Shown here: positions 1-15,255 of the stretch, one piece after another | Numbering within the stretch: the first letter of the stretch is position 1 | How the letters are laid out: the number at the start of each line of letters is the position of its first letter | Position numbers and translations under genes: made by a program | Origin: a virus | Taxonomy: Duplodnaviria > Heunggongvirae > Uroviricota > Caudoviricetes | Direction: 5' to 3' (one strand) | IMG/VR virus record: IMGVR_UViG_2541047698_000010 | Length of the DNA: 15,255 nucleotides | Notes under the pieces: generated by a model | Seen by the model: only the letters and a program-made list of their open reading frames with translations | Databases searched by the model: none | Told to the model about the DNA's origin: nothing

Positions 1-1164
1 TTACGCCTTCTTTATATCCTCCATAATTCCACAGTGGGACATATTTGGGACATTATCACCAAAAATGTCGTCTATTTTCCTTGCATGCTCTGTCAAATGA
101 TTAGGCGCAAGGTGAGCATACCTACGAACCATTTCTATGGACTCCCATCCGCCCATTTCCTGAAGCACAGATAATGGGACGCCTGACTGGATCAGCCAGC
201 TTGCCCAGGTGTGTCTGAGGTCATGGAAACGGAAATCTTCAATTCCTGCACGACGACAAGCTGATAGCCATGATGTCTTGCTGTCGATGCGCATCTTCCT
301 GACCGCAGGCGTTGATGTTCCATCTGCTCGCTTAGCCGCCTTGGTATGTACAAACACCCATTTGTGATGCTTGCCTATTTGATCACGCAACACTTTACAG
401 GCGGTATCGTTCAGCGCCACACCAATGGCGCGGTTTGATTTGCTCTCTTCTGGATTCACCCAGGCAACTCGTCGCTGCATGTCGATTTGTTGCCATTCCA
501 GATTTATGATGTTCGACTTTCTCAGACCAGTTGCCAGCGCAAACTTGACGACAGATTTCAGTGGTTCGGGGCACTCATCAATAAGGCGTTTTGCTTCCTC
601 CTTTTCCAGCCATCTGACTCGCTTGTTTCTGACCGCTGGTATCTTGATGACAGGCGCTTTTTCCAGCCACTTCCAGTCGCGTTCTGCAGCACGGAGAATG
701 GCCTTTATCATGGCAAGATGCTTTGCCTTTGTCTGAGTTGATACTGGCTTTGGTTCATAAACAGGCGGTTCTTTACCTTTCCTGATGGCGGCCTGAACTT
801 TCTGTTTCCATATTTCTTTCGTCTTTCTGTTATGCATTCTGCTTACAGCAGAGTAAATCTTTGCCTCCGAGATATCTTTAAGCCTTATACCCTCAAAATG
901 TTCAAGCCAGAACTCAATCCGGCTTTTATCTGAATCGAGAGATTTTTTATCAGCTTTTTCCTCAAGCCATCTTAGGCAGGCCTCTTCAAAAGTGACATCA
1001 GGTAAATCCCCTAGCTTTTCTACTTGCCAGAGTTCTGCTTTTCGCTTGTCGTGCAACTCCTGAGCTTGCCGCTTGTCCTTTGTGCCAAGAGATTCCTTAA
1101 TTCGTTTCCCGCCCGGGAGCGAATACGAGGCATACCATATTTCATTTCTGCGGAAGAGTGACAT
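1..1164 (-). CDS. int: Phage tyrosine integrase (site-specific recombinase), DLP12 IntD-like
   Basis: 387-aa minus-strand ORF. C-terminal tyrosine-recombinase catalytic region (HDLRHTWAS ... VRRYAHL). N-terminus [18 protein letters not shown] resembles argU-targeting lambdoid integrases as recalled. Window position 1 is the stop codon. Confidence 0.9.
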
Positions 1165-1391
1165 TTTCTTTCCTCTGTTATGCCATCACCCGCGCTCACC
1201 TGGACAGTATGCAGCGGAGACTGAAGCGCCGCAATGCAAGCTTGCCGTGTTGTGAGGTAAGGAGATTTTGGCTTGGTTGGATCTTTACGTGTTGCCTGTA
1301 GGCGGCCTGTTCGTATCCAGTTGGTGGCGGTTGGTCTGGATATCTTAAGAAACTGACAGGCCTCATCGAGTGTGAGGCTGTATGGCTCCAT
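1020..1391 (-). CDS. xis: Excisionase / AlpA-like HTH DNA-binding protein (Xis)
   Basis: N-terminus [31 protein letters not shown] is a typical Xis/AlpA helix-turn-helix. ATG at 1391 overlaps the stop of the upstream gene (TAATG coupling). The last 145 nt overlap the int start, so the C-terminal end is uncertain. Confidence 0.55.
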
Positions 1392-1696
1392 TATTTCACC
1401 TCTTGCTGTGTCATTGTTGAAAAATGGATACCAGCTCGTTGCTGCCAGACGATCCAACCGAGAGTCATATCCCATGCCATGTATTCGTTATCGCCGTTTT
1501 TTACTCTCCGACGATCTACTAAGTCACCGAAACGCTTTTCCATGAATAATTCATAGGCTTCGCGTTCATCTGGCTCTACTTCCAGAGATACGAGTGCGAT
1601 TTCATAAGCACGGCGCTCAATATCGTCTCGAACCTCTAGGCTGCTGATTCGTTCTTTGATTTCTTTAATCAGTTCTTTATTGGTAAATGTGGTCAT
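1391..1696 (-). CDS. yfdT: Hypothetical early protein, CPS-53 YfdT-like (101 aa)
   Basis: 101-aa ORF, acidic, translationally coupled on both sides. Size and position match the yfdPQRST block of K-12 CPS-53 as recalled from memory. Confidence 0.55.
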   Translation of the reverse strand: MTTFTNKELIKEIKERISSLEVRDDIERRAYEIALVSLEVEPDEREAYELFMEKRFGDLVDRRRVKNGDNEYMAWDMTLGWIVWQQRAGIHFSTMTQQEVK

Positions 1697-2058
1697 TATG
1701 CTCCAGCCTCCGGTGCTTTTGGCATTACTGCCCAGTGAGTGATATTGACGTTTTCAAGGTCCCCGACCTGAAATGTCCACTGCCATTCTCCGGTTTCTTT
1801 TTGTCCCCAGGTGTACCAGAGAGAACGCCAGCCAATCAGCCAGCCTTCTCCATTAGCATCAAATAACAGAACACTTTCATTTGCTGGTGGCAGTTCAGCT
1901 GACACTGGTATTATTTTGTTTTCCAGTGCCGCACATTTAGCTTCAAGCGCGTCGAATTTACGTAACAGGTACTCAGCATTTGTTTCATTCACTTTCAGAT
2001 CTCGCGGTACACATTTCCCGCGAAGAAACCCTTCCATTTCGAAAACATTCATGCGCAT
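1696..2058 (-). CDS. yfdS: Hypothetical early protein, CPS-53 YfdS-like (120 aa)
   Basis: 120-aa ORF with GGAG Shine-Dalgarno 8 nt upstream of the ATG at 2058. Stop overlaps the next start. Confidence 0.55.
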   Translation of the reverse strand: MRMNVFEMEGFLRGKCVPRDLKVNETNAEYLLRKFDALEAKCAALENKIIPVSAELPPANESVLLFDANGEGWLIGWRSLWYTWGQKETGEWQWTFQVGDLENVNITHWAVMPKAPEAGA

Positions 2059-2585
2059 TTGCGTAACTCCGATAAATCGTTAAAACGTTCCATAAACATC
2101 CCGTAGGCATGACCCGGTGCCAGTGGAATCACGTTGAACATCTCTGTTGCCGGGATGCCTTCCAGTACAGGCCAGAAAGAGCCATCATCAAGCCCGAGAT
2201 CGCGGCGTTCGGTTGCCAGCATGATGAGATCGGCATATTTCACGGGTGTACTCATAACTGGGGGTAACCCGTATTTCTCACGGATTACGGCGTCTATTTT
2301 TTCTTCCATCCGTTTATAGTCAGGAAGAAGGCGTTTCAGTGGTGCGGGAATGTCCTGGCAATACGCTTCTGTTGCATCATGCATTAACGCTTCAAAAGCA
2401 AATTCCTGCGGCACCAGCTGGCTGCAAAGAACCGCATGTTGGGCGACGCTGTAGAAGTGCGAAAGATGACCGGCAAAGCGACAGATATTTGAAAGGGAAA
2501 CCGCGATATCGTTAATATCGATGTCGTCTTTATTTATCTTGTCATAATAAAAATGCTTCCCGGAAAAAGTTTTAATAAATGACAT
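2049..2585 (-). CDS. yfdR: HD-domain phosphohydrolase (5'-deoxynucleotidase, YfdR-like, 178 aa)
   Basis: HD motif (..EALMHDATEAY..) and further His/Asp metal ligands. Start taken at MSFIKTF (ATG 2585), which gives 178 aa; the ORF-track start at 2612 adds 9 residues. Confidence 0.8.
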   Translation of the reverse strand: MSFIKTFSGKHFYYDKINKDDIDINDIAVSLSNICRFAGHLSHFYSVAQHAVLCSQLVPQEFAFEALMHDATEAYCQDIPAPLKRLLPDYKRMEEKIDAVIREKYGLPPVMSTPVKYADLIMLATERRDLGLDDGSFWPVLEGIPATEMFNVIPLAPGHAYGMFMERFNDLSELRKCA

Positions 2586-2712
2586 TTTGTTCTCCACGTA
2601 TATGCACTGCACCGCGCTGAATTCTGGTAAAAGGAAGCCCTCACCATCCGGTGATTATTGAGTTAATTACGTTTCCATAAATGCCCCCGCAGGGGCATTT
2701 GCAGTAATGAAA

Positions 2713-3537
2713 TCAGGCGGTGAAAGTACCAATAAAGGTTTCTACTTTGCTGTCTTTGAATTTCTCAACAAGCAGATCACGAAATTCGTTAGCCATTTCT
2801 TCCTGCACCGCTTCCAGCTGAATAATGCGCAGAACCAGTACAGGACGATCGCCAGTGATAATGCTGAGGCGTAATTTAAACGGACGTTCTTTCAGACCTT
2901 CAAACGGAACGCATTTAAATTCAAATGCCACTGGCATAATGTCTTTGGTCTTCGCTTCGACAGACTCCATCAGGGAGCGTTTGCCGCTGAAGTCATTATC
3001 TTCAAAATCAGCGGTCTGGTTTGCTTCAATCGTGATTTTACGGACTGCCGCAGCCGCTTTTGTTGCCTGAATAGCGTCACCATTAGCATCAAAGCCCACA
3101 AGGTAGTCGGCCCAGTCTTCGATCCATTCTGCCAGTGACTTCTGGGAGTTACGCTCGCCGTTAACAGACAACAGAGCAGAGAACGGTGCTGTCTTTTTCA
3201 GTTTGAGAGTGGCAGTGTTATCTGCGTGACCTGGCTCATCAATAGTACCCAGGTTAAGCACACTGACGGCACGCATATTATCGGCATCGATAAAGCAGCG
3301 GGTGCCTTCATCTGCAAGATCTTTAGAATAACGGGTAAAATCATCGATGCTGGCAGTGGAAAGTGCACCACGGAAACGGAAGCGATTTAAATTAAATTTT
3401 TCCAGATCATGAATGCGGAAATTCTCAGGCAATGCCACAGCATCGGCACCAATCTTACTGATAATTTCATTAACACCCTGAGCAGAAATAAGGGCATGGA
3501 TTTGATTAATTGCGGTTGCGTCTAAGTTCTGAGACAT
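2713..3537 (-). CDS. yfdQ: DUF2303-family protein (YfdQ-like, 274 aa)
   Basis: 274-aa ORF with GAGGA Shine-Dalgarno upstream of the ATG at 3537. Sequence recalled as YfdQ-like. Confidence 0.7.
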
Positions 3538-3602
3538 AATAAGTCCTCACTATATAAAGATATTCAGTGATGAGATAAATAATCAGTTTATTACGAACGA
3601 TA

Positions 3603-3965
3603 TTAACGACCTGCTGCGCGGAGTTTTCCGTCAGGTTCACCGGCAAGAGTCAGTAATTGTCCCTGGTCTTCCTGCAGAATAGTCAGGCGACCACCGCGAT
3701 TGACATACATCGGCGTTTCGGTGGTGTCTTCTTCGGAAATTTTCCCGCGGTTAGTTGGGCGAACATATGAGAGTTTGTGTTTGATTTTCACACGGTTCTC
3801 ATCAAACGGTTCGATTTCCAGATTGAGTGAGACCTTCCCTTTGGTTTTCGTGTTCATCACACCGGAAGCGACCTCACTGAGAACTGCGCCGATTTTGGTT
3901 TCAAATACGCCGCCGTCCAGCTCCCCGATAAATGCCTGCACATCAGTACTGCGTTCGCTAGCCAT
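3603..3965 (-). CDS. yfdP: Hypothetical early protein (YfdP-like, 120 aa)
   Basis: Start chosen at MASERSTDVQ (ATG 3965) with a GAGGAG Shine-Dalgarno. The ORF-track N-terminal extension into the GC-rich region is Arg/Cys/Gly-rich and looks non-coding. Confidence 0.6.
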   Translation of the reverse strand: MASERSTDVQAFIGELDGGVFETKIGAVLSEVASGVMNTKTKGKVSLNLEIEPFDENRVKIKHKLSYVRPTNRGKISEEDTTETPMYVNRGGRLTILQEDQGQLLTLAGEPDGKLRAAGR

Positions 3966-4014
3966 TTTGCTGCTCCTCATCATATCGACCCTGCAAGGTC
4001 GGTTGGTTTCTCCA

Positions 4015-4101
4015 CAAAACAGAGAAGAACACCTGCGGTGGCAGCCGCCCGGATGGATTGGGTTATGAGCCCGTCGTCCGGTGATGCTCTTCTCTGTTTT
4101 G
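4015..4101. repeat. Perfect inverted repeat: 14-bp arms (4015-4028 / 4088-4101) around a 59-nt GC-rich loop
   Basis: CAAAACAGAGAAGA at 4015-4028 is the exact reverse complement of 4088-4101. An inner CACC/GGTG pair (4030-4033 / 4080-4083) extends the stem. Confidence 0.7.
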
Positions 4102-4102
4102 C

Positions 4103-4148
4103 AAAAAAGGACGGTACCAGCCGGAAGCAAGGGTACAAACTGGTACCG
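4103..4148 (-). terminator. Candidate intrinsic terminator on the leftward transcript (tL-like), about 140 nt upstream of yfdP
   Basis: 9-bp perfect stem CGGTACCAG (4112-4120) / CTGGTACCG (4140-4148) with a 19-nt loop. On the minus strand it is followed by UCCUUUUUUGC (plus A-run 4103-4108). Confidence 0.5.
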
Positions 4149-4149
4149 C

Positions 4150-4367
4150 CAGGACTACACACAGCATAAAGTTGTGGTGCCGGGTGCCTCCCGGTGCCTG
4201 GCGAAGGTTGCACACCAGGCGGGTGGGTATCCACAGAAGGTCGACTGTCAGCCTCAACCTTAACCCGCGTGCGCTGAGCCGCATTCACCACAACGCTAAG
4301 GATTCTCTCTGGTTGAAAATACTTAGCTGTTATGTGCCTGCTTTTAGCCACATCAGGCGAGGTGGAC
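4150..4367. other. GC-rich, highly structured non-coding block (candidate cis-acting RNA element or ncRNA)
   Basis: GC content clearly above the flanks. Several nested inverted repeats (GCCTGG/CCAGGC at about 4197-4220; AAGGTTG/CAACCTT at 4204-4210 / 4255-4261; GTGG/CCAC at 4223-4234). The ORFs here are Arg/Pro/Gly-rich with no Shine-Dalgarno. Confidence 0.35.
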
Positions 4368-4435
4368 CTGGTTATTCCCCAACAACAAGGATTCGGTTAA
4401 TCTGGATATCCCCAACAACAATAAGAGTATTCAAT
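4368..4435 (+). repeat. Two tandem 34-bp direct repeats (core CTGG-TAT-CCCCAACAACAA) abutting the start of the plus-strand gene
   Basis: 4368-4401 ctggttattccccaacaacaaggattcggttaat and 4402-4435 ctggatatccccaacaacaataagagtattcaat share a 12-nt identical core. Confidence 0.65.
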
Positions 4436-4459
4436 GTGATCGCTGAATTAACGGCAGCA

Positions 4460-4951
4460 ATGACGGCTATTCGTGAAACAGCCCAGATTGCAAAACTAAT
4501 GAACGAGGCAAAAACTCAAGCTGAAGTAAATGCGGCTATTGGTGAGCTGAACTCAAAGCTTGCGTCTATTCAGCGCGAATGCGTGTCTCTCGTTGAACTG
4601 GTGGGCTCTTATCAAGAAATAAATGCTTCTCTCAAAGCTAAAATTGCAGAATTCGAAAACTTTGAGGCTCAGACGGAAGGCTATATCCTTAACCAACTTG
4701 AGTCGGGTACTTTTGTATACTCGAAGGAGGTAATCGTGAACGGTGGCAGCATAACCATGCATCTTTGCCCAAAATGTTTTGGACAAAAGATAGTATCGAT
4801 ACTTCAACCATTCCCGGTTAGCGAAGATGAGCTTTTTCATAAAAGCAGGTGCCTCCACTGTGAAAATAAGTTTCTGATGAATAAAAATCCGGATTACGTA
4901 TCGCCTCCATCCATTGAGGAGTTGTCCAGAAAACTTAACGGCAATCTGTAG
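4460..4951 (+). CDS. Hypothetical coiled-coil / C4 zinc-ribbon protein (about 163 aa), convergent with cI and antisense to the pL operon
   Basis: N-terminal 75 aa are Ala/Glu/Lys/Leu-rich with heptad-like periodicity. C-terminus has CPKC-x24-CLHC. Own plus-strand terminator follows. Alternative GTG start at 4436. The ORF-track extension back to 4172 is GC-rich junk. Confidence 0.6.
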   Translation: MTAIRETAQIAKLMNEAKTQAEVNAAIGELNSKLASIQRECVSLVELVGSYQEINASLKAKIAEFENFEAQTEGYILNQLESGTFVYSKEVIVNGGSITMHLCPKCFGQKIVSILQPFPVSEDELFHKSRCLHCENKFLMNKNPDYVSPPSIEELSRKLNGNL

Positions 4952-4976
4952 ATTGCTACTGTTGTGGATATCCAGA

Positions 4977-4988
4977 TTGTTAAAGAGC
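4977..4988 (-). promoter_or_regulatory. boxA-like antitermination element (GCUCUUUAACAA) on the pL transcript
   Basis: Minus-strand sequence GCTCTTTAACAA is a 12/12 match to the rrn boxA core, about 100 nt downstream of the predicted pL start. A 6-bp hairpin (4941-4956) lies 20 nt further 3'. Confidence 0.4.
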
Positions 4989-4990
4989 TA

Positions 4991-5014
4991 AGCGTCCTGT
5001 AGGGCGCTTTTTTG
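4991..5014 (+). terminator. Intrinsic terminator of the plus-strand zinc-ribbon gene
   Basis: Stem AGCGTCC (4991-4997) / GGGCGCT (5002-5008) with one G-U pair, loop TGTA, followed by TTTTTTG. Confidence 0.6.
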
Positions 5015-5081
5015 TTGCTAATGAATCATCCTAGACTTCATATGCTCCAGGCGGCTACTTCGTGGGCGTCCTGCCTGTTTG

Positions 5082-5126
5082 TTGTTTCTCCTGGGTACAT
5101 TATGTATCCCAAAAGTACATTGTCAA
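5082..5126 (-). promoter_or_regulatory. Candidate pL promoter with OL operators
   Basis: Minus strand reads TTGACA (plus 5121-5126), a 16-17 nt spacer, then CATAAT (plus 5098-5104). Operator-type palindrome ATGTA-N9-TACAT at 5102-5120 and a degenerate copy TTGTT-N9-TACAT at 5082-5100, same geometry as the OR sites. Confidence 0.5.
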
Positions 5127-5130
5127 GTAT

Positions 5131-5153
5131 AAAAAAACCTGCCGAAGCAGGTT
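5131..5153 (-). terminator. Intrinsic terminator downstream of the repressor gene
   Basis: Stem ACCTGC (5137-5142) / GCAGGT (5147-5152), loop CGAA, followed on the minus strand by a 7-U tract (plus A-run 5131-5137). It lies 13 nt past the cI stop. Confidence 0.6.
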
Positions 5154-5165
5154 CATAAACATTGA

Positions 5166-5840
5166 TTAGGCTTTGATTTTGTATCTTCTTGGTTTTCCTG
5201 AGAAAATCACAGTTCCAATTATAGAGCAATTACCGTTGATCTTAATGTAAGGCTCAGGCCAGTTTGGGTTTAACGCTTTGAGATAACGCTGTGTCCCATC
5301 TTCTATCAACCTTTTGAAGGTGGTTTCACCTGTATCGTGCATCAATGCAATAACGTCGTCACCGTGGCAGGCAGGTACTTCAGGATCGACAAAAATCATG
5401 TCTCCCGGGCGGTACTCATCAATCATTGAATCACCTATCACCCGCAAGATATAAGTCATTTCCCCACAGGGTACAGGGCAGGGATACGTTTCTGCTGTGC
5501 TCAAATCAACCTCAGAATATCCAACTTCTTTCCATGCTCCGGCCTGTACCCATGATATGACAGGGACTAATGTGATTTGTTTATTAGTGATTGAAACATC
5601 AGGTTTTTTTGTGATGTTCGTTGTCTGGTGTTCTTGATCGAGCCATCCGACAGGCAGGTCGAAACATTTTTCGATGTGTCGTGCCATGCTGTCACCGATA
5701 TTTTTAGTAGCACCATCTCCCATAAACCTGCTGGTCTGGGTTGGCTCGCGATCAATCATAGTGGCAAAGGAAGAATTCCCGCCAACACCATCTCTCAGTT
5801 TTCTGGCGTTAGACCGCCGGATGTCATGGATTGTTTTCAT
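5166..5840 (-). CDS. cI: cI-like prophage repressor (N-terminal HTH, C-terminal S24 LexA-type autopeptidase domain)
   Basis: 224 aa. C-terminal region has the S24 serine (..VIGDSM..) and a downstream lysine (..TFKRL..). Divergent from the cro-like gene, with palindromic operators between them. Confidence 0.9.
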   Translation of the reverse strand: MKTIHDIRRSNARKLRDGVGGNSSFATMIDREPTQTSRFMGDGATKNIGDSMARHIEKCFDLPVGWLDQEHQTTNITKKPDVSITNKQITLVPVISWVQAGAWKEVGYSEVDLSTAETYPCPVPCGEMTYILRVIGDSMIDEYRPGDMIFVDPEVPACHGDDVIALMHDTGETTFKRLIEDGTQRYLKALNPNWPEPYIKINGNCSIIGTVIFSGKPRRYKIKA

Positions 5841-5846
5841 AACGAA

Positions 5847-5925
5847 ATTAAAACCCTTGTACCGTTAAGGTACAAGTATCTTGAAGGTTCATTTCAATCA
5901 TGTAATATGTATACCGGAGGTACAT
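5847..5925. promoter_or_regulatory. Divergent pRM / pR promoters with OR operators
   Basis: OR1 TTGTA-N9-TACAA at 5857-5875 (perfect palindrome CTTGTACCGTTAAGGTACAAG). OR2 ATGTA-N9-TACAT at 5907-5925. pR is TTGAAG (5881-5886), 16 nt spacer, TAATAT (5903-5908). Candidate pRM on the minus strand (TTGTAC / TTTAAT) would start at or next to the cI ATG. Confidence 0.55.
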
Positions 5926-5930
5926 ATTGT

Positions 5931-6131
5931 ATGAAAGCGTATTGGGACTCTTTAACCAAAGAACAGCAGGGCGAGTTGGCCGGAAAAGTTGGCTCAACAC
6001 CTGGCTACTTACGGCTGGTTTTCAATGGCTATAAAAAAGCCAGTTTTGTGCTGGCTAAAAAACTTGAGCAATGCACGTCAGGTGCAATTACGAAATCTGA
6101 CTTAAGACCGGATATCTATCCGAAAGATTAG
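5931..6131 (+). CDS. cro: Cro-like HTH regulator (66 aa)
   Basis: ATG at 5931 with a GGAGG Shine-Dalgarno 10 nt upstream. Small basic protein, first gene of the rightward operon. The ORF-track start at 5628 is an upstream extension across the operator region. Confidence 0.8.
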   Translation: MKAYWDSLTKEQQGELAGKVGSTPGYLRLVFNGYKKASFVLAKKLEQCTSGAITKSDLRPDIYPKD

Positions 6132-6162
6132 CAGAACACTTTCAATTTTTAACCACAGAACG

Positions 6163-6732
6163 ATGAGGCTAATCGTGGGTAAGCATCACTGGAAAATAGA
6201 AAAACAGCCTGAGTGGTACGTGAAAGCTGTCAGAAAAACTATCGCGGCGTTGCCGAGTGGTTACGCTGAAGCGGCTGACTGGCTCGATGTAACAGAAAAC
6301 GCTTTATTCAACCGCCTTCGTGCAGATGGCGATCAGATTTTCCCGCTGGGATGGGCAATGGTTTTACAGCGTGCTGGTGGCACTCATTTCATTGCTGATG
6401 CTGTGGCGCAGTCTGCAAATGGCGTCTTTGTGTCTCTTCCTGACGTCGAGGATGTGGACAACGCCGATATTAACCAGCGTCTGCTGGAAGTCATTGAACA
6501 GATCGGCAGTTATTCAAAACAGATTCGTTCAGCAATCGAAGACGGTGTAGTGGAACCGCATGAGAAGACAGCAATTAACGACGAGCTGTATCTCTCAATT
6601 TCGAAGCTGCAGGAGCATGCAGCACTTGTCTACAAAATTTTTTGCATTTCAGAAAGTAATGACGCCCGCGAGTGTGCAGCTCCGGGCGTCGTGGCGTCGA
6701 TTGCTTCTGGTTGTGGAGAAACTAACGCATGA
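6163..6732 (+). CDS. CII-like / YdaT-family regulatory protein (tentative)
   Basis: 189-aa ORF directly after cro, in the position of cII. Family assignment is from memory of YdaT/CP76-type proteins and is not confirmed. A GTG at 6175 is an alternative start. Confidence 0.45.
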
Positions 6733-7067
6733 ACAGTTTAACAACACACTACCGTCGCTCGCAACTGATTGCGCTTCCTGTACCGGGTGGAAAAGCGAAG
6801 GTGGAATATTGCTATGCAGTGAATGTACCAGGTGACAGGGAAATTGTAACCCACAGCTTTGCAGAGTGGGCTGTGGGGGATTTCAACCGGCAGAAGGAGA
6901 CAGTCCTTTGCGACAAGTTAACCGCTGGTTCAAAGATCACTACGGAGTGCCCGTCAGAGTCATTCGTTGGGAACCGGAAACACAACGGGTTATCTACCTC
7001 CGCGAAGGCTATGAGCATGAGTGCTTCAGTCCGCTCGAACAGTTTCGTCGTAAATTCAGGGAAATAG
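6729..7067 (+). CDS. Hypothetical protein (112 aa); frame uncertain in its 3' half
   Basis: ATGA start-stop overlap with the upstream gene. Its TAG stop lies inside the GAGG Shine-Dalgarno of the O-like gene. An overlapping frame (6866-7087) encodes a more globular-looking peptide. Confidence 0.35.
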
Positions 7068-7076
7068 AGGTCGGTC

Positions 7077-8018
7077 ATGAGCACTAAATTAACCGGCTAT
7101 GTATGGGATGGTTGCGCAGCGTCAGGCATGAAATTATCCAGCGTGGCAATTATGGCCCGCCTGGCTGATTTCAGTAATGACGAAGGTGTGTGCTGGCCAT
7201 CGATTGAAACCATTGCCCGCCAGATTGGCGCGGGGATGAGTACAGTCAGAACGGCTATCGCACGGCTGGAAGCAGAAGGCTGGTTAACGCGTAAGGCGCG
7301 TCGCCAGGGTAACCGCAATGCGTCGAATGTTTATCAGCTTAACGTTGCGAAGCTTCAGGCTGCGGCATTTTCTCAACTGTCAGATTCTGACCCGTCAAAA
7401 TCTGACGCATCAAAATCTGACCCGTCAAAATTTGATGCGTCGAAATCTGGCAAAAAAGCGGGTTTTCACCCGTCAGAATCTGGCGGGGATCCGTCAGTAA
7501 AATCAAAACATGATCCGTCAGATAAAAAACCTTCTCGTCCGGACGCTTCGCAACCGGACACGCAGACGGCTGAACAGGATTTTTTAACTCGCCATCCTGA
7601 TGCGGTTGTATTCAGCCCTAAAAAGCGCCAGTGGGGGACGCAGGATGATTTGACCTGCGCACAGTGGCTCTGGAAAAAAATCATCGCCCTGTACGAGCAG
7701 GCTGCCGAATGTGACGGCGAGGTGGTTCGTCCCAAAGAACCGAACTGGACAGCCTGGGCAAACGAAATTCGCCTGATGTGTGTGCAGGATGGTCGTACTC
7801 ACAAACAAATCTGCGAGATGTACAGCCGCGTCAGCCGCGATCCGTTCTGGTGCCGTAACGTGCTCAGCCCGTCGAAGCTGCGGGAAAAATGGGATGAGCT
7901 TTCCCTGCGCTTATCGCCGTCCGTAAGCACGTACACCGAAAAACGCGAAGACGCGTACTTCAAAGCCAGTTACGACAACGTGGACTACAGCCAGATCCCG
8001 GCAGGATTCAGGGGGTAA
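7077..8018 (+). CDS. Replication initiator, O-like (N-terminal winged-helix DNA-binding domain, repeat-encoded linker, C-terminal domain)
   Basis: 313 aa. N-terminus (..CWPSIETIARQIGAGMSTVRTAIARLEAEGWL..) is a replication-initiator winged helix. The central SDPSKSDASKSDPSKFDASKS linker is encoded by the iteron array. Confidence 0.75.
   Translation: MSTKLTGYVWDGCAASGMKLSSVAIMARLADFSNDEGVCWPSIETIARQIGAGMSTVRTAIARLEAEGWLTRKARRQGNRNASNVYQLNVAKLQAAAFSQLSDSDPSKSDASKSDPSKFDASKSGKKAGFHPSESGGDPSVKSKHDPSDKKPSRPDASQPDTQTAEQDFLTRHPDAVVFSPKKRQWGTQDDLTCAQWLWKKIIALYEQAAECDGEVVRPKEPNWTAWANEIRLMCVQDGRTHKQICEMYSRVSRDPFWCRNVLSPSKLREKWDELSLRLSPSVSTYTEKREDAYFKASYDNVDYSQIPAGFRG
7386..7450. repeat. Iteron-like tandem repeats (about 15-bp period, four to five copies) inside the O-like gene; candidate origin of replication
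   Basis: tctgacccgtcaaaa / tctgacgcatcaaaa / tctgacccgtcaaaa / tttgatgcgtcgaaa at 7386-7445. Further CCGTCAG copies and an A-rich stretch extend to about 7530. Confidence 0.55.
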
Positions 8019-8020
8019 TC

Positions 8021-8509
8021 ATGAGTCTTTTGAATGAAGTTCAGAAATTCATTGAAGCCCATCCGGGGTGTACTTCCGGAGACATTGCGGATGCTTTTGC
8101 AGGCTACTCACGGCAGCGCGTTCTGCAGTCAGCAAGCAAGTTACGTCAGAGTGGGCGTGTGGCTCACCGTTGTGAAGGGGATACACGCAGACATTTCCCG
8201 CGCCTGACTGAGAGAGCGCAGGAGCCGGAACCACAACCAGTTCGTGAAACCAGACCTGCGCGCAATTTCTATGTCGGCACTAACGATCCACGGGTAATTT
8301 TGTGCCTGACCCGCCAGGCTGAAGAACTGGAGTCCAGGGGCTTATACCGTCGTGCTGCAACCGTGTGGATGGCGGCATTCCGTGAAAGCCACTCCCAACC
8401 AGAACGAAACAATTTTCTGGCGCGTCGTGAGCGGTGTTTACGGAAAAGCAGCAAGCGCGCTGCATCGGGTGAAGAGTGGTATCTGTCAGGGAATTACGTG
8501 GGGGCTTAA
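8021..8509 (+). CDS. Hypothetical protein (162 aa), replication-module associated
   Basis: ATG at 8021 after a GGGGG Shine-Dalgarno, immediately downstream of the O-like gene. Stop overlaps the methyltransferase start (TAATG). Confidence 0.55.
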   Translation: MSLLNEVQKFIEAHPGCTSGDIADAFAGYSRQRVLQSASKLRQSGRVAHRCEGDTRRHFPRLTERAQEPEPQPVRETRPARNFYVGTNDPRVILCLTRQAEELESRGLYRRAATVWMAAFRESHSQPERNNFLARRERCLRKSSKRAASGEEWYLSGNYVGA

Positions 8510-9162
8510 TGAGTAATAAATATTGCCAGGCGCTGGTGGAACTGCGGAACAAACCAGCCCATGAACTGAAGGAAGTGGGCGATCAGTGGCGCACGCCGGA
8601 CAACATTTTCTGGGGAATTAACACCCTGTTTGGCCCGTTTGTTCTGGATCTGTTCACTGACGGTGATAACACCAAATGTGCTGCGTATTACACGGCGGAA
8701 GACAACGCGCTGGCGCATGACTGGTCAGAACGTCTTGCGGAGCTTAAAGGTGCTGCCTTTGGTAATCCCCCATACAGCCGCGCCAGTCAGCATGAGGGGC
8801 AATACATCACAGGCATGCGTTACATCATGAAGCATGCCAGTGCCATGCGTGATAAAGGTGGGCGCTATGTTTTCCTGATCAAAGCTGCCACCAGCGAAGT
8901 GTGGTGGCCGGAAGATGCAGATCATATTGCTTTTATTCGCGGGCGTATTGGTTTTGAACTGCCTGCCTGGTTTATCCCGAAAGATGAGAAGCAGGTGCCG
9001 ACAGGCGCTTTCTTCGCTGGTGCTATTGCTGTTTTCGACAAGACCTGGAAGGGACCGGCAATCAGCTACATCGGGCGCGATGAACTTGAGGCATGTGGTG
9101 AGGCGTTTCTGGCGCAGGTTCGCCAGCAGGCGGAAAAACTGGTCAGGGAGATGGCGGCATGA
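8509..9162 (+). CDS. Phage-type DNA N6-adenine methyltransferase (Dam family)
   Basis: 217 aa from the ATG at 8509. Motif IV ..FGNPPYS.. is characteristic of N6-adenine methyltransferases. The ORF-track GTG start at 8476 overlaps the upstream gene. Confidence 0.8.
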   Translation: MSNKYCQALVELRNKPAHELKEVGDQWRTPDNIFWGINTLFGPFVLDLFTDGDNTKCAAYYTAEDNALAHDWSERLAELKGAAFGNPPYSRASQHEGQYITGMRYIMKHASAMRDKGGRYVFLIKAATSEVWWPEDADHIAFIRGRIGFELPAWFIPKDEKQVPTGAFFAGAIAVFDKTWKGPAISYIGRDELEACGEAFLAQVRQQAEKLVREMAA

Positions 9163-9485
9163 CGACGTTAACTCAATGCCAGCAGCAGGTGCTGGATATG
9201 CTGATTTCTTATCAGAAAGAACGTGGCTTCCCGCCAACCAATCAGGAGGTGGCAACCATGCTGGGATACCGTTCAGTGAATGCAGCGGTGGAGCATCTTC
9301 GCGCACTGGAGAAAAAAGGCGTCATCACGATAAAGCGTGGTGTGGCCCGGGGGATCACGCTTCATACCGTGGTGAAGGACGACGACAGCGAGGCGGTCGG
9401 GATTATCCGCTCACTGCTTGCCGGTGAGGAAAACGCCAGGCTGCGTGCAGCCCACTGGTTACATGAGAGGGGCCTGAAAGTATGA
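9159..9485 (+). CDS. LexA DNA-binding-domain-only protein (108 aa; no S24 peptidase domain)
   Basis: Residues 5-68 align with the LexA N-terminal domain (LT..QQ.V.D.I......G.PPT..E.A..LG.RS.NAA.EHL.AL..KGVI.I..G..RGI.L). The recognition-helix region SVNAAVEHLRAL is conserved. The protein ends about 40 aa later. Confidence 0.7.
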   Translation: MTTLTQCQQQVLDMLISYQKERGFPPTNQEVATMLGYRSVNAAVEHLRALEKKGVITIKRGVARGITLHTVVKDDDSEAVGIIRSLLAGEENARLRAAHWLHERGLKV

Positions 9486-9877
9486 AGCTGATCCTACCTT
9501 TTCCGCCCAGCGTGAACACGTACTGGCGACACCCCAACAAAGGGGCGTTTGCTGGTAAGAGCCTGATAAGCGCGGCGGGGCGAAAATTCCAGAGCGCGGC
9601 GTGTGCAGCAATAGTTGAGCAGTTACGTCGTCTGCCGAAACCAACGTCGGCACCTGCTTCAGTGGAGATCGTGTTGTTTCCTCCGGATAACCGGATCCGC
9701 GATCTGGACAACTATAACAAGGCGCTGTTTGACGCCCTGACCCACGCGGGTGTGTGGGAAGACGACAGTCAGGTGAAAAGAATGCTGGTGGAGTGGGGAC
9801 CGGTTATCCCGGAGGGGAAGGTCGAGATCACTATCAGTAAGTACGAAAAAGCGAGTTGCAAATTAGCAACTCGGTAA
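9482..9877 (+). CDS. rusA: RusA-family Holliday-junction resolvase
   Basis: 131 aa with the LPFPPSVNTYW motif and an acidic DLDNYNKALFDAL segment. ATGA coupling with the upstream gene. Confidence 0.8.
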   Translation: MKLILPFPPSVNTYWRHPNKGAFAGKSLISAAGRKFQSAACAAIVEQLRRLPKPTSAPASVEIVLFPPDNRIRDLDNYNKALFDALTHAGVWEDDSQVKRMLVEWGPVIPEGKVEITISKYEKASCKLATR

Positions 9878-9922
9878 CGGAATTGAGCAACACCCTAAAT
9901 TTGGGTATTACCTCGTTAAAGA

Positions 9923-9942
9923 TACTGTATTTATGAACAGTG
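9923..9942. promoter_or_regulatory. SOS box (LexA operator) in the rusA / KilA-N intergenic region
   Basis: TACTGTATTTATGAACAGTG has the CTGT-N8-ACAG core and matches 16 of 20 positions of TACTGTATATATATACAGTA. A candidate promoter (TTGAGC 9883-9888, 17 nt, TATTAC 9906-9911) lies just upstream. Confidence 0.55.
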
Positions 9943-10039
9943 TATCCTTGATAACTATTAAAAATCGCAGTAAGTTCATCCTGCATCAACGAAAAGGGAG
10001 TGCAGTCCCGCTCGTGGATAAAAATTTGTGGAGAAACCA

Positions 10040-10855
10040 ATGAATCAGTTGCTTGTAATTGATGGCGTTTCTGTGCGCCAGTACTTCGAATCTAACTACT
10101 GTCTTAACGACCTTCAGAAAGCAGCTCTTCTTGCCGCTGGTGAGAATCGCTCCTCCCGTTCGCTGGAAGTTCACGAGTTTATGCGTCGTCCTGAAACGAA
10201 GGCTCTTGTGGAATTATTGGAAGAAGAAACTACGGGAGATTCCCGTAGTATTCCTGTCATCACCATTCAGGGGCGCAATGGTGGGACGTATGTCTGTAAA
10301 GAGCTGGTCTATGCATATGCAATGTGGATCAGCCCGGCATTCAGCTTAAAAGTGATACGTACTTTTGATGCGCTTCATAATTCATCACCAGAAGAAACCA
10401 CATCCGACAAAATTAAATCCGGGGTCATTCTGCTTGAATCAGCAGCAAAGACTCTAAATCTGTCAAACTCCTCGAAACTTGGTGCATACCAGAAATTATC
10501 AAAGGTAGCTGGTCTTCCTGAACTTATGCCGATCTATGCCATTGATGCACCTGCTGATGCGCCAGATGGTTCAAGCCGCCCTACGCTGTCGCTGAGTGCA
10601 CTGCTGAAGCAGTATGGTATCCGCCTGACGGCTAATCAGGCATATCACCAGATGGCGAAGCTGGGGATCGTTGAACAACGCGAACGATACAGCCGTACCG
10701 CGATTAACAACATCAAAAAATTCTGGTCGCTGACCGCGAAAGGCTGCATGTTCGGCAAGAACATCACCAGTCCTGCAAATCCGCGCGAGACGCAGCCGCA
10801 TTTCTTCGAATCCCGATTCCCTGAGCTGTTAAAGCTGCTCGATACCGTTCATTGA
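10040..10855 (+). CDS. KilA-N domain protein (antirepressor / Roi-like)
   Basis: N-terminal 110 aa (..VIDGVSVRQYFESNYCLNDLQKAA.. ..IPVITIQGRNGGTYVCKELVYAYAMWISPAF..) resemble a KilA-N domain. ATG at 10040 with GGAG 6 nt upstream. The ORF-track GTG at 10028 is less likely. Confidence 0.7.
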   Translation: MNQLLVIDGVSVRQYFESNYCLNDLQKAALLAAGENRSSRSLEVHEFMRRPETKALVELLEEETTGDSRSIPVITIQGRNGGTYVCKELVYAYAMWISPAFSLKVIRTFDALHNSSPEETTSDKIKSGVILLESAAKTLNLSNSSKLGAYQKLSKVAGLPELMPIYAIDAPADAPDGSSRPTLSLSALLKQYGIRLTANQAYHQMAKLGIVEQRERYSRTAINNIKKFWSLTAKGCMFGKNITSPANPRETQPHFFESRFPELLKLLDTVH

Positions 10856-10856
10856 G

Positions 10857-11852
10857 GTGACCGTGAGAGCACTACTGACCCCTGAAATTGCCCCGCGTAT
10901 GGGGATCGTATTGTTCAGACCAGGTTCAGAGCTGATGCCCTTGTTTATGCAGGGGCGTGTCCTGCTGGAGCCTGAGCCGGAACGTTATTCATCTTTCGCC
11001 AGTGGTGCCGTTCCGGCGGCATCACAACCGCTGGCGGATGATCCTGCCGTTCGGGCCGTGTTCCGCAATGAGGCAGTGATCCGTCGTGCTGGTGGCGTGG
11101 AATGTCTTGAAAGCTGGTTACTTCGTGAAAAAGGCTGCCAGTGGCCTCATTCCGACTGGCACAGCGAGAACATGACAACAATGCGACACGCTCCGGGCGC
11201 AATCCGTCTGTGCTGGCACTGCGATAACCAGCTGCGCGATCAGTTCACGGAACGGCTGGAATCAATGGCAACGGATAACTGTGCCCGCTGGGTGTTGTCT
11301 GTTGTGCGTCGGGATCTCGGTTTTGATGACAGTCATGTTGTGACAATGCCGGAACTGTGCTGGTGGCTGATTCGTAATGATCTGGCGGATGCCTTACCGG
11401 AAAGTGCAGCCCGTAAGGCACTGAGATTACCGAAGCCTGTTGTGCCGTCTGTTACCCGGGAAAGTGACCTTGTGCCTTCGGTTCCTGCCACCAGCATCAT
11501 CCAGGATAAGGCGAAAAAGGTGCTGGCGCTGAAAGTGGATCCGGAGTCGCCGGAGTCTTTTATGTTACGCCCAAAACGTCACCGCTGGGTTAATGAAAAG
11601 TACACGCGCTGGGTTAAGACGCAGCCGTGCGCATGTTGTGGAAAACCTGCTGATGATCCCCACCACCTGATAGGCCACGGTCAGGGGGGAATGGGTACAA
11701 AAGCGCATGACCTTTTTGTGTTGCCTTTGTGCAGAAAGCATCACGACGAGCTGCATGCGGATACCGTGGCATTTGAAGAGAAGTATGGCTCCCAGCTGGA
11801 GCTGATATTTCGTTTTATCGATCGCGCACTGGCGATTGGTGTGCTGGCCTGA
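10857..11852 (+). CDS. DUF968-like protein with C-terminal HNH-like zinc-finger motif
   Basis: 331-aa ORF. C-terminus C.CC....DDPHHL....GG.G.K.HD.....[10 protein letters not shown] resembles a His-Me / HNH finger. Start codon uncertain (GTG at 10857 or a downstream ATG). Confidence 0.55.
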
Positions 11853-11869
11853 TTTTGTGGAGAAAGTTA

Positions 11870-12253
11870 ATGCGTGATATTCAGATGGTTCTTGAACGTT
11901 GGGGAGCGTGGGCGGCTAATAATCATGAAGATGTGACCTGGTCGTCCATTGCCGCCGGTTTTAAGGGATTAATTCCTTCAAAAGTAAAATCTCGCCCGCA
12001 ATGTTGTGACGATGACGCGATGATCATTTGCGGGTGCATGGCCCGTCTGAAAAAGAACAACAGCGATTTACACGATTTATTAGTAGATTATTATGTATGT
12101 GGTATGACATTCATGTCACTGGCAAGTAAGCATTGCTGCTCGGATGGTTATATCGGGAAAAGGTTACAGAAGGCTGAGGGCATAATTGAAGGGATGTTAA
12201 TGGCATTAGATATCCGGTTAGATATGGATATCGTTGCTAATAATTCTAATTGA
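11870..12253 (+). CDS. Q: Late-gene antiterminator Q (phage 82 / DLP12 QuuD type)
   Basis: 127 aa from the ATG at 11870 with GGAGAAA upstream. [26 protein letters not shown]... is recalled as 82-type Q. The ORF-track TTG at 11855 is unlikely. Confidence 0.8.
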
Positions 12254-12275
12254 TATGCAATTGTTTACTAAAAGT

Positions 12276-12303
12276 TATTAAAAATGGGGCGTGGAAACGC
12301 CCC
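12276..12303 (-). terminator. Intrinsic terminator for the leftward porin / sRNA transcript
   Basis: Stem GGGGCGT (12286-12292) / ACGCCCC (12297-12303), 4-nt loop, followed on the minus strand by AUUUUUAAU. Confidence 0.5.
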
Positions 12304-12450
12304 CAAAATAAAGGGTAATATATAACAGAAGGTTTATATAGTAAGAAGCAAGGTAGTGCTTCTAAAGGAAGTGGCTTGAGGGCTCCACTTATATGTTGCG
12401 GAGGCAAAGCCTCCCGCAACATATCTTTTTCGTAAGTCAGATTAGAACTG
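12280..12450 (-). ncRNA. ipeX: Candidate IpeX-like sRNA at the porin 3' end
   Basis: By analogy with DLP12, where IpeX spans the nmpC 3' end and intergenic region. Here there is about 170 nt between the porin stop and the minus-strand terminator. No promoter was verified. Confidence 0.3.
12395..12430 (+). terminator. Intrinsic terminator for rightward transcription leaving Q (tR'-like or insulator)
   Basis: 11-bp stem with one bulge (12395-12405 / 12409-12420), loop AAA, followed by AUAUCUUUUU on the plus strand. Not U-flanked on the minus strand. Confidence 0.5.
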
Positions 12451-13524
12451 ATAAACCAGACCTACAGCGACGATGTCGTCGGTATCAATACCAGCTGTTT
12501 TGGTAAACTTACTATCGTCAATTAAGTTGATTTTGTAATCAACAAAAGTGGACATGTTTTTATTAAAGTAGTAAGTAGCACCGACATCGACATACTTGAC
12601 TAAGTCTCGGTCACCATGAACACCAAGGTCTTTACCTTTTGACTGAAGGTAAGCAACAGATGGACGCAGACCGAAGTCAAACTGATATTGTGCTACTGCT
12701 TCAAAGTTTTGTGCTTTGTTTGCAATATGGTTATTACCAAAAACGGTCATATTCTGAGTTTCAGAATATGTGGTAGCCAGATAGATATTGTTCGCATCAT
12801 ATTTCAGGCCTGCAGCCCATACTTCCGCATTTTTGCCGGAGGCATTGAATTTGCTCTTACCATAGGCGACCTGACCGTCAGTGCGATCTGATTTAGCATA
12901 GGTTGCACCCACGCCGAATCCTTCATACTCATAAGTAGTGGAGAAACCGAAACCATCACCATTGGCTTCAGTTACGTCAGTGCGGTCATTTTTACCCTGA
13001 TACTGAGCAGCAAAGTTCAGGCCATCGACCAGACCAAAGAAGTCGTTGTTACGATAAGTTGCAACACCAGTAGTGCGACCAGTCATGAACACATCTGTTT
13101 GGGTCCAGGTATCACCACCGAATTCTGGCAGGACGTCAGTCCACGCACCGATGTCGTATGCTACACCGTAGTTACGGCCGTAATCGATTGAGCCGTAATC
13201 ACCAAATTTCAGGCCTGCAAATGCAAGACGGGTTTTGTCTTTGGAAGAACCTTGAGATTCAGCACGGTTGCCTTTGAATTCATATTCCCACTGACCGAAA
13301 CCAGTCAGTTGATCGTTGATTTGGGTTTCACCTTTGAAGCCAAGACGGGCATAAGTAGTATCACCATCATCTGCATCATTAGAGGAGAAGTAGTGCTTGG
13401 CATTAACTTTCCCGTATAGATCCAGCTTGTTACTGTCTTTATTATAAATTTCAGCTGCCTGAGCAGACATCGCCATCAGTACTGATGCAGCTACAGCAGA
13501 AATTGCCACTGTTAATTTTTTCAT
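12442..13524 (-). CDS. nmpC: OmpC/OmpF-family general porin, prophage-encoded (NmpC / Lc-like)
   Basis: 360 aa with a signal peptide ([23 protein letters not shown]), a beta-barrel pattern with alternating aromatics, and C-terminal ..VGLVYQF. Opposite strand to Q and the lysis genes, as in DLP12 and PA-2. Confidence 0.9.
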
Positions 13525-13900
13525 TGTACGCCCTTTTTTTTGAACTATTATTAAAAAATGATGTCACTGCGCGATAAATATTCATCTAATCAATGCGATT
13601 ATTTCAAGATGTAAGTTTTAGTTTCTCATTTAATTTGTGAAGTAGATCTCTATTTTTATCTAAACCTTTTCTATCTAATCCTATTCATGGCTCTTGTTTG
13701 AACGAAAATAAATCTATTAGCTAATTTATATTAATGGCACTTATTTATAAGAGATCTATAATTCTTTAGCTTAATTTAAACAAACTAAAAATAACATCGG
13801 AAATTATTCATTGGTTATTTGTTGAAGTTTTCTTATGTATTTGTGGTGGTGTTTTGAACACTCGGTGGCATTCTCACAAATATCATTTAGTAGTTTACGT
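13525..13900 (-). promoter_or_regulatory. AT-rich upstream regulatory region of the porin gene
   Basis: About 375 bp of strongly AT-rich DNA with A/T tracts directly 5' of the porin start. No individual promoter boxes were assigned. Confidence 0.35.
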
Positions 13901-13951
13901 ACGTAAAAAATTGGTTATGCTGTTAAGAGTGGTTACTTCGTCACACAGCTT

Positions 13952-13984
13952 AAACCCGCCGTCGAGCGGGTTTTTCCATTTTTT
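13952..13984 (+). terminator. Intrinsic terminator upstream of the lysis cassette (tR'-like)
   Basis: 8-bp stem AAACCCGC / GCGGGTTT (13952-13959 / 13966-13973), 6-nt loop, then TTCCATTTTTT. Confidence 0.65.
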
Positions 13985-14113
13985 GAGTCTCGATATTAGC
14001 TGATAACCCAATACCTGAGTTATTCACTGACTCCGAATCTGTTACGTTTCTGCCTTTATTGCGATACGTAGTATCCCCTTAATTTACACCCGCTTTGTCT
14101 GCGAGGTGGGGTT

Positions 14114-14329
14114 ATGAAATCCATGGATAAGTTAACAACGGGTGTCGCCTATGGCACCTCAGCAGGTAGTGCCGGATACTGGTTTTTACAGCTGCTAGAT
14201 AAAGTCACGCCCTCACAGTGGGCGGCAATTGGAGTGCTGGGTAGCCTGGTATTTGGCCTGCTGACGTACCTGACAAACCTTTATTTCAAGATTAAAGAAG
14301 ATAAGCGCAAGGCTGCGAGAGGTGGATAA
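14114..14329 (+). CDS. essD: Class II holin, phage 21 S-type pinholin with dual start (S21-71 / S21-68)
   Basis: 71 aa beginning MKSMDK (Met1 and Met4 dual-start motif), two transmembrane segments, basic C-terminus. GAGGTGGGG Shine-Dalgarno upstream. Confidence 0.9.
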
Positions 14330-14826
14330 TGCCTCCATCATTACGAAAAGCTGTTGCTGCTGCTATTGGTGGCGGGGCTATTGCTATAGCATCTGTGTTA
14401 ATCACTGGCCCAAGTGGTAACGATGGTCTGGAAGGTGTGAGACATAATCCTTACAAAGACATAGTTGGTGTATGGACTGTATGTTACGGGCATACAGGAA
14501 AAGACATCATTCCCGGTAAAACGTATACCGAAGCAGAGTGCAAAGCCCTCCTGAATAAAGACCTTGCCACTGTCGCCAGACAAATTAACCCGTACATCAA
14601 AGTCGATATACCGGAAACAACGCGCGGCGCTCTTTACTCGTTCGTCTACAACGTGGGTGCTGGCAATTTCAGAACATCGACGCTTCTTCGCAAAATCAAC
14701 CAGGGCGATATCAAAGGCGCATGTGACCAGCTACGTCGCTGGACATACGCTGGCGGTAAGCAATGGAAAGGGCTGATGACTCGCCGTGAGATTGAGCGTG
14801 AAGTCTGTTTGTGGGGGCAGCAATGA
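14329..14826 (+). CDS. rrrD: SAR endolysin (phage 21 R-type lysozyme, T4-lysozyme fold)
   Basis: 165 aa. N-terminal Gly/Ala-rich signal-anchor-release segment ([16 protein letters not shown]). Catalytic E-D-T spacing in ..[22 protein letters not shown]... TAATG coupling with the holin. Confidence 0.9.
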
Positions 14827-15077
14827 GCAGGTTAACCGCGATTATCTCCGCTCTGGTTATCTGCATCATCGTCTGTCTGTCATGGGCTGTTAATCATTAC
14901 CGTGATAACGCCATTACCTATAAAGAACAGCGCGATAAAGCCACGTACATCATCGCTGACATGCAGAAGCGTCAACGTGACGTAGCAGAACTCGATGCCA
15001 GATATACAAAGGAGCTTGCTGATGCTAACGCGACTATCGAAAGTCTCCGTGCTGATGTTTCTGCTGGGCGTAAGCGC
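14823..15077 (+). pseudogene. rzpD: Rz i-spanin, truncated after codon 85 by an IS2 insertion
   Basis: ATGA coupling with the endolysin. N-terminal TM segment plus coiled-coil start matches Rz ([34 protein letters not shown]...). Reading frame runs into the IS2 terminal repeat at 15078. Confidence 0.65.
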
Positions 15078-15255
15078 TGGATTTGCCCCTATATTTCCAG
15101 ACATCTGTTATCACTTAACCCATTACAAGCCCGCTGCCGCAGATATTCCCGTGGCGAGCGATAACCCAGCGCACTATGCGGATGCCATTCGTTATAATGC
15201 TCGAACGCCTCTGCAAGGTTCTTTGCTGCCGTTAACCCGTCTGGTTTGGGCATGA
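15078..15255 (-). mobile_element. IS2 (IS3 family) right terminus, element continues beyond the window
   Basis: Sequence from TGGATTTGCCCCTATATTTCCAGACATCTG matches the IS2 right end as recalled. The minus strand encodes an IS3-family transposase C-terminus. Confidence 0.7.
15089..15255 (-). CDS. insD: IS2 transposase OrfB (InsD), C-terminal fragment; 5' part outside the window
   Basis: Minus-strand translation ..[53 protein letters not shown], stop at 15089-15091. [12 protein letters not shown] is the conserved C-terminal motif of IS3-family integrase-core transposases. Confidence 0.7.

Follow-up and report, generated by a model that had tools for sequence, protein, structure and literature searches.

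A conserved three-way-junction RNA with an initiator-tRNA-like arm in the early-operon leaders of temperate phages

Structured leader RNAs and RNase III sites are known elements of temperate phages. Hairpins cut by RNase III are found in phage early transcripts, including the N leader and sib of lambda, the R sites of T7 and the dicB operon of prophage Qin, where DicF is processed. The C4 antisense RNA of phages P1 and P7 (RF01695) is a multi-helix RNA embedded in a leader, which resembles a tRNA closely enough for RNase P to process it and acts on its own transcript, and stable RNAs other than tRNAs are co-transcribed in phage tRNA clusters, for example the species 1 and 2 RNAs of T4. The protein-independent put RNAs of HK022, from the pL-proximal leader of a lambdoid phage, are about 70 nt long and consist of two stem-loops (PMC9378689). 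Closest in position to the locus described here are the small RNAs STnc100, PasD and sRNA-17 (RF02076; 10.64898/2026.05.13.724894; PMC7719688), of which sRNA-17 of Escherichia coli K1 was defined as a 193-nt RNA by RACE and Northern blot (PMC7719688).

The locus lies in a 15,255-nt stretch of phage DNA, hereafter the window, where a 14-bp inverted repeat is the basal helix, labelled P1, of a conserved folded minus-strand RNA in the leader of the early-left operon. Like the RNase III hairpins of other phages, this element has a long intramolecular double-stranded helix of RNase III-compatible length, within a temperate-phage early polycistronic transcript, where an sRNA is its neighbour and the first open reading frame (ORF) follows. 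Unlike them, the helix closes a three-way junction with a conserved tRNA-like arm, and there is no sequence similarity. With the STnc100, PasD and sRNA-17 group the element shares its settings, early-left leaders and the ban operon of phage P1, and related words in the closing stems (CACAAC and GUUGUG), but sRNA-17 ends at the upstream terminator, and the element is a separate unit that is also found without STnc100. It resembles C4 in being a small multi-helix phage RNA within an operon leader, and put in being a structured RNA with two internal stem-loops in a lambdoid pL-proximal leader. Canonical tRNAs and the stable RNAs of T4 have their likeness in a set of related copies, type B below, which take the last slot of a tRNA array, are spaced as tRNAs are and have an NCCA end and a stem that resembles an acceptor stem; the tip of arm P2 is itself the anticodon stem-loop of tRNA-fMet. 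The junction is, however, three-way and not four-way, and in the window copy the stem runs to 20 bp and a CCA is missing. At gathering thresholds neither the window nor the full phage genome has any Rfam match, and ranking by E-value in the window returns only the neighbouring STnc100-like sRNA and noise. Literature searches by gene name, by concept and by literal sequence found the neighbouring sRNAs and no description of the element, which thus seems to be an undescribed RNA family.

At 100% identity, the window matches Escherichia phage PhiR49_1, which is lambdoid, has Q but no annotated N, and carries one copy of the element. The minus-strand order starts with cI (5840-5166), the cI terminator and a pL-like promoter (5126-5099). 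A convergent plus-strand ORF sits between this promoter and an STnc100-like sRNA gene, which is followed on the minus strand by its terminator hairpin, the U-tract (a T-run in the DNA) and the element. Downstream of the element come a short hairpin, yfdP, yfdQ, a gene for an HD-superfamily hydrolase, eaE, yfdT and int. The placement between a terminator and the start of yfdP, as given in the original prediction, therefore stands (Table 1). The same order, with cI, pL and its operators, a short leader or sRNA, a terminator, the element, a hairpin and the first gene, is seen at several of the diverse loci inspected (for example L033, L034 and L042), and hairpins with a U(U/G)GCAG loop occupy the equivalent place at most homologous loci.

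Table 1. Positions of the element, its parts and its flanks in the window.
Feature	Position	Strand	Basis
Whole element: three-way-junction RNA and conserved flanks	4002-4111	-	Covariance model R1
P1 5′ strand, GCAAAACAGAGAAGAGCAUC; includes right arm, 4088-4101	4083-4102	-	Columns 10-29 pair with 104-123
P1 3′ strand, GGUGUUCUUCUCUGUUUUGU; includes left arm, 4015-4028	4014-4033	-	Alignment pairing, G·U excess
P2 arm, CCGGACGACGGGCUCAUAACCCAAUCCAUCCGG; highest sequence conservation	4049-4081	-	Clustered invariant columns
P2 tip, CGGGCUCAUAACCC; equals E. coli initiator tRNA-fMet anticodon stem-loop	4060-4073	-	Exact match
P3 hairpin, GCGGCUGCCACCGC	4035-4048	-	3 of 4 pairs with double changes
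U-tract of upstream terminator; can lengthen P1 by pairing with GGAGAA	4103-4108	-	Fold, RNAalifold
Conserved 3′ flank GGAGAAA; GUG or AUG before it in homologs	4007-4013	-	Homolog alignment
Terminator hairpin of upstream sRNA (context)	4112-4148	-	Perfect 9-bp arms; 3′ end of STnc100 match
STnc100-like sRNA gene (context)	4101-4324	-	Rfam RF02076, sub-threshold
Short GC hairpin with UUGCAG loop, between element and yfdP ribosome-binding site	3984-4003	-	Homolog equivalents
yfdP, first gene of early-left operon	3603-3965	-	Start codon 3965-3963; Shine-Dalgarno GAGGAG 3973-3978

The STnc100 model matches the sRNA gene over its full length at 40.3 bits (E 2.6e-7), against a gathering threshold of 47, and the match halts at 4101, where P1 starts. 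An STnc100-like sRNA was found by blastn upstream of the element in 94 of 127 loci with the core motif. That STnc100 precedes every copy was rejected, as six divergent loci have other leaders. In mEp460-type prophages, which share window positions 3960-4151 at 97% identity, the RACE-mapped 3′ end of sRNA-17 is this terminator hairpin, and a resistance cassette that replaces the sRNA-terminator block raises yfdP about 95-fold from near zero in the lysogen (PMC7719688). These data indicate that in lysogens the terminator works and the genes behind the element are silent, and that the element by itself does not block transcription.

The arms of the repeat, at 4015-4028 (CAAAACAGAGAAGA) and 4088-4101 (TCTTCTCTGTTTTG), are fully complementary over 14 bp and enclose a 59-nt spacer, just as the original prediction described them. 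Among the perfect inverted repeats of the window whose loop is at most 100 nt, it alone reaches 14 bp and is the longest, and none of 300 dinucleotide-preserving shuffles reached 14 bp (maximum, 13), which bears out the claim that such a repeat is not expected by chance in 15 kb. The repeat can be followed imperfectly out to 24 nt in each arm (83%). Folding of the minus-strand RNA, a check suggested at the outset, turns it into a 26-bp helix in the minimum-energy fold once G·U pairs are counted, and the 151-nt region folds better on the minus strand than on the plus strand (−71.6 versus −64.5 kcal/mol). A 106-nt fold of the element has an energy of −51.1 kcal/mol (z −6.67). P1 measures 20 bp in its basal form (4102-4083 with 4033-4014) and 26 bp when the upstream U-tract is included. 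The spacer had been taken for a GC-rich loop: it is indeed 66% G+C, counted from the sequence, but it folds into two hairpins, P2 and P3, which makes the element a three-way junction and not a stem with a big loop. One unpaired A lies at each of the junction residues 4082 and 4034.

The region is conserved in SfV, SfII, SfIV, mEp460, cdtI, the Stx2 and Stx2c phages, phiNP and others. The copy in e14 of K-12 lies upstream of xisE, beneath the annotated ORF ymfH, and that of ST64B, at 77% identity, is unannotated. A pattern scan of IMG/VR gave 120 loci with 91 distinct 170-nt variants. Thirty diverse copies make up the covariation alignment (A2), on which RNAalifold independently predicts the same junction and also pairs columns 4-9 with 124-129, the extension of P1 by the U-tract and GGAGAA. 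Compensatory changes, which an alignment of homologous prophages had been expected to reveal if the pairing is real, are abundant. In the specified structure 94.9% of the 1020 pair cells hold standard pairs, a share that falls to 37-48% if partners are shifted by 1-3 columns, and 11 pairs (49 cells) have changes on both sides, with none of 500 shuffles matching the observed values. P1 is 20 bp long in all 30 homologs, with 95.3% of cells paired and 6 pairs with double changes; its compensatory swaps run from G-C to C-G in 13 sequences, from A-U to G-C in 6 and from C-G to A-U in 6. P2 has a basal pair that alternates between A-U and G-C, and P3 ranges from 14 nt to about 40 nt.

In P1, 47 cells hold G·U and 5 hold A·C. 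This excess indicates that the selected molecule is the minus-strand RNA, and not the DNA or a plus-strand RNA. Gene order places the transcript on the same strand, and the derepression of yfdP on replacement of the upstream block is indirect evidence that the region is transcribed. A covariance model (R1), built from type A copies only, likewise scores the window copy at 120.5 bits on the minus strand (E 9e-30) and at 36.2 bits on the plus strand. The original prediction of a stem-loop in the leader of the minus-strand transcript is thus probably right as to strand and wrong as to shape, the stem being that of a three-way junction. The perfect 14 bp of the window are an exception among homologs, since columns 20/113, midway along P1, fail to pair in 21 of the 30; this mismatch could alter or prevent double-strand cleavage. 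P1 and P3 covary, and invariant columns are concentrated in P2, unpaired bases included, and in the 3′ flank, (G/A)UG-GAGAAA. The GGAGAAA flank is kept in nearly all type A copies, including two without the upstream U-tract. The 3-bp GGG/CCC stem in P2 never varies and hence gives no covariation information.

The tip of P2, CGGGCUCAUAACCC, is identical in 14 of 14 nt to residues 28-41 of E. coli tRNA-fMet, that is, to three G-C pairs and the loop CUCAUAA, and has the U33 and the 7-nt loop of a tRNA anticodon stem-loop. It is the longest exact match of tRNA-fMet to the window, and a comparison of the two sequences shows no resemblance of the element to tRNA-fMet outside the 14-mer. The tRNA-fMet sequence used as query is present at 100% identity in all 5426 of 5426 E. 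coli genomes, annotated as tRNA-Met, with a median of four copies. When a single genome from each GTDB species was scanned without constraint on the seven loop positions, about 28 true members were returned, which score 99-129 bits with the covariance model, and chance matches to the pattern in other phyla give nothing significant with that model. All true members are Enterobacterales, or records that are probably misassigned, from the genera Escherichia, Shigella, Citrobacter, Enterobacter, Kosakonia, Phytobacter, Atlantibacter, Mixta, Erwinia, Leclercia, Buttiauxella, Pseudescherichia, Pseudocitrobacter and Raoultella. In every one the P2 loop starts with CUCAU and continues with AA or UC; an ending in UA is also seen, in IMG/VR and phage copies. 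The invariance of P2 points to a sequence-specific reader of this arm, which a bare RNase III site would not need.

At a coverage of at least 80%, 2487 of 5426 complete E. coli genomes (46%) carry the element, with a median of 1 and a maximum of 5 copies per carrying genome, unannotated or under hypothetical proteins. A MITE or other insertion element was rejected, given the median of 1 copy per genome and the same prophage position in every locus examined. The core of the element is found in three settings: lambdoid early-left leaders, the ban operon of phage P1 and the tRNA arrays of Klebsiella phages. The last of these, type B, was seen in Klebsiella-type lambdoid phages (GZ7, for example) and in a Raoultella genome, where a tRNA array downstream of Q has the P2/P3 core as its final unit. 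The core starts 6 nt past the CCA of the preceding tRNA and is 70-71 nt long, with a closing stem of 6 bp (GGCCUG/CAGGCC) and a terminal ACCA or GCCA, and it folds into the same three-way junction; model R1 aligns to it over model positions 24-86 at about 36-43 bits. The ban operon of phage P1 has two tandem copies on the ban strand, after trnN and trnT (35.7 and 27.7 bits), with basal stems of 18-21 bp and the tip GGG-(U/G)UCAUAU-CCC. They are preceded by a third module with a long stem, in which the internal hairpin (GGGUUCGAAUCCC) resembles a T arm, and followed by an STnc100-like RNA. The recurring design is a long closing helix round a small look-alike of a tRNA arm, co-transcribed with tRNAs and sRNAs in phage operons that are silent in the lysogen.

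ARAGORN calls no tRNA in the window and leaves the type B copies uncalled, and the Rfam tRNA model has no match at E up to 10, the Klebsiella-phage copy included. The window copy ends after P1 in GUGGAGAAAC, with no encoded NCCA, which is found in the type B relatives only. P1 is not an intrinsic terminator, the minus strand after it reading GUGGAGAAACC, and no terminator-like site coincides with it on either strand. A boxA-like reading of UGCUCUUC, in the 3′ strand of P1, was dropped, the window copy having GUUCUUC instead. A small leader ORF starting at the conserved GUG or AUG after P1 was rejected by eye, as the sequence and the length downstream are unconserved. By length, P1 agrees with an RNase III substrate (about two turns, roughly 20-24 bp).

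With about even confidence, we favour the reading that the element is an RNA processing module, in which P1 is a substrate helix for RNase III and the P2 arm is read by some partner; we infer both the cleavage and the partner. After induction, early-left transcription would pass the terminator and the element would fold. RNase III may then cut the 20-26 bp of the P1 helix, which would separate the upstream sRNA from the yfdP mRNA and release or define a small, presumably stable P2/P3 core, whose invariant P2 arm would be recognised by a trans-acting partner. A model of RNase III substrates in vivo has 24 positions within an intramolecular stem, 11 on each side of the cuts and 2 between them, and double cleavage leaves 2-nt 3′ overhangs (PMC6212723). 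In type B the core would be freed by RNase P and 3′ trimming instead, since the 6-bp acceptor-like stem and the NCCA end suggest release by tRNA-processing enzymes. This processing module leaves three features unaccounted for: the GGAGAAA flank, the central mismatch in P1 and the passage of polymerase through the terminator.

The original prediction offered an RNase III processing site, a translational control structure or a protein-binding site as possible functions. In its simplest form the first of these would be a hairpin acting purely in cis in the yfdP leader, for RNase III cleavage or stability as in the lambda N leader, with internal arms that have no function. A conserved helix of 20-26 bp, on the sense strand of an mRNA leader, is what such a hairpin would look like, and its precedents are those of lambda, T7 and Qin named above. 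The strongest primary conservation is, however, in P2, unpaired bases included, and not in P1, and the P2/P3 core recurs in tRNA arrays without any long double-stranded helix; we consider this reading unlikely. More generally, judging from the sequences compared, neither a plain RNase III site nor a translational operator would explain the conservation of P2 together with the type B and phage P1 relatives. Another reading is that the released core mimics initiator tRNA and would thereby serve as a decoy or modulate the initiation of translation, with the 30S P site and IF3, methionyl-tRNA synthetase or an anticodon nuclease of tRNA-fMet (enteric VapC/MvpT) as candidate targets. The 14 of 14 identical nucleotides include the three G-C pairs typical of the initiator, U33 and CAU are retained across genera and in phage P1, the type B copies, in tRNA arrays, have G1-C72/G2-C71/C3-G70 as their first pairs and NCCA as their end, and the adjacent module in phage P1 imitates a T arm. 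Phage tRNAs that neutralise tRNA-cleaving defences offer a precedent (PMC11464382). Against such mimicry, the similarity to tRNA-fMet stops at the 14-mer, loop positions 37-38 vary (AA, UA, UC, AU), a D arm and a T loop are absent, tRNA detectors reject the element and the window copy is without CCA, so that we hold it to be quite doubtful. Just as tentative is its broader form, a family of minimal three-way-junction tRNA mimics without a D arm, which would be released from early or late polycistronic transcripts by RNase III in the long-stem form and by RNase P with 3′ trimming in the NCCA form, and would then either act on the initiation machinery of the host or be decoys for a nuclease or toxin that attacks initiator tRNA, such as enteric VapC.

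An antisense role of the C4 kind, in which the loop CUCAUAA would pair with the start of the downstream first gene, or with another phage mRNA, and repress its translation, in the way that C4 of phage P1 acts on icd/ant, has in its favour the three-way-junction architecture and the co-transcription of the element upstream of the putative target. The loop fits the YUNR U-turn motif, 33 of about 97 distinct downstream genes begin with AUGAG, and in the window an AUGAG overlaps the Shine-Dalgarno sequence of yfdP. Nevertheless, complementarity to the downstream ribosome-binding site is not conserved beyond AUG, the constant loop facing starts in AUGAU, AUGAA, AUGUC, AUGGA and AUGUU; the downstream first genes themselves differ (YfdP-, RdgC-like-, HD-hydrolase- and Xis-type). 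The Rfam model of C4 has no match at E up to 10 and no repeats of the a2/b2 type were seen, which makes this role very unlikely. We regard as still more improbable a put-like RNA that binds RNA polymerase and renders it resistant to downstream terminators in the early-left operon. It would suit the pL-proximal leader, the lack of an annotated N in the one full genome examined and an interior of two stem-loops of about 50-60 nt in total. Yet model R1 finds nothing in HK022, the element sits after and not before the nearest terminator, and neither its long closing helix nor its relatives in tRNA arrays have a counterpart in put. Three last readings are hardly credible: a palindrome that acts in the DNA itself, by binding a protein or serving recombination; the decaying relic of a tRNA; and a stretch of a coding gene such as ymfH. 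The palindrome in the DNA is perfect, and some records have ORFs annotated over the element, but the 47:5 ratio of G·U to A·C points to RNA and the structure is maintained across more than 12 genera. The protein-binding site of the original prediction is disfavoured by this strand asymmetry, by the compensatory changes and by the insertions of variable length in P3. Homologs measure 110, 111, 112, 113, 114, 133 and 137 nt and so differ by 1, 2, 3, 4, 23 and 27 nt, stops fall in every frame in some of them, and the ORFs that overlap the element have no Pfam match; these non-triplet lengths, stops and lack of a Pfam match together argue that the region is not coding.

What makes the element interesting is how widespread it is, that it heads the operon leading to excision and integration, and that it copies the initiator anticodon arm exactly. 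It is very common, being present in Stx, SfV, ST64B and P1-type phages and in at least a dozen genera of Enterobacterales, and the genes behind it run on to xis and int; its neighbours are sRNAs under study in pathogenic E. coli (STnc100, PasD and sRNA-17). The copy of the fMet anticodon arm and the relatives ending in NCCA frame a testable hypothesis, binding to the 30S P site or methionyl-tRNA synthetase, or a decoy for an anticodon nuclease. If the doubtful tRNA-mimic reading were true, about half of sequenced E. coli strains would carry an RNA-based device for takeover or counter-defence. For annotation, the gain is that ymfH, and possibly upl and plp of phage P1, overlie RNA modules.

At the centre of P1, the basal helix of the three-way-junction RNA element, a mismatch is conserved in 21 of the 30 diverse copies aligned in A2 (columns 20/113, window positions 4092/4024). 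Only a few copies carry a Watson–Crick pair at these columns, the window copy among them, which is why the inverted repeat of the original prediction looks perfect. A short GC hairpin separates the element from the ribosome-binding site that serves the first early-left gene, and hairpins with the same type of loop and differing stems recur in most homologous loci. This looks like a putative boxB-like, protein-binding hairpin.

Genomic features around the element and in related loci
Feature	Position	Strand	Remark
Short GC hairpin ACCGACCUUGCAGGGUCGAU	window 3984–4003	minus	loop U(U/G)GCAG
STnc100-like sRNA gene	window 4101–4324	minus	Rfam score 40.3 bits versus gathering score 47, full-length model
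ORF, 242 aa	window 4223–4951	plus	no confident Pfam family
Terminator belonging to the 242-aa ORF	window 4990–5009		
pL-like promoter	window 5126–5099	minus	
tRNA-like gene, without annotation	L004 (Klebsiella phage GZ7) 2478–2543		
Three tandem long-stem RNA modules, phage P1 ban operon	L005 1910–2606	locus minus	L005 is AF234172 68077–72108, reverse complement

The STnc100-like sRNA gene of the window scores slightly under the Rfam gathering threshold. In the e14 prophage of K-12, the annotation places a protein gene, ymfH, over the stretch homologous to this sRNA gene together with the element; ymfH is probably not a real gene. At the site that STnc100 occupies in other phages, approximately 300–170 nt upstream of the element, locus L106 instead carries a 133-nt RNA. 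Its closing stem is GUUGUGG/CCACAAC with CCA after it, and the RNA also has a segment resembling a D arm and a T arm that looks canonical, GUGGGUUCGAAUCCCAC. These features suggest that the closing stem of the STnc100 family originated from a tRNA acceptor stem. In two leaders without STnc100, those of L064 and L076, a different conserved motif, GACGAUAUCUGAG...UUUAAAAAC(A/G)GAUGGGAG(U/C)CGGUGGAAGCCCG, is located 30–90 nt upstream of the element and may be a further structured RNA.

Between the pL-like promoter and the sRNA (window region 4223–5160), the plus-strand ORF is situated together with its own terminator, so early-left transcription from pL would cross the ORF antisense.

Relatives of the element also occur beside tRNA genes. 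The last slot of phage tRNA arrays is occupied by an unannotated 70–71-nt tRNA-like gene, present in L004 and again in L021, L023, L045, L049, L054, L059, L068, L085, L107 and L192. This gene has GGCCUG/CAGGCC as its stem, terminates in NCCA and carries a loop with CAU in the place of an ‘anticodon’; ARAGORN and the Rfam tRNA model made no call on it. In the phage P1 ban operon, trnN and trnT are followed by the three tandem long-stem modules, one containing a T-arm look-alike and two being relatives of the element, and then by an STnc100-like RNA. The annotated phage P1 genes upl and plp overlie these modules on the opposite strand.

What the first reader, a model, noticed from the sequence alone, without database searches (positions are those of the whole stretch)
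4103..4148. Intrinsic terminator inside the leftward early operon, upstream of yfdP-like
A 9-bp GC-containing stem followed by a 6-U tract on the minus strand sits between pL and all conserved early-left genes (yfdP-T, xis, int). As with lambda tL1, expression of those genes would then require terminator read-through, which implies an antitermination mechanism even though no N gene is visible.
Basis: partly seen in the sequence, partly recalled or inferred. Interest (0 to 1): 0.4.

Follow-up and report, generated by a model that had tools for sequence, protein, structure and literature searches.

The report
Terminator of a prophage small RNA
The hairpin is a real transcription terminator, but it is the 3' end of a conserved prophage small RNA (a structured domain, a seed identical to that of the host sRNA RprA, and a DicF-type terminator) in the leader of the early-left operon, so it does not by itself point to a hidden antitermination system.

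Summary
The hairpin is real. On the minus strand a 13-bp stem (4150-4138 / 4122-4110), a 15-nt loop, one C and U6 (4108-4103) occur about 0.07 times per shuffled window. In the 93%-identical copy in E. coli K-12 prophage e14 (annotated as CDS ymfH), published Term-seq places an RNA 3' end on the last U.

It is not a bare tL1 analogue. It closes a composite non-coding RNA with three parts:
- A pseudoknotted STnc100/PasD-type domain (4294-4171; Rfam 40.3 bits, E 1.7e-7, below the gathering score).
- A 14-nt single-stranded block (4166-4153) identical to the invariant seed of the core sRNA RprA and complementary to the csgD leader.
- A DicF-type terminator.

The same modules lie between the repressor/pL and dicB (Qin-type), kilR (Rac) or xisE (e14).

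DicF is the precedent: early intrinsic termination inside the operon plus RNase E processing makes the sRNA, and read-through expresses the downstream genes. I found no N gene, boxA or put-like element. K-12 data show little polarity across the e14 copy, and its downstream genes are induced by DNA damage.

The terminator reading is supported; the inferred antitermination requirement is not. Target regulation through the RprA-like seed is inference.

The parts
5099..5126 (-). pL-like sigma-70 promoter (TTGACA-16-CATAAT, 11 of 12), overlapped by an operator-like palindrome (5101-5120) that recurs at the pR side (5906-5925)
5135..5154 (-). Terminator-like hairpin directly after the cI (ymfK-type) repressor gene (5166-5840)
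4334..4365 (-). Conserved upstream block with the hairpin GCCUG...CAGGC. In e14 an abundant Term-seq 3' end (1201423) maps to its 3' edge. Role unknown.
4101..4324 (-). Extent of the full-length match to Rfam RF02076 STnc100 (40.3 bits, gathering score 47, E 1.7e-7, model positions 1-206)
4171..4294 (-). STnc100/PasD-type structured domain. P1 is 4294-4286 with 4179-4171, P3 is 4261-4255 with 4210-4204, P4 is 4220-4213 with 4203-4196, and the P5 hairpin CCGGG-AGGCA-CCCGG is 4194-4180. The 3' strand of P3 lies in the P4 loop, which makes a pseudoknot.
4153..4166 (-). Single-stranded block UGCUGUGUGUAGUC, identical to the invariant block of RprA and of processed RprA. Its first 13 nt are perfectly complementary to ACUACACACAGCA in the K-12 csgD 5' UTR.
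4103..4150 (-). The finding: a DicF-type intrinsic terminator with a 13-bp stem (4150-4138 / 4122-4110), a 15-nt loop, C4109 and U6 (4108-4103)
4012..4104 (-). Very stable long hairpin (22-bp outer stem) in the yfdP leader, starting in the terminator's U tract. The sequence at its 5' end is also conserved just after the terminator in e14 and ST64B.
3603..3965 (-). yfdP, the first conserved early-left gene downstream of the terminator
4436..5009 (+). Convergent plus-strand moron (171 aa, phrog_1244, function unknown) with its own terminator at 4990-5009. pL transcripts must cross it in antisense to reach the RNA element.

Best explanation
The hairpin at 4150-4103 (minus strand) is the Rho-independent terminator of an sRNA embedded in the leader of the early-left operon of an SfV/e14-type lambdoid prophage.

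Proposed mechanism:
1. Transcripts arriving from upstream first copy a ~125-nt pseudoknotted STnc100/PasD-type domain, then a short single-stranded seed, then the terminator. They would come from pL after induction. In the lysogen they could come from leakage or from read-through of the repressor transcript.
2. A fraction of polymerases stop at the U tract.
3. Endonucleolytic cleavage just 3' of the domain (...CAACUUU/AUGCUG...) releases a ~63-nt RNA consisting of seed plus terminator hairpin. This is the format of DicF and of processed RprA.
4. The remaining polymerases read through into yfdP...xis-int, as in the dicBF operon.

How firm each step is:
- Shown for the window: the hairpin, its non-chance nature and its homology relations.
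- Shown for the 93%-identical K-12 e14 copy and transferred by homology: 3' ends at the terminator and at the domain edge, abundant small-RNA reads whose 5' end lies at the seed, low polarity across the site, and damage-induced expression of the downstream genes.
- Inferred: RNase E as the processing enzyme, Hfq dependence, the source of transcription in the lysogen, and regulation of RprA-type targets such as csgD through the shared seed.
For: The hairpin and its statistics are.

Homology:
- Rfam STnc100 gives a full-length match, 40.3 bits, E 1.7e-7.
- DicF-model scores fall in a graded series for the homologous module: Tritos DicF 72.5 bits, Rac-type 41.1 and 38.1, e14 28.5, window 15.7.
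- The aligned modules share UUGGCGGUA(U/C)CAGUUUU...CCGCCCUUUUU.

Synteny: the unit lies downstream of the repressor and pL and upstream of the first early-left gene in SfV, ST64B, phiES15, 118970_sal3, e14 and Tritos. K-12 Rac carries the module plus domain directly upstream of kilR.

Experimental data for e14:
- Term-seq 3' ends at the last U of the terminator and 62 nt upstream, at the edge of the domain.
- An analogous 3' end at the domain edge 25 nt upstream of dicB in Qin.
- A 35-nt e14 RNA among the two most abundant small RNAs in K-12, whose reverse complement starts at AUGCUGUGUGUAGUC (PMC4398507).

Precedent: DicF biogenesis by early intrinsic termination plus RNase E processing, with read-through RNA carrying dicB (PMC9438474).

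Seed: identity to RprA and to RprAproc. A perfect 13-nt complement in the csgD leader gives a predicted duplex of -24.5 kcal/mol, against -24.6 for RprA and -14.3 for DicF.

Non-coding status: the ymfH reading frame is not conserved in ST64B, phiES15 or sal3, and PGAP calls the window's copy frameshifted.
Against: - No transcript data exist for this phage itself; all RNA ends come from the e14 copy, which has U5 and a different loop.
- Both Rfam matches on the window are below their gathering scores, and the DicF match on the window alone is not significant (15.7 bits, E 2.5).
- Close variants of the terminator show only one-sided changes, so covariation is not significant there.
- No sigma-70 promoter was found within 120 nt upstream of the unit, and no 5'-end (TSS) data could be obtained. 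The origin of the transcripts seen in uninduced K-12 is therefore unknown.
- The 15-nt loop and the C spacer are atypical for strong terminators, so the efficiency is unknown.
- Pairing of the seed with csgD is only predicted. That RprA represses csgD at this site is recalled from Mika et al. 2012 and Jorgensen et al. 2012 and was not checked in a held paper.
Confidence: 0.7

Rival explanations
1. One reading: a tL1-like regulatory terminator that blocks early-left expression unless a dedicated processive antitermination system (an N-like protein or a put-like RNA) modifies RNA polymerase.
For: The position between pL and every early-left gene. The e14 downstream genes xisE and intE are strongly induced together with ymfH on DNA damage. 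The conserved structured RNA just upstream of the terminator could in principle act in cis.
Against: No N-like or other early antiterminator turned up among the window's proteins; only a late Q is present at 11855-12253. There is no boxA in the pL or pR leaders and no similarity to HK022 putL or putR. In Qin- and Rac-type phages the domain lies downstream of the DicF-type terminator, so it cannot be that terminator's cis antiterminator. Coverage upstream and downstream of the e14 copy is about equal without induction (53 against 47). DicF shows that read-through without N is enough.
Confidence: 0.12
2. It is mainly an insulator. The terminator protects toxic or recombination genes (yfdP...xis, int; kil or dicB in relatives) from read-through of the repressor (pRM-cI) transcript and from leaky pL in the lysogen, and the small RNA is a by-product without a function in trans.
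For: cI is on the same strand, 1 kb upstream. The module always precedes kil-type or excision genes. 3' ends are detected in uninduced K-12.
Against: A plain insulator would not need the 14-nt seed, which is conserved across E. coli, Salmonella and Cronobacter phages while the hairpin sequence itself is replaced. The seed's identity to RprA's invariant block and the high abundance of the cleaved RNA also argue for selection on the RNA. Measured polarity across the e14 copy is small.
Confidence: 0.15
3. It is a riboswitch-like attenuator. The STnc100-type domain senses a ligand or factor and decides whether the adjacent terminator (or, in other copies, a ribosome-binding site) forms.
For: The domain is a complex, highly conserved pseudoknotted fold. 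Across about 140 copies it is followed either by a terminator or directly by an SD and ATG, which recalls alternative expression platforms.
Against: About 20 nt of conserved single-stranded seed separate the domain from the terminator, and I saw no antiterminator pairing that overlaps P1. I did not search for one systematically. In Qin- and Rac-type loci the terminator precedes the domain. The domain accumulates as a separate RNA end. Canonical copies look like stand-alone genes, with TTGACA hexamers just upstream in the tandem copies inspected by eye.
Confidence: 0.06
4. The region is protein-coding (ymfH-like CDS), and the hairpin is incidental structure inside a gene.
For: K-12 annotates ymfH (103 aa) over the e14 copy. 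ORFs of 73 and 123 aa overlap the element in the window.
Against: The reading frame is absent or truncated in SfV, ST64B, phiES15 and sal3 although the nucleotides are conserved. PGAP marks the window's version as frameshifted. The strand-specific folding signal and the Rfam matches point to RNA.
Confidence: 0.02

Closest known systems
[quoted passage not shown]
   Same: It is an intrinsic terminator inside the repressor-controlled early-left operon of an N-less lambdoid prophage, upstream of toxic genes. The terminator is homologous (UUGGCGGUA(U/C)CAGUUUU...CCGCC-U5/6). The short RNA has the same seed-plus-hairpin format. An STnc100-type domain lies next to it.
   Different: The seed is different, with no ftsZ-pairing sequence. 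The loop is longer. The order is reversed: domain then sRNA here, DicF then domain then dicB in Qin. The Rfam score is far below threshold (15.7 bits on the window).
STnc100 (Rfam RF02076) and PasD prophage sRNAs
   Same: A full-length match to the model includes P1, P2, the CCGGG-AGGCA-CCCGG hairpin and a 3' terminator. The element is prophage-borne.
   Different: It scores 40.3 bits against a gathering score of 47. It lies in the early-left leader, not near Q, holin or esterase genes (Zhu et al. 2026). No promoter of its own was found. Its P2 is of the GC-GGCU subtype. Its linker carries an RprA-type seed.
RprA, in particular its processed 47-nt form (Rfam RF00034)
   Same: It shares the identical invariant block UGCUGUGUGUAGUC immediately 5' of a terminator hairpin. 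The inferred processed 5' end (AUGCUG...) is nearly the same as that of RprAproc (AAUUGCUG...). The predicted pairing with the csgD leader is the same.
   Different: RprA is a core-genome gene with its own Rcs-dependent promoter. The rpoS-pairing part of RprA is absent here. The terminator is different, except in phiES15, where the RprA model reaches 41 bits.
Lambda tL1 with N and nutL antitermination
   Same: An intrinsic terminator between pL and the recombination and integration genes.
   Different: There is no N gene, no boxA/boxB nut site and no evidence that read-through needs a factor. Here the terminator is also the 3' end of an sRNA.
StxS (pR'-tR' short transcript of Stx phages)
   Same: A phage transcript ended early by an intrinsic terminator is processed by RNase E to a short Hfq-type sRNA that uses a seed shared with core sRNAs, RprA among them (PMC7547250).
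   Different: StxS comes from the late promoter and is coupled to Q antitermination. There is no sequence relation to this element.
HK022 putL and putR antiterminator RNAs
   Same: A structured RNA in the pL leader of an N-less lambdoid phage.
   Different: There is no sequence similarity. put is about 70 nt with two stems and starts at the pL transcription start, and a second copy follows pR; here there is a single copy about 0.8 kb from pL. In relatives the domain follows the terminator.

Membership tests
DicF (RF00039) | Covariance-model score at or above the gathering score (48 bits) | tested here: not met
   Window 4109-4163(-): 15.7 bits, E 2.5. Homologous modules score 28.5 (e14), 38.1 and 41.1 (Rac-type); true DicF scores 72.5.
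DicF (RF00039) | Location inside the repressor-controlled early-left operon, upstream of a kil, dicB-type or other early-left gene | tested here: met
   pL at 5126-5099, then the element, then yfdP...int. The layout is the same in Tritos, e14 and Rac.
DicF (RF00039) | The ftsZ-pairing seed (UUUCUGGUGACGUUUGG) | tested here: not met
   The seed here is AUGCUGUGUGUAGUCCU.
DicF (RF00039) | 3' end made by intrinsic termination and 5' end made by RNase E processing of the operon transcript | tested here: inconclusive
   Not testable on the window. For the e14 copy, Term-seq 3' ends lie at the U tract and 62 nt upstream, and abundant reads start at AUGCUG. The nuclease has not been identified.
STnc100 (RF02076) / PasD | Covariance-model score at or above the gathering score (47 bits) | tested here: not met
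   40.3 bits, E 1.7e-7, model positions 1-206 of 206.
STnc100 (RF02076) / PasD | The conserved fold: P1 UGGUG/CACCA, the GAAU-P2 hairpin, the CCGGG-AGGCA-CCCGG hairpin and a 3' terminator | tested here: met
   P1 and P5 show compensatory changes (GC to AU at 2 P1 pairs; CCGGG/CCCGG to CCUGG/CCAGG in 3 of 17 sequences).
STnc100 (RF02076) / PasD | A stand-alone gene with its own promoter in the late region (near Q, holin or esterase genes) | tested here: not met
   It lies in the early-left leader, and no sigma-70 match of at least 8 of 12 lies within 120 nt upstream. The usual context is from Zhu et al. 2026.
RprA (RF00034) | Covariance-model score at or above the gathering score (70 bits) | tested here: not met
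   There is no RprA match on the window at E up to 10. phiES15 scores 41 bits and K-12 rprA scores 118.5.
RprA (RF00034) | The invariant block AUUGCUGUGUGUAGUCUUUGCC directly 5' of the terminator | tested here: met
   14 of 14 nt (UGCUGUGUGUAGUC) are identical in the window and 16 nt in e14, at the same position relative to the hairpin.
RprA (RF00034) | The rpoS-leader pairing region and an Rcs-controlled promoter | tested here: not met
   The sequence upstream of the seed is the STnc100-type domain, not the RprA 5' half. Promoter control cannot be tested here.
Lambda N/nut-dependent terminator (tL1 type) | An N-family antiterminator gene promoter-proximal to the terminator | tested here: not met
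   Pfam and PHROGs scans found no such protein. The only minus-strand ORF in the interval, 4553-4858, has no PHROG family (it was not scanned against Pfam).
Lambda N/nut-dependent terminator (tL1 type) | A nut site (boxA and boxB) in the leader | tested here: not met
   The boxA pattern YGCUCUU(U)A is absent from the pL and pR leaders and occurs only at +12852 and +14628. boxB was not modelled formally.
HK022 put RNA | Sequence or structure similarity to putL or putR, with copies downstream of both pL and pR | tested here: not met
   blastn of HK022 27.5-32.5 kb against the window gives only chance 12-15-nt matches. The window holds a single copy of the domain.
HK022 put RNA | Binding to the RNA polymerase beta' zinc-binding domain and factor-independent antitermination | not testable with these tools
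   Needs biochemistry.

The most novel reading that the evidence does not exclude
N-less lambdoid prophages (SfV/e14-type, Rac-type, ST64B, phiES15), including two cryptic prophages of E. coli K-12, carry in their early-left leader a mimic of processed RprA. It is a ~63-nt RNA with RprA's invariant seed on a DicF-type terminator, cut out of the operon transcript next to a pseudoknotted STnc100-type domain. Through it the prophage would tap into the RprA regulon, for example by repressing csgD (curli and biofilm formation), either constitutively or on induction. The K-12 'gene' ymfH would then be this RNA and not a protein. The pseudoknotted domain, which also precedes dicB, kilR, kil and yfdP, would be a still uncharacterised cis element governing processing or translation of toxic early-left genes.
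Probability: 0.35. Interest if true: 0.7.

Novelty: new variant of a known kind. Interest (0 to 1): 0.5.

Why it matters
- It replaces a speculative "hidden antitermination" reading with a concrete and testable one: an sRNA embedded in the operon, with leaky termination as in dicBF.
- It re-interprets an annotated K-12 gene (ymfH), and "hypothetical proteins" in thousands of E. coli genomes, as a non-coding RNA. Parts of the element occur in 2770 of 5426 complete genomes.
- It links three RNA families that are catalogued separately: the STnc100/PasD domain, the DicF terminator and the RprA seed. They appear here as modules that prophages shuffle at the head of their toxic early-left genes.
- If the RprA-type seed is functional, cryptic and active prophages would feed directly into host control of envelope stress and biofilm formation.

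Tried and rejected
- The Rfam scan at gathering threshold found nothing in the window. The informative hits appeared only with E-value thresholds.
- There are no tRNA or tmRNA genes.
- The plus strand of the region does not fold better than shuffles (z = -0.29, against -2.6 for the minus strand), so a plus-strand RNA was dropped.
- A put-like or N/nut mechanism was rejected: no similarity to the HK022 immunity region, no boxA, no N-like protein.
- An own promoter was not found: no sigma-70 match within 120 nt upstream in the window, and only 8-of-12 matches in a few of the other representatives. TSS data could not be obtained; the Thomason 2015 paper is not held and the Cappable-seq supplement has no entries for the region.
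- RIL-seq supplements are not held.
- A search for a target of the seed inside the window found only the seed's own complementary strand.
- The test for covariation in the terminator among close variants was negative; only one-sided changes occur.
- MAFFT plus RNAalifold could not align the variable middle of the domain. I replaced it with an alignment-free constrained pseudoknot search.
- I considered whether RprA itself derives from an STnc100-type element because of a short 5' resemblance. The STnc100 and DicF models do not hit rprA at E up to 10, so I make no such claim.
- The ymfH coding hypothesis was rejected.

Full report
**Context.** The window is the integrase-to-lysis half of an SfV/SfIV/e14-type lambdoid prophage, 99.8% identical to Escherichia phage PhiR49_1 over the tested stretch (window 3950-5200). 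On the minus strand lie int (1-1164), yfdT, yfdS, yfdR and yfdQ, yfdP (3603-3965) and the LexA-family repressor cI/ymfK (5166-5840). On the plus strand lie cro, a CII-like ymfL, replication genes, a Q antiterminator (11855-12253) and lysis genes. A near-consensus promoter on the minus strand (5126-5099, TTGACA-16-CATAAT) sits just after the cI terminator (5154-5135). It is overlapped by a palindrome that recurs at the pR side (5101-5120 and 5906-5925), so it is a credible pL. Between pL and the finding lies a convergent plus-strand moron (4436-4951, phrog_1244) with its own terminator.

**The observation.** It has a 13-bp stem (three G.U pairs) at 4150-4138 / 4122-4110, a 15-nt loop, one C, and U6 at 4108-4103. 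The module folds at -20.7 to -23.3 kcal/mol (z = -3.2). Hairpins of this class followed by a T-run occur twice in the real window and 0.07 times per dinucleotide-shuffled window. The generic scan missed it only because of the long loop.

**What surrounds it.** The 276 nt from 4365 to 4090 form a block conserved in SfV, SfII, SfIV and mEp460_4F5. The stretch 4146-4310 is 87% identical in Salmonella phage ST64B, and pieces occur in Cronobacter and Klebsiella phages. The minus strand folds better than shuffles (z = -2.6) and the plus strand does not (z = -0.29). At E-value thresholds Rfam gives a full-length match of 4324-4101(-) to STnc100 (RF02076): 40.3 bits against a gathering score of 47, E 1.7e-7. 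The finding's hairpin aligns to that model's terminator. STnc100 and PasD are prophage sRNAs of unknown function. They are usually found near Q, holin and esterase genes (Zhu, Shabalina and Storz 2026) or downstream of stx2 (PMC12370729).

**The element is not a protein gene.** E. coli K-12 has a 93% copy in prophage e14, annotated as the CDS ymfH, lying in the order cohE-ymfJ-[element]-xisE-intE. PGAP calls the window's version a frameshifted pseudogene. The ymfH frame is missing or truncated in SfV, ST64B, phiES15 and 118970_sal3 although the nucleotides are conserved.

**Experimental anchor.** Term-seq of K-12 (Adams et al. 2021, PMC7815308) lists three minus-strand 3' ends in the e14 copy.
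- 1201195 is the last U of ...CUGGUACCGCCCUUUUU, the homologue of the finding's terminator.
- 1201257 lies at ...CACCACAACUUUA, four nt past the domain.
- 1201423 lies in the upstream block.

The spacings of 62 and 166 nt match the sequence. Ghosal et al. 2015 (PMC4398507) report, as one of the two most abundant small RNAs of K-12, a 35-mer whose reverse complement is AUGCUGUGUGUAGUCUUGGCGGUACCAGUUUUUUC. That RNA begins where the 1201257 end stops. Together these data indicate cleavage just 3' of the domain, which releases a ~62-63-nt RNA ending at the terminator. DirectRNA-seq coverage 800 nt upstream and downstream of 1201257 is 53 against 47 without bicyclomycin and 67 against 78 with it. 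The site is therefore not a Rho region, and net polarity is small (file 3). ymfH, xisE and intE are co-induced by AZT (PMC11228462).

**Relation to DicF.** A scan of IMG/VR for the domain's 5' motif showed the same domain directly upstream of dicB, kilR, kil and yfdP. In Qin-type loci the domain is immediately preceded by DicF itself. Phage Tritos has the order cI, three small ORFs, DicF (Rfam 72.5 bits), the domain (STnc100 33.5 bits), dicB, ydfD, exoVIII and xis. In Rac-type loci, including K-12 Rac upstream of kilR, the DicF slot holds ...UGCUGUGUGUAGUCUUGGCGG(C/U)A(U/C)CAG...CCGCCCUUUUU. This is the same seed-plus-terminator module as window 4166-4103. The DicF model scores it 41.1 and 38.1 bits, the e14 copy 28.5 and the window copy 15.7. 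The finding's hairpin is thus a diverged DicF-type terminator. [quoted passage not shown] Read-through RNA carries dicB and is cut by RNase III to give a 72-nt species (PMC9438474). In the Qin version the domain's P1 can extend to about 15 bp and starts about 11 nt after DicF's U tract, so it spans the position where the 72-nt species would end (19 nt past the U tract). This P1 pairing is my own reading of the sequences.

**Relation to RprA.** The seed UGCUGUGUGUAGUC (4166-4153) is identical to the invariant block of the core sRNA RprA. The RprA sequence comes from PMC5606850 and PMC7311995 and the Rfam consensus is AUUGCUGUGUGUAGUCUUUGCC. The block sits at the same place, directly 5' of the terminator. 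Processed RprA, the last 47 nt (AAUUGCUGUGUGUAGUC...), coexists with full-length RprA and is active (PMC9262595). The inferred e14 and window RNA begins AUGCUGUGUGUAGUC.... In phiES15 the similarity extends into the terminator (RprA model 41 bits, E 0.099). The K-12 csgD leader contains ACUACACACAGCA 86-98 nt upstream of the ATG, a perfect complement of the seed. Predicted duplex energies of the 22-nt 5' ends with the csgD leader are:

| RNA | Duplex energy (kcal/mol) | Shuffles as good, of 300 |
|---|---|---|
| window | -24.5 | 1 |
| e14 | -23.9 | 0 |
| RprA | -24.6 | 0 |
| DicF | -14.3 | 138 |

That RprA represses csgD at this site is my recollection of Mika et al. 2012 and Jorgensen et al. 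2012, and I did not verify it in a held paper. Function of the prophage RNA through this seed is inference.

**The domain.** A genome-collection scan with the 3' motif returned about 140 copies across Enterobacteriaceae. They share UGGUGAAU...ACCGGGAGGCACCCGGCACCA.
- RNAalifold on 17 representatives supports P1, with GC-to-AU switches at two pairs.
- It also supports P2 and the P5 hairpin, with CCGGG/CCCGG replaced by CCUGG/CCAGG in three sequences.
- An alignment-free search shows two further helices of very varied sequence at fixed positions, P3 and P4, with the 3' strand of P3 inside the P4 loop. This pseudoknot is met by 93 of 117 distinct domains, against 10.1 (maximum 18) after shuffling.

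The copies are related to one another, so this is strong but not independent evidence. A 3' end at the domain's edge is seen in both e14 and Qin, so the domain accumulates as its own species. Its function is unknown. The relative order of domain and DicF-type terminator differs between phages, so the domain is unlikely to be a put-like antiterminator for that terminator.

**Antitermination.** I found no N-like protein, no boxA in the leaders and no similarity to HK022 putL or putR. The DicF precedent and the K-12 coverage data make leaky termination sufficient. The 15-nt loop, the C spacer and the U5-6 tract fit a moderate terminator, but its efficiency has not been measured.

**Verdict.** It is not evidence for a hidden N-like system.

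The kind of element, an intra-operonic prophage sRNA with an intrinsic terminator, is known. This composite variant was not mentioned in any paper my searches of the held library returned, and neither were its RprA-identical seed or its presence as ymfH in K-12.

Noticed in passing
window 6658-6710 (minus strand), inside ymfL (6163-6732): The window holds an exact match to the second very abundant e14 small RNA of Ghosal et al. It corresponds to the K-12 Term-seq 3' end 1203751(-), antisense to ymfL, with 1.4e7-5e7 reads. It looks like an OOP-like antisense RNA against the 3' end of the CII-like gene.
   Followed up: partly
window 4012-4104 (minus strand): An extremely stable long hairpin (22-bp outer stem; -56.6 kcal/mol for 145 nt, z = -4.3) starts in the terminator's U tract and fills the yfdP leader. 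The sequence at its 5' end is also conserved just after the terminator in e14 and ST64B. It may be an RNase III or translation-control element.
   Followed up: partly
window 4334-4365 (minus strand): A conserved block upstream of the domain (hairpin GCCUG..CAGGC) is shared with e14, SfV, phiES15 and Klebsiella phages. In e14 the most abundant local Term-seq 3' end (1201423) maps to its edge. Neither a promoter nor a function was identified.
   Followed up: partly
L038, L039, L050, L076, L035 (Superficieibacter, Enterobacter); L016, L029, L033 and others: STnc100-type domains occur in tandem arrays about 220-270 nt apart, each with its own terminator and some with a TTGACA hexamer just upstream (seen by eye). 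Other copies sit 100-200 nt upstream of a conserved 233-aa gene with a signal-peptide-like N-terminus (not scanned; my guess is a KdgM-family porin), or directly before small ORFs, two of which begin with a lipoprotein-like signal peptide.
   Followed up: no
K-12 loci: L004 (e14), H189 (Rac, upstream of kilR); Qin-type phage locus L250 (Tritos): K-12 carries three paralogous arrangements of the same modules: dicF-domain-dicB, RprA-seed module-domain-kilR, and domain-RprA-seed module-xisE. ymfH is probably a mis-annotated RNA.
   Followed up: partly
window 4436-5009 (plus strand): A convergent moron between pL and the RNA element encodes 171 aa with a coiled-coil N-terminus and a CxxC...CxxC C-terminus (phrog_1244, function unknown). 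It has its own terminator at 4990-5009, so pL transcription runs antisense through it. SfV and e14 carry different cargo at this position.
   Followed up: partly
window 12286-12424 and 12442-13524: An OmpC-like porin moron (360 aa, minus strand) lies between Q and the lysis genes. It is flanked by a minus-strand terminator (12303-12286) and the only other long-stem hairpin with a T-run in the window (+ 12391-12424).
   Followed up: no
window 13734-13973 (plus strand): A promoter-like site (13734-13762) is followed about 190 nt later by a strong terminator (13952-13973), upstream of the holin gene. It is a likely pR'-tR' short transcript, analogous to lambda 6S RNA or StxS. It has no Rfam match.
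   Followed up: no
L001 3434-3466 (SfV record 25034-25066): The SfV authors annotated a putative rho-independent terminator just upstream of the conserved block. They did not annotate the homologue of the terminator studied here.
   Followed up: no

Follow-up and report, generated by a model that had tools for sequence, protein, structure and literature searches.

STnc100 and PasD are small RNAs (sRNAs) of prophages (bioRxiv 10.64898/2026.05.13.724894). PasD of EPEC and EHEC prophages was found by Hfq RIL-seq and northern blotting, its copies lie near Q, and its 3′ end is an intrinsic terminator with a U-tract described as a likely Hfq-binding site (bioRxiv 10.64898/2026.05.13.724894). A copy of STnc100 has been placed 75 nt after stx2B (PMC12370729). 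A further prophage sRNA, KilS, belongs to the 5′ untranslated region of kilR and was verified by RIL-seq and northern blotting (PMC8175672). The RNA that we report here lacks annotation and is a variant within a known family of prophage sRNAs. It is genuine, conserved, noncoding, and pseudoknotted, is read from the minus strand of a pL leader, and has a core that belongs to the STnc100/PasD family as a divergent "type 2" form. The type 2 subfamily falls below the Rfam cut-off and is unannotated; RefSeq either misses it or labels it a frameshifted pseudogene.

A structured noncoding block in the leftward early leader

The window, by which we mean the whole stretch of 15,255 nucleotides that was analyzed (IMG/VR record IMGVR_UViG_2541047698_000010), carries the immunity and early region of a lambdoid prophage. 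Its features, apart from the RNA itself, are as follows.

1-1164, minus strand: integrase gene
Minus strand, early-left genes of the CPS-53 type: yfdT, yfdS, yfdR, yfdQ, and yfdP
3603-3965, minus strand: yfdP
4015-4101, minus strand: long conserved hairpin between the terminator and yfdP (24-nt arms, 83% complementary)
4436-4951, plus strand: gene, function not assigned
About 5087-5022, minus strand: conserved RNA of ~65 nt directly after pL, invariant at 5075-5054
5099-5126, minus strand: promoter pL, with TTGACA, a 16-nt spacer, and CATAAT (promoter scan, 11/12)
5166-5840, minus strand: S24-peptidase repressor gene
Rightward: genes for CII, replication, the Q antiterminator (11855-12253), a porin, and lysis

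The 501 nt from 3950 to 4450 match phage PhiR49_1 and many E. coli prophages at 100% identity, and DNA similar to the leader stretch is present in 3087 of the 5426 complete E. coli genomes. The preliminary description had singled out positions 4150 to 4367 as a GC-rich, structured block without a credible coding frame, lying inside the leftward early unit between the plus-strand gene and a terminator. That location was right, the flanking features being the gene at 4436-4951 and the terminator at 4148-4103. The composition was also as described, with a G+C content of 0.585 in 4100-4299 and 0.565 in 4000-4199 compared to 0.41 to 0.47 in the flanks, and of 64% in the 124-nt core. The nested inverted repeats are there as well and include 4171-4179/4286-4294, 4216-4224/4263-4271, and 4295-4307/4315-4327. 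The limits of the block need revision, since the functional unit is 4327-4101 and reaches 4101, not 4150. The remaining part, 4328-4367, is a separate motif that by eye recurs in three related leaders (L216, L219, and L234) and by an exact-pattern count is found at one locus only.

We folded both strands of the stretch from 4095 to 4340. The minus strand folds at −96.8 kcal/mol (z = −3.6), and none of 200 shuffled sequences folded as well, while the plus strand gave a z score of −1.3 with 24 of 200 shuffles as good. The strand of this signal, which is the same in the Rfam and covariance searches described below, led us to reject the earlier suggestion of a structured RNA serving the plus-strand gene. 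Three open reading frames (ORFs) cross the block (3980-4351 and 4063-4284 on the minus strand and 4081-4263 on the plus strand). None of the ORFs over the block has a Pfam family, and no frame is conserved among the relatives. The 123-amino-acid ORF at 3980-4351 is not preserved in Salmonella phage ST64B, and within it the relatives carry 1-nt and other nontriplet, frame-breaking indels. On identical DNA, the PGAP label is a "frameshifted hypothetical" pseudogene. Recognizing the RNA element removes these spurious ORFs from annotation.

The placement of the block in a leftward early unit is borne out by the 11/12 score of pL and by a repeated operator-like palindrome. Promoter pL, at 5126-5099 directly after the repressor gene terminator, is the sole good minus-strand promoter upstream of the block, and judged from the sequence, transcripts with the core probably originate there. 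The 20-bp palindrome occupies the pL spacer (5101-5120), and a second copy (5906-5925) adjoins the rightward promoter region; as far as sequence can tell, a palindrome at both promoters matches the expected operator arrangement. The same promoter and leader layout recurs in many related contigs. A transcript from pL runs antisense to the plus-strand gene and then through the core, the terminator, and the long hairpin (4101-4015) before it enters yfdP. The RNA lies about 1 kb downstream of pL, with its core starting at 4294, ~800 nt from the −10 element at 5099, and the corresponding gap in ST64B is ~350 nt. Neither the promoter scan nor reading of the sequence found a dedicated promoter just upstream of the core. 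We rejected CATAAC at 4333-4328 as a −10 element because it lacks the final T and has no −35 element. Further down the pL operon, no other convincing intrinsic terminator was found, and the ORFs, the annotation, and Pfam gave no N-like gene between pL and int. The leader also contains an rrn-like boxA at 4989-4977.

Assignment of the core to the STnc100/PasD family

The preliminary description could place the block in no RNA family, and the default Rfam search does come back empty. In permissive mode, the search gave STnc100 (RF02076) as the single significant match, from 4324 to 4101 on the minus strand (40.3 bits; E = 2.6e-7; model positions 1 to 206). The match spans the 5′ leader, core, linker, and terminator, and its score does not reach the gathering cut-off of 47. 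All type 2 copies tested likewise fell below the cut-off, at 33 to 41 bits. The canonical copy of HK639, which lies in the late leader between a tRNA gene and the holin gene, scored 52.6 bits with the STnc100 model and was also matched by a model made from type 2 copies (44.8 bits). The STnc100 signature, GGUGAAU ... CACCGGGAGGCACCCGGCACC together with a multihairpin core closed by helix P1, is present in the window core, and the exact 20-nt signature stands at 4195-4176. The parts of the core and the hairpin that precedes it are listed here.

4295-4327, minus strand: 5′ hairpin, GCUAAG...CUUAGC (inverted repeat, minimum-energy fold, and Rfam alignment)
4171-4294, minus strand: structured RNA core, STnc100 type 2, 124 nt (Rfam, covariance model R1, and covariation)
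4294-4286 with 4179-4171, minus strand: closing helix P1, 9 bp
4285-4283, minus strand: AAU junction
4282-4267, minus strand: hairpin A, with a bulged A and a C-G-closed U-N-N-G-C loop
4266-4263 with 4224-4221, minus strand: short helix P2
4261-4255 (AAGGUUG) with 4210-4204 (CAACCUU), minus strand: pseudoknot, 7 bp
4220-4213 with 4203-4196, minus strand: hairpin C
4194-4180, minus strand: invariant hairpin T (CCGGG-AGGCA-CCCGG)

The core shares with STnc100 and PasD a helix P1 with inner GGUG/CACC, the AAU junction, a hairpin A with a CUNNGCGNA-type top, hairpin C, the invariant hairpin T (CCGGGAGGCACCCGG), the terminator at the 3′ side, and residence in prophages. It differs from STnc100 in the stem of hairpin A, which is GCGG.../...CGC in type 2 and CCCC.../...GGGG in canonical copies, in the extra helix P2, and in the pseudoknot, which is missing from the Rfam structure. 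This pseudoknot is formed by the loop of hairpin C pairing to the strand just after P2. A single spacer base separates hairpin C from hairpin T, and hairpin T abuts P1 with no unpaired base between them, which suggests that the two stack. The 5′ hairpin, directly upstream of P1, is covered by the 5′ part of the STnc100 model and is partially conserved in ST64B.

We built a covariance model, R1, from E. coli cores of the Qin and Rac type, leaving out the window-type sequences. R1 matched the window at 80.6 bits (E = 4.9e-22) over positions 1 to 130 of its 130, with no noncanonical pair flagged. Its next-best match in the window had 9 bits and the plus strand had 4.8 bits; the two K-12 copies scored 131.5 and 125.5 bits. 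Covariation showed the structure to be conserved, with 23 of 30 pairs changed on both sides in an R1-guided alignment of 110 sequences, 108 of them distinct. In this alignment, 95.7% of the cells were paired compared to 73% in shuffles, a figure inflated somewhat by the fit to the model, with both the slid and the shuffle controls far off. There were 733 compensatory cells, and the slid controls reached at most 46%.

A structure-segmented alignment of 21 type 2 sequences gave a similar picture, with 97.9% of the cells paired compared to 78% in shuffles and 22 pairs with two-sided changes. In this smaller set, covariation holds in P1, hairpin A, and hairpin T, whose columns were defined by position; the columns of hairpin C and the pseudoknot were fitted to each sequence, so that their 100% pairing is biased. 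The sequences of hairpin C and the pseudoknot are wholly different between subgroups with complementarity kept. The pseudoknot strand pairs include AAGGUUG/CAACCUU, AAGGCUG/CAGCCUU, CAGUUAA/UUAACUG, UGGUUAU/AUAACCA, and AGACUGACA/UGUCAGUCU. Shuffling the loop within each sequence gave P values of ~0.004 to 0.3 per sequence, and a cross-partner matrix that allowed G-U pairs was too noisy for use. We accept the pseudoknot on the basis of the several distinct complementary strand pairs and the 21-sequence alignment.

Relatives of the core and a KilS-like tail

BLAST found the same element in SfV, SfII, SfIV, mEp460_4F5, ST64B, 118970_sal3, and phiES15 of Cronobacter and, unexpectedly, in P1-like phages. 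A scan of IMG/VR with the 20-nt signature ACCGGGAGGCACCCGGCACC gave at least 120 loci, with 95 distinct cores among the matches listed. The signature of the window subtype, GGTGAATGCGGC..GCGCACGCGG, occurs at 120 loci or more in viral contigs and at 28 loci of the genome collection, in Escherichia, Shigella, Klebsiella, Raoultella, Enterobacter, Pantoea, and Mixta. It was also present in two gut metagenome-assembled genomes labeled Veillonella and Collinsella, which are probably misbinned contigs. The block is thus a member of a large conserved family and not, as had been considered, the remnant of a one-off foreign insertion.

The canonical STnc100 copies that we examined or found described (those of HK639, L080, the Stx2 phages, and PasD) are late-region elements, with Q or stx on one side and the lysis genes on the other, whereas the annotated type 2 copies lie in an early-left leader or in the ban leader of P1. 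Between a Q-like gene and the lysis genes, some copies form tandem arrays of up to five (five in L080). The type 2 copies are on the sense strand of early operons, at these positions.

ST64B: between the cI-like gene and the yfdP homologue
phiES15: upstream of kil and gam
P1: ban-operon leader, between upl and tciA, among tRNA genes
K-12 Qin: between DicF (20 nt upstream) and the dicB start codon (27 nt downstream)
K-12 Rac: just after KilS and 32 nt before kilR

Many type 2 cores have no terminator and end 27 to 42 nt before a start codon (dicB, kilR, P1 tciA, and others). In K-12, the core stands directly upstream of the cell division inhibitor genes dicB and kilR. Despite decades of work on these loci, both K-12 copies lack annotation, and the dicBF and related literature that we searched makes no mention of a core between dicF and dicB or between kilS and kilR.

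The tail that comes after the window core has two parts.

4149-4170, minus strand: single-stranded linker UUUAUGCUGUGUGUAGUCCUGG, 22 nt, a candidate seed (homologous to the KilS body)
4101-4148, minus strand: intrinsic terminator, stem 4148-4140/4120-4112 and then UCCUUUUUU at 4111-4103 (inverted repeat and fold)

The terminator aligns to the terminator part of the STnc100 model. The linker and terminator together (4170-4101) are homologous to the K-12 sRNA KilS, in which the linker sequence AUUGCUGUGUGUAGUCCUGGCGG... is likewise followed by a terminator. In an alignment, AUUGCUGUGUGUAGUC is common to the window, ST64B, phiES15, and K-12 KilS, and the terminator stems are wholly different. A linker that is conserved while the terminator stems diverge is the pattern expected of a seed. 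A motif scan placed the linker motif ~110 to 120 nt after the GGUGAAU of the core start in 34 of 36 window-type copies. The DicF model matched the window weakly (4109-4163; 15.7 bits against a cut-off of 48), and it gave 39.1 bits with K-12 KilS. KilS (Rac, b4833) and DicF (Qin) resemble the window RNA in lying in the early-left leader of a lambdoid prophage. They differ in the order of the modules, since the window has the core and then the tail, whereas in K-12 the sRNA, DicF or KilS, comes first and is followed by the core, before dicB or kilR. From these alignments, the window RNA is a mosaic in which an STnc100-type core is joined to a tail of the KilS/DicF type, with the module order reversed relative to that in K-12. 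Recognizing the element thereby joins STnc100/PasD, KilS, and DicF as one modular early-leader RNA system.

Proposed role and alternatives

We favor, with middling confidence, the view that the window encodes a terminated small RNA derived from pL that acts by Hfq-type base pairing, with attenuation of the operon as a second effect of its terminator. On loss of the repressor, pL would fire and a share of the transcripts would end at the terminator, with a 3′ end at about 4103. The released RNA would accumulate as a discrete species of ~225 nt or longer, with its 5′ end set by processing, as with DicF. It would bind Hfq and act as a base-pairing sRNA, as STnc100, PasD, and KilS do, with the linker as the seed and the folded core serving as a stable 5′ part or as a domain that binds a factor. 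Transcription into the genes from yfdP to int would be attenuated by the same terminator. We base this proposal on the STnc100 match and the covarying structure, on the relatives STnc100, PasD, and KilS, which are sRNAs, on pL and its putative operator, and on the lack of a promoter close to the core. Its main weakness is that many type 2 cores have no terminator; the reversed module order relative to Qin and Rac, the STnc100 score below the cut-off, and a masked linker also count against it. In the minimum-energy fold, the linker is paired with 4340-4327, which would mask the seed. By eye, ST64B and phiES15 have no matching complement upstream of the core, and this pairing does not look conserved.

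The many type 2 cores that lack a terminator and lie near start codons indicate that the core has a role independent of a terminated sRNA. The strongest rival to the sRNA reading is therefore that the core is a cis-acting 5′-leader module for whatever follows it on the 3′ side, possibly with a tRNA-like fold, although we consider this fairly unlikely. Such a module could be a processing signal, a 5′ stabilizer, or a ribosome-recruiting element, and it would define or shield a new 5′ end or regulate translation of the gene that follows; in the window, the downstream part that it serves would happen to be an sRNA tail. The constant distance of 27 to 42 nt to start codons of unrelated genes agrees with this idea, as do the cores among tRNA genes in the P1 ban-operon leader and the HK639 late leader and the prelysis arrays with up to five copies. 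Hairpin T sits on P1 without a spacer, like a T-arm on an acceptor stem, and always displays GGAGG. In mEp460-type cores, the loops of hairpins A and T are complementary over 6 nt (GCUGAU/AUCAGC), which suggests an elbow-like contact, but in the common types this complementarity shrinks to 2 to 3 bp. Against a tRNA-like fold, moreover, ARAGORN predicts no tRNA for the window, the loop of hairpin T is 5 nt long and not 7, and there is no CCA end. The window itself fits a cis module poorly in that ~200 nt, including the terminator and the long hairpin, separate its core from yfdP.

A wider form of this idea, which we put forward tentatively as a possibility, is that the STnc100-type core is a mobile, pseudoknotted, possibly tRNA-like cis device of which the sRNA forms are one use. 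It would be placed at the heads of operons, before toxic genes (dicB and kilR), among tRNA genes, and in the arrays before the lysis genes. Such a device might engage RNase P or RNase E, the ribosome, or RNA polymerase and might in this way set 5′ ends, stabilize or translate the downstream RNA, or alter elongation. The K-12 core between dicF and dicB offers an easy genetic handle on the role of the conserved core.

Another of the earlier suggestions was an antitermination RNA like put. The core would then act in cis as a processive antiterminator, the nascent RNA binding to RNA polymerase in place of N, and polymerase would then pass both the terminator at 4148-4103 and Rho sites. The resemblances are that the window RNA, like put, is cis encoded and structured, is on the sense strand of the early operon of an N-less lambdoid phage, and lies upstream of a terminator. 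As in lambda, where nutL and N act, it is placed in the leader of the pL operon; unlike in lambda, no gene occupies the N position and the core has no boxB-type hairpin. The relatives are on the sense strand of long phage operons, the terminator downstream is the only strong intrinsic one of the pL operon, and the conserved unpaired nucleotides and the pseudoknot suggest binding of a macromolecule. The absence of an N-like gene from pL to int agrees with this reading as well.

The core is nonetheless not of the put family and has no sequence or structural similarity to put of HK022 or HK639. We located HK022 putL by its published base pairs; it aligns with the annotated HK639 putL, and neither aligns with the block. 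R1 had zero matches at the HK022 put loci and HK639 putL, and HK022 and HK639 are absent among the BLAST matches listed. A 16-nt resemblance between GCGGGUUAAGGUUGAG and put GCGGGUUCAGGAUGAA was judged to be chance because the structural contexts differ. The put RNA, which binds the zinc-binding domain of the RNA polymerase β′ subunit and so suppresses terminators further on, is ~70 nt with two stem-loops immediately after pL, whereas the window core is a 124-nt multihelix pseudoknot ~800 nt downstream. PasD, with the same core, accumulates as an RNA ending at the adjacent terminator, and the STnc100 model includes a terminator, which makes efficient read-through less likely. The Qin and Rac cores come after the DicF or KilS terminator. 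Canonical copies are found in late operons controlled by Q, several per operon. We consider antitermination by the core quite unlikely and, in any case, less likely than the sRNA proposal.

The position that put holds after pL is taken in the window by another conserved RNA, which is the better positional analogue of put and the better candidate for a put-like function. In lambdoid contigs, copies of this promoter-proximal RNA follow promoters and operators of many different types. Nearly all of the copies share an invariant 22-nt core, and the element has two helices that covary. Rfam gave no match to it, and its sequence was not found in the literature searched. An STnc100-type core follows it within 3 kb at only 6 of 74 new loci. 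We therefore rejected an obligate linkage of the two, and this co-occurrence indicates that they are independent modules.

A riboswitch-like aptamer that controls the terminator in the window, ST64B, and phiES15 or the ribosome-binding site at dicB and kilR seems to us very improbable. The junction closed by P1, the pseudoknot, and the invariant unpaired bases would suit an aptamer, as would the position of the core directly upstream of a terminator or 15 to 25 nt upstream of a Shine-Dalgarno sequence. On reading the window sequence, we found one candidate for an alternative pairing, in which CCUGGCG, at the terminator foot, would be the partner of the 3′ strand of hairpin C (CGCCAGG). This pairing overlaps just 2 nt of the terminator stem, however, and by eye it is not kept in ST64B and phiES15. 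No known riboswitch family in Rfam matches, and the linker between P1 and the terminator is conserved for another reason, its homology to KilS.

We give almost no credence to the block being a protein-coding gene, either as the 123-amino-acid ORF (3980-4351, minus strand) or as the PGAP frameshifted hypothetical, since to the missing Pfam match, the absence of the ORF from ST64B, and the frame-breaking indels are added substitutions that compensate RNA helices, and the one protein match, of a small PHROG of unknown function to residues 82 to 117, overlies the neighboring long hairpin outside the block. That hairpin, at 4015-4101, is part of the same leader and lies outside the STnc100-type RNA. 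It is kept in ST64B, where comparison by eye suggests a compensatory change (GAGAAGAG/CUCUUCUC versus GAAAAGAG/CUCUUUUC).

Structured RNA and a possible nut-like site behind pL

We identified a conserved structured RNA directly behind the early-left promoter pL, followed farther along the pL transcript by a boxA element and a small hairpin.

5022-5087, minus strand: conserved structured RNA, roughly 65 nt long (invariant part, 5054-5075), starting about 10 to 15 nt past the pL -10 element
4977-4989, minus strand, on the pL transcript: rrn-type boxA AGCUCUUUAACAA, identical to UGCUCUUUAACAA at 12 of 13 positions
4941-4956, minus strand: small hairpin GCAAUCUACAGAUUGC, 20 nt beyond boxA

The invariant segment of the promoter-proximal RNA reads GGCAGGACGCCCACGAAGUAGC. 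Its outer helix shows covariation (GCGAA/UUCGC, GUCAU/AUGAC, and CCACC/GGUGG), as does its apical hairpin, and the window copy has two mismatches in the outer helix. Among IMG/VR contigs, this RNA was found behind many different promoter and operator types. A search of Rfam returned no match for it. It occupies the same position as putL, the antiterminator RNA of HK022.

A boxA match of this quality had a chance expectation of 0.04, and boxA and the hairpin together resemble a nut site or an anti-Rho site. No N-like gene lies between pL and int in the window phage.

The plus-strand gene at 4436-4951 is antisense to the pL transcript and has repeats at its borders.

4399-4417 and 4960-4978: 19-nt inverted repeats, 95% complementary, on either side of the gene
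4376-4388 and 4409-4421: direct repeats of TCCCCAACAACAA, adjoining the left arm of the inverted repeat

The gene has the look of an inserted cassette, and one related locus (L216) carries this cassette and its flank beside a Qin/Rac-type core.

Leader sequences on either side of the core

Three further elements flank the 124-nt STnc100-type core RNA in the pL leader.

4328-4366, minus strand: motif CCACCUCGCCUGAUGUGGCUAAAAGCAGGCACAUAAC, 5' of the 5' hairpin
4015-4101, minus strand: long hairpin with 24-nt arms, 3' of the terminator and kept in ST64B
3986-4013, minus strand: GUGGAGAAACC plus a small hairpin, after the long hairpin and just 5' of the yfdP ribosome-binding site

Read by eye, the related leaders of L216, L219, and L234 carry slightly altered versions of the upstream motif; when its exact pattern was counted across all loci, only L223 had it. 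In the minimum-energy fold, the 3' part of this motif is paired with the KilS-like linker, a pairing that would enclose the core in a long stem, possibly a substrate for RNase III. The ST64B copy of the long hairpin has, by eye, an apparent compensatory change, and the sole "protein" match here, phrog_33599, maps onto this hairpin. A GUGGAGAAAUC-plus-hairpin motif similar to the GUGGAGAAACC element before yfdP trails the cores of three Pantoea loci (L239, L240, and L243).

Cores and other RNA elements in related prophages

The type-2 core of the window is also present, and unannotated, in both the Qin and Rac prophages of E. coli K-12.

L265 1955-2082: Qin core, after DicF and before the start codon of dicB
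L264 3391-3263, minus strand: Rac core, between KilS and kilR

The covariance model built from Qin/Rac-type cores (R1) scored these at 131.5 bits (Qin) and 125.5 bits (Rac), versus only 34 bits with Rfam STnc100. A third, more divergent core type, found in phage mEp460 (L006 2355-2489) and in L230 (3475-3590), scored 28 bits with R1 and shares the same P1. In this type, the hairpin A loop is complementary to the hairpin T loop over 6 nt (GCUGAU/AUCAGC), which hints at a loop-loop contact resembling the tRNA elbow.

STnc100-type cores also occur as tandem arrays of three to five copies, spaced roughly 250 nt apart.

L080 4381-5460: tandem core array
L023 2325-3351: tandem core array
L042 1727-2342: tandem core array
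L033 374-989: tandem core array

The L080 array has a Q-like gene on one side and holin, lysozyme, and Rz genes on the other, the usual niche of phage tRNA genes.

Other RNA elements were found in HK639 (L009) and ST64B (L002).

L009 44590-44615: KilS-like motif AAUUGCUGUGUGAAAAUG in the late leader of HK639, with the tRNAs on one side and the STnc100 copy on the other
L009 44281-44353: isrJ-like match
L002 5732-5920: isrK (64.3 bits) and C4 antisense RNA (79.7 bits), both above the Rfam cutoff

The ST64B matches sit downstream of the sb40 region and are unconnected with the window core RNA. All cores display a Shine-Dalgarno-like GGAGG across the stem and loop of the invariant hairpin T (4180-4194 in the window).

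Follow-up and report, generated by a model that had tools for sequence, protein, structure and literature searches.

Genomic context of the repeats

The window, by which we mean the whole 15,255-nt stretch of DNA analysed here (IMG/VR record IMGVR_UViG_2541047698_000010), shares 99.8% identity with Escherichia phage PhiR49_1, a lambdoid phage of the SfV type from which the annotation of cI and cro was taken. The integrase and the early-left genes, up to yfdP, are encoded on the minus strand and are followed by a variable slot, cI (5166-5840, minus strand), and cro. The slot holds a plus-strand gene at 4436-4951, here called the cargo gene, which is directly preceded by two tandem direct repeats at 4368-4435. 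Homology with SfV ends at 4365 and resumes at 5020, and homology with SfIV extends to 4419 and resumes at 4957, giving mosaic breakpoints at 4365/4366 and 4419/4420. These borders indicate that the repeats form the left edge of an exchangeable cassette.

The cargo gene points against a strong predicted promoter that we assign to pL (TTGACA-16-CATAAT, 5099-5126, minus strand), with 11 of the 12 consensus positions matched in a promoter scan, which would drive a transcript antisense to the cargo gene. An operator-like palindrome at 5101-5120 overlaps this promoter and resembles a palindrome at 5906-5925, between cI and cro. The promoter scan found no separate minus-strand promoter for a small RNA inside the cargo gene. 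On the plus strand, the cargo transcript is predicted to end at an intrinsic terminator (4990-5015), which consists of a stem (4990-5009) and a T run. The regulatory module described below adjoins an STnc100-like RNA that ends in a terminator and whose Rfam score is below threshold; an Rfam scan of 3900-5300 (E <= 10) gave no family over 4328-4440, with this neighbouring sub-threshold STnc100 match as the only one.

Two diverged copies in front of the start codon

Unit 1 of the repeat (4368-4401, plus strand) reads CTGGTTATTCCCCAACAACAAGGATTCGGTTAAT, and unit 2 (4402-4435, plus strand) reads CTGGATATCCCCAACAACAATAAGAGTATTCAAT. Both contain the exact 13-mer TCCCCAACAACAA, at 4376-4388 and 4409-4421, with the two copies lying 33 nt apart. 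The period is 33 nt when measured on this core and 34 nt when measured on the leading CTGG, which points to one indel between the units. The original prediction had described tandem direct repeats with an identical core at this place; the core is present, its actual length being 13 nt, one base more than had been given.

In a global alignment, the two units share 26 identities in 36 columns, as compared to 17.7 +/- 2.2 for control pairs of adjacent 34-mers elsewhere in the window, where at least 26 identities were reached by 2 of 3000 pairs. First-order Markov shuffling of the window gave a close exact repeat of at least 13 nt in 9 of 500 runs, and the pair, being two diverged copies, is absent from the output of Tandem Repeats Finder. 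The repeat pair is real, with within-window statistics that are moderate; the decisive support comes from dozens of related loci with the same two-unit layout. Counting the copies in relatives had been proposed as a check, and there are two units per phage in dozens of loci, with cores 32-36 nt apart.

The repeats adjoin the GTG at 4436, as had been predicted, and this is the true start codon: the ATG of a Klebsiella-phage homologue aligns there, and the N-termini of the proteins align. Most database homologues of the cargo protein are 171 aa long, which agrees with a start at this GTG.

The cargo gene and its relation to Rip1

The cargo gene (4436-4951, plus strand; PHROG 1244) encodes a protein of 171 aa with a long coiled coil and a CxxC...CxxC zinc ribbon, for which searches against Pfam and PADLOC returned no match. 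The AF2 model of the protein has a pLDDT of 89.8, and its top Foldseek match is 9oox (E 8e-7, probability 1.0), the structure of phage HK446 Rip1 in complex with the T6 small terminase, solved by cryo-EM. A profile of the cargo family searched against PDB sequences matched Rip1 with E 1.9e-19 over residues 5-152, and BLASTP against HK446_037 gave 27% identity with E 4e-11. On these comparisons, the cargo protein is a homologue of Rip1 (ring interacting pore 1), a prophage defence family, and the corresponding activity is predicted. Rip1 itself is a prophage anti-phage protein that forms pores on meeting the rings of the small terminase or the portal (PMC13434031, on Patel et al. 2026).

Homology with the sieB-promoter/sas module

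A sensitive search with 4300-4440 matched many phages, with matches that end at 4365 or 4419. In ev207, lambda, and P22, the segment that matches directly precedes sieB, a superinfection-exclusion gene that points against pL. In BLAST, the homology links to the P22/lambda segment run through F1055 and Klebsiella phages. The genomic slot is the same as in sieB loci, namely upstream of a gene opposing pL and between the early-left genes and the immunity region. A conserved 30-nt block at 4336-4365 (GCCTGCTTTTAGCCACATCAGGCGAGGTGG; minus strand), which contains the nested repeats GCCTG/CAGGC and CCAC/GTGG, precedes the units in more than 100 IMG/VR contigs as well as in P22, lambda, ev207, SfV, and SfIV.

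A covariance model, built from the lambda/P22-type and other core classes and excluding the core class of the window, matched 4332-4427 on the minus strand over the full model length with 61.1 bits (E about 1e-15; the next match had E = 3). This match indicates that the repeats belong to the family of sieB-promoter/sas modules. In the P22 RefSeq record, the sieB promoter extends from the first CCCCTACAG to a region that we read as the -10 element (TAAACT), the sieB RNA starts at the A immediately before the second CCCCTACAG, and esc starts internally, 72 nt into the gene. On the opposite strand of P22, RNA-seq revealed sas, a 127-nt minus-strand RNA whose reverse complement spans the block, both units, and the sieB start codon (PMC13397905). 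By pairing with the sieB mRNA, sas shifts translation from SieB to the shorter Esc, which spares P22 from its own exclusion (PMC12197685, PMC7067206).

In the predicted sas-like RNA of the window, the block at 4336-4365 would form the 3' domain. In five loci, a variant of the block replaces CCAC/GTGG by the compensatory pair CCGC/GCGG, and other variants break the pairing; for the idea of a pseudoknot in the block, there is one compensatory variant against several breaking ones. Both the block and an inverted copy of unit 2 at 4960-4978, described below, had been omitted from the original prediction.

As for the target gene, the cargo protein carries no SieB domain. The in-frame ATG at 4460 was considered as an internal start of the Esc kind and rejected, since the corresponding M9 is not conserved among homologues. 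Because the cargo is unrelated to SieB and ATG 4460 is not conserved, the translational switch between SieB and Esc has no visible counterpart here, and membership in the family is confined to the regulatory module and does not extend to the sieB/esc system. By homology, the repeats and the block are a local variant of the sieB-promoter/sas cassette in front of a Rip1-type gene.

Predicted promoter and leader on the plus strand

When the window is aligned with P22, the TAATCT at 4398-4403 (plus strand), between the two units, falls on the part of the annotated sieB promoter that we read as the -10 element, and the core of unit 1 takes the -35 position of the predicted cargo promoter. The -10 position is a perfect TATAAT in the close relatives L047, L048, and L050. 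In the window itself, both the -10 (TAATCT) and the -35 elements are weak and were not called by a consensus promoter scan, so the assignment of 4398-4403 is made by homology. Transcription is predicted to start at about 4408-4410.

The P22-aligned leader would be about 27 nt long, with the core of unit 2 as the first 12 or so nucleotides of the predicted mRNA. A weak Shine-Dalgarno sequence, AAGAG, is located at 4423-4427, inside unit 2. Homology between loci with different cargo genes stops directly after the core, at 4419/4420, which suggests that the shared module ends there and that each cargo gene supplies its own ribosome-binding site.

A covarying hairpin predicted on the minus strand

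By analogy with the 127-nt sas of P22, which also served to place its ends, the predicted sas-like antisense RNA of the window covers 4318-4440 (minus strand). Within it, unit 1 is predicted to form the hairpin 5'-CCUUGUUGUU-GGGG-AAUAACCAGG-3' (4367-4390, minus strand; loop at 4377-4380), in the segment that is the -35 region on the plus strand. Across 32 two-unit loci, RNAalifold predicted this hairpin on the minus strand only, with compensatory changes in all five of the five predicted pairs. In an ungapped table anchored on the C4/G4 loop, the G.U pairs of the minus strand correspond to A.C mismatches on the plus strand. In an alignment of 15 sequences of this hairpin, a pair near the loop is G.U in 12 of the 15, and standard pairs filled 91.5% of the cells on the minus strand as compared to 75.8% on the plus strand and 36-69% in slid controls. 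In the same alignment, 6 of the 11 pairs were changed on both sides, and none of the shuffles reached the observed score. The sequences used for covariation are interrelated, so that the figures for the strand bias, here and below, are not independent probabilities, and the direction of the bias is still consistent; the sequences were also partly chosen with a pattern that fixes the block. The asymmetry between G.U on the minus strand and A.C on the plus strand points to RNA rather than to duplex DNA.

The strand bias extends over the 40 nt after the block, where the minus strand folds better than the plus strand in 41 of 45 unique sequences (Wilcoxon 2e-7), with fold energies of -8.2 and -5.3 kcal/mol, respectively. 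The single-sequence fold of the minus strand of the window was unremarkable (z = +0.7), and unit 2 in the core class of the window has no hairpin comparable to the second hairpin of P22. In the unit 1 hairpin, the 5' arm together with the loop is identical to the direct antisense of the predicted mRNA 5' end. For the leader paired with the hairpin region, the predicted duplex energy is -22.9 kcal/mol, as compared to -7.2 kcal/mol for the hairpin alone.

Core classes and concerted change

At least five classes of core were found, CCCCTACAG, CCCCAACAACAA, TTCCACAGTCAA, CCCCAATGCAA, and CCCCCACAA, of which CCCCAACAACAA is the class of the window and CCCCTACAG is the core of P22 and lambda. Within any one phage, the two units have a common core, at the spacing given above. 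An Edwardsiella prophage, for example, has CCCCAACAGC in both units, and the loci L012 and L050 have the same linker and differ in both cores. The longest string shared by the two units of one phage averages 10.6 nt, as compared to 5.4 nt across classes.

The pairing between cores and genes is loose in both directions. The core of the window is found upstream of at least eight different genes, and the Rip1-like family stands behind three core classes, which argues against the cargo protein as the ligand of the repeats. In the collected loci, at least 26 unrelated protein clusters are located behind the module, and only SieB among them has a Pfam family. In Arsenophonus and Serratia, distant homologues retain a single unit next to the gene, and the block is missing.

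An inverted copy of unit 2 and a boxA-like site

A third, inverted copy of unit 2 is located at 4960-4978 on the minus strand (AAUCUGGAUAUCCACAACA), with 95% complementarity over 19 nt and one mismatch. It would be placed early in the pL transcript, is complementary to the sas-like region, and is predicted to form a duplex of -34 kcal/mol with it. The copy is also present in SfIV and Kati, and a diverged form occurs in Cedecea davisae. Pairing of the predicted mRNA 5' end with the 3' UTR was no better than in shuffles (-10.1 vs -8.2 +/- 2.7 kcal/mol).

A boxA-like sequence, GCUCUUUAACAA, lies at 4977-4988 on the minus strand and agrees with the E. coli rrn boxA, which we take to be TGCTCTTTAACAA, at 12 of 13 bases. 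A similar element was sought after cro and none was found. The inverted copy together with GCTCTTTAACAA was considered as a nutL site and rejected, because no matching boxA follows cro, SfV lacks the segment, and an N-like ORF is absent. The idea of an invertible or mobile cassette between the two arms of the 19-nt inverted repeat was rejected as well, since neither a recombinase nor a relative with the flipped orientation was found; the arms are better explained as copies of the module.

Proposed mechanism and alternatives

We propose that a two-strand sieB-promoter/sas cassette probably controls the prophage accessory gene that opposes the early-left operon. Behind the proposal stand the observations that the module is homologous to the sieB-sas segment and has its two-unit layout, that a hairpin covaries on one strand only, that both cores change in concert, and that the cargo is Rip1-like. 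That transcription of the cargo gene starts at unit 2 in this phage, that a minus-strand RNA is made and silences the gene, and that the hairpin has a part in this is presumed. In the lysogen, cI would repress pL, and a weak constitutive promoter within the repeats would express the Rip1-type protein. During lytic growth, the pL transcript would run antisense through the cargo gene, unit 2, unit 1, and the block, and its module part would accumulate as a sas-like RNA of about 105-127 nt, as the analogy with P22 suggests. In P22, sas reportedly arises from pL by processing, a point attributed to the 1993 work of Ranade and Poteete. The sas-like RNA would pair with the leader and the start of the cargo mRNA and block protein synthesis, and convergent transcription may add interference. 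The lytic phage would in this way escape its own exclusion gene, whose Rip1-type product might be triggered by the phage's own terminase rings.

This mechanism would also give a reason for the repeat itself, which would exist because the hairpin of unit 1 holds a second copy complementary to the mRNA 5' end. The hairpin, with its GGGG loop and its 5' arm UUGUUGUU, may act as a structured recognition element through a kissing or a toehold interaction. Since G.U pairs weaken the stem, the perfect 13-bp intermolecular duplex would be expected to win over the hairpin. As a second anti-leader site, the hairpin would explain the concerted change of the cores without any protein. The original prediction of a cis-regulatory role of the repeats for the plus-strand gene is retained, with a counteracting RNA as its best reading; the specific forms in which it had been put, namely a translation enhancer, binding sites for the zinc-ribbon protein, and an antitoxin array, fare worse and are taken up with the alternatives below.

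The minus-strand structures could also serve the early-left operon mainly as a signal for termination, pausing, or processing that, in the manner of tL1, marks the end of the immediate-early transcript, with the repeat being incidental. They do lie on the pL transcript, past a non-coding stretch and just before the STnc100-like RNA with its terminator, and both the minus-strand specificity of the hairpin conservation and the lack of a separate small-RNA promoter within the gene fit such a signal. However, neither the hairpin nor the block is followed by a U tract, the corresponding P22 RNA accumulates (PMC13397905) and is reported to act on sieB translation, and the match of the hairpin 5' arm and loop to the mRNA 5' end, which is kept in every core class, would be left unexplained; we consider this reading unlikely. 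It is quite unlikely that the cores are tandem DNA operators, at which a phage or host protein binds the motif at -35 and +1 and represses or activates the promoter. Identical 13-bp motifs one promoter length apart, at the -35 and at the start site, are what such a protein would use, and a concerted change of the motifs would be expected from a co-evolving regulator, yet the core class is linked neither to the cargo gene nor, in the flanks compared, to the left flank, no candidate regulator co-varies with it, and lambda and P22 have the same core though their repressor and antiterminator genes differ in names and annotations. Moreover, the G.U/A.C strand asymmetry of the inverted repeat in unit 1 is unexpected for recognition of duplex DNA. 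The suggestion that the zinc-ribbon protein itself binds the repeats is opposed by the same strand specificity of the hairpin and by the unlinked pairing of cores and genes, and the protein is of the Rip1 type, Rip1 being described as a pore former and not as a DNA-binding regulator (PMC13434031).

A role of the plus-strand leader alone, with the C/A-rich unit 2 as an unstructured enhancer of translation, an (ARN)n site for Hfq, or a target of the GcvB small RNA and with unit 1 as a leftover duplicate, is very improbable as the whole explanation. Unit 2 reads AAC AAC AAU AAG, that is (AAN)4, directly 5' of the Shine-Dalgarno sequence, and resembles the GcvB target consensus CACAACA and the ARN repeats that are bound by Hfq (PMC4104026); the distant homologues in Arsenophonus and Serratia, which keep one unit and no block, would also fit. 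But the conserved, covarying hairpin of unit 1 and the minus-strand bias would remain unexplained, and the other core classes are neither ARN nor CA repeats. The CA-rich translation enhancer that had been suggested is weakened as well, since only unit 2 would be part of the mRNA, with unit 1 at the -35 position by homology with P22, and classes such as CCCCTACAG and TTCCACAGTCAA are not CA repeats. An enhancer role for unit 2 cannot explain the repeat, and a role of the leader may add to the main explanation rather than replace it. Extremely improbable, finally, is a functionless recombination scar at a mosaic junction or a ToxI-like repeat RNA array, the latter having been raised in the original prediction as a faint resemblance. 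The mosaic breakpoints at 4365/4366 and 4419/4420 and the 33-34 nt period, which resembles that of ToxI repeats, speak for these ideas; the layout, however, is kept across genera with compensatory changes, there are two diverged copies only, the predicted start lies inside unit 2, and the copies would not be co-transcribed as an array. The Rip1-like cargo has no ToxN-like or other toxin domain in Pfam or PADLOC, and with the ToxI-like reading failing, the matching family is that of the cis-antisense RNA sas.

Distribution and significance

The element of the type seen in the window is present in 1423 of 5426 complete E. coli genomes, about a quarter, and the module also occurs in prophages of Shigella, Salmonella, Klebsiella, Cedecea, and Edwardsiella. 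Prophage defence genes need to be switched off, or tolerated, once their own prophage goes lytic, and to our knowledge few mechanisms are known that silence them during that cycle. It is possible, and we put it forward tentatively, that the module is a portable RNA switch which provides self-immunity for dozens of unrelated prophage defence genes, with the variable core as an address code. If so, unit 2 of the mRNA and the anti-core of the hairpin must match, and a phage would silence the resident exclusion gene only within the same core class. The core classes would then be specificity groups that result from an arms race between resident prophages and superinfecting relatives. In the case of the Rip1-type cargo, the protein would sense terminase or portal rings, and the RNA would keep it from killing the lytic cycle of its own prophage.

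If the mechanism of P22 sas is general, the slot would be a predictable place to look for new exclusion genes, the module would be a ready-made RNA antidote for each of them, and the core classes would offer a handle for specificity tests by compensatory mutations. For annotation, the stretch would be marked as a promoter and an antisense RNA instead of an anonymous intergenic repeat. The module itself is already known from P22 and lambda. In the literature searched, the original sas and Rip1 papers aside, we found no account of its spread to many cargo genes, of core classes with concerted change, of evidence for the minus-strand hairpin, or of a link to Rip1-type genes, and the novelty of these four points is provisional.

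Comparison with known systems

The closest relatives of the module are the sieB-sas loci of P22 and lambda. They share with the window a gene that opposes pL between the early-left genes and the N/cI side, a homologous 30-nt block, units about 33-34 nt apart with a -10 element, in the window a predicted one, between them and the second unit at the mRNA 5' end, likewise predicted for the window, and a predicted minus-strand hairpin with a GGGG loop in unit 1. In contrast, the core is CCCCAACAACAA here and CCCCTACAG there, the cargo of the window is a Rip1 homologue without a conserved Esc-like start, and no N gene lies between pL and the cargo; unlike in P22 sas, unit 2 of the window lacks a second hairpin. 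The Rip1 locus of HK446 has a homologous cargo in the same slot and the two-unit module with its block upstream, whereas its core is of the lambda/P22 type and its N gene is convergent with Rip1. Antisense-RNA regulation of Rip1 is not mentioned in the Rip1 literature that we searched, the original Rip1 paper aside.

Other prophage-borne RNAs show a more distant likeness. AgvB/AsxR and STnc100/PasD are small RNAs carried by prophages, and AgvB has the CACAACA motif that is also the GcvB target consensus, although AgvB and AsxR, which are found at the PR' moron site, differ in their conserved 3' domain (PMC4104026). Sponging of GcvB in the manner of AgvB was considered for the window and rejected, AgvB being a different element at the PR' site (PMC4104026). 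ToxI/ToxN resembles the module in the period of about 34 nt and in an RNA that neutralises a phage-exclusion gene. It differs in that the module has two diverged copies, an RNA proposed to come from the opposite strand, base pairing in place of protein binding, and no endoribonuclease toxin.

In mechanism, the proposed switch is nearest to the antisense systems RNA-OUT/RNA-IN of IS10, OOP/cII of lambda, and hok/sok, in which the loop of a structured antisense RNA meets the 5' end or leader of its target and blocks translation; OOP and sas are grouped together in the literature. The pairing of a loop with an mRNA 5' end that we propose for the unit 1 hairpin is like that of RNA-OUT with RNA-IN. 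Unlike in these systems, the antisense RNA of the module appears to hold a second copy of the anti-leader sequence, presented in a hairpin, and it probably comes from a long operon transcript instead of from a promoter of its own.

Conservation and variants of the repeat module

The 30-nt block that precedes the two repeat units (GCCTGCTTTTAGCCACATCAGGCGAGGTGG, 4336-4365) is retained with near base-for-base identity in more than 100 phage contigs, regardless of the sequence downstream of it. On the minus strand, this block could fold into an H-type pseudoknot, in which CCAC pairs with GUGG and GCCUG with CAGGC, and the third loop is A-rich. Among the sequence variants, CCGC/GCGG, found in 5 loci, is compensatory, and another four disrupt the pairing.

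A one-unit form of the module is present in several of the related loci collected for comparison (L002, L015, L016, L019, L032, and others). The motif TGnTATNCT, which looks like an extended -10 element, lies directly 3' of the block in these loci, with one hairpin after it. Covariation is seen in the hairpin stems (e.g., CCTTTTAAG/..AAAAGG, CTTGG/CCAAG, and GCTGG/CCAGC). The 3' arm of the hairpin overlaps AAGGA, the Shine-Dalgarno sequence of the cargo gene, the gene downstream of the module. At the start of the window's own cargo gene, which is Rip1-like, the GTG codon shares bases with an out-of-frame ATG at 4434. A TGA comes immediately after this ATG, so that ATGTGA (4434-4439) constitutes a one-codon ORF at the cargo ribosome-binding site.

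Distant Rip1-like homologues occur in Arsenophonus nasoniae (L132) and Serratia symbiotica (L136), where a single CCCCAACAACAA leader is located at about 1440-1500. Both loci have the same start context as the window, GAGTA..GTG, and both lack the block and unit 1, the first of the two repeat units. The CCCCAACAACAA core may originally have been the Rip1-like gene's own leader.

The cassette end and the early-left region

The right-hand end of the cassette is a trio of elements at 4960-5015: an inverted third copy of unit 2, the second repeat unit, at 4960-4978; a minus-strand boxA-like element at 4988-4977 that matches rrn boxA over 12 nt; and a terminator at 4990-5015. The same trio was found in SfIV, where a leftward gene follows it, in Kati, and, in a diverged form, in a prophage of Cedecea davisae.

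Two 20-bp palindromic sites that resemble each other, TATGTATCCCAAAAGTACAT (5101-5120), which overlaps the predicted pL promoter, and TATGTATACCGGAGGTACAT (5906-5925), between cI and cro, are probably repressor operators. Further along the window, a tandem repeat at 7386-7449 (15-nt unit TCTGACCCGTCAAAA, 4.3 copies, 81% matches) lies within the ORF that the phage PhiR49_1 annotation gives as replication protein O, and it looks like origin iterons.

No N-like ORF was found between the predicted pL and the early-left gene yfdP (4101-5100, minus strand), and over its first ~1 kb the early-left transcript appears non-coding. This stretch comprises the boxA-like element, sequence antisense to the cargo gene, the sas-like part, and an STnc100-like part with its terminator. 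The last of these, flanked on the pL transcript by the sas-like part and yfdP, matches Rfam STnc100 (RF02076) at 4101-4324 on the minus strand with 40.3 bits (E 6e-7), just under the gathering score of 47, and its 3' end consists of a hairpin and a U run (~4147-4101). The usual location of STnc100/PasD relatives is near Q.

Follow-up and report, generated by a model that had tools for sequence, protein, structure and literature searches.

Layout of the early region

The window, that is, the whole stretch of 15,255 nt that was analysed, represents the early region, int to lysis, of a lambdoid prophage resembling SfV and e14, and is 99.9% identical to Escherichia phage PhiR49_1. The genes follow the lambdoid order of repressor, cro, a cII-like gene, O, Q and lysis, with the Q gene found in the early region. 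Several early genes have no known function according to the Pfam and PHROG scans. The features on the early-left side are as follows, in descending order of position.

5166-5840, minus strand: cI-type (YmfK/LexA-family) repressor gene (ORF list; annotated as cI in PhiR49_1 and as ymfK in E. coli genomes)
5135-5154, minus strand: intrinsic terminator of the repressor transcript (terminator scan: GAACCTGCTTCGGCAGGTTT plus TTTTATAC)
5099-5126, minus strand: predicted pL promoter (promoter scan: TTGACA, 16 nt, CATAAT; 11/12)
5017-5086, minus strand: conserved structured 5' leader RNA (alignment A1, covariation counts, covariance model R1)
4990-5009, plus strand: hairpin directly upstream (pL sense) of boxA, the intrinsic terminator of the converging gene (terminator scan: AAGCGTCCTGTAGGGCGCTT then TTTTTG)
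4977-4988, minus strand: boxA, GCUCUUUAACAA, proposed NusB/NusE(S10) site on the pL transcript (sequence match, conservation)
4960-4978, minus strand: 5' arm of the predicted long-range helix, AAUCUGGAUAUCCACAACA (inverted repeat I1; begins at the last two bases of boxA)
4941-4956, minus strand: 6-bp hairpin GCAATC-TACA-GATTGC noted earlier, 20 nt downstream of boxA and outside the conserved module
4436-4951, plus strand: cassette gene of about 171 aa, converging with (antisense to) pL (coiled coil and CPKC...CLHC zinc ribbon; PHROG 1244)
4399-4417, minus strand: 3' arm of the predicted long-range helix, UGUUGGGGAUAUCCAGAUU on the pL RNA (inverted repeat I1; MFE and centroid folds)
4101-4324, minus strand: STnc100/PasD-like structured RNA (Rfam RF02076, full-length match, E = 6.5e-06)
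3603-3983, minus strand: yfdP, the first translated early-left gene (PhiR49_1 annotation; PHROG 204)

The end of the repressor gene (5166) is the border where the early-left control region begins. The predicted pL is flanked by operator-like half sites TGTAC/GTACA; its position is common to SfV, SfIV and e14, and a promoter has been annotated there in phage Ayreon. The pL transcript would start near 5092, about 1.1 kb upstream of yfdP.

The leader RNA is built from a closing helix P1 (5078-5083 with 5020-5025), a small hairpin, and P2 (5047-5051 with 5030-5034) carrying a 12-nt loop. Across differing immunity regions and early genes, its core, GGCAGGACGCCCACGAAGUAGCC, shows almost no variation from Escherichia to Xenorhabdus and Yersinia, and the leader was also found in E. 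coli K-12. Two pairs of P1 are lost in the window through two G-to-A changes. The leader is the only match of the R1 model in the window (77.8 bits), and no Rfam family was detected for it in the window or at eight other loci. A 7-codon ORF in the leader loop was rejected as a coding candidate, its AUG being ACG or AAG in many relatives.

The STnc100-like RNA separates the cassette from yfdP. Its score of 40.3 bits against RF02076 lies under the gathering score of 47; its fold has a z-score of -3.35, and it is conserved in SfV, SfIV, e14 and Kp4882-1. It ends in a strong intrinsic terminator (4103-4148). The first-pass annotation had named read-through of this terminator as one test of boxA function. 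A Nus complex of the rrn type would not be expected to beat so strong a terminator, and read-through of this kind is not what such a complex, acting mainly against Rho, is known to do best.

An rrn-type boxA on the predicted pL transcript

The 12-mer GCTCTTTAACAA at 4977-4988 on the minus strand is identical, with 0 mismatches, to the rrnB leader boxA of E. coli K-12 (L355:367-378), which confirmed the exact rrn-type boxA first noted at this position. About 105 nt of the predicted pL transcript precede it, both promoter and start site being predictions. Within it, GCTCTTTAACA (4978-4988, minus strand) is the sole match in the window to GYTCTTTAANA, the consensus for gamma-proteobacterial boxA (10.1101/091223), including the C at position 4. 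About 0.09 matches to this consensus are expected per window, and 18/200 shuffles have one; for any given exact 12-mer, simple arithmetic gives about 0.002 expected occurrences in 2 x 15255 positions.

The comparison with related prophages was anchored on the leader RNA and not on boxA itself. Within 300 nt downstream of the leader, GCTCTTTAA was present in the sense orientation in 21/100 distinct contexts and in the antisense orientation in 1/100, while about 0.1 per strand would be expected (arithmetic from the 9-mer frequency). All but one of the 21 sense matches sit 3-44 nt past the leader. The boxA variant GCTCTTTAAAAA seen in relatives is the rrnB spacer boxA. As for the hairpin-bearing contexts, the consensus is kept in 27/28 of them, while the hairpin loops, the base preceding boxA and the arms vary; variation in boxA is limited to the positions that the consensus leaves free. 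It should be pointed out that the hairpin stem adjoining boxA is about as conserved as boxA.

The element is also found in other surroundings. At four loci, namely L308 (Kluyvera), L339, L342 and L261 (Photorhabdus), boxA stands among unrelated flanks with neither the upstream hairpin nor the arms, and at L022 and L112 it lies about 50 nt after a different pL, with no leader RNA. Klebsiella phage Kp4882-1 has boxA despite a different repressor. The boxA module is present in 796/5426 complete E. coli genomes (15%), so the arrangement is not the unusual one that the first-pass annotation took it for. In a scan of genome contigs with a 17-base degenerate pattern, many of the 120 matches listed, those outside Enterobacterales, look like chance. 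boxA is missing from roughly half of the prophages that have the leader, SfV and e14 among them.

boxA is nearly always accompanied by the terminator of the converging gene and the inverted repeat. By a crude gene call, the longest ORF just downstream is antisense in 19/21 boxA-positive contexts vs 39/75 (p = 0.0019), and antisense ORFs seem to be present in many boxA-less contexts as well. Judged by sequence comparison, the boxA after pL is thus a genuine signal that many N-less prophages conserve and that had so far gone unannotated.

Hairpins around boxA and the converging cassette gene

The hairpin at 4990-5009 is more stable on the plus strand in 20/20 distinct variants (-9.5 vs -5.2 kcal/mol), because its G.U pair there becomes a C.A mismatch on the boxA strand. 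The hairpin is thus under selection for the opposite strand, and the boxB-boxA likeness to rrn operons is therefore superficial.

The converging gene probably starts at GTG 4436 or ATG 4460. Substitutions at its plus-strand codon positions 1/2/3 number 264/124/445. The PHROG 1244 match spans residues 77-227 of the annotated cassette ORF, and no Pfam, PADLOC or NCBIfam family scored above its cut-off for the protein. The gene is enclosed by the two arms of the predicted long-range helix, and the same frame of hairpin, boxA and arms encloses at least 10 unrelated cassettes.

A minus-strand ORF of 101 aa (4553-4858) was considered as a real, N-like first gene and rejected, since codon position 1 of this ORF is where substitutions are most frequent; what looks like its ribosome-binding site arises as the reverse complement of the plus-strand gene's CxxC codons. 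tblastn was uninformative on the coding strand of the cassette, conservation being about 50% in either frame. SfIV-type loci have a small ORF with a strong ribosome-binding site 47 nt downstream of boxA.

The first-pass annotation had also paired boxA with the hairpin at 4941-4956. This 6-bp hairpin does exist, and its role as a boxB-like partner did not hold up: its loop holds the stop codon (4949-4951) of the converging gene, it is specific to this cassette and missing from SfIV, Kp4882-1 and other cassette types, and it is not formed in the MFE fold.

A predicted long-range helix bracketing the cassette

The arms at 4960-4978 and 4399-4417 are 19 nt long, 95% complementary and 542 nt apart, and their pairing is present in both the MFE and the centroid folds. 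A direct partial second copy of the 3' arm lies at about 4366-4388. At each of 21 distinct loci, the stretch of 30 nt that follows boxA is predicted to pair 450-720 nt downstream, with a mean z of -4.0, and this pairing beats all 30 shuffles in 17/21 loci. The arms diverge widely between cassettes and keep their complementarity, with covarying segments such as GGAUGACU/AGUCAUCC, CUUAG/CAAG and AACGAC/GUCGUU. Meanwhile, the arm core ATCTGGATATCC is conserved in sequence, beyond complementarity alone.

As to the strand on which the helix would act, G.U counts in the arms are near equal (66 vs 62), and the pL-sense arm duplex is the more stable one in 16/22 loci, by about 1.9 kcal/mol on average in a simple tally; neither measure sets the pL RNA apart from the mRNA of the opposite strand or from DNA. 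A role of the helix as a release device for the STnc100-like RNA was rejected as not general, since an RNA of this kind does not follow the arms at other boxA loci. The C/G composition of the untranslated stretch after boxA revealed no marked C-rich, G-poor Rho-loading region.

Absence of N and the pR-side match

When the early genes were scanned with Pfam and PHROG, no N-like gene was detected in the whole early region. A scan for small Arg-rich ORFs gave only out-of-frame or antisense ORFs, none of them credible in either early operon. The earlier statement that there is no N-like ORF was thus borne out by these scans of the early region.

On the pR side, ACTCTTTAACCA at 5947-5958 (plus strand) is a real 10/12 match that falls in cro codons 6-9 (D-S-L-T-K) and fails the consensus at positions 1 and 11. 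Since 1.46 matches with at most two mismatches are expected per window, and 86/200 shuffles have at least two, this "copy" is a chance match. The proposal of antitermination in both early operons is therefore left without support.

Comparison with known systems

Like the rrn operons (boxB-boxA-boxC, rrnTAC), the prophage locus has the same boxA 12-mer, with the rrn spacer boxA as the variant in relatives, a hairpin just upstream of boxA, and no N. Its geometry is also rrn-like, with a predicted long-range helix of at least 17 bp whose 5' strand lies just downstream of boxA and which encloses a long untranslated RNA segment. Unlike in the rrn operons, however, the enclosed RNA is the antisense of a protein gene and not rRNA, the arm follows on from the last bases of boxA whereas the rrn arm starts 18-19 nt later (PMC10250234), and the upstream hairpin is the terminator of the opposite strand.

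The locus resembles the nut regions of lambda, P22 and phage 21 in its lambdoid gene layout and in having boxA soon after the pL promoter. A lambda-type nut site was nevertheless rejected, since there is no N gene or protein, no conserved boxB after boxA, and no valid pR site that could serve as a nutR equivalent. With the put phages HK022 and HK639 the prophage shares an N-less lambdoid genome and a pL transcript that begins with a conserved structured RNA, but the leader architecture is different and there is no pR-side copy. A put RNA was rejected as well: R1 misses HK022 putL/putR and HK639 putL, and the best E-value of an nhmmer put profile in the window was 1.6. Use of boxA is not known from put phages.

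CRISPR arrays offer another parallel, with a host-only boxA upstream of a long untranslated transcript that is there protected from Rho (PMC7665894). Here, by contrast, the transcript is a phage early operon, in which boxA comes together with a 5' leader RNA and a predicted helix that brackets the cassette. The element was further found in T7, where CGCTCTTTAACAATCTGG (812-829, after promoters A1-A3) has 17 nt in common with the prophage module, and in the T7-like phage phD2B, which carries boxA three times, with a long-range stem that spans early genes after every copy. Like the prophage, T7 and phD2B lack N and have the same boxA in host-transcribed early operons; unlike it, they are lytic podoviruses and their enclosed genes are sense-oriented. 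A search of the literature collection that was available returned nothing relevant on boxA in N-less lambdoid phages or on the function of boxA in T7 and T7-like phages.

Discussion

boxA is conserved, strand-specific and consistently positioned in N-less pL leaders, and host-only (Nus) modification of polymerase at pL is therefore the best reading of the locus. Thus the earlier idea of host-only antitermination survives for pL, as a reading, and falls away for pR. For its factor-independent half, the separate leader RNA, which is unrelated to put, might fill the role. The best explanation, which we regard as somewhat better than an even bet, is that boxA works on the pL transcript of an N-less lambdoid prophage and that a Nus-loaded polymerase crosses the antisense cassette. 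boxA would then probably let host Nus factors alone carry transcription through the untranslated, backwards-facing cassette.

From the sequence we infer the following course of events, with Nus binding, resistance to Rho, in vivo closing of the helix and RNA processing as its steps. After induction, RNA polymerase would start at pL (about 5092), transcribe the structured leader (5086-5017), pass the back of the converging terminator and then transcribe boxA. NusB/NusE(S10) would bind boxA and, together with NusA, NusG and probably SuhB, remain on the polymerase in the manner known from rRNA operons and CRISPR arrays. The rrn-type Nus complex acts mainly against Rho (PMC7665894; 10.1101/091223), and at CRISPR arrays Nus factors block Rho without N (PMC7665894). 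In the prophage, the Nus-bound polymerase would resist Rho across about 1.1 kb of RNA that is untranslatable because it is antisense to the 171-aa cassette gene and then forms a structured sRNA-like element. boxA held at the polymerase may also keep the 5' arm (4978-4960) near the RNA exit until the 3' arm (4417-4399) emerges, so that the arms could close a 19-bp helix and loop out the whole antisense cassette in the geometry of an rrn leader-trailer helix, whose formation boxA anchoring has been proposed to promote (PMC10250234). RNase III may cut at the long-range helix. No phage N would be involved, the pR operon lacks such an element, and the late genes would use Q.

Other explanations have to be weighed against this one. 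As boxA travels with the terminator and the inverted repeat, its conservation could reflect an inherited DNA 'frame' for cassettes, in which hairpin, boxA-like 12-mer and repeat are the borders of a slot for recombining antisense 'moron' cassettes. The 12-mer would then be kept by its place between a needed terminator and a repeat and not by Nus binding. We consider this proposal unlikely, although several observations favour it: one frame surrounds at least 10 unrelated cassettes, the arm core ATCTGGATATCC is conserved as sequence, the upstream hairpin works for the opposite strand, and G.U counts do not separate the strands. However, boxA also follows pL leaders in unrelated flanks, with neither hairpin nor arms (L308, L339, L342, L261), and it occurs in T7-like early operons with sense-oriented genes. 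Its 21-to-1 strand bias relative to pL and the restriction of its variation to consensus-free positions also argue against a mere border, and arms that differ between cassettes yet stay complementary are unlike sequence-specific recombination sites. A functionless chance match, to which the 0.09 consensus matches expected within the window alone might point, can in practice be dismissed, since boxA recurs over hundreds of loci, where it is conserved, keeps a fixed position and shows a strand bias.

Two further proposals accept that boxA functions and differ in what it does. It could be a negative control element, at which bound Nus factors repress what lies downstream through Rho termination or a translation block and so keep leaky early-left expression low. 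Such boxA-dependent repression is documented for suhB (10.1101/091223), and the small ORF with its strong ribosome-binding site 47 nt after the SfIV-type boxA would suit it; but no translated ORF follows boxA in the window and in most cassette types, and a long untranslated RNA ahead is the setting of positive boxA action at rRNA operons and CRISPR arrays, which makes repression quite improbable here. Slightly less probable again is a nut site at which boxA needs an unrecognised, N-unlike phage antiterminator acting on a nearby RNA structure such as the leader. N-like proteins can escape recognition and yet sit in the right operon, as Gp17 of mEp021 does (PMC11893012), and several early genes here have no known function. 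Against this stand the lack of a small Arg-rich ORF in either early operon, the lack of a conserved boxB-like hairpin after boxA, and the near-invariance of the leader core from Escherichia to Xenorhabdus/Yersinia; as this core does not change across differing immunity regions and early genes, a host partner rather than a phage one is indicated.

Extending the preferred reading of Nus-loaded transcription from pL, we tentatively put forward a bolder and more doubtful version. The locus may be a three-part, N-free device, in which a new class of leader RNA of about 63 nt modifies the polymerase or its partners, an rrn-type boxA loads Nus factors, and a leader-trailer-like helix, closed by the complex anchored at boxA, loops out, and perhaps lets RNase III excise, inserted antisense cassettes.

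The N gene is lacking in many common enterobacterial prophages (SfV, SfII, SfIV, ST64B, phiNP, e14 and relatives), and the present locus bears on how the early operons of such prophages escape termination. For a related phage, a paper from 2025 went no further than guessing that the mechanism is put-like (PMC12315714). The locus supplies cis elements that can be mutated, namely boxA, the two helix arms and the leader RNA. If true, the three-part device would supply the mechanism of early antitermination that has long been missing for SfV-, ST64B-, Gifsy- and e14-type phages, and would mean that phages copy the architecture of rRNA operons. If boxA works as proposed, N-free Nus control would extend from rRNA, suhB and CRISPR arrays to the early operons of temperate phages, and boxA plus a bracketing helix would be a general means to carry polymerase across untranslatable RNA. 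It would also explain how prophages can tolerate the insertion of backwards-facing cassette genes right after pL.

Organization of the early region

The window is the integrase-to-lysis portion (15.3 kb) of a lambdoid prophage. Gene order runs from int to lysis, and the entire early region is therefore covered. Positions 3900-6200 share 99.9% identity with Escherichia phage PhiR49_1; close relatives of this part are Shigella phages SfIV and SfV and the immunity region of the e14 prophage (ymfK, ymfT, ymfL). The features used below are as follows.

int, then the yfdT-yfdP genes, - strand
4101-4324 (-), STnc100/PasD-like structured RNA (Rfam RF02076, 40.3 bits, below the gathering score of 47)
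~4436-4951 (+), cassette gene, next after yfdT-yfdP in gene order (PHROG 1244, unknown function)
4990-5009 (+), intrinsic terminator of the cassette gene, T run after it
5086-5017 (-), leader RNA, directly after the predicted pL transcript start
5126-5099 (-), predicted pL promoter, near-consensus (TTGACA, 16 nt, CATAAT), downstream of the repressor terminator
5166-5840 (-), cI-type repressor
5931-6131, cro, then a CII-like gene and O
11855-12253, Q antiterminator (PF06530)
after Q, an opposite-strand porin gene followed by the lysis genes

The porin gene that separates Q from the lysis genes (OmpC/NmpC-type, PF00267; 12442-13524, -) is full-length and oppositely oriented, a typical insert of lysogenic conversion. 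An Rfam 'mir-5880' match at 7378-7452 (+) was rejected as a false positive; it reflects an ATCTGAC..TCAAAA repeat array within the O gene, most likely the origin iterons.

The cassette gene is real and on the + strand, because substitutions among 10 homologues peak at codon position 3 (264, 124 and 445 at positions 1, 2 and 3). An overlapping minus-strand ORF was rejected as coding, since its substitution maximum would fall on position 1. Hence, the pL transcript runs antisense through the cassette gene. The encoded protein (~171 aa) carries a coiled coil and a CPKC...CLHC zinc ribbon, and PHROG 1244-type genes are common in this slot. The 242-aa ORF annotated in PhiR49_1 (4223-4951, +) has its start placed too far upstream, and its first 70 codons are the STnc100-like element read in reverse. 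This RNA lies between the cassette and yfdP, ends in the strong terminator 4103-4148, has a possible -10 of its own (CATAAC) immediately upstream of 4324, and is conserved in SfV, SfIV, e14 and Klebsiella phage Kp4882-1. The first translated gene on the pL transcript is yfdP, ~1.1 kb in.

An rrn-type boxA without N

The 12-mer GCTCTTTAACAA at 4977-4988 (-) is identical to the boxA of the E. coli K-12 rrnB leader, where a boxB hairpin precedes it; the rrnB 16S-23S spacer carries GCTCTTTAAAAA. It is also the sole match in the window to the gamma-proteobacterial consensus GYTCTTTAANA (10.1101/091223), with ~0.09 expected, and the exact rrn-type boxA that the first-pass annotation placed on the pL transcript was thus confirmed. 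From the predicted promoter and transcript start, boxA would lie ~105 nt into the pL transcript. On the DNA it sits between the stop codon of the cassette gene (4949-4951) and the intrinsic terminator of that gene (4990-5009, +).

The two companions assigned to this boxA fared less well. The 6-bp hairpin at 4941-4956 is indeed present; its loop contains the stop codon of the + strand cassette gene, and it is lost wherever the relatives compared carry another cassette. As for the weaker pR copy, a 10/12 match exists at 5947-5958, while a stretch of this size should hold 1.46 matches with at most two mismatches. It deviates at consensus positions 1 and 11 and falls within cro codons 6-9; nothing about it points beyond chance.

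The reported lack of an N-like ORF was upheld in the early region. Scanned against Pfam and PHROG, the early genes gave no N (matches were CII-like, PerC-like and LexA-like proteins, KilA-N, DUF968 and Q), and among all ORFs of 30 aa or more, Arg-rich stretches turned up only in antisense or out-of-frame ones. A put profile search of the window found nothing. In 2025, no N was reported either for a related phage that shares the yfdP-yfdQ-yfbR genes, and the authors guessed a put-like mechanism (PMC12315714).

A conserved leader RNA precedes boxA

Across 93 distinct leader sequences aligned without gaps, the closing helix P1 and the hairpin P2 were 92.8% paired, compared with 19-44% in slid controls. 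Both sides had changed in 208 cells; shuffling gave 55.7, and none of 500 shuffles reached 208. RNAalifold recovered the same helices. The 26-nt core and the 12-nt P2 loop are near-invariant across Escherichia, Yersinia, Serratia, Pantoea, Xenorhabdus and Photorhabdus. In the window, P1 is broken by two G-to-A changes, and the leader is single-copy, the covariance model giving none on the pR side. We found it in 49 sequenced phages (SfV, SfII, SfIV, ST64B, phiNP, ZF40, mEp237 and others), annotated in none, and likewise unannotated in the K-12 prophage e14 (NC_000913 1202109-1202179); its occurrence extends across the Enterobacterales. No Rfam family was matched. By covariance model the leader is unlike the put RNAs, with no match to HK022 putL/putR or to the annotated putL-like RNA of HK639.

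Phage Ayreon (L003, 3300-3690) has the same repressor and pL with leader RNA and boxA both absent; the leader is therefore an exchangeable module. The STnc100-like element exists in Ayreon in another version. Downstream of the leader RNA, Gifsy-like and mEp237-type prophages (mEp237, L353, ~2575-2615; locus L007, ~3655-3695; many L1xx loci) have a second conserved leader motif, AACGUUCCGC-hairpin-GCG..AAGGCA, which in Kp4882-1-type leaders comes before hairpin and boxA. The leader RNA is carried by mEp237 and mEp460 (H109), both from Kameyama's mEp collection and reportedly Nus-dependent coliphages. In mEp237, no N gene is annotated downstream of the leader within the inspected stretch, and no boxA lies within 200 nt of the leader.

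Distribution of boxA among relatives

SfV and e14 share the pL leader and have no boxA, SfIV has an identical hairpin and boxA followed by another cassette, and Kp4882-1 keeps hairpin and boxA with a different repressor and leader. A 17-mer scan of viral contigs returned >120 loci, most of them pL leaders with varied immunity regions. Because a boxA-anchored search would be circular, the anchor was switched to the leader RNA. Among 100 distinct downstream contexts, from loci that are phylogenetically non-independent, GCTCTTTAA occurred within 300 nt in 21 sense cases versus 1 antisense, and 20 of the 21 sense matches lay 3-44 nt downstream of the leader. Leader and boxA are separable elements, since boxA is missing from about half of the loci with the leader. 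On crude gene calls, the longest ORF was antisense in 19/21 boxA-positive versus 39/75 contexts (p = 0.0019).

GYTCTTTAANA was kept in 27 of 28 distinct hairpin-bearing contexts; the hairpin loop, the base before boxA (A/C/U), consensus position 10 (C/A) and everything past position 17 varied. Hairpin-free boxA was found in new flanks downstream of the leader in Kluyvera, Photorhabdus and two more genomes, and ~50 nt past an unrelated pL in two further loci (L022, L112). Of 5426 complete E. coli genomes, 796 have the boxA module, and none annotates it.

Upstream hairpin and long-range helix

In all 20 distinct variants, the hairpin upstream of boxA was stabler on the opposite strand (-9.5 vs -5.2 kcal/mol), where a G.U pair takes the place of the C.A mismatch found invariably on the boxA strand. 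The hairpin is therefore the terminator of the converging gene, and its boxB-boxA resemblance is superficial.

The 19 nt from the end of boxA (5' arm, 4978-4960) form an inverted repeat of 4399-4417 (3' arm), 95% complementary and 542 nt apart, so placed that the arms enclose the entire cassette gene. This helix appears in both MFE and centroid folds of 4385-5000(-). Across 21 distinct loci with differing cassettes, the 30 nt after boxA pair best 450-720 nt downstream (mean z -4.0; 17/21 beat all 30 shuffles); arm sequences vary with the cassette and complementarity is retained. Beyond the arms, other boxA loci lack the STnc100-like RNA. In the window, TCCCCAACAACAA is present as two direct copies (4366-4388 and 4399-4421, +), each inside CTGG(A/T)TAT(C/T)CCCAACAACAA; the 3' arm is therefore duplicated, which permits alternative pairing, and the duplication recurs in SfIV and Kp4882-1.

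The layout has the same geometry as in rRNA operons. There, boxA precedes the leader strand of a helix of 17 bp or more that closes around 16S or 23S, and NusB-anchored boxA is proposed to retain the leader strand at the RNA exit until emergence of the trailer (PMC10250234). boxA also occurs in lytic phages. T7 (L351, 812-829) carries CGCTCTTTAACAATCTGG downstream of promoters A1-A3 and upstream of gene 0.3. The early operon of the T7-like Lelliottia phage phD2B (L352) has three consensus boxA sites (707, 990, 1612). Downstream of each comes the 5' arm of a long-range stem (20-28 bp at the first two, the third weaker) enclosing one or two early genes, an rrn-like layout.

Probable Nus loading by boxA and its alternatives

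Judged from the sequence, the most likely mechanism is loading of Nus factors by boxA on the pL RNA without N. The heaviest of four alternatives takes boxA as part of a DNA-level frame of the cassette. Selection on the arms may act at the level of DNA, of the pL RNA or of the + strand mRNA, whose 5' and 3' ends would pair, and neither arm G.U counts (66 vs 62) nor duplex stability (pL-sense stabler in 16/22 loci) separates the strands. However, boxA occurs without hairpin or arms, shows strand bias, and is found in the early operons of T7 and phD2B, all of which argue against such a frame. A negative, suhB-like role of boxA ranks next, followed by a phage cofactor not yet recognised, and a chance match carries the least weight.

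boxA, Nus factors and leader-trailer helices are each already known. Our literature search found no description of their N-free use in a temperate lambdoid early-left leader, nor any linking them to antisense cassettes or to a new leader RNA.

Under Nus loading by boxA, induction would expose boxA on the pL RNA to NusB/NusE, which with NusA, NusG and SuhB would form a complex that resists Rho, of the kind shown at CRISPR arrays without N (PMC7665894) and reported for rRNA leaders (10.1101/091223). Rho resistance would be needed on pL because the converging cassette leaves the first 1.1 kb untranslatable. The tethered 5' arm would then pair with the 3' arm and loop out the antisense cassette RNA, with RNase III cleavage of the arm helix possible. 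This Nus complex probably does not carry polymerase through the strong intrinsic terminator (4103-4148); there the leader RNA may act, read-through may be partial, or the main role of pL may end.

Follow-up and report, generated by a model that had tools for sequence, protein, structure and literature searches.

A predicted pL promoter with predicted tandem operators in the immunity region of an e14/SfV-type lambdoid prophage

Which promoter starts the leftward transcript of this prophage, and what would keep it silent? We analyzed a stretch of 15,255 bp, hereafter called the window. A preliminary description of it had read positions 5082–5126 as the leftward promoter pL, with operators of the same geometry as those found between the repressor gene and cro. 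We agree with that reading and put its probability at roughly 85%: these positions would be pL and OL of a lambdoid prophage of e14/SfV immunity, bound by the adjacent CI-type repressor.

The gene order of the window runs from the integrase through yfdT/yfdQ/yfdP-type early-left genes (all on the minus strand) to the cI-type repressor, cro, a CII-like activator and replication genes. In immunity type, the window groups with the E. coli K-12 element e14 and Shigella phage SfV; the type also occurs in Stx2c and cdt phages. The cI–cro DNA is 95–97% identical to that of the Shigella serotype-converting phages SfIV and SfV. Escherichia phage PhiR49_1, which is inducible, is 99.9% identical to positions 4000–7000, and over 11 kb (∼11,000 positions) only three positions differ (1025, 5091, and 5114). 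The same immunity region was found in 1664 of 5426 complete E. coli genomes (∼30%), where the gene is annotated as ymfK, "LexA family protein".

We retrieved relatives without any conditioning on the operators by scanning IMG/VR with the 21-nt terminator stem only. Including the window and phage loci fetched earlier, 76 loci carry the e14/SfV immunity region; the rest of the matches are unrelated uses of the terminator.

The promoter, the repressor, and the proposed left operators

The elements around pL, together with the two best palindromes of the OR region, are as follows.

5166–5840, minus strand: gene of the cI-type repressor, 224 aa (PF00717, phrog_4, phrog_12107, identity to YmfK)
5128–5154, minus strand: intrinsic terminator of the repressor gene, T-run included (terminator scan, 5154–5135; annotated in the SfV and Ayreon records)
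5121–5126, minus strand: pL −35 hexamer TTGACA (promoter scan; a sole exception among 40 unique 60-nt variants of related loci)
5099–5104, minus strand: pL −10 hexamer CATAAT, 16-nt spacer (promoter scan; kept in related loci)
5090–5093, minus strand: predicted pL start, A5092 or G5091, 7–8 nt past the −10 (from hexamer spacing alone)
5102–5120, no strand: OL1, ATGTATC-CCAAA-AGTACAT (exact TGTA-N9-TACA; arms near invariant, centre free)
5082–5100, no strand: OL2, TTGTTTC-TCCTG-GGTACAT (two mismatches to TGTACC-N5-GGTACA)
5857–5875, no strand: OR-left, TTGTACC-GTTAA-GGTACAA, a perfect palindrome (exact motif; invariant arms, 12 different centre pentamers)
5907–5925, no strand: OR-right, ATGTATA-CCGGA-GGTACAT (exact and refined motif; conserved in relatives)

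In the promoter scan, TTGACA-16-CATAAT scored 11/12 against the sigma-70 consensus and was the best promoter-like site within 4000–7000. A near-consensus promoter with these hexamers on the minus strand had been proposed with a spacer of 16–17 nt; the hexamers and the strand hold, and the spacer is 16 nt, not 17. The promoter lies 40 nt beyond the cI stop codon on the cI strand and points away from the immunity region, and the T-run of the repressor-gene terminator stops 1 nt short of its −35. One GenBank record, that of Ayreon, annotates a promoter at the homologous place.

The adjacent repressor is identical over all 224 residues to YmfK/CohE of the K-12 cryptic prophage e14, and combines a DNA-binding N-terminal domain with an autopeptidase of the LexA/CI S24 type. 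Its C-terminal 130 residues match Peptidase_S24 (PF00717, E 1.5e-26) and the C-terminal domain of lambda CI (E 2e-9), and the autopeptidase residues Ala100-Gly101, Ser138, and Lys176 are present. A Pfam search of the N-terminal domain matched no HTH family; its identification rests on PHROG profiles (phrog_12107, a phage-repressor profile, over the N-terminal 75 residues) and weak PDB matches (5d50, E 6e-4; 7nkv, E 0.05). In K-12 strain BW25113, cohE was scored essential in the Keio collection (PMC5992433).

The two OL palindromes overlap pL. OL1, where ATGTA-N9-TACAT can be read directly across the spacer as the preliminary description had it, fills that spacer: its first base comes right after the −35 and its last 3 nt reach into the −10, with the centre at about −19. 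OL2 takes in the final 2 bp of the −10 and reaches about +11, over the predicted start, with its centre at +2. The OL centres, at 5111 and 5091, are separated by 20 bp.

How specific is this motif to the immunity region? The exact form TGTA-N9-TACA occurs three times in the 15,255-bp window (5103–5119, 5858–5874, and 5908–5924) against 0.12 expected, and 0 of 200 shuffles reach three. A motif scan of the whole prophage had been suggested as a check; within the window, the exact motif is confined to pL (one copy) and the region between cI and cro (two copies). The degenerate copy over the start site, TGTT-N9-TACA at 5083–5099 within OL2, needed other support, because matches to TGTA-N9-TACA with at most one mismatch are at the chance level in the window (five versus 4.4 expected) and the copy alone is not significant. 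The refined motif TGTACC-N5-GGTACA supplied that support: with at most two mismatches it has five matches in the window versus 0.35 expected, 0 of 200 shuffles reach five, and four of the five are OL2, OL1, OR-left, and OR-right. These four sites are of one sequence family and overlap promoters. The predicted operator specificity is better given as the 19-bp ATGTAyC-N5-GGTACAT, in which 7-bp arms enclose 5 bp that vary freely; TGTA-N9-TACA, as first put forward, had the half-sites and the geometry right and was under-specified.

The fifth match to the refined motif, TTTCCCCACAGGGTACA, lies at 5459–5475 inside the repressor gene. It has two mismatches; its right arm fits the motif well and its left arm poorly. 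As the sole such match outside OL and OR, it is probably a chance match.

Two of the three differences between the window and PhiR49_1 lie in OL. At 5114, the first base of the right arm of OL1, the window has A where all 42 other unique OL variants have G. At 5091, which is the middle base of OL2 and lies at about +2 of pL, it has C instead of T. By our calculation, three random substitutions would place two or more in these 39 bp with a probability of ∼4e-5, and none of the complete E. coli genomes matches the 131-bp stretch above 98.5%. The two substitutions may reflect selection on the operator or the promoter, and the A5114 copy of OL1 may bind the repressor less well.

We propose that sigma-70 RNA polymerase would recognize TTGACA-16-CATAAT on the minus strand, begin its transcript near 5092, and move leftwards away from the repressor gene. 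Because the OL centres are about two helical turns apart, two repressor dimers could sit side by side on the same face of the DNA, and dimers on OL1 and OL2 would exclude polymerase from pL.

The leader RNA and the left operon

What does pL transcribe? The transcript would begin almost at once with a structured RNA.

5012–5089, minus strand: structured leader RNA "Y" of the pL transcript (covariance-model match, 79.5 bits; covariation in 60 diverse sequences)

This leader starts ∼4 nt after the predicted pL start and is 65–78 nt long. It has an invariant 21-nt core, GGCAGGACGCCCACGAAGUAG (the complement of 5055–5075), flanked by two helices rich in compensatory changes, an outer one of 6 bp and a hairpin of 5 bp. 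Over the three helices in the 60 diverse sequences, 95.4% of cells pair, versus 73.9% in shuffles and 22–43% in slid controls, and ten pairs show compensatory changes; the outer helix of the window's own copy has two mismatches. More than 30 immunity types share the leader: well over 100 lambdoid phages and prophages that lack N carry it, in Escherichia, Shigella, Salmonella, Yersinia, Klebsiella, and other hosts, and in each it directly follows a strong promoter. A search of Rfam matched no family. The covariance model gave exactly one copy per locus and no second, pR-side copy in 33 sources.

The window holds no N-like ORF, and we found no lambda-type N/nutL system at pL; N is likewise absent according to the SfIV paper (PMC3851460). 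Use of put-like RNAs by N-less lambdoid phages is so far only guessed at by specialists (PMC12315714). A tentative idea, to which we give well under even odds, is that the leader may be a new class of cis-acting, put-like processive antiterminator and the two OL substitutions selected changes in operon control. If so, it would account for the read-through of left-operon terminators in these phages, which have no N protein.

The arrangement resembles pL-putL of HK022, where N is absent and a structured RNA lies within a few nt of the pL start (PMC9378689). It differs from HK022 in that the leaders share no sequence similarity and the leader described here occurs once per locus, with no pR copy. 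We rejected homology to HK022 putL on these grounds: there was no similarity by eye, no covariance-model match in HK022, and no copy at pR. HK639 was absent from the BLAST matches.

One feature counts against an operon promoter at pL. A gene on the plus strand (4223–4951) converges on it ∼140 nt downstream, so productive leftward transcription needs to read through ∼0.8 kb of antisense sequence. This gene codes for 242 aa and matches phrog_1244 but nothing in Pfam, NCBIfam, or PADLOC. Its appearance is that of an inserted moron that brings a terminator along, the hairpin 5009–4990 read on the plus strand; at the same place SfV has orf33 and e14 has ymfJ.

On the minus strand, the hairpin is directly followed by an exact rrn-type boxA, GCTCTTTAACAA (4988–4977), an rrn-like order. 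The hairpin–boxA module is present in 29 of 146 leader-bearing loci with differing sequence beyond it; SfV and e14 lack it. A possible role is to shield transcription from pL against Rho over the ∼0.8 kb of untranslated antisense sequence. A boxA-like sequence inside cro, ACTCTTTAACCA (5947–5958), has two mismatches and was set aside; the number of such matches is within chance.

Between pL and the early-left genes lies, besides the convergent gene, a terminator-bearing, sRNA-like element. This STnc100-like RNA (4324–4101, minus strand) scores 40.3 bits in Rfam (E 1.3e-6), under the gathering score of 47, and ends in a hairpin and a U-run. It is located inside the pL operon, upstream of the yfdP-like gene, and SfV has an annotated rho-independent terminator at the homologous spot. 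We considered whether this RNA pairs with the leader, as in P4 immunity, and rejected the idea: RNAduplex gave only a long, loop-ridden duplex, and no convincing complementarity was seen by eye.

Could pL be real and yet yield mainly a short, stand-alone RNA, consisting of the ∼80-nt structured element and the hairpin 5009–4990, instead of serving an operon? The covarying RNA only ∼4 nt past the predicted start fits this idea, as does a hairpin in the window ∼100 nt downstream with the convergent gene behind it. We nevertheless regard it as improbable. In its minus-strand reading, the hairpin contains a C-A mismatch and lacks a U-run; it was called as a terminator for the plus strand only. In e14 and SfV, the leader runs straight into ymfJ or orf33 with no hairpin. 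Every gene from 3983 to the integrase (1–1164) is on the minus strand, and no other promoter was identified for them. Moreover, left-operon genes of K-12 are co-expressed with the right operon: intE, xisE, ymfH, and ymfJ share one expression module with ymfT–ymfN, sulA, and recN, most active in oxidative or DNA-damaging conditions (PMC12132413, PMC10602906). We keep the reading of pL as the probable promoter of the left operon.

The OR region and comparison with known switches

The OR region adds the following elements to OR-left and OR-right.

5874–5892, no strand: probable OR-mid, AAGTATC-TTGAA-GGTTCAT (three-mismatch match; over the pR −35)
5881–5908, plus strand: pR, TTGAAG (5881–5886), 16 nt, TAATAT (5903–5908) (read from the sequence; TTG and −10 conserved)
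5847–5875, minus strand: putative pRM, TTGTAC (5875→5870), 17 nt, TTTAAT (5852→5847) (ATTAAA kept in 38 unique OR variants)
5931–6131, plus strand: cro-type gene, homologue of YmfT/CroE, 66 aa (phrog_35; weak YdaS/HTH_3 matches; annotation)

The promoter scan did not list pR, whose score is under the 9/12 threshold. OR-right extends from the last 2 bp of the pR −10 through the start site, with the Shine-Dalgarno sequence of cro in its centre, and is placed on pR exactly as OL2 is on pL: both share their first two bases with the end of the −10. The centre of OR-left falls at −26 with respect to pRM and at −49 with respect to pR.

OR-mid abuts OR-left at a centre-to-centre distance of 17 bp, and its own centre falls at −43 of pRM, the position of OR2 in lambda. 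As a three-mismatch match to the motif, it is not significant alone. In 38 unique OR variants, divergent ones included, its GGTTCAT is invariant and its AAGTAyC near invariant; the conservation of GGTTCAT is notable because it lies in the pR spacer, a stretch whose sequence does not matter to promoter function. OR thus probably has a third, degenerate site at 5874–5892. The geometry that the preliminary description had ascribed to two OR sites is exact in both (5858–5874 and 5908–5924); it is the count of two that should probably become three.

By analogy with K-12, the repressor mRNA of the window appears to be leaderless, starting at the A of the ATG (5840). This reading of pRM fits the mapped transcription start of ymfK in K-12, where the leader length is 0 (PMC4681348).

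With the promoters assigned in this way, we infer that OR-left at −26 occupies a repressing position on the repressor promoter. The best palindrome of the switch spans the −35 and the spacer of pRM, so strong negative autoregulation is implied. Repressor on OR-right, and probably on OR-mid, would block pR, and on OR-left it would hold down transcription from its own leaderless promoter. Once DNA is damaged, the S24 domain would cleave itself under stimulation by RecA, releasing pL and pR together. From the DNA, we thus predict repressor binding and its cooperativity, a ranking of the sites by affinity, where pL starts, and induction by the SOS response.

How does this switch compare with known ones? 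By the promoter, operator, repressor, and immunity-type features tested in silico, the locus is an ordinary lambdoid pL/OL, and conceptually it adds nothing to the lambda paradigm. As in lambda, cI is followed on its own strand by a strong sigma-70 promoter directed away from the gene, the operators are tandem palindromes of the OR family, the repressor joins an N-terminal DNA-binding domain to an S24 domain, and the repressor mRNA is leaderless. The differences from lambda are in the layout. There are two OL sites here and three in lambda; the sites are 19 bp long (7-5-7) with OL centres 20 bp apart, whereas lambda has 17-bp sites 23–24 bp apart. No rexAB separates cI from pL, and the cI terminator abuts the −35. 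N and nutL are missing, and a different conserved RNA is found in the leader. The OR spacings are 17 and 33 bp, and the best palindrome is on the repressor's own promoter, where lambda has its weakest.

The nearest system is e14 (ymfK/cohE–ymfT/croE), which has the identical repressor, the same pL/OL and OR bar a few bases, and the same leader upstream of ymfJ. It differs from the window in carrying the consensus G in the right arm of OL1 and T at the OL2 centre, and e14 is defective whereas the window is near-identical to inducible PhiR49_1. SfV and SfIV have the same operator arms with a different OL1 centre. The Stx phage 933W reportedly has three OR sites and two OL sites (Koudelka and co-workers). 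The operator count would be alike if OR-mid is real; the operator sequences and the repressor are unrelated.

The GenBank record of SfV marks a "putative operator region" at OR only and leaves pL and OL unannotated. In the literature on YmfK/CohE that we covered, we found no defined operators and, for the e14/SfV immunity type, no footprint, EMSA, ChIP, or mapped pL start; OL and pL of this type have possibly been described in earlier literature. For YmfK/CohE, a transcription factor of E. coli K-12, the present analysis offers a predicted DNA motif together with the promoters it would target. Knowledge of the operators could serve to predict superinfection immunity and cross-repression among these prophages and to design reporters and induction experiments.

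Operator conservation and exchange among related phages

We then compared the operators across the related loci. In 43 unique 75-nt variants, OL1 reads ATGTAyC-N5-GGTACAT with almost invariant arms around some 20 central pentamers. OL2 reads xTGTTyC-N5-G(G/A)TACAT, with a variable centre and a conserved right arm. Its left arm is kept weak (TGTT, never TGTA), even in the Stx2c/Ayreon group, where the downstream sequence is unrelated. Part of the conservation of OL2 could stem from the −10 hexamer and the transcript leader. At OR, the arms of TTGTACC-N5-GGTACAA are invariant around 12 centres, and ATGTAyA-nnGGA-GGTACAT is also conserved. Such fixed arms around a freely varying centre would be expected of a site for a dimeric helix-turn-helix protein. 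Among the loci there are 12 different N-terminal sequences of the repressor, all of which contain REPTQxSR, and the arms stay unchanged across them.

Are other immunity types built the same way? The 50 nt immediately downstream of pL are common to many phages of other immunity types. ST64B and YeP1 have a good promoter at the same distance upstream of this shared segment. Their palindromes (TTGCG..GCAA in ST64B, ATGTCAGATATCCTACAT-like in YeP1) are of a different family and recur in their own cI–cro regions. In SfII the promoter is ∼70 nt further upstream, and its own palindromes at pL recur at its own OR. The operators are thus specific to the immunity type, since ST64B, SfII, and YeP1 differ at the same place.

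We also scanned IMG/VR with the shared leader core and took upstream promoters scoring at least 9.5. The −10 ends 14–36 nt before the leader core in 79 of the 80 unique upstream sequences with such a score, and these comprise more than 30 different combinations of hexamers and operators; in the shuffled control, 15 of 113 reach 9.5 anywhere. From this fixed distance to a common leader, we conclude that the promoter/operator block acts as part of an exchangeable immunity cassette. Because the block sits at a fixed point before the common leader, 5099–5126 has strong positional support as the pL promoter.

Taken together, the position, orientation, and quality of the promoter, an operator family common to pL and the cI–cro region, and conservation in the 76 related loci uphold the original assignment of pL. 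Heteroimmune phages agree with it, each having a promoter and operators of its own at the homologous position.

Which protein binds the palindromes? Another protein might be their main ligand: the Cro-type YmfT, the CII-like activator, or a host factor such as LexA or TyrR. Lambdoid Cro proteins use the same operators as CI, so by analogy YmfT very likely binds them too; such sharing does not exclude CI. LexA and TyrR boxes also contain TGTA...TACA, as TGTA-N6-TACA and TGTA-N10-TACA, respectively. We rejected both, as the spacing is strictly N9 in every relative. The sites travel with the repressor gene, and heteroimmune phages swap in other palindromes at the same position. We consider it very unlikely that these sites serve mainly a protein other than CI.

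That the promoter and the palindromes arose by chance in an AT-rich intergenic stretch and have no regulatory role is hardly credible: promoter-like matches are indeed not enriched within 4000–7000 (three versus 4.1 expected from shuffles), but the motif counts far exceed expectation in both the exact and the refined form, dozens of variants conserve the arms over the centre, and heteroimmune phages have their counterparts at the homologous position. The palindromes at 5082–5120 are thus best read as operators of the CI-type repressor.

One related locus shows a rearrangement of OL. In L030 (IMG/VR UViG_2531839374_000010), a 20-bp tandem duplication, GGTACATTGTGTGTCCATGG, yields three OL sites at 20-bp intervals and turns the pL −10 into CACAAT.

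Follow-up and report, generated by a model that had tools for sequence, protein, structure and literature searches.

The open reading frame at positions 9159 to 9485 of the DNA analysed here (15,255 nucleotides of the phage PhiR49_1, referred to below as the window) encodes a LexA paralogue that is cut down to its DNA-binding domain (DBD). As far as the sequence is a guide, the most reasonable putative function of this protein is that of a damage-insensitive binder of SOS boxes. The best model of how such a binder might act, which we put forward tentatively and with somewhat less than even confidence, is a RecA-insensitive surrogate LexA that refills SOS boxes once the LexA of the host has been cleaved. 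The gene is not new as an object: it is a common nin-region gene, already known and annotated as a member of the LexA family, and the novelty implied by an earlier, sequence-only reading of the window was overstated, as public records already describe a LexA DNA-binding-domain protein. A functional study of the LexA-DBD-only protein was not found in the searched literature. A preprint on the 'bully phage' phi1720a-02, which carries the gene, credits the interference by this phage to Cro.

A LexA DNA-binding domain without a protease domain

The CDS (9159..9485, plus strand, stop codon included) extends from an ATG to a TGA and specifies 108 amino acids. Residues 1-70 (9159..9368, plus strand) form a LexA-type winged helix-turn-helix, as supported by Pfam, AF2, Foldseek and a dN of 0. 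The Pfam profile PF01726 (LexA_DNA_bind) matches residues 1-65 from end to end (profile 1-65/65, E=2.9e-19, 69 bits with a score cutoff of 23.7 bits), and Pfam returns zero matches to Peptidase_S24 in the 108-aa protein. The NCBIfam model of full-length LexA, TIGR00498, aligns over positions 1-91 of 203 and reaches 71 bits, below its cutoff of 110.95. A phmmer search of the PDB retrieves the DNA-binding domain of E. coli LexA (1lea, 3jso) at E ~1e-15, and BLASTP against E. coli LexA, the sequence of which agrees with the PDB alignment, aligns 90 residues at 43% identity (E=9e-22). The AF2 model (mean pLDDT 78) consists of a three-helix winged helix-turn-helix (helices 6-22, 28-35 and 40-52, strands 56-59 and 65-68) followed by two further helices, and its top Foldseek match is 3jso_B (rmsd 1.4 A, 68 columns, 50% identity). 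What the sequence-only reading had claimed about the domain, i.e., a LexA paralogue with the DNA-binding domain only, about 70 residues of which align to the LexA N-terminal domain with a conserved recognition helix, is borne out by these data, including the HMM search and the AlphaFold overlay that it had suggested as checks.

The truncated form is genuine and a frameshift is excluded, because the stop codon overlaps the ATG of rusA, rusA has its own Pfam RusA match, and hundreds of homologues measure 104-112 aa. The Ser119/Lys156 dyad of LexA is absent, as the chain stops at residue 108 and rusA comes next; without the S24 domain that carries this dyad, the protein is incapable of self-cleavage, and the claim that it is uncleavable holds. 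A conserved counterpart of the Ala84-Gly85 cleavage site is missing from the family as well, and in this copy an A88-G89 pair only aligns with it.

The recognition helix (residues 38-52, RSVNAAVEHLRALEK; 9270..9314, plus strand) was placed by the PDB and BLASTP alignments and contains RSVNAAVEHL where LexA has RSPNAAEEHL. In E. coli LexA, the operator is contacted by S39, N41, A42, E44 and E45 of helix 3 (PMC3091678). Four of these five residues are retained in the phage protein (S39, N41, A42, E45), which has V in the place of E44. Throughout the family, down to 40% identity, S39 and N41 do not vary, and E45 hardly does; a few relatives alter A42, A43 or E45. Through E44V, and through the changes at A42, A43 or E45 in relatives, the DNA specificity could depart from that of LexA.

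In place of the protease domain, residues 75-103 (9381..9467, plus strand) make up a C-terminal tail that AF2 predicts as two helices, 75-87 and 93-103, with a pLDDT of about 88. Its hydrophobic pattern (I82, L86, L87, A93, A97, W100, L101) is still present at 40-50% identity, in relatives from Cronobacter, Kosakonia, Enterobacter, Cedecea and Klebsiella. The tail is specific to this phage family, being missing from LexA and from gp6 of the phage GIL01, and is under weaker constraint than the DBD (tail dN/dS 0.07-1.3, from few events). We propose it as a candidate dimerisation element, an idea that derives from an AF2 monomer model with a pTM of 0.52.

Distribution and gene neighbourhood

The protein matches PHROG 362 over its full length (protein 1-108, profile 1-106/106, E=2.4e-59) and has the features of this family, i.e., a length of about 104-112 aa and a DBD followed by a two-helix tail. 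Members of PHROG 362 include SfV orf42, SfII_44 and the mEp460 protein. An identical CDS is present in PV340568 under the label 'hypothetical protein similar to LexA'; RefSeq carries it too, and names the product (WP_000210181.1) a 'LexA family transcriptional regulator'. Annotated orthologues with 94-100% identity occur in Stx2, Stx2c, SfII, SfIV, SfV, mEp460, cdtI and phi1720a-02 phages. Of 5426 complete E. coli genomes, 2288 (42%) carry the gene, at 2954 places in all. All family members found belong to the Enterobacteriaceae, whose LexA proteins read the same SOS box. Among E. coli and Shigella alleles, the DBD shows a dN of 0 over 70 codons at a dS of 0.04-0.15, and is thus under strict purifying selection.

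In the nin region of the window, the gene order is PerC-dam-lexA'-rusA, with the LexA-DBD gene between the replication genes and Q, which is encoded three genes downstream. The gene overlaps both of its neighbours by 4 nt (ATGA in each case): on the 5' side, its ATG is interlocked with the TGA of the gene for a phage Dam N6-adenine methyltransferase (8476..9162, plus strand; TIGR01712, E=5e-76), and on the 3' side, its TGA with the ATG of the gene for the Holliday-junction resolvase RusA (9482..9877, plus strand; Pfam RusA). A Shine-Dalgarno-like AGGGAG, read from the sequence, is located 8 nt 5' of the ATG within the end of dam (9145..9150, plus strand). The arrangement with replication, PerC and Dam genes on one side and RusA-DUF968-Q on the other is that of a lambdoid (pro)phage, and the place just 5' of rusA in the nin region is kept in prophages of Citrobacter, Cronobacter, Enterobacter and Cedecea. 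Most fetched relatives preserve the direct adjacency to RusA, with an intervening gene in two lineages (L009 and L012). PADLOC defence models and Rfam returned nothing relevant.

According to the annotation, the rightward operon that holds the LexA-DBD gene is controlled by a ymfK-like prophage repressor of the cI type, which contains an S24 peptidase domain (5166..5840, minus strand; annotation and Pfam Peptidase_S24, E=1.5e-26). A consensus scan of the plus strand from 8400 to 10350 revealed no promoter-like sites, and the best candidates found by eye (TTGGGT-N16-TACTGT and TTGATA-N17-TAAGTT) match the consensus at 7-8 of 12 positions, which is unconvincing. Given its position between the replication genes and Q, the 4-nt overlaps and the lack of a promoter-like site upstream, we infer that the gene is most likely a delayed-early lytic gene that is silent under cI, rather than one expressed in the lysogen. 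The same features make it improbable that the protein rewires the SOS response of the lysogen, as the sequence-only reading had proposed.

SOS boxes in the window and at related loci

An SOS (LexA) box, TACTGTATTTATGAACAGTG, is located at 9923..9942 in the 150-bp intergenic region between rusA and kilA-N. It includes the sole perfect CTGT-N8-ACAG of the window (CTGTATTTATGAACAG, 9925-9940), and its PWM score of 21.3 falls among those of authentic E. coli boxes (12.6-27.1 in the training set). By sequence, this box looks genuine, in agreement with the sequence-only reading, which had placed it 440 bp downstream of the gene, and its core is conserved among diverged copies. A convincing sigma-70 promoter overlapping the box was not found by consensus scan or by eye. 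The first gene 3' of the box encodes a KilA-N domain protein (10028..10855, plus strand, annotated start 10040; Pfam KilA-N, E=1.3e-15; PHROG 129); in an Enterobacter relative (L010), the kilA-N slot is filled by a pRha/ANT antirepressor-type protein.

The suggestion that the protein gates this particular box may hold for the phage in the window, but it fails as a defining role of the gene. The box-bearing intergenic region is present in 186 E. coli genomes versus 2288 that carry the LexA-DBD gene, and in Stx2a_1447, SfII and mEp460 the gap between rusA and kilA-N is 19 bp long and devoid of a box; the box was therefore rejected as a conserved partner of the gene. A broader association was seen in a sample of lysozyme-anchored lambdoid viral contigs, in which 9 of the 12 gene-bearing loci have a strong SOS box within about 10 kb, versus 3 of the 59 gene-free ones (Fisher p=6e-7, a statistic that ignores relatedness), while shuffled sequence as a control contained 0-4 boxes per 1.2 Mb. 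A DUF968-anchored sample, with a mere eight gene-free loci, gave p=0.25 for the same association, and in a methylase-anchored sample box C was present in all six methylase loci that lack the LexA-DBD gene. Strong boxes recur at three module-specific sites, namely inside the SfII-type cI gene, before kilA-N (as in the window) and overlapping the first few codons of a DNA methylase gene in the late region, and they stay with their own modules where the LexA-DBD gene is missing. Since box C is independent of the gene, the lysozyme-anchored association is inseparable from lineage linkage, and the enrichment of SOS boxes may reflect such linkage, with host LexA as the obvious ligand. Moreover, ~25-40% of the E. 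coli-type loci that carry the gene, and three of four distant lineages, lack a strong box within 6-10 kb.

Proposed role, rival explanations and known counterparts

As a surrogate LexA, the protein would be produced from the rightward delayed-early (nin-region) operon, with its translation coupled to that of dam and rusA, and would be made in lytic growth, after inactivation of the S24-type cI repressor. In an SOS-induced lysogen, it would appear when host LexA has already been destroyed. Most likely it would bind CTGT-N8-ACAG boxes, both the phage's own box at 9923-9942 and host SOS operators, since the operator-reading residues of LexA are kept, and RecA* would be powerless against it because the S24 domain is absent. 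The tail might stand in for the C-terminal domain of LexA as a dimerisation element. The N-terminal domain of LexA alone still binds SOS boxes and represses, and has to be removed by ClpXP for SOS to be switched on (PMC10584840); a stable, separately encoded N-terminal domain would therefore be expected to repress as well. As a net effect, SOS-controlled promoters could be re-closed in the induced cell by a damage-proof surrogate LexA, with phage SOS-box genes, host SOS functions, or LexA-controlled rivals such as colicins and the antirepressors of other prophages as possible targets.

An extended version of this model, which we regard as somewhat unlikely, assumes a small phage-borne LexA regulon: in lytic growth, the RecA-proof protein would replace cleaved LexA as a second-stage ligand of phage boxes and host SOS operators, so that SOS-box genes are expressed in a pulse, and host SOS and SOS-inducible competitors are shut down, also in lysogens of Stx phages. 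Should the protein indeed bind SOS boxes regardless of DNA damage, a phage factor that re-silences the SOS regulon after prophage induction would be present in about 40% of sequenced E. coli strains, among them many Stx2/Stx2c lysogens, in addition to lysogens of Shigella serotype-converting phages. Upon antibiotic-triggered induction, this might affect umuDC/dinB mutagenesis, colicin release, the induction of co-resident prophages with LexA-controlled antirepressors, and the timing of SOS-box phage genes. It would also represent a Gram-negative, independently derived counterpart of gp6 and gp7, with which GIL01 manipulates LexA.

Alternatively, the protein might be a phage-specific transcription factor that, like gp6, recognises non-canonical sites in the phage genome and activates or represses phage promoters for lytic timing, with host SOS barely touched. 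The precedent is gp6 itself, a truncated LexA homologue that reads a distinct motif and activates the late promoter P3 (PMC6182141), and further points in favour are E44V in the recognition helix, the many loci that carry the gene without a nearby strong SOS box, and the position of the window's box just 5' of a weak candidate -35 element (TTGATA, 9948-9953), a geometry that would suit an activator better than a repressor. However, the LexA helix is nearly unchanged (S39, N41, A42 and E45 are kept), unlike the gp6 helix VSHKTAHRYL, pairwise similarity to gp6 is undetectable, and late expression in lambdoid phages is already served by Q, which leaves this possibility distinctly unlikely. nin regions contain many dispensable genes, and phenotype reports are absent from the searched literature; both would fit a functionless remnant, i.e., a captured fragment of a truncated lexA that travels as a passenger. 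The probability of this is close to negligible, as the DBD has a dN of 0 beside appreciable dS, architecture and position persist to 40% identity across several enterobacterial genera, and the gene recurs throughout E. coli, at the 2954 places in 2288 genomes counted above.

Expression in the lysogen, with either constitutive repression of SOS or poisoning of LexA via inactive heterodimers, would rewire the SOS response permanently. An uncleavable protein would be suited to this. In L012, a distantly related Cedecea/Enterobacter prophage, the gene is preceded by a small ORF with a strong SOS box ~130 bp further 5', which indicates that at least one lineage expresses it under SOS control and outside the pR operon. 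Nevertheless, we consider this very unlikely in view of the nin-region location, the overlapping stop and start codons and the missing promoter-like site upstream. Keeping SOS off constitutively mimics a lexA(Ind-) mutation and is costly to the cell, which seems hard to square with a gene that 42% of complete E. coli genomes possess. The heterodimers in particular, which the sequence-only reading had suggested, were rejected: LexA dimerises via its C-terminal domain (PMC3159453), and as this interface is missing here, classical heterodimers are not expected. A decoy or pseudo-substrate, the tail of which is cleaved in trans by LexA, cI or UmuD at their S24 active sites or blocks these sites, was likewise rejected and appears extremely improbable. 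The tail segment IIRSLLAGEE does align with the cleavage-site region VGRVAAGEP of LexA (the shared part being LLAGEE/VAAGEP), the HMMER and BLASTP alignment runs to LexA residue 86, which puts A88-G89 opposite the scissile A84-G85, and cleavage of one molecule by another has been documented for LexA and cI (Kim and Little, 1993, as cited in PMC10584840). But the alignment is weak over the tail stretch, the A-G pair varies within the family (AN, VG, ER, TR, DD, AC, AE), and AF2 predicts the segment with good confidence to be helical, versus strand or loop in LexA.

The LexA-DBD protein can be compared with several known systems. It is a member of PHROG 362 and of the RefSeq 'LexA family transcriptional regulator' group, from which it shows no structural difference. 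With the 1-84 fragment of E. coli LexA it shares the fold (rmsd 1.4 A), about 50% identity over residues 1-68, and the recognition-helix contacts S39, N41, A42 and E45. In contrast to E. coli LexA, it is encoded by a separate gene, lacks the S24 domain and the conserved Ala-Gly site, has V instead of E44, and bears the family-specific two-helix tail in place of the C-terminal domain. Its C-terminus also differs from that of LexA 1-84 in not being of the VAA type, which, as Neher et al. are said to have reported in 2003, targets LexA 1-84 to ClpXP.

Like gp6 of the Bacillus phage GIL01, the protein is a phage-encoded LexA_DNA_bind domain (PF01726) without a protease domain, and, as we propose, expression in the lytic programme, in which gp6 is expressed (PMC6182141), might be a further likeness. 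gp6 differs in that its 66 aa comprise the domain and nothing else, its recognition helix has diverged, and it reads a non-LexA motif and acts as an activator (PMC6182141), whereas the LexA-DBD protein has 108 aa, a tail and a LexA-like helix, and resides in lambdoid phages of Enterobacteriaceae. BLASTP between the two proteins gave no alignment, so they look like independent derivations; direct homology was rejected, the Pfam domain alone being in common. As the one characterised truncated phage LexA homologue, gp6 counts against the surrogate-repressor model, since it is an activator and not a repressor. By analogy with non-cleavable LexA, be it the product of a lexA(Ind-) allele (G85D or S119A, for example) or LexA that GIL01 gp7 has locked, the LexA-DBD protein would be expected to occupy SOS operators despite RecA*. 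gp7, which is unrelated in sequence, stabilises host LexA on DNA and blocks its cleavage (PMC6182141; PMC9700832), whereas the phage described here would supply an uncleavable binder of its own and leave host LexA unmodified.

A LexA-type DNA-binding domain with its own tail

The open reading frame at 9159-9485 (plus strand) encodes a protein of 108 residues, which matches the entire Pfam profile LexA_DNA_bind (E = 2.9e-19, residues 1-65 against profile positions 1-65 of 65) and gives no Peptidase_S24 match in a Pfam search; a LexA-type frame in this place and the absence of the S24 peptidase domain, both claimed in a sequence-only reading of the window, are thereby confirmed. The model of full-length LexA, TIGR00498, aligned to the first 91 of its 203 positions only, with a score below the cutoff. 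The E. coli LexA DNA-binding domain (DBD) and full-length LexA were retrieved by phmmer from PDB sequences (E about 1e-15), and BLASTP aligned 90 residues with E. coli LexA at 43% identity. In the AF2 model (pLDDT 78), the three helices and β-hairpin wing of the LexA topology are followed by two additional helices (75-87 and 93-103), and the similarity to LexA is borne out by the top Foldseek matches, 3jso (a LexA-DNA complex) and 1lea (the NMR domain), with an rmsd of 1.4-1.7 Å and about 50% identity across 68 columns. The truncation is not an artefact, because the TGA of the gene overlaps the ATG of rusA, rusA has its own Pfam match, and the length (about 104-112 residues) is shared by hundreds of homologues. 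Since the S24 domain, the dyad and the conserved cleavage site are all absent, the protein is not LexA in the family sense.

E. coli LexA contacts DNA through Ser39, Asn41, Ala42, Glu44 and Glu45 of helix III (PMC3091678). The alignment with the phage protein is free of gaps up to residue 69, and the numbering is therefore shared: the phage protein has S39, N41, A42, V44 and E45 at these positions, with Val instead of Glu at position 44. Within the close family, S39 and N41 never vary and E45 hardly does, and all three are largely retained in relatives at 40-50% identity. In a comparison of E. coli and Shigella alleles, non-synonymous changes were absent from the first 70 codons (dN = 0) at a dS of 0.04-0.15, which marks the DBD as a working domain; all amino-acid changes lie in the tail.

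The two helices of the tail (residues 75-103) are predicted with good confidence, and its hydrophobic pattern (I82, L86, L87, A93, A97, W100, L101) is also preserved across homologues that share this architecture, from Cronobacter, Kosakonia, Enterobacter, Cedecea, Klebsiella and Salmonella. LexA dimerizes via its C-terminal domain (PMC3159453), which the phage protein lacks, and we infer that the tail is a substitute dimerization element. Certain metagenomic proteins of about 160 residues (P0132, P0149, P0152, P0155, P0161, P0165) carry two LexA_DNA_bind domains in tandem without S24, which would agree with the notion that LexA derivatives reduced to the DBD need some means of presenting two reading heads.

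Distribution, gene order and probable timing of expression

The gene is already in databases, annotated and extremely common. Together with its flanks it was located 2954 times, in 2288 of the 5426 complete E. coli genomes, nearly always as “LexA family transcriptional regulator/protein”. Copies with 94-100% protein identity are present in Stx2a and Stx2c phages, SfII, SfIV, SfV (orf42), mEp460, the cdtI phage and phi1720a-02, with “LexA DNA binding domain protein” and “LexA-like protein” among the other annotations of phage copies. A functional test of the protein was not found in the literature searched. In phi1720a-02 (KF030445), an Stx “bully phage”, the gene lies at 34760-35083 with 99% identity; the preprint on this phage ascribes the block on induction of a co-resident prophage to Cro, and the gene was outside its tests.

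The window phage is lambdoid. Its stretch 8476-10900 matches Escherichia phage PhiR49_1 (PV340568, host ECOR13; in this region, the record coordinate minus 14 gives the window coordinate) at 100% identity and is also identical to an E. coli ST3 prophage adjoining tRNA-Arg and fimZ. The gene order is integrase, S24-type cI, cro-like, ymfL, ymfM, O-like replication protein, PerC/YfdN, Dam, LexA-DBD gene, RusA, KilA-N, DUF968/HNH, Q, porin moron and lysis genes. The O-like replication protein (HTH_36, 7077-8018) contains the low-complexity repeat SDPSKSDASKSDPSKFDASKS, and the moron (12442-13524, minus strand), which encodes an OmpC/OmpD-like porin of 360 residues, separates Q from the lysis genes as an insertion on the opposite strand. 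The immunity region (5166-7067) is e14-like, with a ymfK-type S24 repressor (cI, 5166-5840, minus strand; Peptidase_S24 E = 1.5e-26), a ymfT-type cro, ymfL and ymfM. The e14 ymfM is a reported SOS-inducible inhibitor of cell division, and its counterpart in the window phage may provide a second SOS-linked function.

The LexA-DBD gene occupies a nin-region slot, which follows cI/cro and the replication genes and precedes Q. Its ATG overlaps the TGA of dam, both of its junctions reading ATGA, AGGGAG precedes the ATG by 8 nt, and no promoter was found in a scan of the plus strand from 8400 to 10350. The same slot, just upstream of rusA, is used in prophages of Citrobacter (64% identity), Cronobacter (about 45-51%, depending on the alignment), Enterobacter (about 45%) and Cedecea/Enterobacter (about 42%), with another gene before rusA in the Cronobacter and Cedecea loci. 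The nin genes of lambda are transcribed from pR, only after inactivation of cI, and by analogy the LexA-DBD gene would be transcribed from pR only once cI is inactivated. Judged from this analogy, the nin-region position, the overlaps and the empty promoter scan, expression in a lysogen of the window phage is unlikely, and so is the action “in the lysogen” that had been proposed.

In the Cedecea/Enterobacter prophage loci L012 and L013, the repressor consists of an HTH only, without S24 domain; about 130 bp ahead of an 82-residue ORF, which directly precedes a LexA-DBD family member of 135 residues, there is a strong SOS box, and a second strong box follows the lysozyme gene (box coordinates 5560-5579 and 10164-10183). 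By this layout, the gene may there belong to a LexA-controlled operon, possibly together with an antirepressor.

SOS boxes in the window and in related phages

The SOS box anticipated at 9923-9942 is present: TACTGTATTTATGAACAGTG contains the only perfect CTGT-N8-ACAG of the window and scores 21.3 on a position weight matrix (PWM) from 20 E. coli boxes, against a training range of 12.6-27.1. It sits in a 150-bp spacer between rusA and kilA-N, which no more than 186 complete E. coli genomes have, and the spacer of Stx2a_1447, SfII and mEp460 measures 19 bp and has no box; the box therefore cannot be the general raison d'être of the gene. It is a plausible target of the protein in the window phage, and gating of this box may hold for this phage but is not supported as a general role. 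The block that separates the two spacer variants includes a hairpin at the extreme end of rusA (CGAGTTGCAAATTAGCAACTCG, 8-bp stem, 9851-9873), which in a scan is terminator-like on the minus strand only, with no minus-strand gene to its right. The window's box precedes a KilA-N protein, and in an Enterobacter relative the KilA-N slot holds a pRha/ANT antirepressor-type protein.

A scan of related loci showed the phage group to be rich in very strong SOS boxes, with three recurrent sites. Site A, TACTGTTTTTA[T/C]ATACAGTA, lies within the coding sequence of SfII-type cI, in the interdomain linker; in Shigella phage SfII (KC736978, 29167-29186; HTH-S24 linker, peptide SNTVYKNS) it reads TACTGTTTTTATATACAGTA, is of consensus grade, and its PWM score of 27.1 equals the best E. 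coli boxes. It is also present in many IMG/VR loci (e.g., L020, 4746-4765), and related phages repeatedly carry the variant TACTGTTTTTACATACAGTA. Site B is the window's own box. Site C, TACTGTAAAAATAAACAGTG, spans codons 3-9 in a gene for an N6/N4 DNA methylase (e.g., L026, 12377-12396); this gene follows Q and in many phages of the group stands between Q and the holin gene.

Among 80 IMG/VR loci anchored on lysozyme (L099-L178), boxes with PWM ≥16 were found, on loci of at least 8 kb, in 9 of 12 with the LexA-DBD gene versus 3 of 59 without it (Fisher p = 6e-7, with no correction for relatedness); as the sampled loci are related, the number of truly independent sites is about three. In the gene-negative loci, all three boxes read CCCTGTAATTTTATACAGTA, and a block-shuffled control gave 0-4 such boxes per 1.22 Mb. 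A sample anchored on DUF968 (L019-L098) had too few gene-negative loci (p = 0.25), box C occurs in all 80 methylase-anchored loci (L179-L258), including the 6 without the gene, and in three of the four distant lineages no strong box lies within 6 kb, the Cedecea lineage being the exception. This distribution hints at a phage-borne LexA regulon but does not prove the phage protein to be its ligand; host LexA is certainly a candidate.

Possible action and known systems

The observation behind the sequence-only reading is real, and its interpretation is partly right. We tentatively favor a surrogate LexA that RecA does not affect: expressed with the pR operon in lytic growth, the protein would bind phage and host SOS boxes after cleavage of host LexA, closing them again. 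The strongest external support comes from the LexA N-terminal domain, which by itself still binds SOS boxes and represses, and which the cell must therefore degrade via ClpXP to turn SOS on (PMC10584840); a stable, separate version with its own dimerization tail would be expected to repress.

A regulator in the manner of gp6 of Bacillus phage GIL01, with its own motif and possibly an activator, appears unlikely; gp6 itself reads a motif other than that of LexA (PMC6182141). The original proposal of SOS rewiring in the lysogen or inactive heterodimers with host LexA is improbable, the latter not being expected when the C-terminal domain through which LexA dimerizes is missing (PMC3159453). A cleavage-site decoy could be read from the tail stretch IIRSLLAGEE, whose alignment with the cleavage region of LexA, VGRVAAGEP, is weak; the Ala-Gly pair of the stretch is not conserved across the family, trans-cleavage is therefore unlikely to be a conserved property, and such a decoy is very improbable. 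Least credible is a functionless remnant, which the dN of 0 contradicts.

The phage protein thus departs from canonical LexA in the missing S24 domain, dyad and conserved cleavage site, falls into the annotated family PHROG 362, and belongs to the phage-encoded regulators that consist of a LexA DBD only. With GIL01 gp6, the sole studied example, it shares the concept of a phage-encoded truncated LexA homologue; beyond the Pfam domain, however, the two are unrelated, and the phage protein has a tail and a LexA-like helix, whereas the recognition helix of gp6 has diverged (VSHKTAHRYL). In its action it would be comparable to lexA(Ind-) alleles or to the LexA that is locked on DNA by GIL01 gp7.

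Follow-up and report, generated by a model that had tools for sequence, protein, structure and literature searches.

The SfIV-like lambdoid Escherichia phage PhiR49_1, whose genome measures 45,270 bp, carries in its early right operon a predicted LexA operator (SOS box) at positions 9923–9942 of the 15,255-nucleotide stretch analysed here (the window), and this prediction, on motif and shuffling evidence, is genuine and statistically exceptional. The box stands between rusA and the KilA-N gene, in the sole sizeable intergenic gap of an otherwise overlapping cro-to-Q operon. We hypothesize that it is a functional host LexA operator, recently acquired by one SfIV-like lineage, that gates rightward transcription begun within this gap; we regard this reading as evenly poised between right and wrong. 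A LexA-gated internal promoter region is plausible, and the box is probably a new example of the known SOS wiring of prophage genes, of the type found in Gifsy, 186, N15 and GIL01.

Quality and setting of the predicted operator

The site reads TACTGTATTTATGAACAGTG and departs from the consensus TACTGTATATATATACAGTA only at positions 9, 13, 14 and 20, which leaves 16 of 20 matching. Its palindromic core, CTGT-N8-ACAG at 9925–9940, is perfect, and an AT-rich spacer and TA flanks accompany it; the core and the count of 16 both reproduce the original prediction of a strong operator. This core occurs once in the window compared to 0.22 occurrences expected, and at least once in 40 of 200 shuffles. 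To grade the whole site, we calculated the heterology index (HI), as had been proposed as a check, using a matrix that we built from 29 E. coli operators in place of the original matrix of Lewis et al., which makes the values approximate. The box has an HI of 5.0 in the minus reading and 6.9 in the plus reading, with the runner-up site in the window at 11.8. Both values are inside the range of known operators: the leave-one-out median of the 29 boxes is 6.2, and the box would rank 12th of 30. It thus scores like operators of the recA/sulA class. None of 2000 dinucleotide-preserving shuffles of the window reached an HI of 5.0 or below (6.93 was reached in 0.3%), and no other site in the phage genome has an HI under 11.5. 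An exact 16-mer scan of IMG/VR returned 40 unrelated contexts, about the chance number for such a collection, and was discarded as evidence. A literature search, which included the box sequence itself, found no paper mentioning this site.

The box lies 4 kb rightward of cI and past rusA, that is, outside the immunity region. The last gene ahead of the gap encodes the RusA resolvase (plus strand, 9482–9877; Pfam RusA, 6.4e-15), and the gap measures 162 bp when the KilA-N gene starts at the ATG at 10040 annotated in GenBank and by PGAP; the length of 150 bp given originally applies with a GTG start at 10028. Placing the box at or just downstream of a promoter holds for weak rightward candidates only. 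One of them, TTGAGC-17-TATTAC (score 6.5), lies upstream of or overlaps the box, and another, P1 (plus strand, 9901–9928; TTGGGT-16-TACTGT; score 5.8, 99.86th percentile), uses the left arm of the box as its −10 hexamer. TACTGT likewise doubles as the −10 hexamer in the sulA promoter. In the AZ187 variant P1 reads TTGAAT-16-TACTGT and scores 8.2, and position 20 of the box is shifted toward the consensus. The other arm of the box forms the −10 hexamer of a leftward candidate, TTATCA-19-TACAGT (minus strand, 9924–9954; score 6.2); the candidates that the box overlaps, on either strand, are all weak.

The best rightward candidate, P2 (plus strand, 9948–9976; TTGATA-17-TAAGTT), lies instead downstream of the box, with 5 bp between the end of the box and the −35 hexamer. 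Only two plus-strand candidates in the window exceed its score of 10.8, which is comparable to that of the site at 5881 (TTGAAG-16-TAATAT, 9.7), in the expected place of PR between cI and cro. The position homologous to P2 holds the top-scoring candidate in Kluyvera, Cedecea, Leclercia and lineages L220 and L224 (scores 8.2–10.8); across these five other lineages, which span at least three genera, TAnnnT is invariant and the 17-bp spacer has diverged. By this comparison P2 is the only phylogenetically conserved promoter candidate. Relative to its predicted start, the box extends from about −61 to −42 (centre about −51), which is an unusual, non-classical position for LexA repression.

Two further features lie between the box and the KilA-N gene. 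The KilA-N leader contains a conserved RNA hairpin (plus strand, 9990–10015) with the hexaloop GUGCAG, an upper stem GGGA/UCCC and a lower stem ACGA/UCGU. Alignment A6 has 82.6% of its cells paired and shows compensatory changes in five of nine pairs, giving a covariation score of 0.309 compared to 0.114 in shuffles, a value reached by none of 500. A search of Rfam gave no match for this hairpin, and we rejected it as a minus-strand terminator, given that its U-run is not conserved and its G-U pairs fit the plus strand only. An upstream open reading frame of 36 codons (plus strand, 9933–10043) has its ATG inside the box and its TGA overlapping the KilA-N ATG. None of the six lineages examined interrupts it, but its frame is that of KilA-N only in FRIK944/AZ187, L051, L215 and L223; the window and L222 have it in another frame. 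Given this variation, and given that translation runs through the conserved hairpin in differing frames, we judged a real leader peptide or an N-terminal extension improbable, as the frame probably does not encode a conserved protein.

The downstream genes and the phage repressor

Three closely packed plus-strand genes follow the gap. The first encodes a KilA-N domain protein of 271 amino acids (10040–10855; Shine-Dalgarno sequence GGAG at 10030–10033). After 7 nt comes a DUF968/HNH-type protein of the YdfU family (10863–11852; Pfam DUF968, 3.4e-81, and HNHc_6; phrog_96, HNH endonuclease), a family reported to combine an Orf-like domain with an HNH domain (PMC4118853). After another 17 nt comes the Q antiterminator of 127 amino acids (11870–12253; Pfam Phage_antitermQ, 7.7e-54), which is also annotated as Q in PV340568.1. 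Beyond Q are a strong terminator-like hairpin (−21.9 kcal/mol, 12385–12432), a porin gene on the reverse strand and genes for holin and lysozyme, and the Q-family gene is therefore directly ahead of the late/lysis region, as in lambdoid Q operons.

The original prediction had these three genes following one another with no intervening terminator. There is indeed no strong intrinsic terminator between them, but the 3' end of the DUF968 gene contains a hairpin (plus strand, 11780–11822; −15 kcal/mol, z −3.0) followed by GUUUUAU, about 60 nt ahead of the Q start. This element is kept in close relatives and lost in L051, and represents a possible partial terminator before Q. Because of it, the extent to which transcripts reach Q is uncertain.

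The KilA-N protein had also been called antirepressor-like, a description that domain analysis does not support. Pfam, PHROGs and NCBIfam identify it only as KilA-N or 'transcriptional regulator', and it looks like a two-domain DNA-binding protein and not an antirepressor; these databases and a fold search found no antirepressor family, domain or fold in the operon. PADLOC gave only a weak KilA-N-type match (PDC-S22) and assigned no defence system. In relatives that have no box, members of the same KilA-N family are encoded by ordinary genes of the PR operon. Moreover, the identical box/KilA-N cassette adjoins three unrelated repressors that share 23–35% identity or less, and is accordingly not matched to any particular one.

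The repressor of the window itself (cI; minus strand, 5166–5840) has a Peptidase_S24 domain (1.5e-26) and complete autocleavage motifs, with Ala-Gly in VQAGAW, Ser in GDSM and Lys in FKRL. It is thus predicted to be of the cleavable S24 type, as originally proposed, and not the repressor without autocleavage that accompanies antirepressor modules. Taken together, the family searches, the PR-operon relatives lacking the box, the cleavable-type cI and the unmatched repressors led us to reject an antirepressor module of the Gifsy/186/N15 type. Because cI is of the cleavable type, the putative LexA control would constitute a second DNA-damage input.

Distribution of the box and competing explanations

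Of 5426 E. coli genomes, 186 carry the box, as does SfIV. Most relatives are without it, including the near-isogenic PhiR29_1, which is 98.9% identical to PhiR49_1 up to rusA (immunity and replication region) and has no SOS box anywhere in its genome (best HI 10.7). Same-allele relatives in five other genera keep P2 and miss the box; the right half only, ATGAACAGTG, is present in same-allele relatives in Kluyvera and Kosakonia and in L051. More distant relatives simply do not carry it, and a scan of genome contigs with N-terminal alignment retrieved just two distant betaproteobacterial loci, neither with a box. Homology to SfII-type relatives breaks at a lineage-specific segment (9846–9932) that comprises an alternative rusA 3' end, a palindrome, a spacer of about 55 bp and the box's left half. 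One SfIV-like phage lineage has thus gained the box recently and specifically, and because it is missing from most relatives, including the viable sibling PhiR29_1 and the relatives that keep P2, it is dispensable.

Of the 186 E. coli carriers, 178 have a gap that is at least 99% identical, and each of the 42 IMG/VR loci whose KilA-N is at least 98.9% identical retains an intact box, these loci having been retrieved by the KilA-N protein alone. Variants (AZ187, L230 and others) together amount to 14 substitutions in about 200 bp, one of them within the box. Because the copies are so alike (1 substitution in the 20 bp of the box compared to 1.4 expected), phylogenetic footprinting has no power to show purifying selection.

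One competing explanation is that the box binds LexA with no meaningful effect and is a recent, nearly neutral passenger of recombination; PR read-through and the ancestral P2 would then supply the transcripts of KilA-N, DUF968 and Q, as in relatives without the box. The near-identity of the copies, the unchanged gene order in PhiR29_1 and many other relatives without the box, the core elements of P2 that the box does not overlap, and the solitary right half-site in L051, L215 and L223 are all consistent with this explanation. We nevertheless consider it unlikely. A near-perfect palindrome of recA/sulA quality is improbable by chance, as the 2000 shuffles indicate, and even given the right half, an exact left half at the right spacing would arise in about 1 in 4096 random sequences. 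Furthermore, the box is placed between promoter-like elements and not within a gene, and the box and KilA-N cassette has spread intact across prophages with three or more types of immunity and three or more types of Q.

A second explanation turns to the other strand, where the box would control a leftward, LexA-repressed small RNA of about 75–110 nt, starting at about 9917 or 9954, ending at a hairpin with U5 (9873–9843) and antisense to the 3' end of rusA. The minus strand offers two promoter candidates, TTATCA-19-TACAGT (6.2) and TTGATG-17-GATTTT (8.1). The end would be provided by an 8-bp palindrome, CGAGTTGC-AAATTA-GCAACTCG (9852–9873; −13.5 kcal/mol), which overlaps the rusA stop codon, is followed by a T-run on the minus strand only and is flagged as a minus-strand terminator. 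A minus-strand RNA from 9918 to 9840 folds into two hairpins (−27.7 kcal/mol, z −5.2) with the final hairpin and U5 at its end, the G-U pairs of this RNA are A-C mismatches on the plus strand, and the whole unit coincides with the inserted lineage-specific segment. However, both hairpins contain uncompensated substitutions, in L230 (9852 and 9871) and AZ187 (9857, 9895, 9904 and 9905), including in the palindrome stems. The 19-bp spacer is poor, Rfam returned no match, and the RNA has no apparent target besides the last 30 nt of rusA. We give this small RNA a slim chance.

The third explanation concerns the protein that binds the box. Upstream of the gap, the phage encodes a truncated LexA homologue of 108 amino acids that consists of the DNA-binding domain only (plus strand, 9159–9485; Pfam LexA_DNA_bind, 2.9e-19). 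It aligns to residues 2–69 of E. coli LexA with an E value of 7.5e-16 and about half of the positions identical, and it keeps the recognition helix RSxNAAxEHL, including Ser39, Asn41, Ala42 and Glu45. These four are contact residues in the LexA-DNA structure. Because the homologue has no S24 domain, it is uncleavable, and in lytic growth, after cleavage of LexA, it might occupy the box and re-silence or activate the promoter of KilA-N, DUF968 and Q in the manner of GIL01 gp6, which is likewise a DNA-binding domain only and activates a late promoter (PMC6182141). The box centre at about −51 from the predicted P2 start and the strong SOS boxes elsewhere in the genomes of relatives would accord with such a role. 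Against it, the gene is present in essentially all relatives, box or no box (PhiR29_1, SfII-type phages and other genera), even where, as in PhiR29_1, the whole genome is free of SOS boxes; the box therefore cannot be its main target. Nor does this distribution support regarding homologue and box as a self-contained SOS-sensing module, since the two do not specifically co-occur. In addition, Glu45 is not kept in homologues from other genera, and a lone DNA-binding domain would bind weakly unless the C-terminal tail dimerises. We therefore think it improbable that the homologue is the protein acting at the box. A literature search found nothing on this enterobacterial truncated LexA homologue.

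About equally improbable is a handover on one operator, in which host LexA would silence the KilA-N-DUF968-Q region in the lysogen and the PR-made homologue would take the box once LexA is cleaved and boost or re-silence Q, forming a late-gene timer built on two LexA proteins, similar to GIL01 gp6 but in a lambdoid phage of enterobacteria; sibling phages would use the same homologue on other SOS boxes, for example a near-consensus box within the SfII-type cI gene.

Proposed regulation and comparison with known SOS-controlled phages

Returning to host LexA as the regulator of a promoter in the gap, we infer the following sequence of events from the arrangement described above. In the lysogen, a LexA dimer would cover the weak P1, whose −10 hexamer is the TACTGT of the box, and the same dimer, 5 bp upstream of the P2 −35 hexamer, would hinder upstream contacts of RNA polymerase. 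DNA damage would then lead to RecA-stimulated cleavage of LexA and would free both P1 and P2, from which the leader with its GUGCAG hairpin, KilA-N and DUF968 would be transcribed independently of cI. Part of these transcripts would pass the hairpin and U-tract at 11780–11822 and give rise to extra Q synthesis. LexA cleavage takes less DNA damage than cleavage of lambda-type repressors does. Because Q without replication or excision would be harmful, little Q is expected to be made from the gap promoter, and this hairpin may keep its level down. The outcome would be a faster second SOS input beside cI autocleavage, neither a replacement for it nor an antirepressor route.

If LexA gates this region, such prophages are carried by about 3% of sequenced E. 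coli genomes, together with Shigella phage SfIV. DNA damage would reach nin-region genes, possibly including the late switch Q, while bypassing the phage repressor. This logic is unlike that of lambda, in which the repressor is cleaved, and unlike that of Gifsy/186, in which an antirepressor inactivates it. Such gating could alter induction thresholds, spontaneous induction and cross-talk between prophages. PhiR49_1 with its box and PhiR29_1 without, at 98.9% identity, provide a natural experiment. The box-carrying prophages examined have late regions like those of Stx phages and no stx genes, and none of the Stx-converting phages in the phage collection searched has this gap; direct medical relevance is therefore limited.

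Among known systems, Gifsy-1, -2 and -3 have a LexA-controlled operon of dinI, an antirepressor gene and irsA (Lemire, Figueroa-Bossi and Bossi, 2011; PMC3121763). As in Gifsy, the LexA box of PhiR49_1 is outside the immunity region, in the nin region past the replication genes, with a palindrome before it and a short rightward operon after it; in Gifsy the box drives this operon, whose genes thereby answer directly to SOS (PMC3121763). The operons differ in content, with DinI, a small antirepressor and IrsA in Gifsy and KilA-N, DUF968/HNH and Q here. Gifsy repressors are not cleaved, whereas the S24 cleavage apparatus of cI here is complete. Induction of Gifsy requires its box, whereas the one described here is missing from a viable sibling, PhiR29_1; and unlike in Gifsy, the cassette accompanies several repressors that are unrelated to one another. 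Coliphage 186 tum and N15 antC are LexA-repressed antirepressor genes (PMC3121763, PMC8044961) and resemble the arrangement proposed here, in that one LexA operator at the promoter of prophage genes couples lytic development to LexA cleavage. The antirepressors of 186 and N15 are needed for inducing phages with non-cleavable repressors, in contrast to PhiR49_1, where no antirepressor family was found.

In the tectivirus GIL01, host LexA (with gp7) and the truncated homologue gp6 act at the late promoter P3 (Fornelos et al., 2018; PMC6182141); gp6 activates from a site centred at −43.5, and the promoter is repressed by host LexA (PMC6182141). GIL01 and PhiR49_1 have in common a phage-encoded LexA homologue that is a DNA-binding domain only. 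Host LexA sites control late genes in GIL01, and its activator site is just upstream of or over the −35 element. However, GIL01 has a Gram-positive host and no cI-type repressor, its LexA boxes are in the late promoter itself where the box here is ahead of the Q gene, and the pairing of truncated homologue and box seen in GIL01 has no counterpart in a specific co-occurrence here. Finally, the SOS promoters of sulA and recA share with the box the same operator consensus and a comparable predicted quality, the difference being that in PhiR49_1 the strongest local promoter candidate, P2, is clear of the operator.

Quality and setting of the LexA box

The 20-mer TACTGTATTTATGAACAGTG at 9923-9942, in the gap between rusA and the KilA-N gene (hereafter the box), matches the Escherichia coli LexA consensus at 16 of 20 positions and contains a perfect CTGT-N8-ACAG core. 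By itself, the core is weak evidence (one in the window against 0.22 expected). The original prediction had called for a heterology index (HI; lower values denote a better LexA match). Using a matrix of 29 E. coli operators, in the style of Lewis 1994 and Fernandez de Henestrosa 2000 and not identical to the original matrix, we obtained an HI of 5.0/6.9 for the box and 11.8 for the runner-up site in the window. Known boxes have a leave-one-out median of 6.2 (recA, 4.9), and the box therefore falls in the better half. None of 2000 dinucleotide-preserving shuffles of the window reached 5.0 and 0.3% reached 6.9; in the whole 45-kb phage genome, the box is the sole site below 11.5. As predicted, the box is, by these scores, a genuine, high-quality LexA operator. 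A literature search found no publication or experiment on it, and whatever goes beyond its sequence anatomy is what we infer.

The window matches Escherichia phage PhiR49_1 (PV340568.1) at 100% identity. In this SfIV/SfII-like lambdoid phage, the plus-strand genes run nearly gapless from cro to Q. A CII-like gene (6163-6732), an O-like gene (7077-8018), PerC/YfdN (8021-8509), Dam (8476-9162), a 108-aa protein with a LexA DNA-binding domain only (9159-9485) and RusA (9482-9877) precede the gap, which is followed by KilA-N (10040-10855), DUF968/HNH (10863-11852) and Q (11870-12253). KilA-N starts, as in PGAP and GenBank, at an ATG with a GGAG Shine-Dalgarno sequence. Located 3' of Q are a reverse-strand porin gene and then the holin and lysozyme genes. 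On the minus strand, cI (5166-5840) has an S24 domain with Ala-Gly (VQAGAW), Ser (GDSM) and Lys (FKRL) motifs and is therefore of the cleavable type, in agreement with the original prediction.

Candidate promoters, leader and reach to Q

A strict consensus scan of the gap returned no promoter. Candidates were thus ranked by a crude sigma-70 weight model based on textbook hexamer frequencies, in which P2 (TTGATA-17-TAAGTT, 9948-9976) scores 10.8. This is the best score in the gap and the third best of the window's plus strand, and it exceeds that of the site at 5881 in the expected PR location (9.7). TTGAGC-17-TATTAC (6.5) and P1 (TTGGGT-16-TACTGT, 5.8) are probably the candidates originally placed at or upstream of the box; they are present but weak, and the best candidate lies downstream of it.

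At the position homologous to P2, where the distance from the end of the -10 hexamer to the ATG is 60-65 nt, the highest-scoring candidates of other lineages are TTGATA-17-TAGTGT in locus L220, TTGCTA-17-TAATGT in Kluyvera (L215), TTGAAA-17-TAATGT in Leclercia (L222) and TTGCAT-17-TATTTT in Cedecea (L217) and locus L224, with scores of 8.2-10.8. TAnnnT is invariant and the sequence of the 17-bp spacer has diverged; the T at -12 occupies a third codon position of an open upstream frame, where the encoded residue is variable. P2 is a candidate promoter supported by this comparison. SfII-type loci contain nothing comparable (maximum score 4.9).

With 5 bp between the end of the box and the -35 hexamer of P2, the box would lie at about -61 to -42, where bound LexA could disturb upstream polymerase contacts without occluding the core promoter. 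At P1, occlusion would be full, with TACTGT of the box serving as the -10 hexamer, an arrangement also found in the sulA promoter. P1 is better in AZ187, a diverged relative with the box (TTGAAT-16-TACTGT, 8.2). We see an even chance that the box, plausibly positioned for this, gates internal promoters of the KilA-N-DUF968-(Q) unit.

The original prediction also held that no terminator intervenes. From the box to the end of Q we found no strong intrinsic terminator, and only one of four weak plus-strand candidates stands out: a hairpin at 11780-11822 (-15 kcal/mol, z -3.0) followed by GUUUUAU about 60 nt 5' of the Q start, kept in close relatives and lost in locus L051. The claim holds for strong terminators, and box-dependent transcripts may reach Q with this hairpin in their path. 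Past Q, a strong terminator-like plus-strand hairpin (12385-12432; -21.9 kcal/mol, z -7.7) followed by CUUUUUCG lies about 135-180 nt beyond the stop codon, the position expected for tR'. A separate hairpin, GGGGCGTGGAAACGCCCC (12286-12303), has a T-run on the minus strand only and is likely the terminator of the porin gene.

The leader contains a hairpin with a GUGCAG hexaloop (9996-10009; lower stem 9990-9993/10012-10015) whose G-U pairs fit the plus strand. It recurs 20-35 nt 5' of the KilA-N start in every relative of both KilA-N alleles, across several genera (for example loci L002 at about 1950-1970, L215, L217 and L220-L224), on wholly different stems (GGGA/UCCC, GGGG/CCCC, GGGC/GCCC, GGCGG/CCGCC, UCAC/GUGA). 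In the hairpin alignment (A6), compensatory changes affect 5 of 9 pairs and covariation is significant (0.309 vs 0.114 in shuffles, reached by none of 500; slid controls, 0.03-0.13). A comparison with Rfam gave no match; the hairpin might bind a protein, mark a processing site or serve as a stabiliser.

A 36-codon ORF (9933-10043) has its ATG inside the box and its TGA overlapping the KilA-N ATG. In each of the six lineages examined the corresponding frame is open; several relatives have a Shine-Dalgarno sequence in front of it, and in Kluyvera its start codon and the rusA stop codon overlap (ATGA). Some lineages have it joined in frame to KilA-N, and in others the two are out of frame. The comparison suggests that leader translation counts more than the peptide.

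Distribution and origin of the box

Of 5426 complete E. coli genomes, 186 contain the gap sequence (178 of the 186 at ≥99% identity); in the phage collection it is confined to PhiR49_1 (two records) and three SfIV-type records. All loci examined share the context LexA-like gene, rusA, gap, KilA-N, DUF968, Q. Most relatives are without the box: in SfII, Stx2a/Stx2c-converting phages, mEp460, Kati, PhiR29_1 and PhiR40_1, rusA and KilA-N are separated by 19 bp, and the N-terminal half of KilA-N is of a different allele. PhiR29_1 (PV340556.1) is 98.9% identical to PhiR49_1 over record positions 1-9864 (int through rusA), loses homology to the window at about 9851-10533 and resumes at 92.7%. The swapped cassette, about 680 bp long, takes in the 3' end of rusA, the box-bearing gap and the first ~165 KilA-N codons. 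The two phages are a natural, near-isogenic pair with and without the box; across the whole PhiR29_1 genome, the best SOS-like site has an HI of 10.7.

A search with the KilA-N protein recovered relatives that share its allele from Citrobacter, Kluyvera, Cedecea, Leclercia, Kosakonia, Pantoea and metagenomes. They keep the gene order and lack the box, and three (L051, Kluyvera L215 and Kosakonia L223) have the right half ATGAACAGTG only. The box is thus a derived gain, in which a segment of about 87 bp (9846-9932) placed the left arm TACTGTATTT beside a pre-existing right arm, bringing also a new rusA 3' end, a palindrome and a spacer.

The box is intact in 42 of 42 IMG/VR loci found by KilA-N protein alone (at least 98.9% identity), and in AZ187, the single 93%-identical copy, position 20 is altered towards consensus; variation among copies is too small for demonstrating selection. 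That the box is a functionally silent passenger seems unlikely to us, and control of a leftward, LexA-regulated small RNA is less probable still. The minus strand of the lineage-specific segment (9846-9918) folds into two hairpins (-27.7 kcal/mol, z -5.2) with U5 after the second, a pattern resembling a small-RNA gene downstream of the box, and this strand also has a mirror-image promoter candidate (TTATCA-19-TACAGT, 6.2); this reading is weakened by stems that are unprotected in variant copies. Gating of the rightward promoters remains our preferred reading.

Other SOS boxes were observed in related phages. The SfII cI coding region (KC736978.1, 29167-29186) contains the near-consensus TACTGTTTTTATATACAGTA (HI 1.19), and the prophages of E. 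coli O104:H4 C227-11 (L227, 3827-3846) and STEC2018-607 (L226, 3351-3370) contain TACTGTTTTTACATACAGTA within cI (HI 2.6). The SfII-type box spans codons 70-77, in the HTH-S24 linker, and forms the -10 hexamer of a same-sense promoter candidate (TTTACC-17-TACTGT, 8.2). It could yield an SOS-induced transcript of the cI C-terminal part only, with the next Met around residue 91, and such a fragment might be dominant-negative. In L227, a third box, TACTGTAAAAATATCCAGTT (13436-13455; HI 3.97), spans codons 3-9 of the gene for a DNA methyltransferase 3' of Q.

The LexA homologue, the KilA-N cassette and known systems

About half of the first 69 residues of the 108-aa protein are identical to E. coli LexA, and the recognition-helix pattern RSxNAAxEHL is kept; the protein consists of the DNA-binding domain and a 35-40 aa tail, without the cleavage and dimerisation domain. 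Its gene lies two genes 5' of KilA-N in lambdoid prophages of Escherichia, Shigella, Citrobacter, Kluyvera, Cedecea, Leclercia and Kosakonia. All copies have Ser39, Asn41 and Ala42, and only some lineages, the E. coli/Shigella copies among them, also have Glu45. Because the gene is conserved throughout the phage group irrespective of the box (PhiR29_1, for example), the self-contained SOS module once proposed fails on co-occurrence. Despite the kept recognition helix, it is very doubtful that the box is an operator for this homologue. Our literature search found no characterisation of the enterobacterial truncated homologue and a single studied analogue, GIL01 gp6, which is also the closest. 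This truncated LexA homologue binds at a site centred at -43.5 to activate the late promoter P3, which host LexA represses together with gp7 (PMC6182141). The analogy keeps alive, at low probability, a hand-over of the box from host LexA to the phage homologue.

The identical box and KilA-N cassette adjoins three different repressors, namely the window cI, a 217-aa S24 protein (35% identity, C-terminal domain only) and a 230-aa XRE/S24 protein (23% identity), and no fewer than three Q types. Such a range of neighbours speaks against a repressor-specific antirepressor, the role originally suggested for KilA-N; the defining features of the antirepressor family were tested and not found, and membership was rejected. 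DUF968 proteins are described as fusions of an Orf-like domain with an HNH nuclease domain (PMC4118853).

The nearest architectural precedent is the SOS locus of Gifsy prophages, where a LexA box 1.3 kb 3' of the replication genes follows a terminator-like palindrome and drives dinI, an antirepressor gene and irsA (PMC3121763). Position and the principle of direct LexA wiring outside the immunity region are common to both; our locus differs in the genes controlled, in its cleavable-type repressor and in that the box is dispensable. Coliphage 186 tum and N15 antC are wired directly to LexA in the same way as Gifsy, and the box belongs to this kind as a variant outside the antirepressor family.

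Follow-up and report, generated by a model that had tools for sequence, protein, structure and literature searches.

An IpeX ortholog in the 3' UTR of a lambdoid prophage porin gene: predicted pairing with the ompC leader, and a late promoter homolog beyond the porin

The window, which is the whole 15,255-nt stretch of DNA analysed here (IMG/VR record IMGVR_UViG_2541047698_000010), is a portion of a lambdoid prophage. Across 11855-14330 it shows 100% identity to Escherichia phage PhiR49_1 and ~99% identity to several further sequenced phages. This segment contains an antiterminator gene, a porin gene on the opposite strand and the beginning of the lysis cassette, with the following features:

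11870..12253, plus strand: antiterminator Q gene, quuD type, 127 aa (Pfam PF06530, E = 7e-54)
12278..12444, minus strand: IpeX ortholog forming the 3' UTR of the porin mRNA, 167 nt, 94.0% identical to K-12 ipeX over the full length
12278..12303, minus strand: intrinsic terminator of the porin/IpeX transcript (stem-loop 5), with the stem at 12303..12286 and the U-run at 12284..12280
12391..12430, plus strand: terminator-like hairpin 12391-12424 followed by C-TTTTT; on the minus strand it is stem-loop 1 of IpeX (nt 21-54)
12442..13524, minus strand: phage porin gene, NmpC/Lc type, 360 aa, intact (Pfam PF00267, E = 2e-151)
13633..13653, minus strand: CRP site in the porin promoter region, identical to misc_binding 1363-1383 of the PA-2 record J02580
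13894..13977, plus strand: pR' homolog, with a -35 element TTTACG (13894-13899), a -10 element TATGCT (13916-13921) and a start at ~13928
14114..14329, plus strand: holin gene of the essD / S21 type, the first late gene (Pfam PF04971; RefSeq essD)

The Q protein of the window is 81% identical to Q of the Stx2 phage 86 (933W type) and 32% identical to Q21, and it matches PDB entry 6p18 with E = 4e-8. The RefSeq name of the identical gene is quuD, and an identical chromosomal copy is ordered quuD, porin, essD. The porin is annotated as OmpD or as porin in the identical phages and is homologous to lc of PA-2. The phage-21-type holin gene is followed by a lysozyme gene. The Q gene, ending at 12253, and the porin gene, with its stop codon at 12442-12444, converge on a gap of 188 bp. 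To the left of Q, the plus strand of the window encodes a KilA-N domain protein and a DUF968/HNH protein (10028-11852). In K-12 and in strain SK1144, the genes ybcN-ninE-ybcO-rusA-ylcG precede an identical Q-ipeX-porin block, and these differing genes ahead of an identical block show mosaic recombination at the left edge of Q. Inside the Q gene, the minus strand carries a promoter-like GTGACA-18-CATAAT (12090-12119), whose position resembles that of the paQ antisense promoter of phage 21.

Judged by its sequence, the element in the 188-bp gap is IpeX, which is already known. Reviews describe IpeX as a 167-nt RNA of DLP12 and PA-2 that represses OmpC and OmpF. The K-12 gene has been assigned to positions 574365-574531 of MG1655, reverse strand, 167 nt (supplement, PMC8313858), a span beginning with base 1 of the nmpC stop codon and reaching into the terminator U-run. 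The end-to-end alignment of 12278-12444 (minus strand) with K-12 ipeX has 158/168 identities (94.0%), and the gap as a whole can be aligned over its entire length with that between quuD and nmpC in the K-12 prophage DLP12. The sequence 3' of the PA-2 lc porin gene is identical to K-12 ipeX at 167/167 positions and 94% identical to the window; here the match begins at the lc stop codon. The window element likewise adjoins the 3' end of the porin gene on the same strand, from the stop codon onwards, and its 3' end is a Rho-independent terminator. Nucleotide 1 of IpeX is the T of the porin TAA, and this 5' end is an annotation convention rather than a mapped end. An earlier, sequence-only reading of the window had suspected an IpeX-like small RNA 3' of the porin gene; with this degree of similarity over the full length and with the same position, it proves to be a true ortholog of K-12 ipeX. 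The other elements of that suggestion, a size of ~170 nt, the minus strand and a swap of the host porins for the phage porin, agree with what has been published on IpeX of DLP12 and PA-2.

The RefSeq annotation of MG1655 lists micF and has no ipeX feature. The Rfam covariance models, run over 11500-14500, gave no match to an IpeX family and no hit at the gathering score. The two sub-threshold hits are at chance level: sau-19 scored 23 bits (cut-off 80) and Trp_leader 20 bits (cut-off 41), the latter at 13857-13979 on the plus strand with E = 0.78, driven by a terminator hairpin and regarded as chance.

Of 5426 complete E. coli genomes, 2501 (~46%) carry IpeX. The same layout, i.e. Q followed by ipeX and the porin on the opposite strand, is found in 2490 genomes and 36 phage records. 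A BLAST search of IpeX against phages returned 36 records, all with at least 92% identity and none more distant. According to an exact 20-mer scan of species-representative genomes, IpeX is essentially confined to E. coli. The scan also hit two stray contigs by a 20-mer of stem-loop 1: a 442-bp contig labelled Streptomyces alkaliterrae (L088) and a 58-kb contig from a Syntrophomonadaceae metagenome bin (L090), both of which are most likely due to E. coli or phage contamination or to misbinning. Insertion sequences recur within or beside ipeX (L025 2600-3310; L086 2577-4088; L001 2092-3286; L096 1947-3141). In L025, an IS200-type tnpA interrupts IpeX after about nt 17, and the porin gene gains a new simple terminator; in L086, strain Z1323CEC0015, IpeX is split by an IS3 element. 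The K-12 prophage DLP12 and phage 434B share one IS5 insertion after codon 346 of the porin gene.

The gap contains a terminator-like structure on each strand, as the sequence-only reading had claimed for 12395-12430 (plus strand) and 12276-12303 (minus strand). Both are present and these coordinates are essentially correct; the minus-strand terminator, which had been placed about 140 nt past the porin stop, has a stem that begins 139 nt beyond it. This stem, GGGGCGU/ACGCCCC, has 7 bp (6 of them G-C) and a UUCC loop and is followed by AUUUUUAAUA. Its energy is -13.8 kcal/mol, only 1 of 200 shuffles folds as well, and the element was found by the consensus scan. The plus-strand hairpin at 12391-12424 has 15 bp, one bulged C and the loop AAA, and continues with C-UUUUU-CG (T-run 12426-12430). 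It was missed by the consensus scan because the scan allows no bulges. At -21.9 kcal/mol (z = -6.4) it is matched by none of 200 shuffles, and as a terminator it has just five U residues, with a C between the stem and the U-run. Read on the minus strand, the same hairpin has an energy of -22.5 kcal/mol and is followed by AAGUGGAGCCC, with no U-run. Since the U-run is on the plus strand only, the hairpin is terminator-like on that strand only. By prediction, it would end an unmodified Q transcript, and a role as a shield against antisense read-through into the porin gene is plausible.

Against shuffled sequences, the 175-nt minus-strand RNA in its entirety has a folding z-score of -5.9. A porin-based search of IMG/VR yielded 80 loci of little diversity, in which all porins are 100% identical. 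The variant set comprised 12 distinct IpeX sequences from 85 loci, and their consensus fold has five local stem-loops. Stem-loops 1 and 5 are the two hairpins described above, and the remaining three lie between them:

12369..12390, minus strand: IpeX stem-loop 2, AAGUGG/CCACUU with a 10-nt loop, variation confined to the loop
12344..12363, minus strand: IpeX stem-loop 3, AGAAGCA/UGCUUCU
12319..12340, minus strand: IpeX stem-loop 4, a weak all-A/U stem of -2.1 kcal/mol, whose loop ACCUUCUG is an anti-Shine-Dalgarno sequence

The variable columns are distributed unevenly, 3/82 in the stems versus 17/85 in the unpaired positions (Fisher p = 0.0014). In stem-loop 1, a G/C change between variants moves the bulge and keeps the helix. 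Stem-loop 3 has one A-to-G change that turns an A-U pair into G-U and is tolerated solely in the minus-strand RNA, and every substitution in stem-loop 5 is in the loop. No compensatory base-pair change occurs among the 12 variants, since no known copy falls below 92% identity, and the IpeX structure is accordingly supported by thermodynamics and by the location of the substitutions. Immediately upstream of IpeX, the minus strand gave no promoter-like hit in the scan, which fits co-transcription with the porin gene.

The position of the late promoter changes the picture of transcription through this region. According to the sequence-only reading, the late transcription that sets out from Q has to traverse the whole porin gene in antisense. 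This is not borne out: the stretch matching the pR' region of Stx phages lies at 13891-13975, between the porin and holin genes, and with the pR' homolog beyond the porin, Q-modified late transcripts would start to the right of the porin gene. In pairwise BLAST alignments with Stx phages, homology covers Q (11870-12202) and then jumps to 13891; on this comparison, a porin-ipeX cassette of ~1.7 kb is inserted between Q and pR'. In Stx2 phage 86 and in Sakai Sp5, TTTACG-16-TATCAT is found directly after Q. A start 7 nt past the Stx -10 element is 258 nt upstream of the U-run of a GCCAGCC/GGCTGGC hairpin, and the pR'-to-tR' distance mapped in Sakai by dRNA-seq and Term-seq is also 258 nt; the mapped start and end are displaced by an equal offset, 142, between assembly versions. 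This agreement in spacing shows that the Stx promoter after Q fits the mapped pR' start site. The Q-porin gap itself has no recognizable pR'/qut/tR' cassette: scanning the plus strand of 12254-12390 brought up nothing resembling a promoter, and a search of the window at up to 3 mismatches gave no Q21-type binding element. An identification of the plus-strand terminator in the gap with tR' was considered and is ruled out by the position of the pR' homolog. Antisense entry into the porin gene could occur only by read-through of early transcripts from pR.

Several details of the pR' module deserve to be recorded. Its first terminator hairpin, detected by the consensus scan at 13952-13973 together with a T-run, is ~50 nt from the start and is the sole terminator-like site ahead of essD. 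The homologous first hairpin of Sakai is evidently read through, since the RNA mapped from pR', the long form of StxS, extends over 258 nt. Right behind the start, the window, K-12, Stx2-86 and SfII share an unchanged block, TAAGAGTGGTTAC. Positions 13929-13949 (plus strand) are identical to 1067-1087 of the PA-2 record J02580 (AGTGGTTACTTCGTCACACAG), annotated there in 1986 as a CRP binding site; this site falls in the initial transcribed region of the pR' homolog and may belong instead to the Q-loading or pause region. A perfect palindrome, TTTACGTACGTAAA, at 13894-13907 overlaps the -35 element, where Stx phages have TTTACGATCGTAAA. It is a candidate binding site for the Q family of the window, and it differs from the Q21 element, which consists of the direct repeats ATTGAGCA/AATGAGCA. 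In Shigella phage SfII (L003 421-1730), minus-strand genes without known function are found directly left of a pR'-like module and holin gene, and the site left of the pR' module may be a general insertion point for cargo genes.

IpeX shows an extensive complementarity to the leader of the ompC mRNA. Helix and local analyses were carried out with the K-12 porin leaders as targets. Whole-length duplex folding of IpeX against 240-nt targets was dropped after it had produced unrealistic long looped duplexes. The region concerned is as follows:

12306..12338, minus strand: IpeX nt 107-139, with complementarity (9 + 15 + 3 bp) to positions -31 to -3 of the ompC leader

The core of the duplex is formed by nt 111-125 (AACCUUCUGUUAUAU), i.e. 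the loop and the 3' arm of stem-loop 4, which pair without a break with ompC -21 to -7 (AUAUAACAGAGGGUU). This 15-bp helix of 14 Watson-Crick pairs and one G-U covers the Shine-Dalgarno sequence, and an uninterrupted helix as long was obtained in 9 of 1000 dinucleotide shuffles. It is extended on one side by nt 131-139 with ompC -31 to -23 (9 bp) and on the other by nt 107-109 with ompC -5 to -3. The extended duplex has an energy of -26.7 to -28.3 kcal/mol. Opening the pairing regions costs 4.6 kcal/mol in IpeX and 6.5 kcal/mol in ompC; the net gain is about -17 to -20 kcal/mol, and co-folding of the full RNAs yields a gain of ~20 kcal/mol while leaving stem-loops 1-3 and the terminator intact. 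Viewed from the plus strand, 12306-12338 reads like an inverted porin leader: 27/29 positions match the ompC leader with one 4-nt gap, a score reached by 3 of 2000 shuffles. The pairing is identical for the IpeX of K-12 and PA-2, and 5364 of 5426 genomes carry an ompC leader with at least 99% identity. The match has apparently been overlooked so far. The pairs run as 10 Watson-Crick, one G-U and then 4 Watson-Crick, for which reason BLASTN with a word size of 11 would miss them.

The ompF leader can form a weaker duplex, in which IpeX nt 119-134 pair with ompF -14 to +2, from the Shine-Dalgarno sequence to the AUG (10+5 bp, -15.8 kcal/mol). In these A/U-rich sequences the shuffle p-values depend on the statistic, being ~0.002-0.014 for ompC and 0.02-0.36 for ompF. 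The two controls, the ompA leader and the leader of the phage porin itself, showed no comparable pairing with IpeX. The predicted specificity, ompC above ompF and nothing for ompA, matches the reported phenotypes. The abstract of the original 2006 IpeX paper (Castillo-Keller, Vuong, Misra; J Bacteriol 188:576) is said to state that no complementarity was found, and repression of ompC was reportedly Hfq-independent and that of ompF Hfq-dependent. If the pairing is true, the long ompC duplex would explain the independence of Hfq and the short ompF duplex the need for it. [quoted passage not shown]

The competing explanations differ in how much of this they accept. IpeX may be real and act without pairing, e.g. 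through titration of a protein or through its structure, in which case the likeness to the ompC leader would be a relic of recombination between porin genes. This accords with reviews in which IpeX does not base-pair, with one review in which its mechanism is not solely reliant on complementarity, and with descriptions of IpeX as Hfq-independent with one likely direct target; nor is there covariation to prove the pairing. A relic, however, would have to place 27 potential base pairs exactly over the ompC Shine-Dalgarno sequence at the net energy given above, with a similarity score that shuffles rarely attain and with a specificity that fits the phenotypes, and a match of this kind is one that a word-size-11 BLASTN search would miss. 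Action without pairing is therefore held to be rather unlikely, if a serious contender. A more radical proposal denies IpeX a role in natural lysogens: the gap would hold just two insulating terminators, back to back, belonging to an inserted porin cassette, and the effect in K-12 would be a multicopy artefact. IpeX was reportedly found as a multicopy suppressor in the original paper, and IS elements are tolerated in or beside ipeX. A study of clinical isolates saw no clear relation between ipeX and OmpC levels. Yet ~40 nt are enough for a terminator, whereas IpeX spans 167 nt and has five conserved stem-loops whose stems are avoided by substitutions; complementarity to ompC is not expected in a mere spacer, and the review literature ties the loss of OmpC and OmpF to expression of PA-2 IpeX. 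Simple insulation is thus improbable.

Slightly less probable still is convergent control in cis, in which the Q transcript and IpeX would destroy or sponge each other; stray Q expression could then be damped in lysogens, or IpeX could be removed on induction. The geometry would allow it, as a Q transcript ending at 12430 would be perfectly complementary to IpeX over 153 nt (12278-12430), and lambda-type phages do use antisense RNA against Q, with paQ annotated in phage 21. The overlap nevertheless lies in the 3' UTR of Q, short of the coding region, N-modified polymerase would ignore the terminator, and Stx phages of the same Q family are entirely without the arrangement. It is hardly credible, finally, that the gap encodes a small protein. 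A 58-codon open reading frame (12422..12246, minus strand) appears in the mechanical ORF list, but it was rejected as a gene: in 8 of the 12 variants, the K-12 and PA-2 type among them, the frame is interrupted by a stop codon or broken by a frameshift; the stem of stem-loop 1 sequesters its start codon, and the frame continues through the terminator.

The favoured reading is that the 3' UTR of the porin mRNA is an IpeX that would repress OmpC and OmpF, with pairing as the proposed mechanism, that the plus strand carries a putative terminator for the Q transcript and that pR' lies past the porin; as a whole it is considered quite probable. In a lysogen, the porin gene would be transcribed leftward from its own promoter with the CRP site, and transcription would run 167 nt past the stop codon, through the five stem-loops, to end at the terminator 12303-12280. 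IpeX, whole or processed, would lower the synthesis of OmpC and OmpF post-transcriptionally, as suggested by homology with DLP12 and PA-2, and the phage porin would then take the place of the host porins. The single-stranded stretch and the weak stem-loop 4 within nt 107-139 would pair with the ompC leader and cover its Shine-Dalgarno sequence, a weaker pairing would engage ompF between the Shine-Dalgarno sequence and the AUG, and ribosome binding would be blocked. On the plus strand, stem-loop 1 would terminate the rightward Q transcript of RNA polymerase that is not antiterminated, while late transcripts would start at the pR' homolog at ~13894-13928, downstream of the porin cassette.

IpeX and the phage porin together change the set of outer-membrane porins of a lysogen, which bears on the availability of phage receptors and on antibiotic permeability. 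OmpC is the receptor of PA-2. The predicted pairing would offer a simple mechanism for an RNA whose action is listed as unknown or non-pairing; if true, it would overturn the textbook view and resolve a question of mechanism left open since 2006. Apart from the match to the ompC leader, the IpeX element described here is ordinary. The window copy has an intact porin gene and its exact sequence has been deposited as a phage isolate, so that it lends itself better to experiments than the K-12 locus with its IS5 disruption.

The closest known systems are the IpeX loci of DLP12 and PA-2, with which the window shares the position, the strand, the 167-nt length, the five stem-loops and the anti-ompC segment, as well as the neighbours, a quuD-type Q on one side and the essD lysis cassette on the other. 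Ten differences separate the window IpeX from that of K-12, and nearly all of them fall in loops, linkers or bulges. Whereas IS5 has broken the porin gene of K-12 and 434B, that of the window is intact; this viable phage should therefore produce the RNA from the porin gene's native promoter. With respect to the lambdoid cassette of pR', Q-binding site, pause and tR', the window Q belongs to the Q21/933W superfamily and its module is homologous to that of Stx phages. Unlike the late cassettes annotated in phage 21 and mapped in Stx phages, the module is 1.7 kb away from Q instead of adjoining it. Cargo can thus sit between Q and its promoter, besides the known location downstream of tR' (the stx genes).

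Among small RNAs, IpeX resembles those derived from 3' UTRs, such as the StxS short form, which is cut from the pR' transcript by RNase E, MalH and NarS. All are the tail of a longer transcript, and IpeX shares with the processed ones the use of the intrinsic terminator of the mRNA and a U-rich stretch before the terminator hairpin. It differs from them in that its action on ompC is reportedly Hfq-independent. The likeness to MicF, acting on ompF, and MicC, acting on ompC, consists in an imperfect duplex of ~20-30 bp, for IpeX a predicted one, at or near the ribosome-binding site of a porin mRNA and in the location next to the gene of the replacing porin (micF by ompC, micC by ompN). IpeX differs from both in being phage-borne and in that its pairing, predicted here, is denied in the literature. 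MicF and MicC are, moreover, independent genes, whereas IpeX is without a promoter of its own and is the 3' UTR of the mRNA of the replacing porin.

Follow-up and report, generated by a model that had tools for sequence, protein, structure and literature searches.

In phage λ, Rz is an inner-membrane protein with an N-in, C-out topology whose periplasmic domain binds the outer-membrane lipoprotein Rz1 (PMC5295617). Nonsense mutations throughout the periplasmic domain of λ Rz are lysis defective, and only the last residue is dispensable (PMC5295617). λ Rz1 carries a signal sequence of residues 1-19, which is followed by the lipoylated Cys20 (PMC5295617). A defect in either of these spanin subunits results in cells that become spherical, with the outer membrane still intact around them, and only this final step of lysis is affected, after excision, replication, and assembly have taken place (PMC5295617).

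In this study, we analyzed a stretch of 15,255 nucleotides (referred to here as the window) from a tailed phage record, IMGVR_UViG_2541047698_000010, in which the gene pair encoding these two proteins is interrupted by the insertion sequence IS2. A preliminary description of the window had proposed that the insertion truncates Rz. We compared the window with complete Escherichia coli genomes, annotated phages, and IS2 copies, recovered the far side of the insertion from an identical public scaffold, and found that Rz and the embedded Rz1 gene are both divided at one position.

RESULTS

The window is the left arm of a lambdoid prophage and ends in a lysis cassette

The window consists of intD, early genes, quuD, an ompC-like porin gene, and lysis genes, which together form the left arm of a prophage. 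In close relatives, the prophage is located at the DLP12 locus, next to tRNA-Arg and fimZ, and has a full complement of terminase, portal, head, and tail genes further on. A lambdoid lysis cassette of holin, endolysin, and Rz genes takes up the last 1.2 kb of the window, as identified by a Pfam search and the list of open reading frames (Table 1). The holin gene that heads the cassette is intact and is annotated as essD in identical relatives. The endolysin gene is annotated as rrrD in relatives, and its stop codon overlaps the Rz start codon at 14823 (ATGA).

The porin gene, which is annotated as "porin OmpC" in relatives and is nmpC/lc-like, is prophage cargo situated between quuD (the Q antiterminator gene, about 11870-12253) and the holin gene, on the opposite strand. 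Signs of older decay were seen at two places. The counterpart of window positions ~3980-4291 (minus strand) in strain KK19-02 (L003 18980-19291) carries the annotation of a hypothetical protein with a frameshift, and a short partial helix-turn-helix pseudogene of the same strain (L003 16329-16391) corresponds to window positions ~1329-1391. This decay is minor and is common to the relatives, and thus it predates the IS2 event. The window starts exactly at the stop codon of intD (1-3) and finishes at the stop codon of a chimeric Rz1-IS2 open reading frame (15253-15255), so its limits seem to have been set by gene calls.

Table 1. Positions of prophage, spanin, and IS2 features in the window
Feature	Position	Strand	Evidence or remark
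Integrase gene intD, open reading frame intact	1-1164	-	
OmpC-family porin gene, 360 aa, intact	12442-13524	-	Annotation in relatives
Holin gene, essD/phage 21 S type, 71 aa	14114..14329	+	PF04971 Phage_holin_2_1, E = 2e-35
Endolysin gene, lysozyme RrrD-like, 165 aa, intact	14329..14826	+	PF00959 Phage_lysozyme, E = 3e-48
Rz (i-spanin), codons 1-85	14823..15077	+	PF03245 Phage_lysis, E = 3e-14; 255/255 nt identical to intact allele
Chimeric frame of Rz 1-85 plus 28 IS2-derived residues, 113 aa	14823..15164	+	Open reading frame list and sequence; stop codon at 15162-15164
86-codon open reading frame: upstream in-frame ATG, Rz1 start and signal peptide, 58 codons of antisense IS2	14995..15255	+	Open reading frame list and translation
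Shine-Dalgarno sequence of embedded Rz1, AAGGAG, 7 nt before the ATG	15009..15014	+	Read from the sequence
Rz1 (o-spanin) ATG and 19-codon lipoprotein signal peptide	15022..15078	+	+1 frame within Rz
5-bp target site AGCGC	15073..15077	.	Repeated past the other IS2 end, outside the window
IS2 right terminal inverted repeat (IRR), 41 bp	15078..15118	.	Identical to the published IRR
Right-hand 178 bp of IS2; the element extends past the window end	15078..15255	-	178/178 identity
Last 54 codons and stop codon of the IS2 transposase (orfB/OrfAB)	15089..15253	-	NCBIfam NF006918 and Pfam rve_3

Rz is interrupted after codon 85

Rz stands directly after the endolysin gene, and the part that remains in the window, the 5' 58% of a 145-codon gene, encodes the N-terminal membrane anchor and the first periplasmic part. 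Its identity to the intact Rz gene holds in both L001 and L003, and many complete E. coli genomes carry an annotation of this intact allele (438 nt, 145 aa), as at L001 6724-7161. Over a longer stretch, many complete E. coli genomes match window positions 14100-15077 with 100% identity, and every one of these matches stops exactly at 15077. Between 15077 and 15078, the window passes from GTAAGCGC to TGGATTTGCC, whereas the intact allele passes from GTAAGCGC to CTGCAAGTCG. Both halves of this junction exactly match known sequences, so the resemblance is not a matter of chance, and the preliminary description was exact in placing the end of the intact Rz frame at codon 85 and the start of the IS2 repeat at 15078.

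Could Rz instead be a naturally short variant with IS2-like sequence merely adjacent to it? The one point in favor of this reading is the apparent end of the open reading frame. However, the alleles that are identical through codon 85 in IS-free genomes run 60 codons further to a Pfam-complete Rz, which covers positions 11-125 of the 126 of the Phage_lysis profile (E = 4e-35), and none of these homologues ends naturally at codon 85. The reconstructed 145-aa Rz matches PF03245 with E = 4e-35 and PHROG 13 with E = 3e-72, and the same 145-aa architecture is found in phages mEp234, HF4s, and Stx2a_WGPS8. In addition, the 3' half of the gene is present after the IS element in the scaffold described below. 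We consider the short-variant reading refuted and give it virtually no credence. The frame in the window departs from Rz after codon 85 of 145, well before the C terminus of the periplasmic domain, and the Rz gene here is a disrupted member of PF03245, that is, a pseudogene.

The interrupting element is IS2

The 41 bp that begin at the junction are identical to the IRR of IS2 as given by an oligonucleotide of the sequence TGGATTTGCCCCTATATTTCCAGACATCTGTTATCACTTAA (PMC3219604). The whole of 15078-15255 matches copies annotated as "IS3-like element IS2 family transposase" at all 178 positions, and more than 3000 records match it at 99% identity or above. A 1331-bp IS2 copy in strain E2863 (L006), which has a 5-bp duplication at its ends, begins with the same 178 nt. 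A complete IS2 is an element of 1331 bp that carries orfA and orfB with a programmed -1 frameshift. Eight other full IS2 copies that we measured were all 1331 bp long and all had 5-bp duplications. The opposite strand encodes the end of the IS2 DDE transposase, in agreement with the earlier assignment of this strand to the C terminus of an IS3-family transposase; the visible part is the C terminus only, and it aligns with positions 248-301 of the 301 of NF006918, "IS2 transposase TnpB" (E = 1.6e-34), and with rve_3 (E = 4.5e-9).

The far side of the insertion carries the target duplication and the remainder of Rz

The IS2 element extends past the window, and its other end was found through an exact-protein look-up of the 77-aa open reading frame that begins at 15022. 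The look-up led to assembly GCA_000456365.1, scaffold KE699051.1 (L009), in which positions 1-10234 are the same as window positions 5022-15255, with 0 mismatches over 10,234 bases, so that L009 is either the source of the window or its exact equal over this stretch. The end of the window corresponds to L009 10234, which is 34 nt ahead of a scaffold gap of 910 N in IS2 (last base before the gap, L009 10268). The right end of IS2 in this scaffold comprises 212 bp (10057-10268; 212/212 identical to the E2863 copy) and is followed by the gap (10269-11178) and then by 94 bp of the left end (11179-11272), which ends in ...GGGGGCCAGTCTA and is identical to the E2863 copy at 93 of 94 positions. The scaffold thus holds 306 bp of sequenced IS2, with 910 N where 1025 bp are expected, and from its two ends we infer, rather than see directly, a full-length and undamaged element of 1331 bp of which ~1025 bp lie under the Ns.

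The sequence AGCGC at L009 10052-10056, immediately before IS2, has a second copy at 11273-11277, immediately past the left end of IS2 and about 1.2 kb downstream of the junction across the gap. The second copy is followed by CTGCAAGTCGCC... and then by the remaining Rz sequence, which is the same as in the intact allele. Removal of IS2 and one AGCGC from L009 yields the exact 438-nt Rz gene of L001. The distal IS2 end, the 5-bp target duplication, and the 3' half of Rz had all been anticipated at about this distance, and all of them are found in L009. The joining of the two flanks rests on the scaffolding by the assembler together with the matching AGCGC duplication.

Two other accounts of the junction bear on this joining. 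One is a larger rearrangement mediated by IS2 (a deletion, an inversion, or recombination between two IS2 copies, for instance), of which the junction would be the mark; the window would then not continue directly into the 3' half of Rz and the late genes. The window does end inside IS2, and with 910 N in the element the contiguity is not established base by base. Nevertheless, past the gap we found the left end of IS2, the same AGCGC, the exact continuation of Rz, and downstream prophage genes that keep the order seen in IS-free relatives, whereas recombination between two different IS2 copies would leave no matching target duplication. A rearrangement is therefore very improbable. The other account is an assembly artifact in which a short-read contig was mis-extended into a repeat, and it is true that IS elements are the usual places at which short-read contigs break and that L009 does break inside IS2. 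Against it, the two flanks were assembled independently, and each has the correct IS2 terminus abutting Rz together with the reciprocal 5-bp duplication. Matching termini and a duplication on both flanks are not the signature of a chimera, and we regard an artifact as exceedingly improbable.

A second IS3-family element was observed in L009 at 11971-13441, ~0.5 kb past the Rz stop codon, where it splits the KilA-N domain gene that follows Rz; this gene is intact in the IS-free relatives L001 and L003. The ends of the element read TGAACCGCCCCGGG..., 492 bp of it are 100% identical to copies annotated with "IS3 family transposase" and "AL1L pseudoknot," and it contains a gap of 920 N. We take it to be IS629/IS1203-like. 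Its flanks show no clean target duplication (GAA versus GGA).

The same insertion splits Rz1 between its signal peptide and the lipobox cysteine

The preliminary description had placed the remainder of Rz and the whole of Rz1 beyond the distal IS2 end. This holds for the remainder of Rz but not for Rz1, whose Shine-Dalgarno sequence, start codon at 15022, and signal peptide all lie in the window. The Rz1 start is 199 nt after the Rz start, which is the same offset as that of the annotated Rz1 coding sequence of phage Stx2a_WGPS8, a 98%-identical copy annotated as "Rz1 protein" inside Rz. In the intact allele, Rz1 is a protein of 61 aa in which the first 20 residues are followed by KSPPPVQSQRPEPAAWAMEKAQDLQQMLNSIITVSEVESTR. 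It matches Pfam Rz1 (PF06085; E = 2e-20), with the alignment starting at Cys20, and PHROG 3198, "Rz-like spanin" (E = 9e-29), and the embedded frames of functional phages, mEp234 and HF4s among them, give a translation of 100% identity.

IS2 lies between Ala19 and the lipobox Cys20 of Rz1. Codon 19 is finished by the first base of IS2, which changes GCC to GCT and keeps the alanine, and codon 20 in the window is GGA (Gly) in place of TGC, the codon for the lipidated cysteine. Cys20 and the mature domain are found beyond IS2, from L009 11279. The window therefore has an embedded +1-frame gene with its own start and a lipoprotein signal peptide, but the lipobox cysteine and the proline-rich mature domain are no longer contiguous with that signal peptide. 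Because of this position, one insertion breaks both spanin subunits.

This arrangement also alters the reading of the plus-strand open reading frame at 14995-15255, which had been set down as an artifact of the junction. From 15022 onward it is the real 5' end of Rz1 and then antisense IS2 sequence, and the public assembly has an independent gene call for it that begins at 15022. Its product is without the lipobox cysteine, and the chimera gives no Pfam match.

At the distal junction (L009 11255-11290), the Rz1 frame reads ...G-A-S-L-S-A-C-K-S-P-P-P, which places a canonical L-S-A-C lipobox just before mature Rz1. The possibility that the IS2 left end and AGCGC have recreated a functional Rz1 (...LSAC followed by KSPPP) was considered and rejected. 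The IS2-derived leader, which would start at an ATG 81 nt inside the IS element, has no Shine-Dalgarno sequence and is weakly hydrophobic (best 10-residue Kyte-Doolittle mean of 1.24, versus 2.75 for the true signal), so that export and lipidation of such a protein are unlikely. The recreated lipobox is probably a coincidence, and Rz is truncated whatever its status.

The insertion is recent, and other IS2 copies are found near Rz

Positions 1-15077 of the window differ from strain KK19-02 at only 7 positions, and five complete genomes that are at least 99.9% identical over 15 kb all have an uninterrupted Rz. Because relatives as close as these retain an intact Rz, the insertion is very recent and strain specific. 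The junction was present in none of 5,426 complete E. coli genomes. As an exact pattern, the proximal junction was absent from species-representative genomes, metagenome contigs, and viral contigs; the predicted distal junction was likewise absent from species-representative genomes as an exact pattern and from metagenome and viral contigs as a gapped pattern. Exact-protein look-ups returned no record for the 113-aa and 117-aa Rz-IS2 chimeras or for the product of the 86-aa open reading frame, and only the 77-aa version was found.

An IS2 right end within ~640 bp of this Rz segment was present in only 2 of the 5,426 complete genomes. Strain CH4804 (NZ_CM166344.1; L002 6990-8320) has a full 1331-bp IS2 in the Rz/Rz1 overlap, 11 bp downstream of the site described here and in the same orientation. 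The CH4804 insertion is flanked by a GTCGC duplication and involves a different IS2 variant and an Rz allele of ~95% identity, and since the duplication, the variant, and the allele all differ, it is a separate event. In CH4804, PGAP annotated the split gene as two pseudogenes, each a partial "lysis system i-spanin subunit Rz." IS2 was also seen in other lambdoid prophages, namely, in STEC384 (L005 3705-5035), ~20 bp after the rzpD stop codon and before iss/bor, and in 20A24 (L004 3152-4482), just downstream of Rz in a downstream open reading frame. In all four cases (the window, CH4804, STEC384, and 20A24), the transposase gene lies on the strand opposite to that of the late operon.

For many IS2 copies elsewhere in E. 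coli, the alignment with the query extends 10-30 nt beyond IS2 into its Rz flank, as at the pdeL site (GGCGCGTAAGCC versus GGGCGTAAGCGC). A target motif of IS2 was considered as an explanation and rejected: none was shared by nine insertion sites that we inspected, and such matches are likely to arise by chance among more than 18,000 IS2 places.

DISCUSSION

The explanation that we hold with high confidence is a simple and recent insertion of IS2 into the Rz/Rz1 overlap, with the consequences for lysis that are set out here. A single transposition brought IS2, with an inferred length of 1331 bp, into a lambdoid prophage integrated next to tRNA-Arg at the DLP12/intD locus, and IS2 left its usual 5-bp target duplication, AGCGC, with the transposase gene antisense to phage late transcription. 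The position of the insertion, the identity of the element, the duplication, the intact 3' half of Rz, and the recency of the event are all shown by the sequences. Cut after codon 85 of 145, Rz has lost the distal periplasmic part, which in λ contacts Rz1, and the Rz1 signal peptide (codons 1-19) is parted from the lipidated Cys20 and the mature domain. By homology, a product made of Rz residues 1-85 and 28 IS2-derived residues would be unable to reach or bind Rz1, and a fusion of the Rz1 signal peptide with IS2-derived sequence would lack a lipobox. Upon induction, the intact holin and endolysin should still attack the inner membrane and the cell wall, and the final disruption of the outer membrane should fail, leaving fragile spherical cells unless shear or low divalent cations break them. 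Spontaneous release of virions is accordingly predicted to be poor at low shear and high Mg2+.

The expected loss of spanin function and the lysis phenotype depend on data from λ carried over by homology to the 145-aa Rz allele of this prophage. This allele, with its 61-aa Rz1, is of the P22 type. The earlier view that the lysis cassette is spanin defective gains support as a prediction, with Rz and Rz1 both cut. The further suggestion that the insertion helps trap the prophage finds no support in the sequence: the insertion leaves the integrase gene and the genes for excision and replication as they are, and a lack of spanin function comes into play only once virions have been made.

Whether the location of the insertion has a meaning beyond neutral decay can be asked in two ways. 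This particular insertion may have been selected, or may have struck an IS2 hot spot, such that phage release is disarmed while holin and endolysin are kept. The independent IS2 in CH4804 and the IS2 copies just downstream of Rz in STEC384 and 20A24, antisense to late transcription, speak for such an account. However, the low count of complete genomes with an IS2 right end near Rz and the lack of a common motif among the nine target sites speak against it, and no insertion was found in more than one listed record or assembly, a pattern that does not point to selective spread. The second IS element in the neighboring prophage gene of L009 likewise fits random bombardment by IS elements. We therefore think it quite unlikely that this insertion is anything other than neutral decay. 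The more general proposal is that the Rz/Rz1 overlap of DLP12-type prophages is a preferred landing zone for IS2 or that spanin knockouts are mildly favored in lysogens, which could gain from blunted phage release with holin and endolysin kept. This proposal derives from two IS2 insertions that arose independently in different Rz alleles, with like orientation and only 11 bp between their sites, and from further IS2 copies just downstream of Rz in other strains. Two sites this close hint at a regional preference; yet there is no motif, the absolute frequency is very low, and we regard the general proposal as unlikely.

For annotation, simple insertion of IS2 means that both halves of Rz and both halves of Rz1 should be treated as pseudogene fragments of one event and that the chimeric open reading frames (the 113-aa Rz-IS2 frame and the 77/86-aa Rz1 signal-IS2 frame) should not be annotated as proteins. 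The embedded gene pair offers a neat case of one insertion that makes two knockouts. It also shows an otherwise near-intact prophage that has very recently begun to decay, with a second IS element 0.5 kb on, while relatives of >99.9% identity have neither element. Beyond correct annotation, the importance of the finding is small.

The locus can be set beside several known systems. IS2 and Rz/Rz1 are both textbook systems and the disruption of prophage genes by IS elements is commonplace, so that what we describe is already known biology. Compared with known IS2, the element has the same IRR, the same 178 bp (212 bp in the scaffold), the same TnpB C terminus, and a left end of ...GTCTA; its sequenced parts show no difference, and the central ~1 kb of this copy is a scaffold gap. 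The embedded Rz/Rz1 spanins of lambdoid phages such as mEp234, HF4s, and Stx2a_WGPS8 have the same order of holin, endolysin, and Rz with Rz1 in the +1 frame. Intact alleles are identical to the window in Rz codons 1-85 and in Rz1 codons 1-19, and a signal peptide of 19 residues before Cys20 is as in λ. Unlike in intact lambdoid Rz/Rz1, both genes are cut here at one nucleotide position, and neither full-length product is possible.

The Rz insertion of CH4804 involves the same element in the same orientation and gene, in a DLP12-like locus with quuD, an ompC-like porin gene, essD, and rrrD. It differs in its target duplication (GTCGC versus AGCGC), in an IS2 that is identical to the E2863 copy at 1278 of 1331 positions, and in its ~95%-identical Rz. 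Defective lambdoid prophages of E. coli K-12 also carry genes disrupted by IS elements, such as nmpC of DLP12, which is interrupted by IS5. The nmpC::IS5 insertion shares with the present case the argU/intD locus and the decay of a prophage by IS bombardment, while the IS element and the gene that it disrupts are different, and the relatives of the present prophage keep a full set of head and tail genes.
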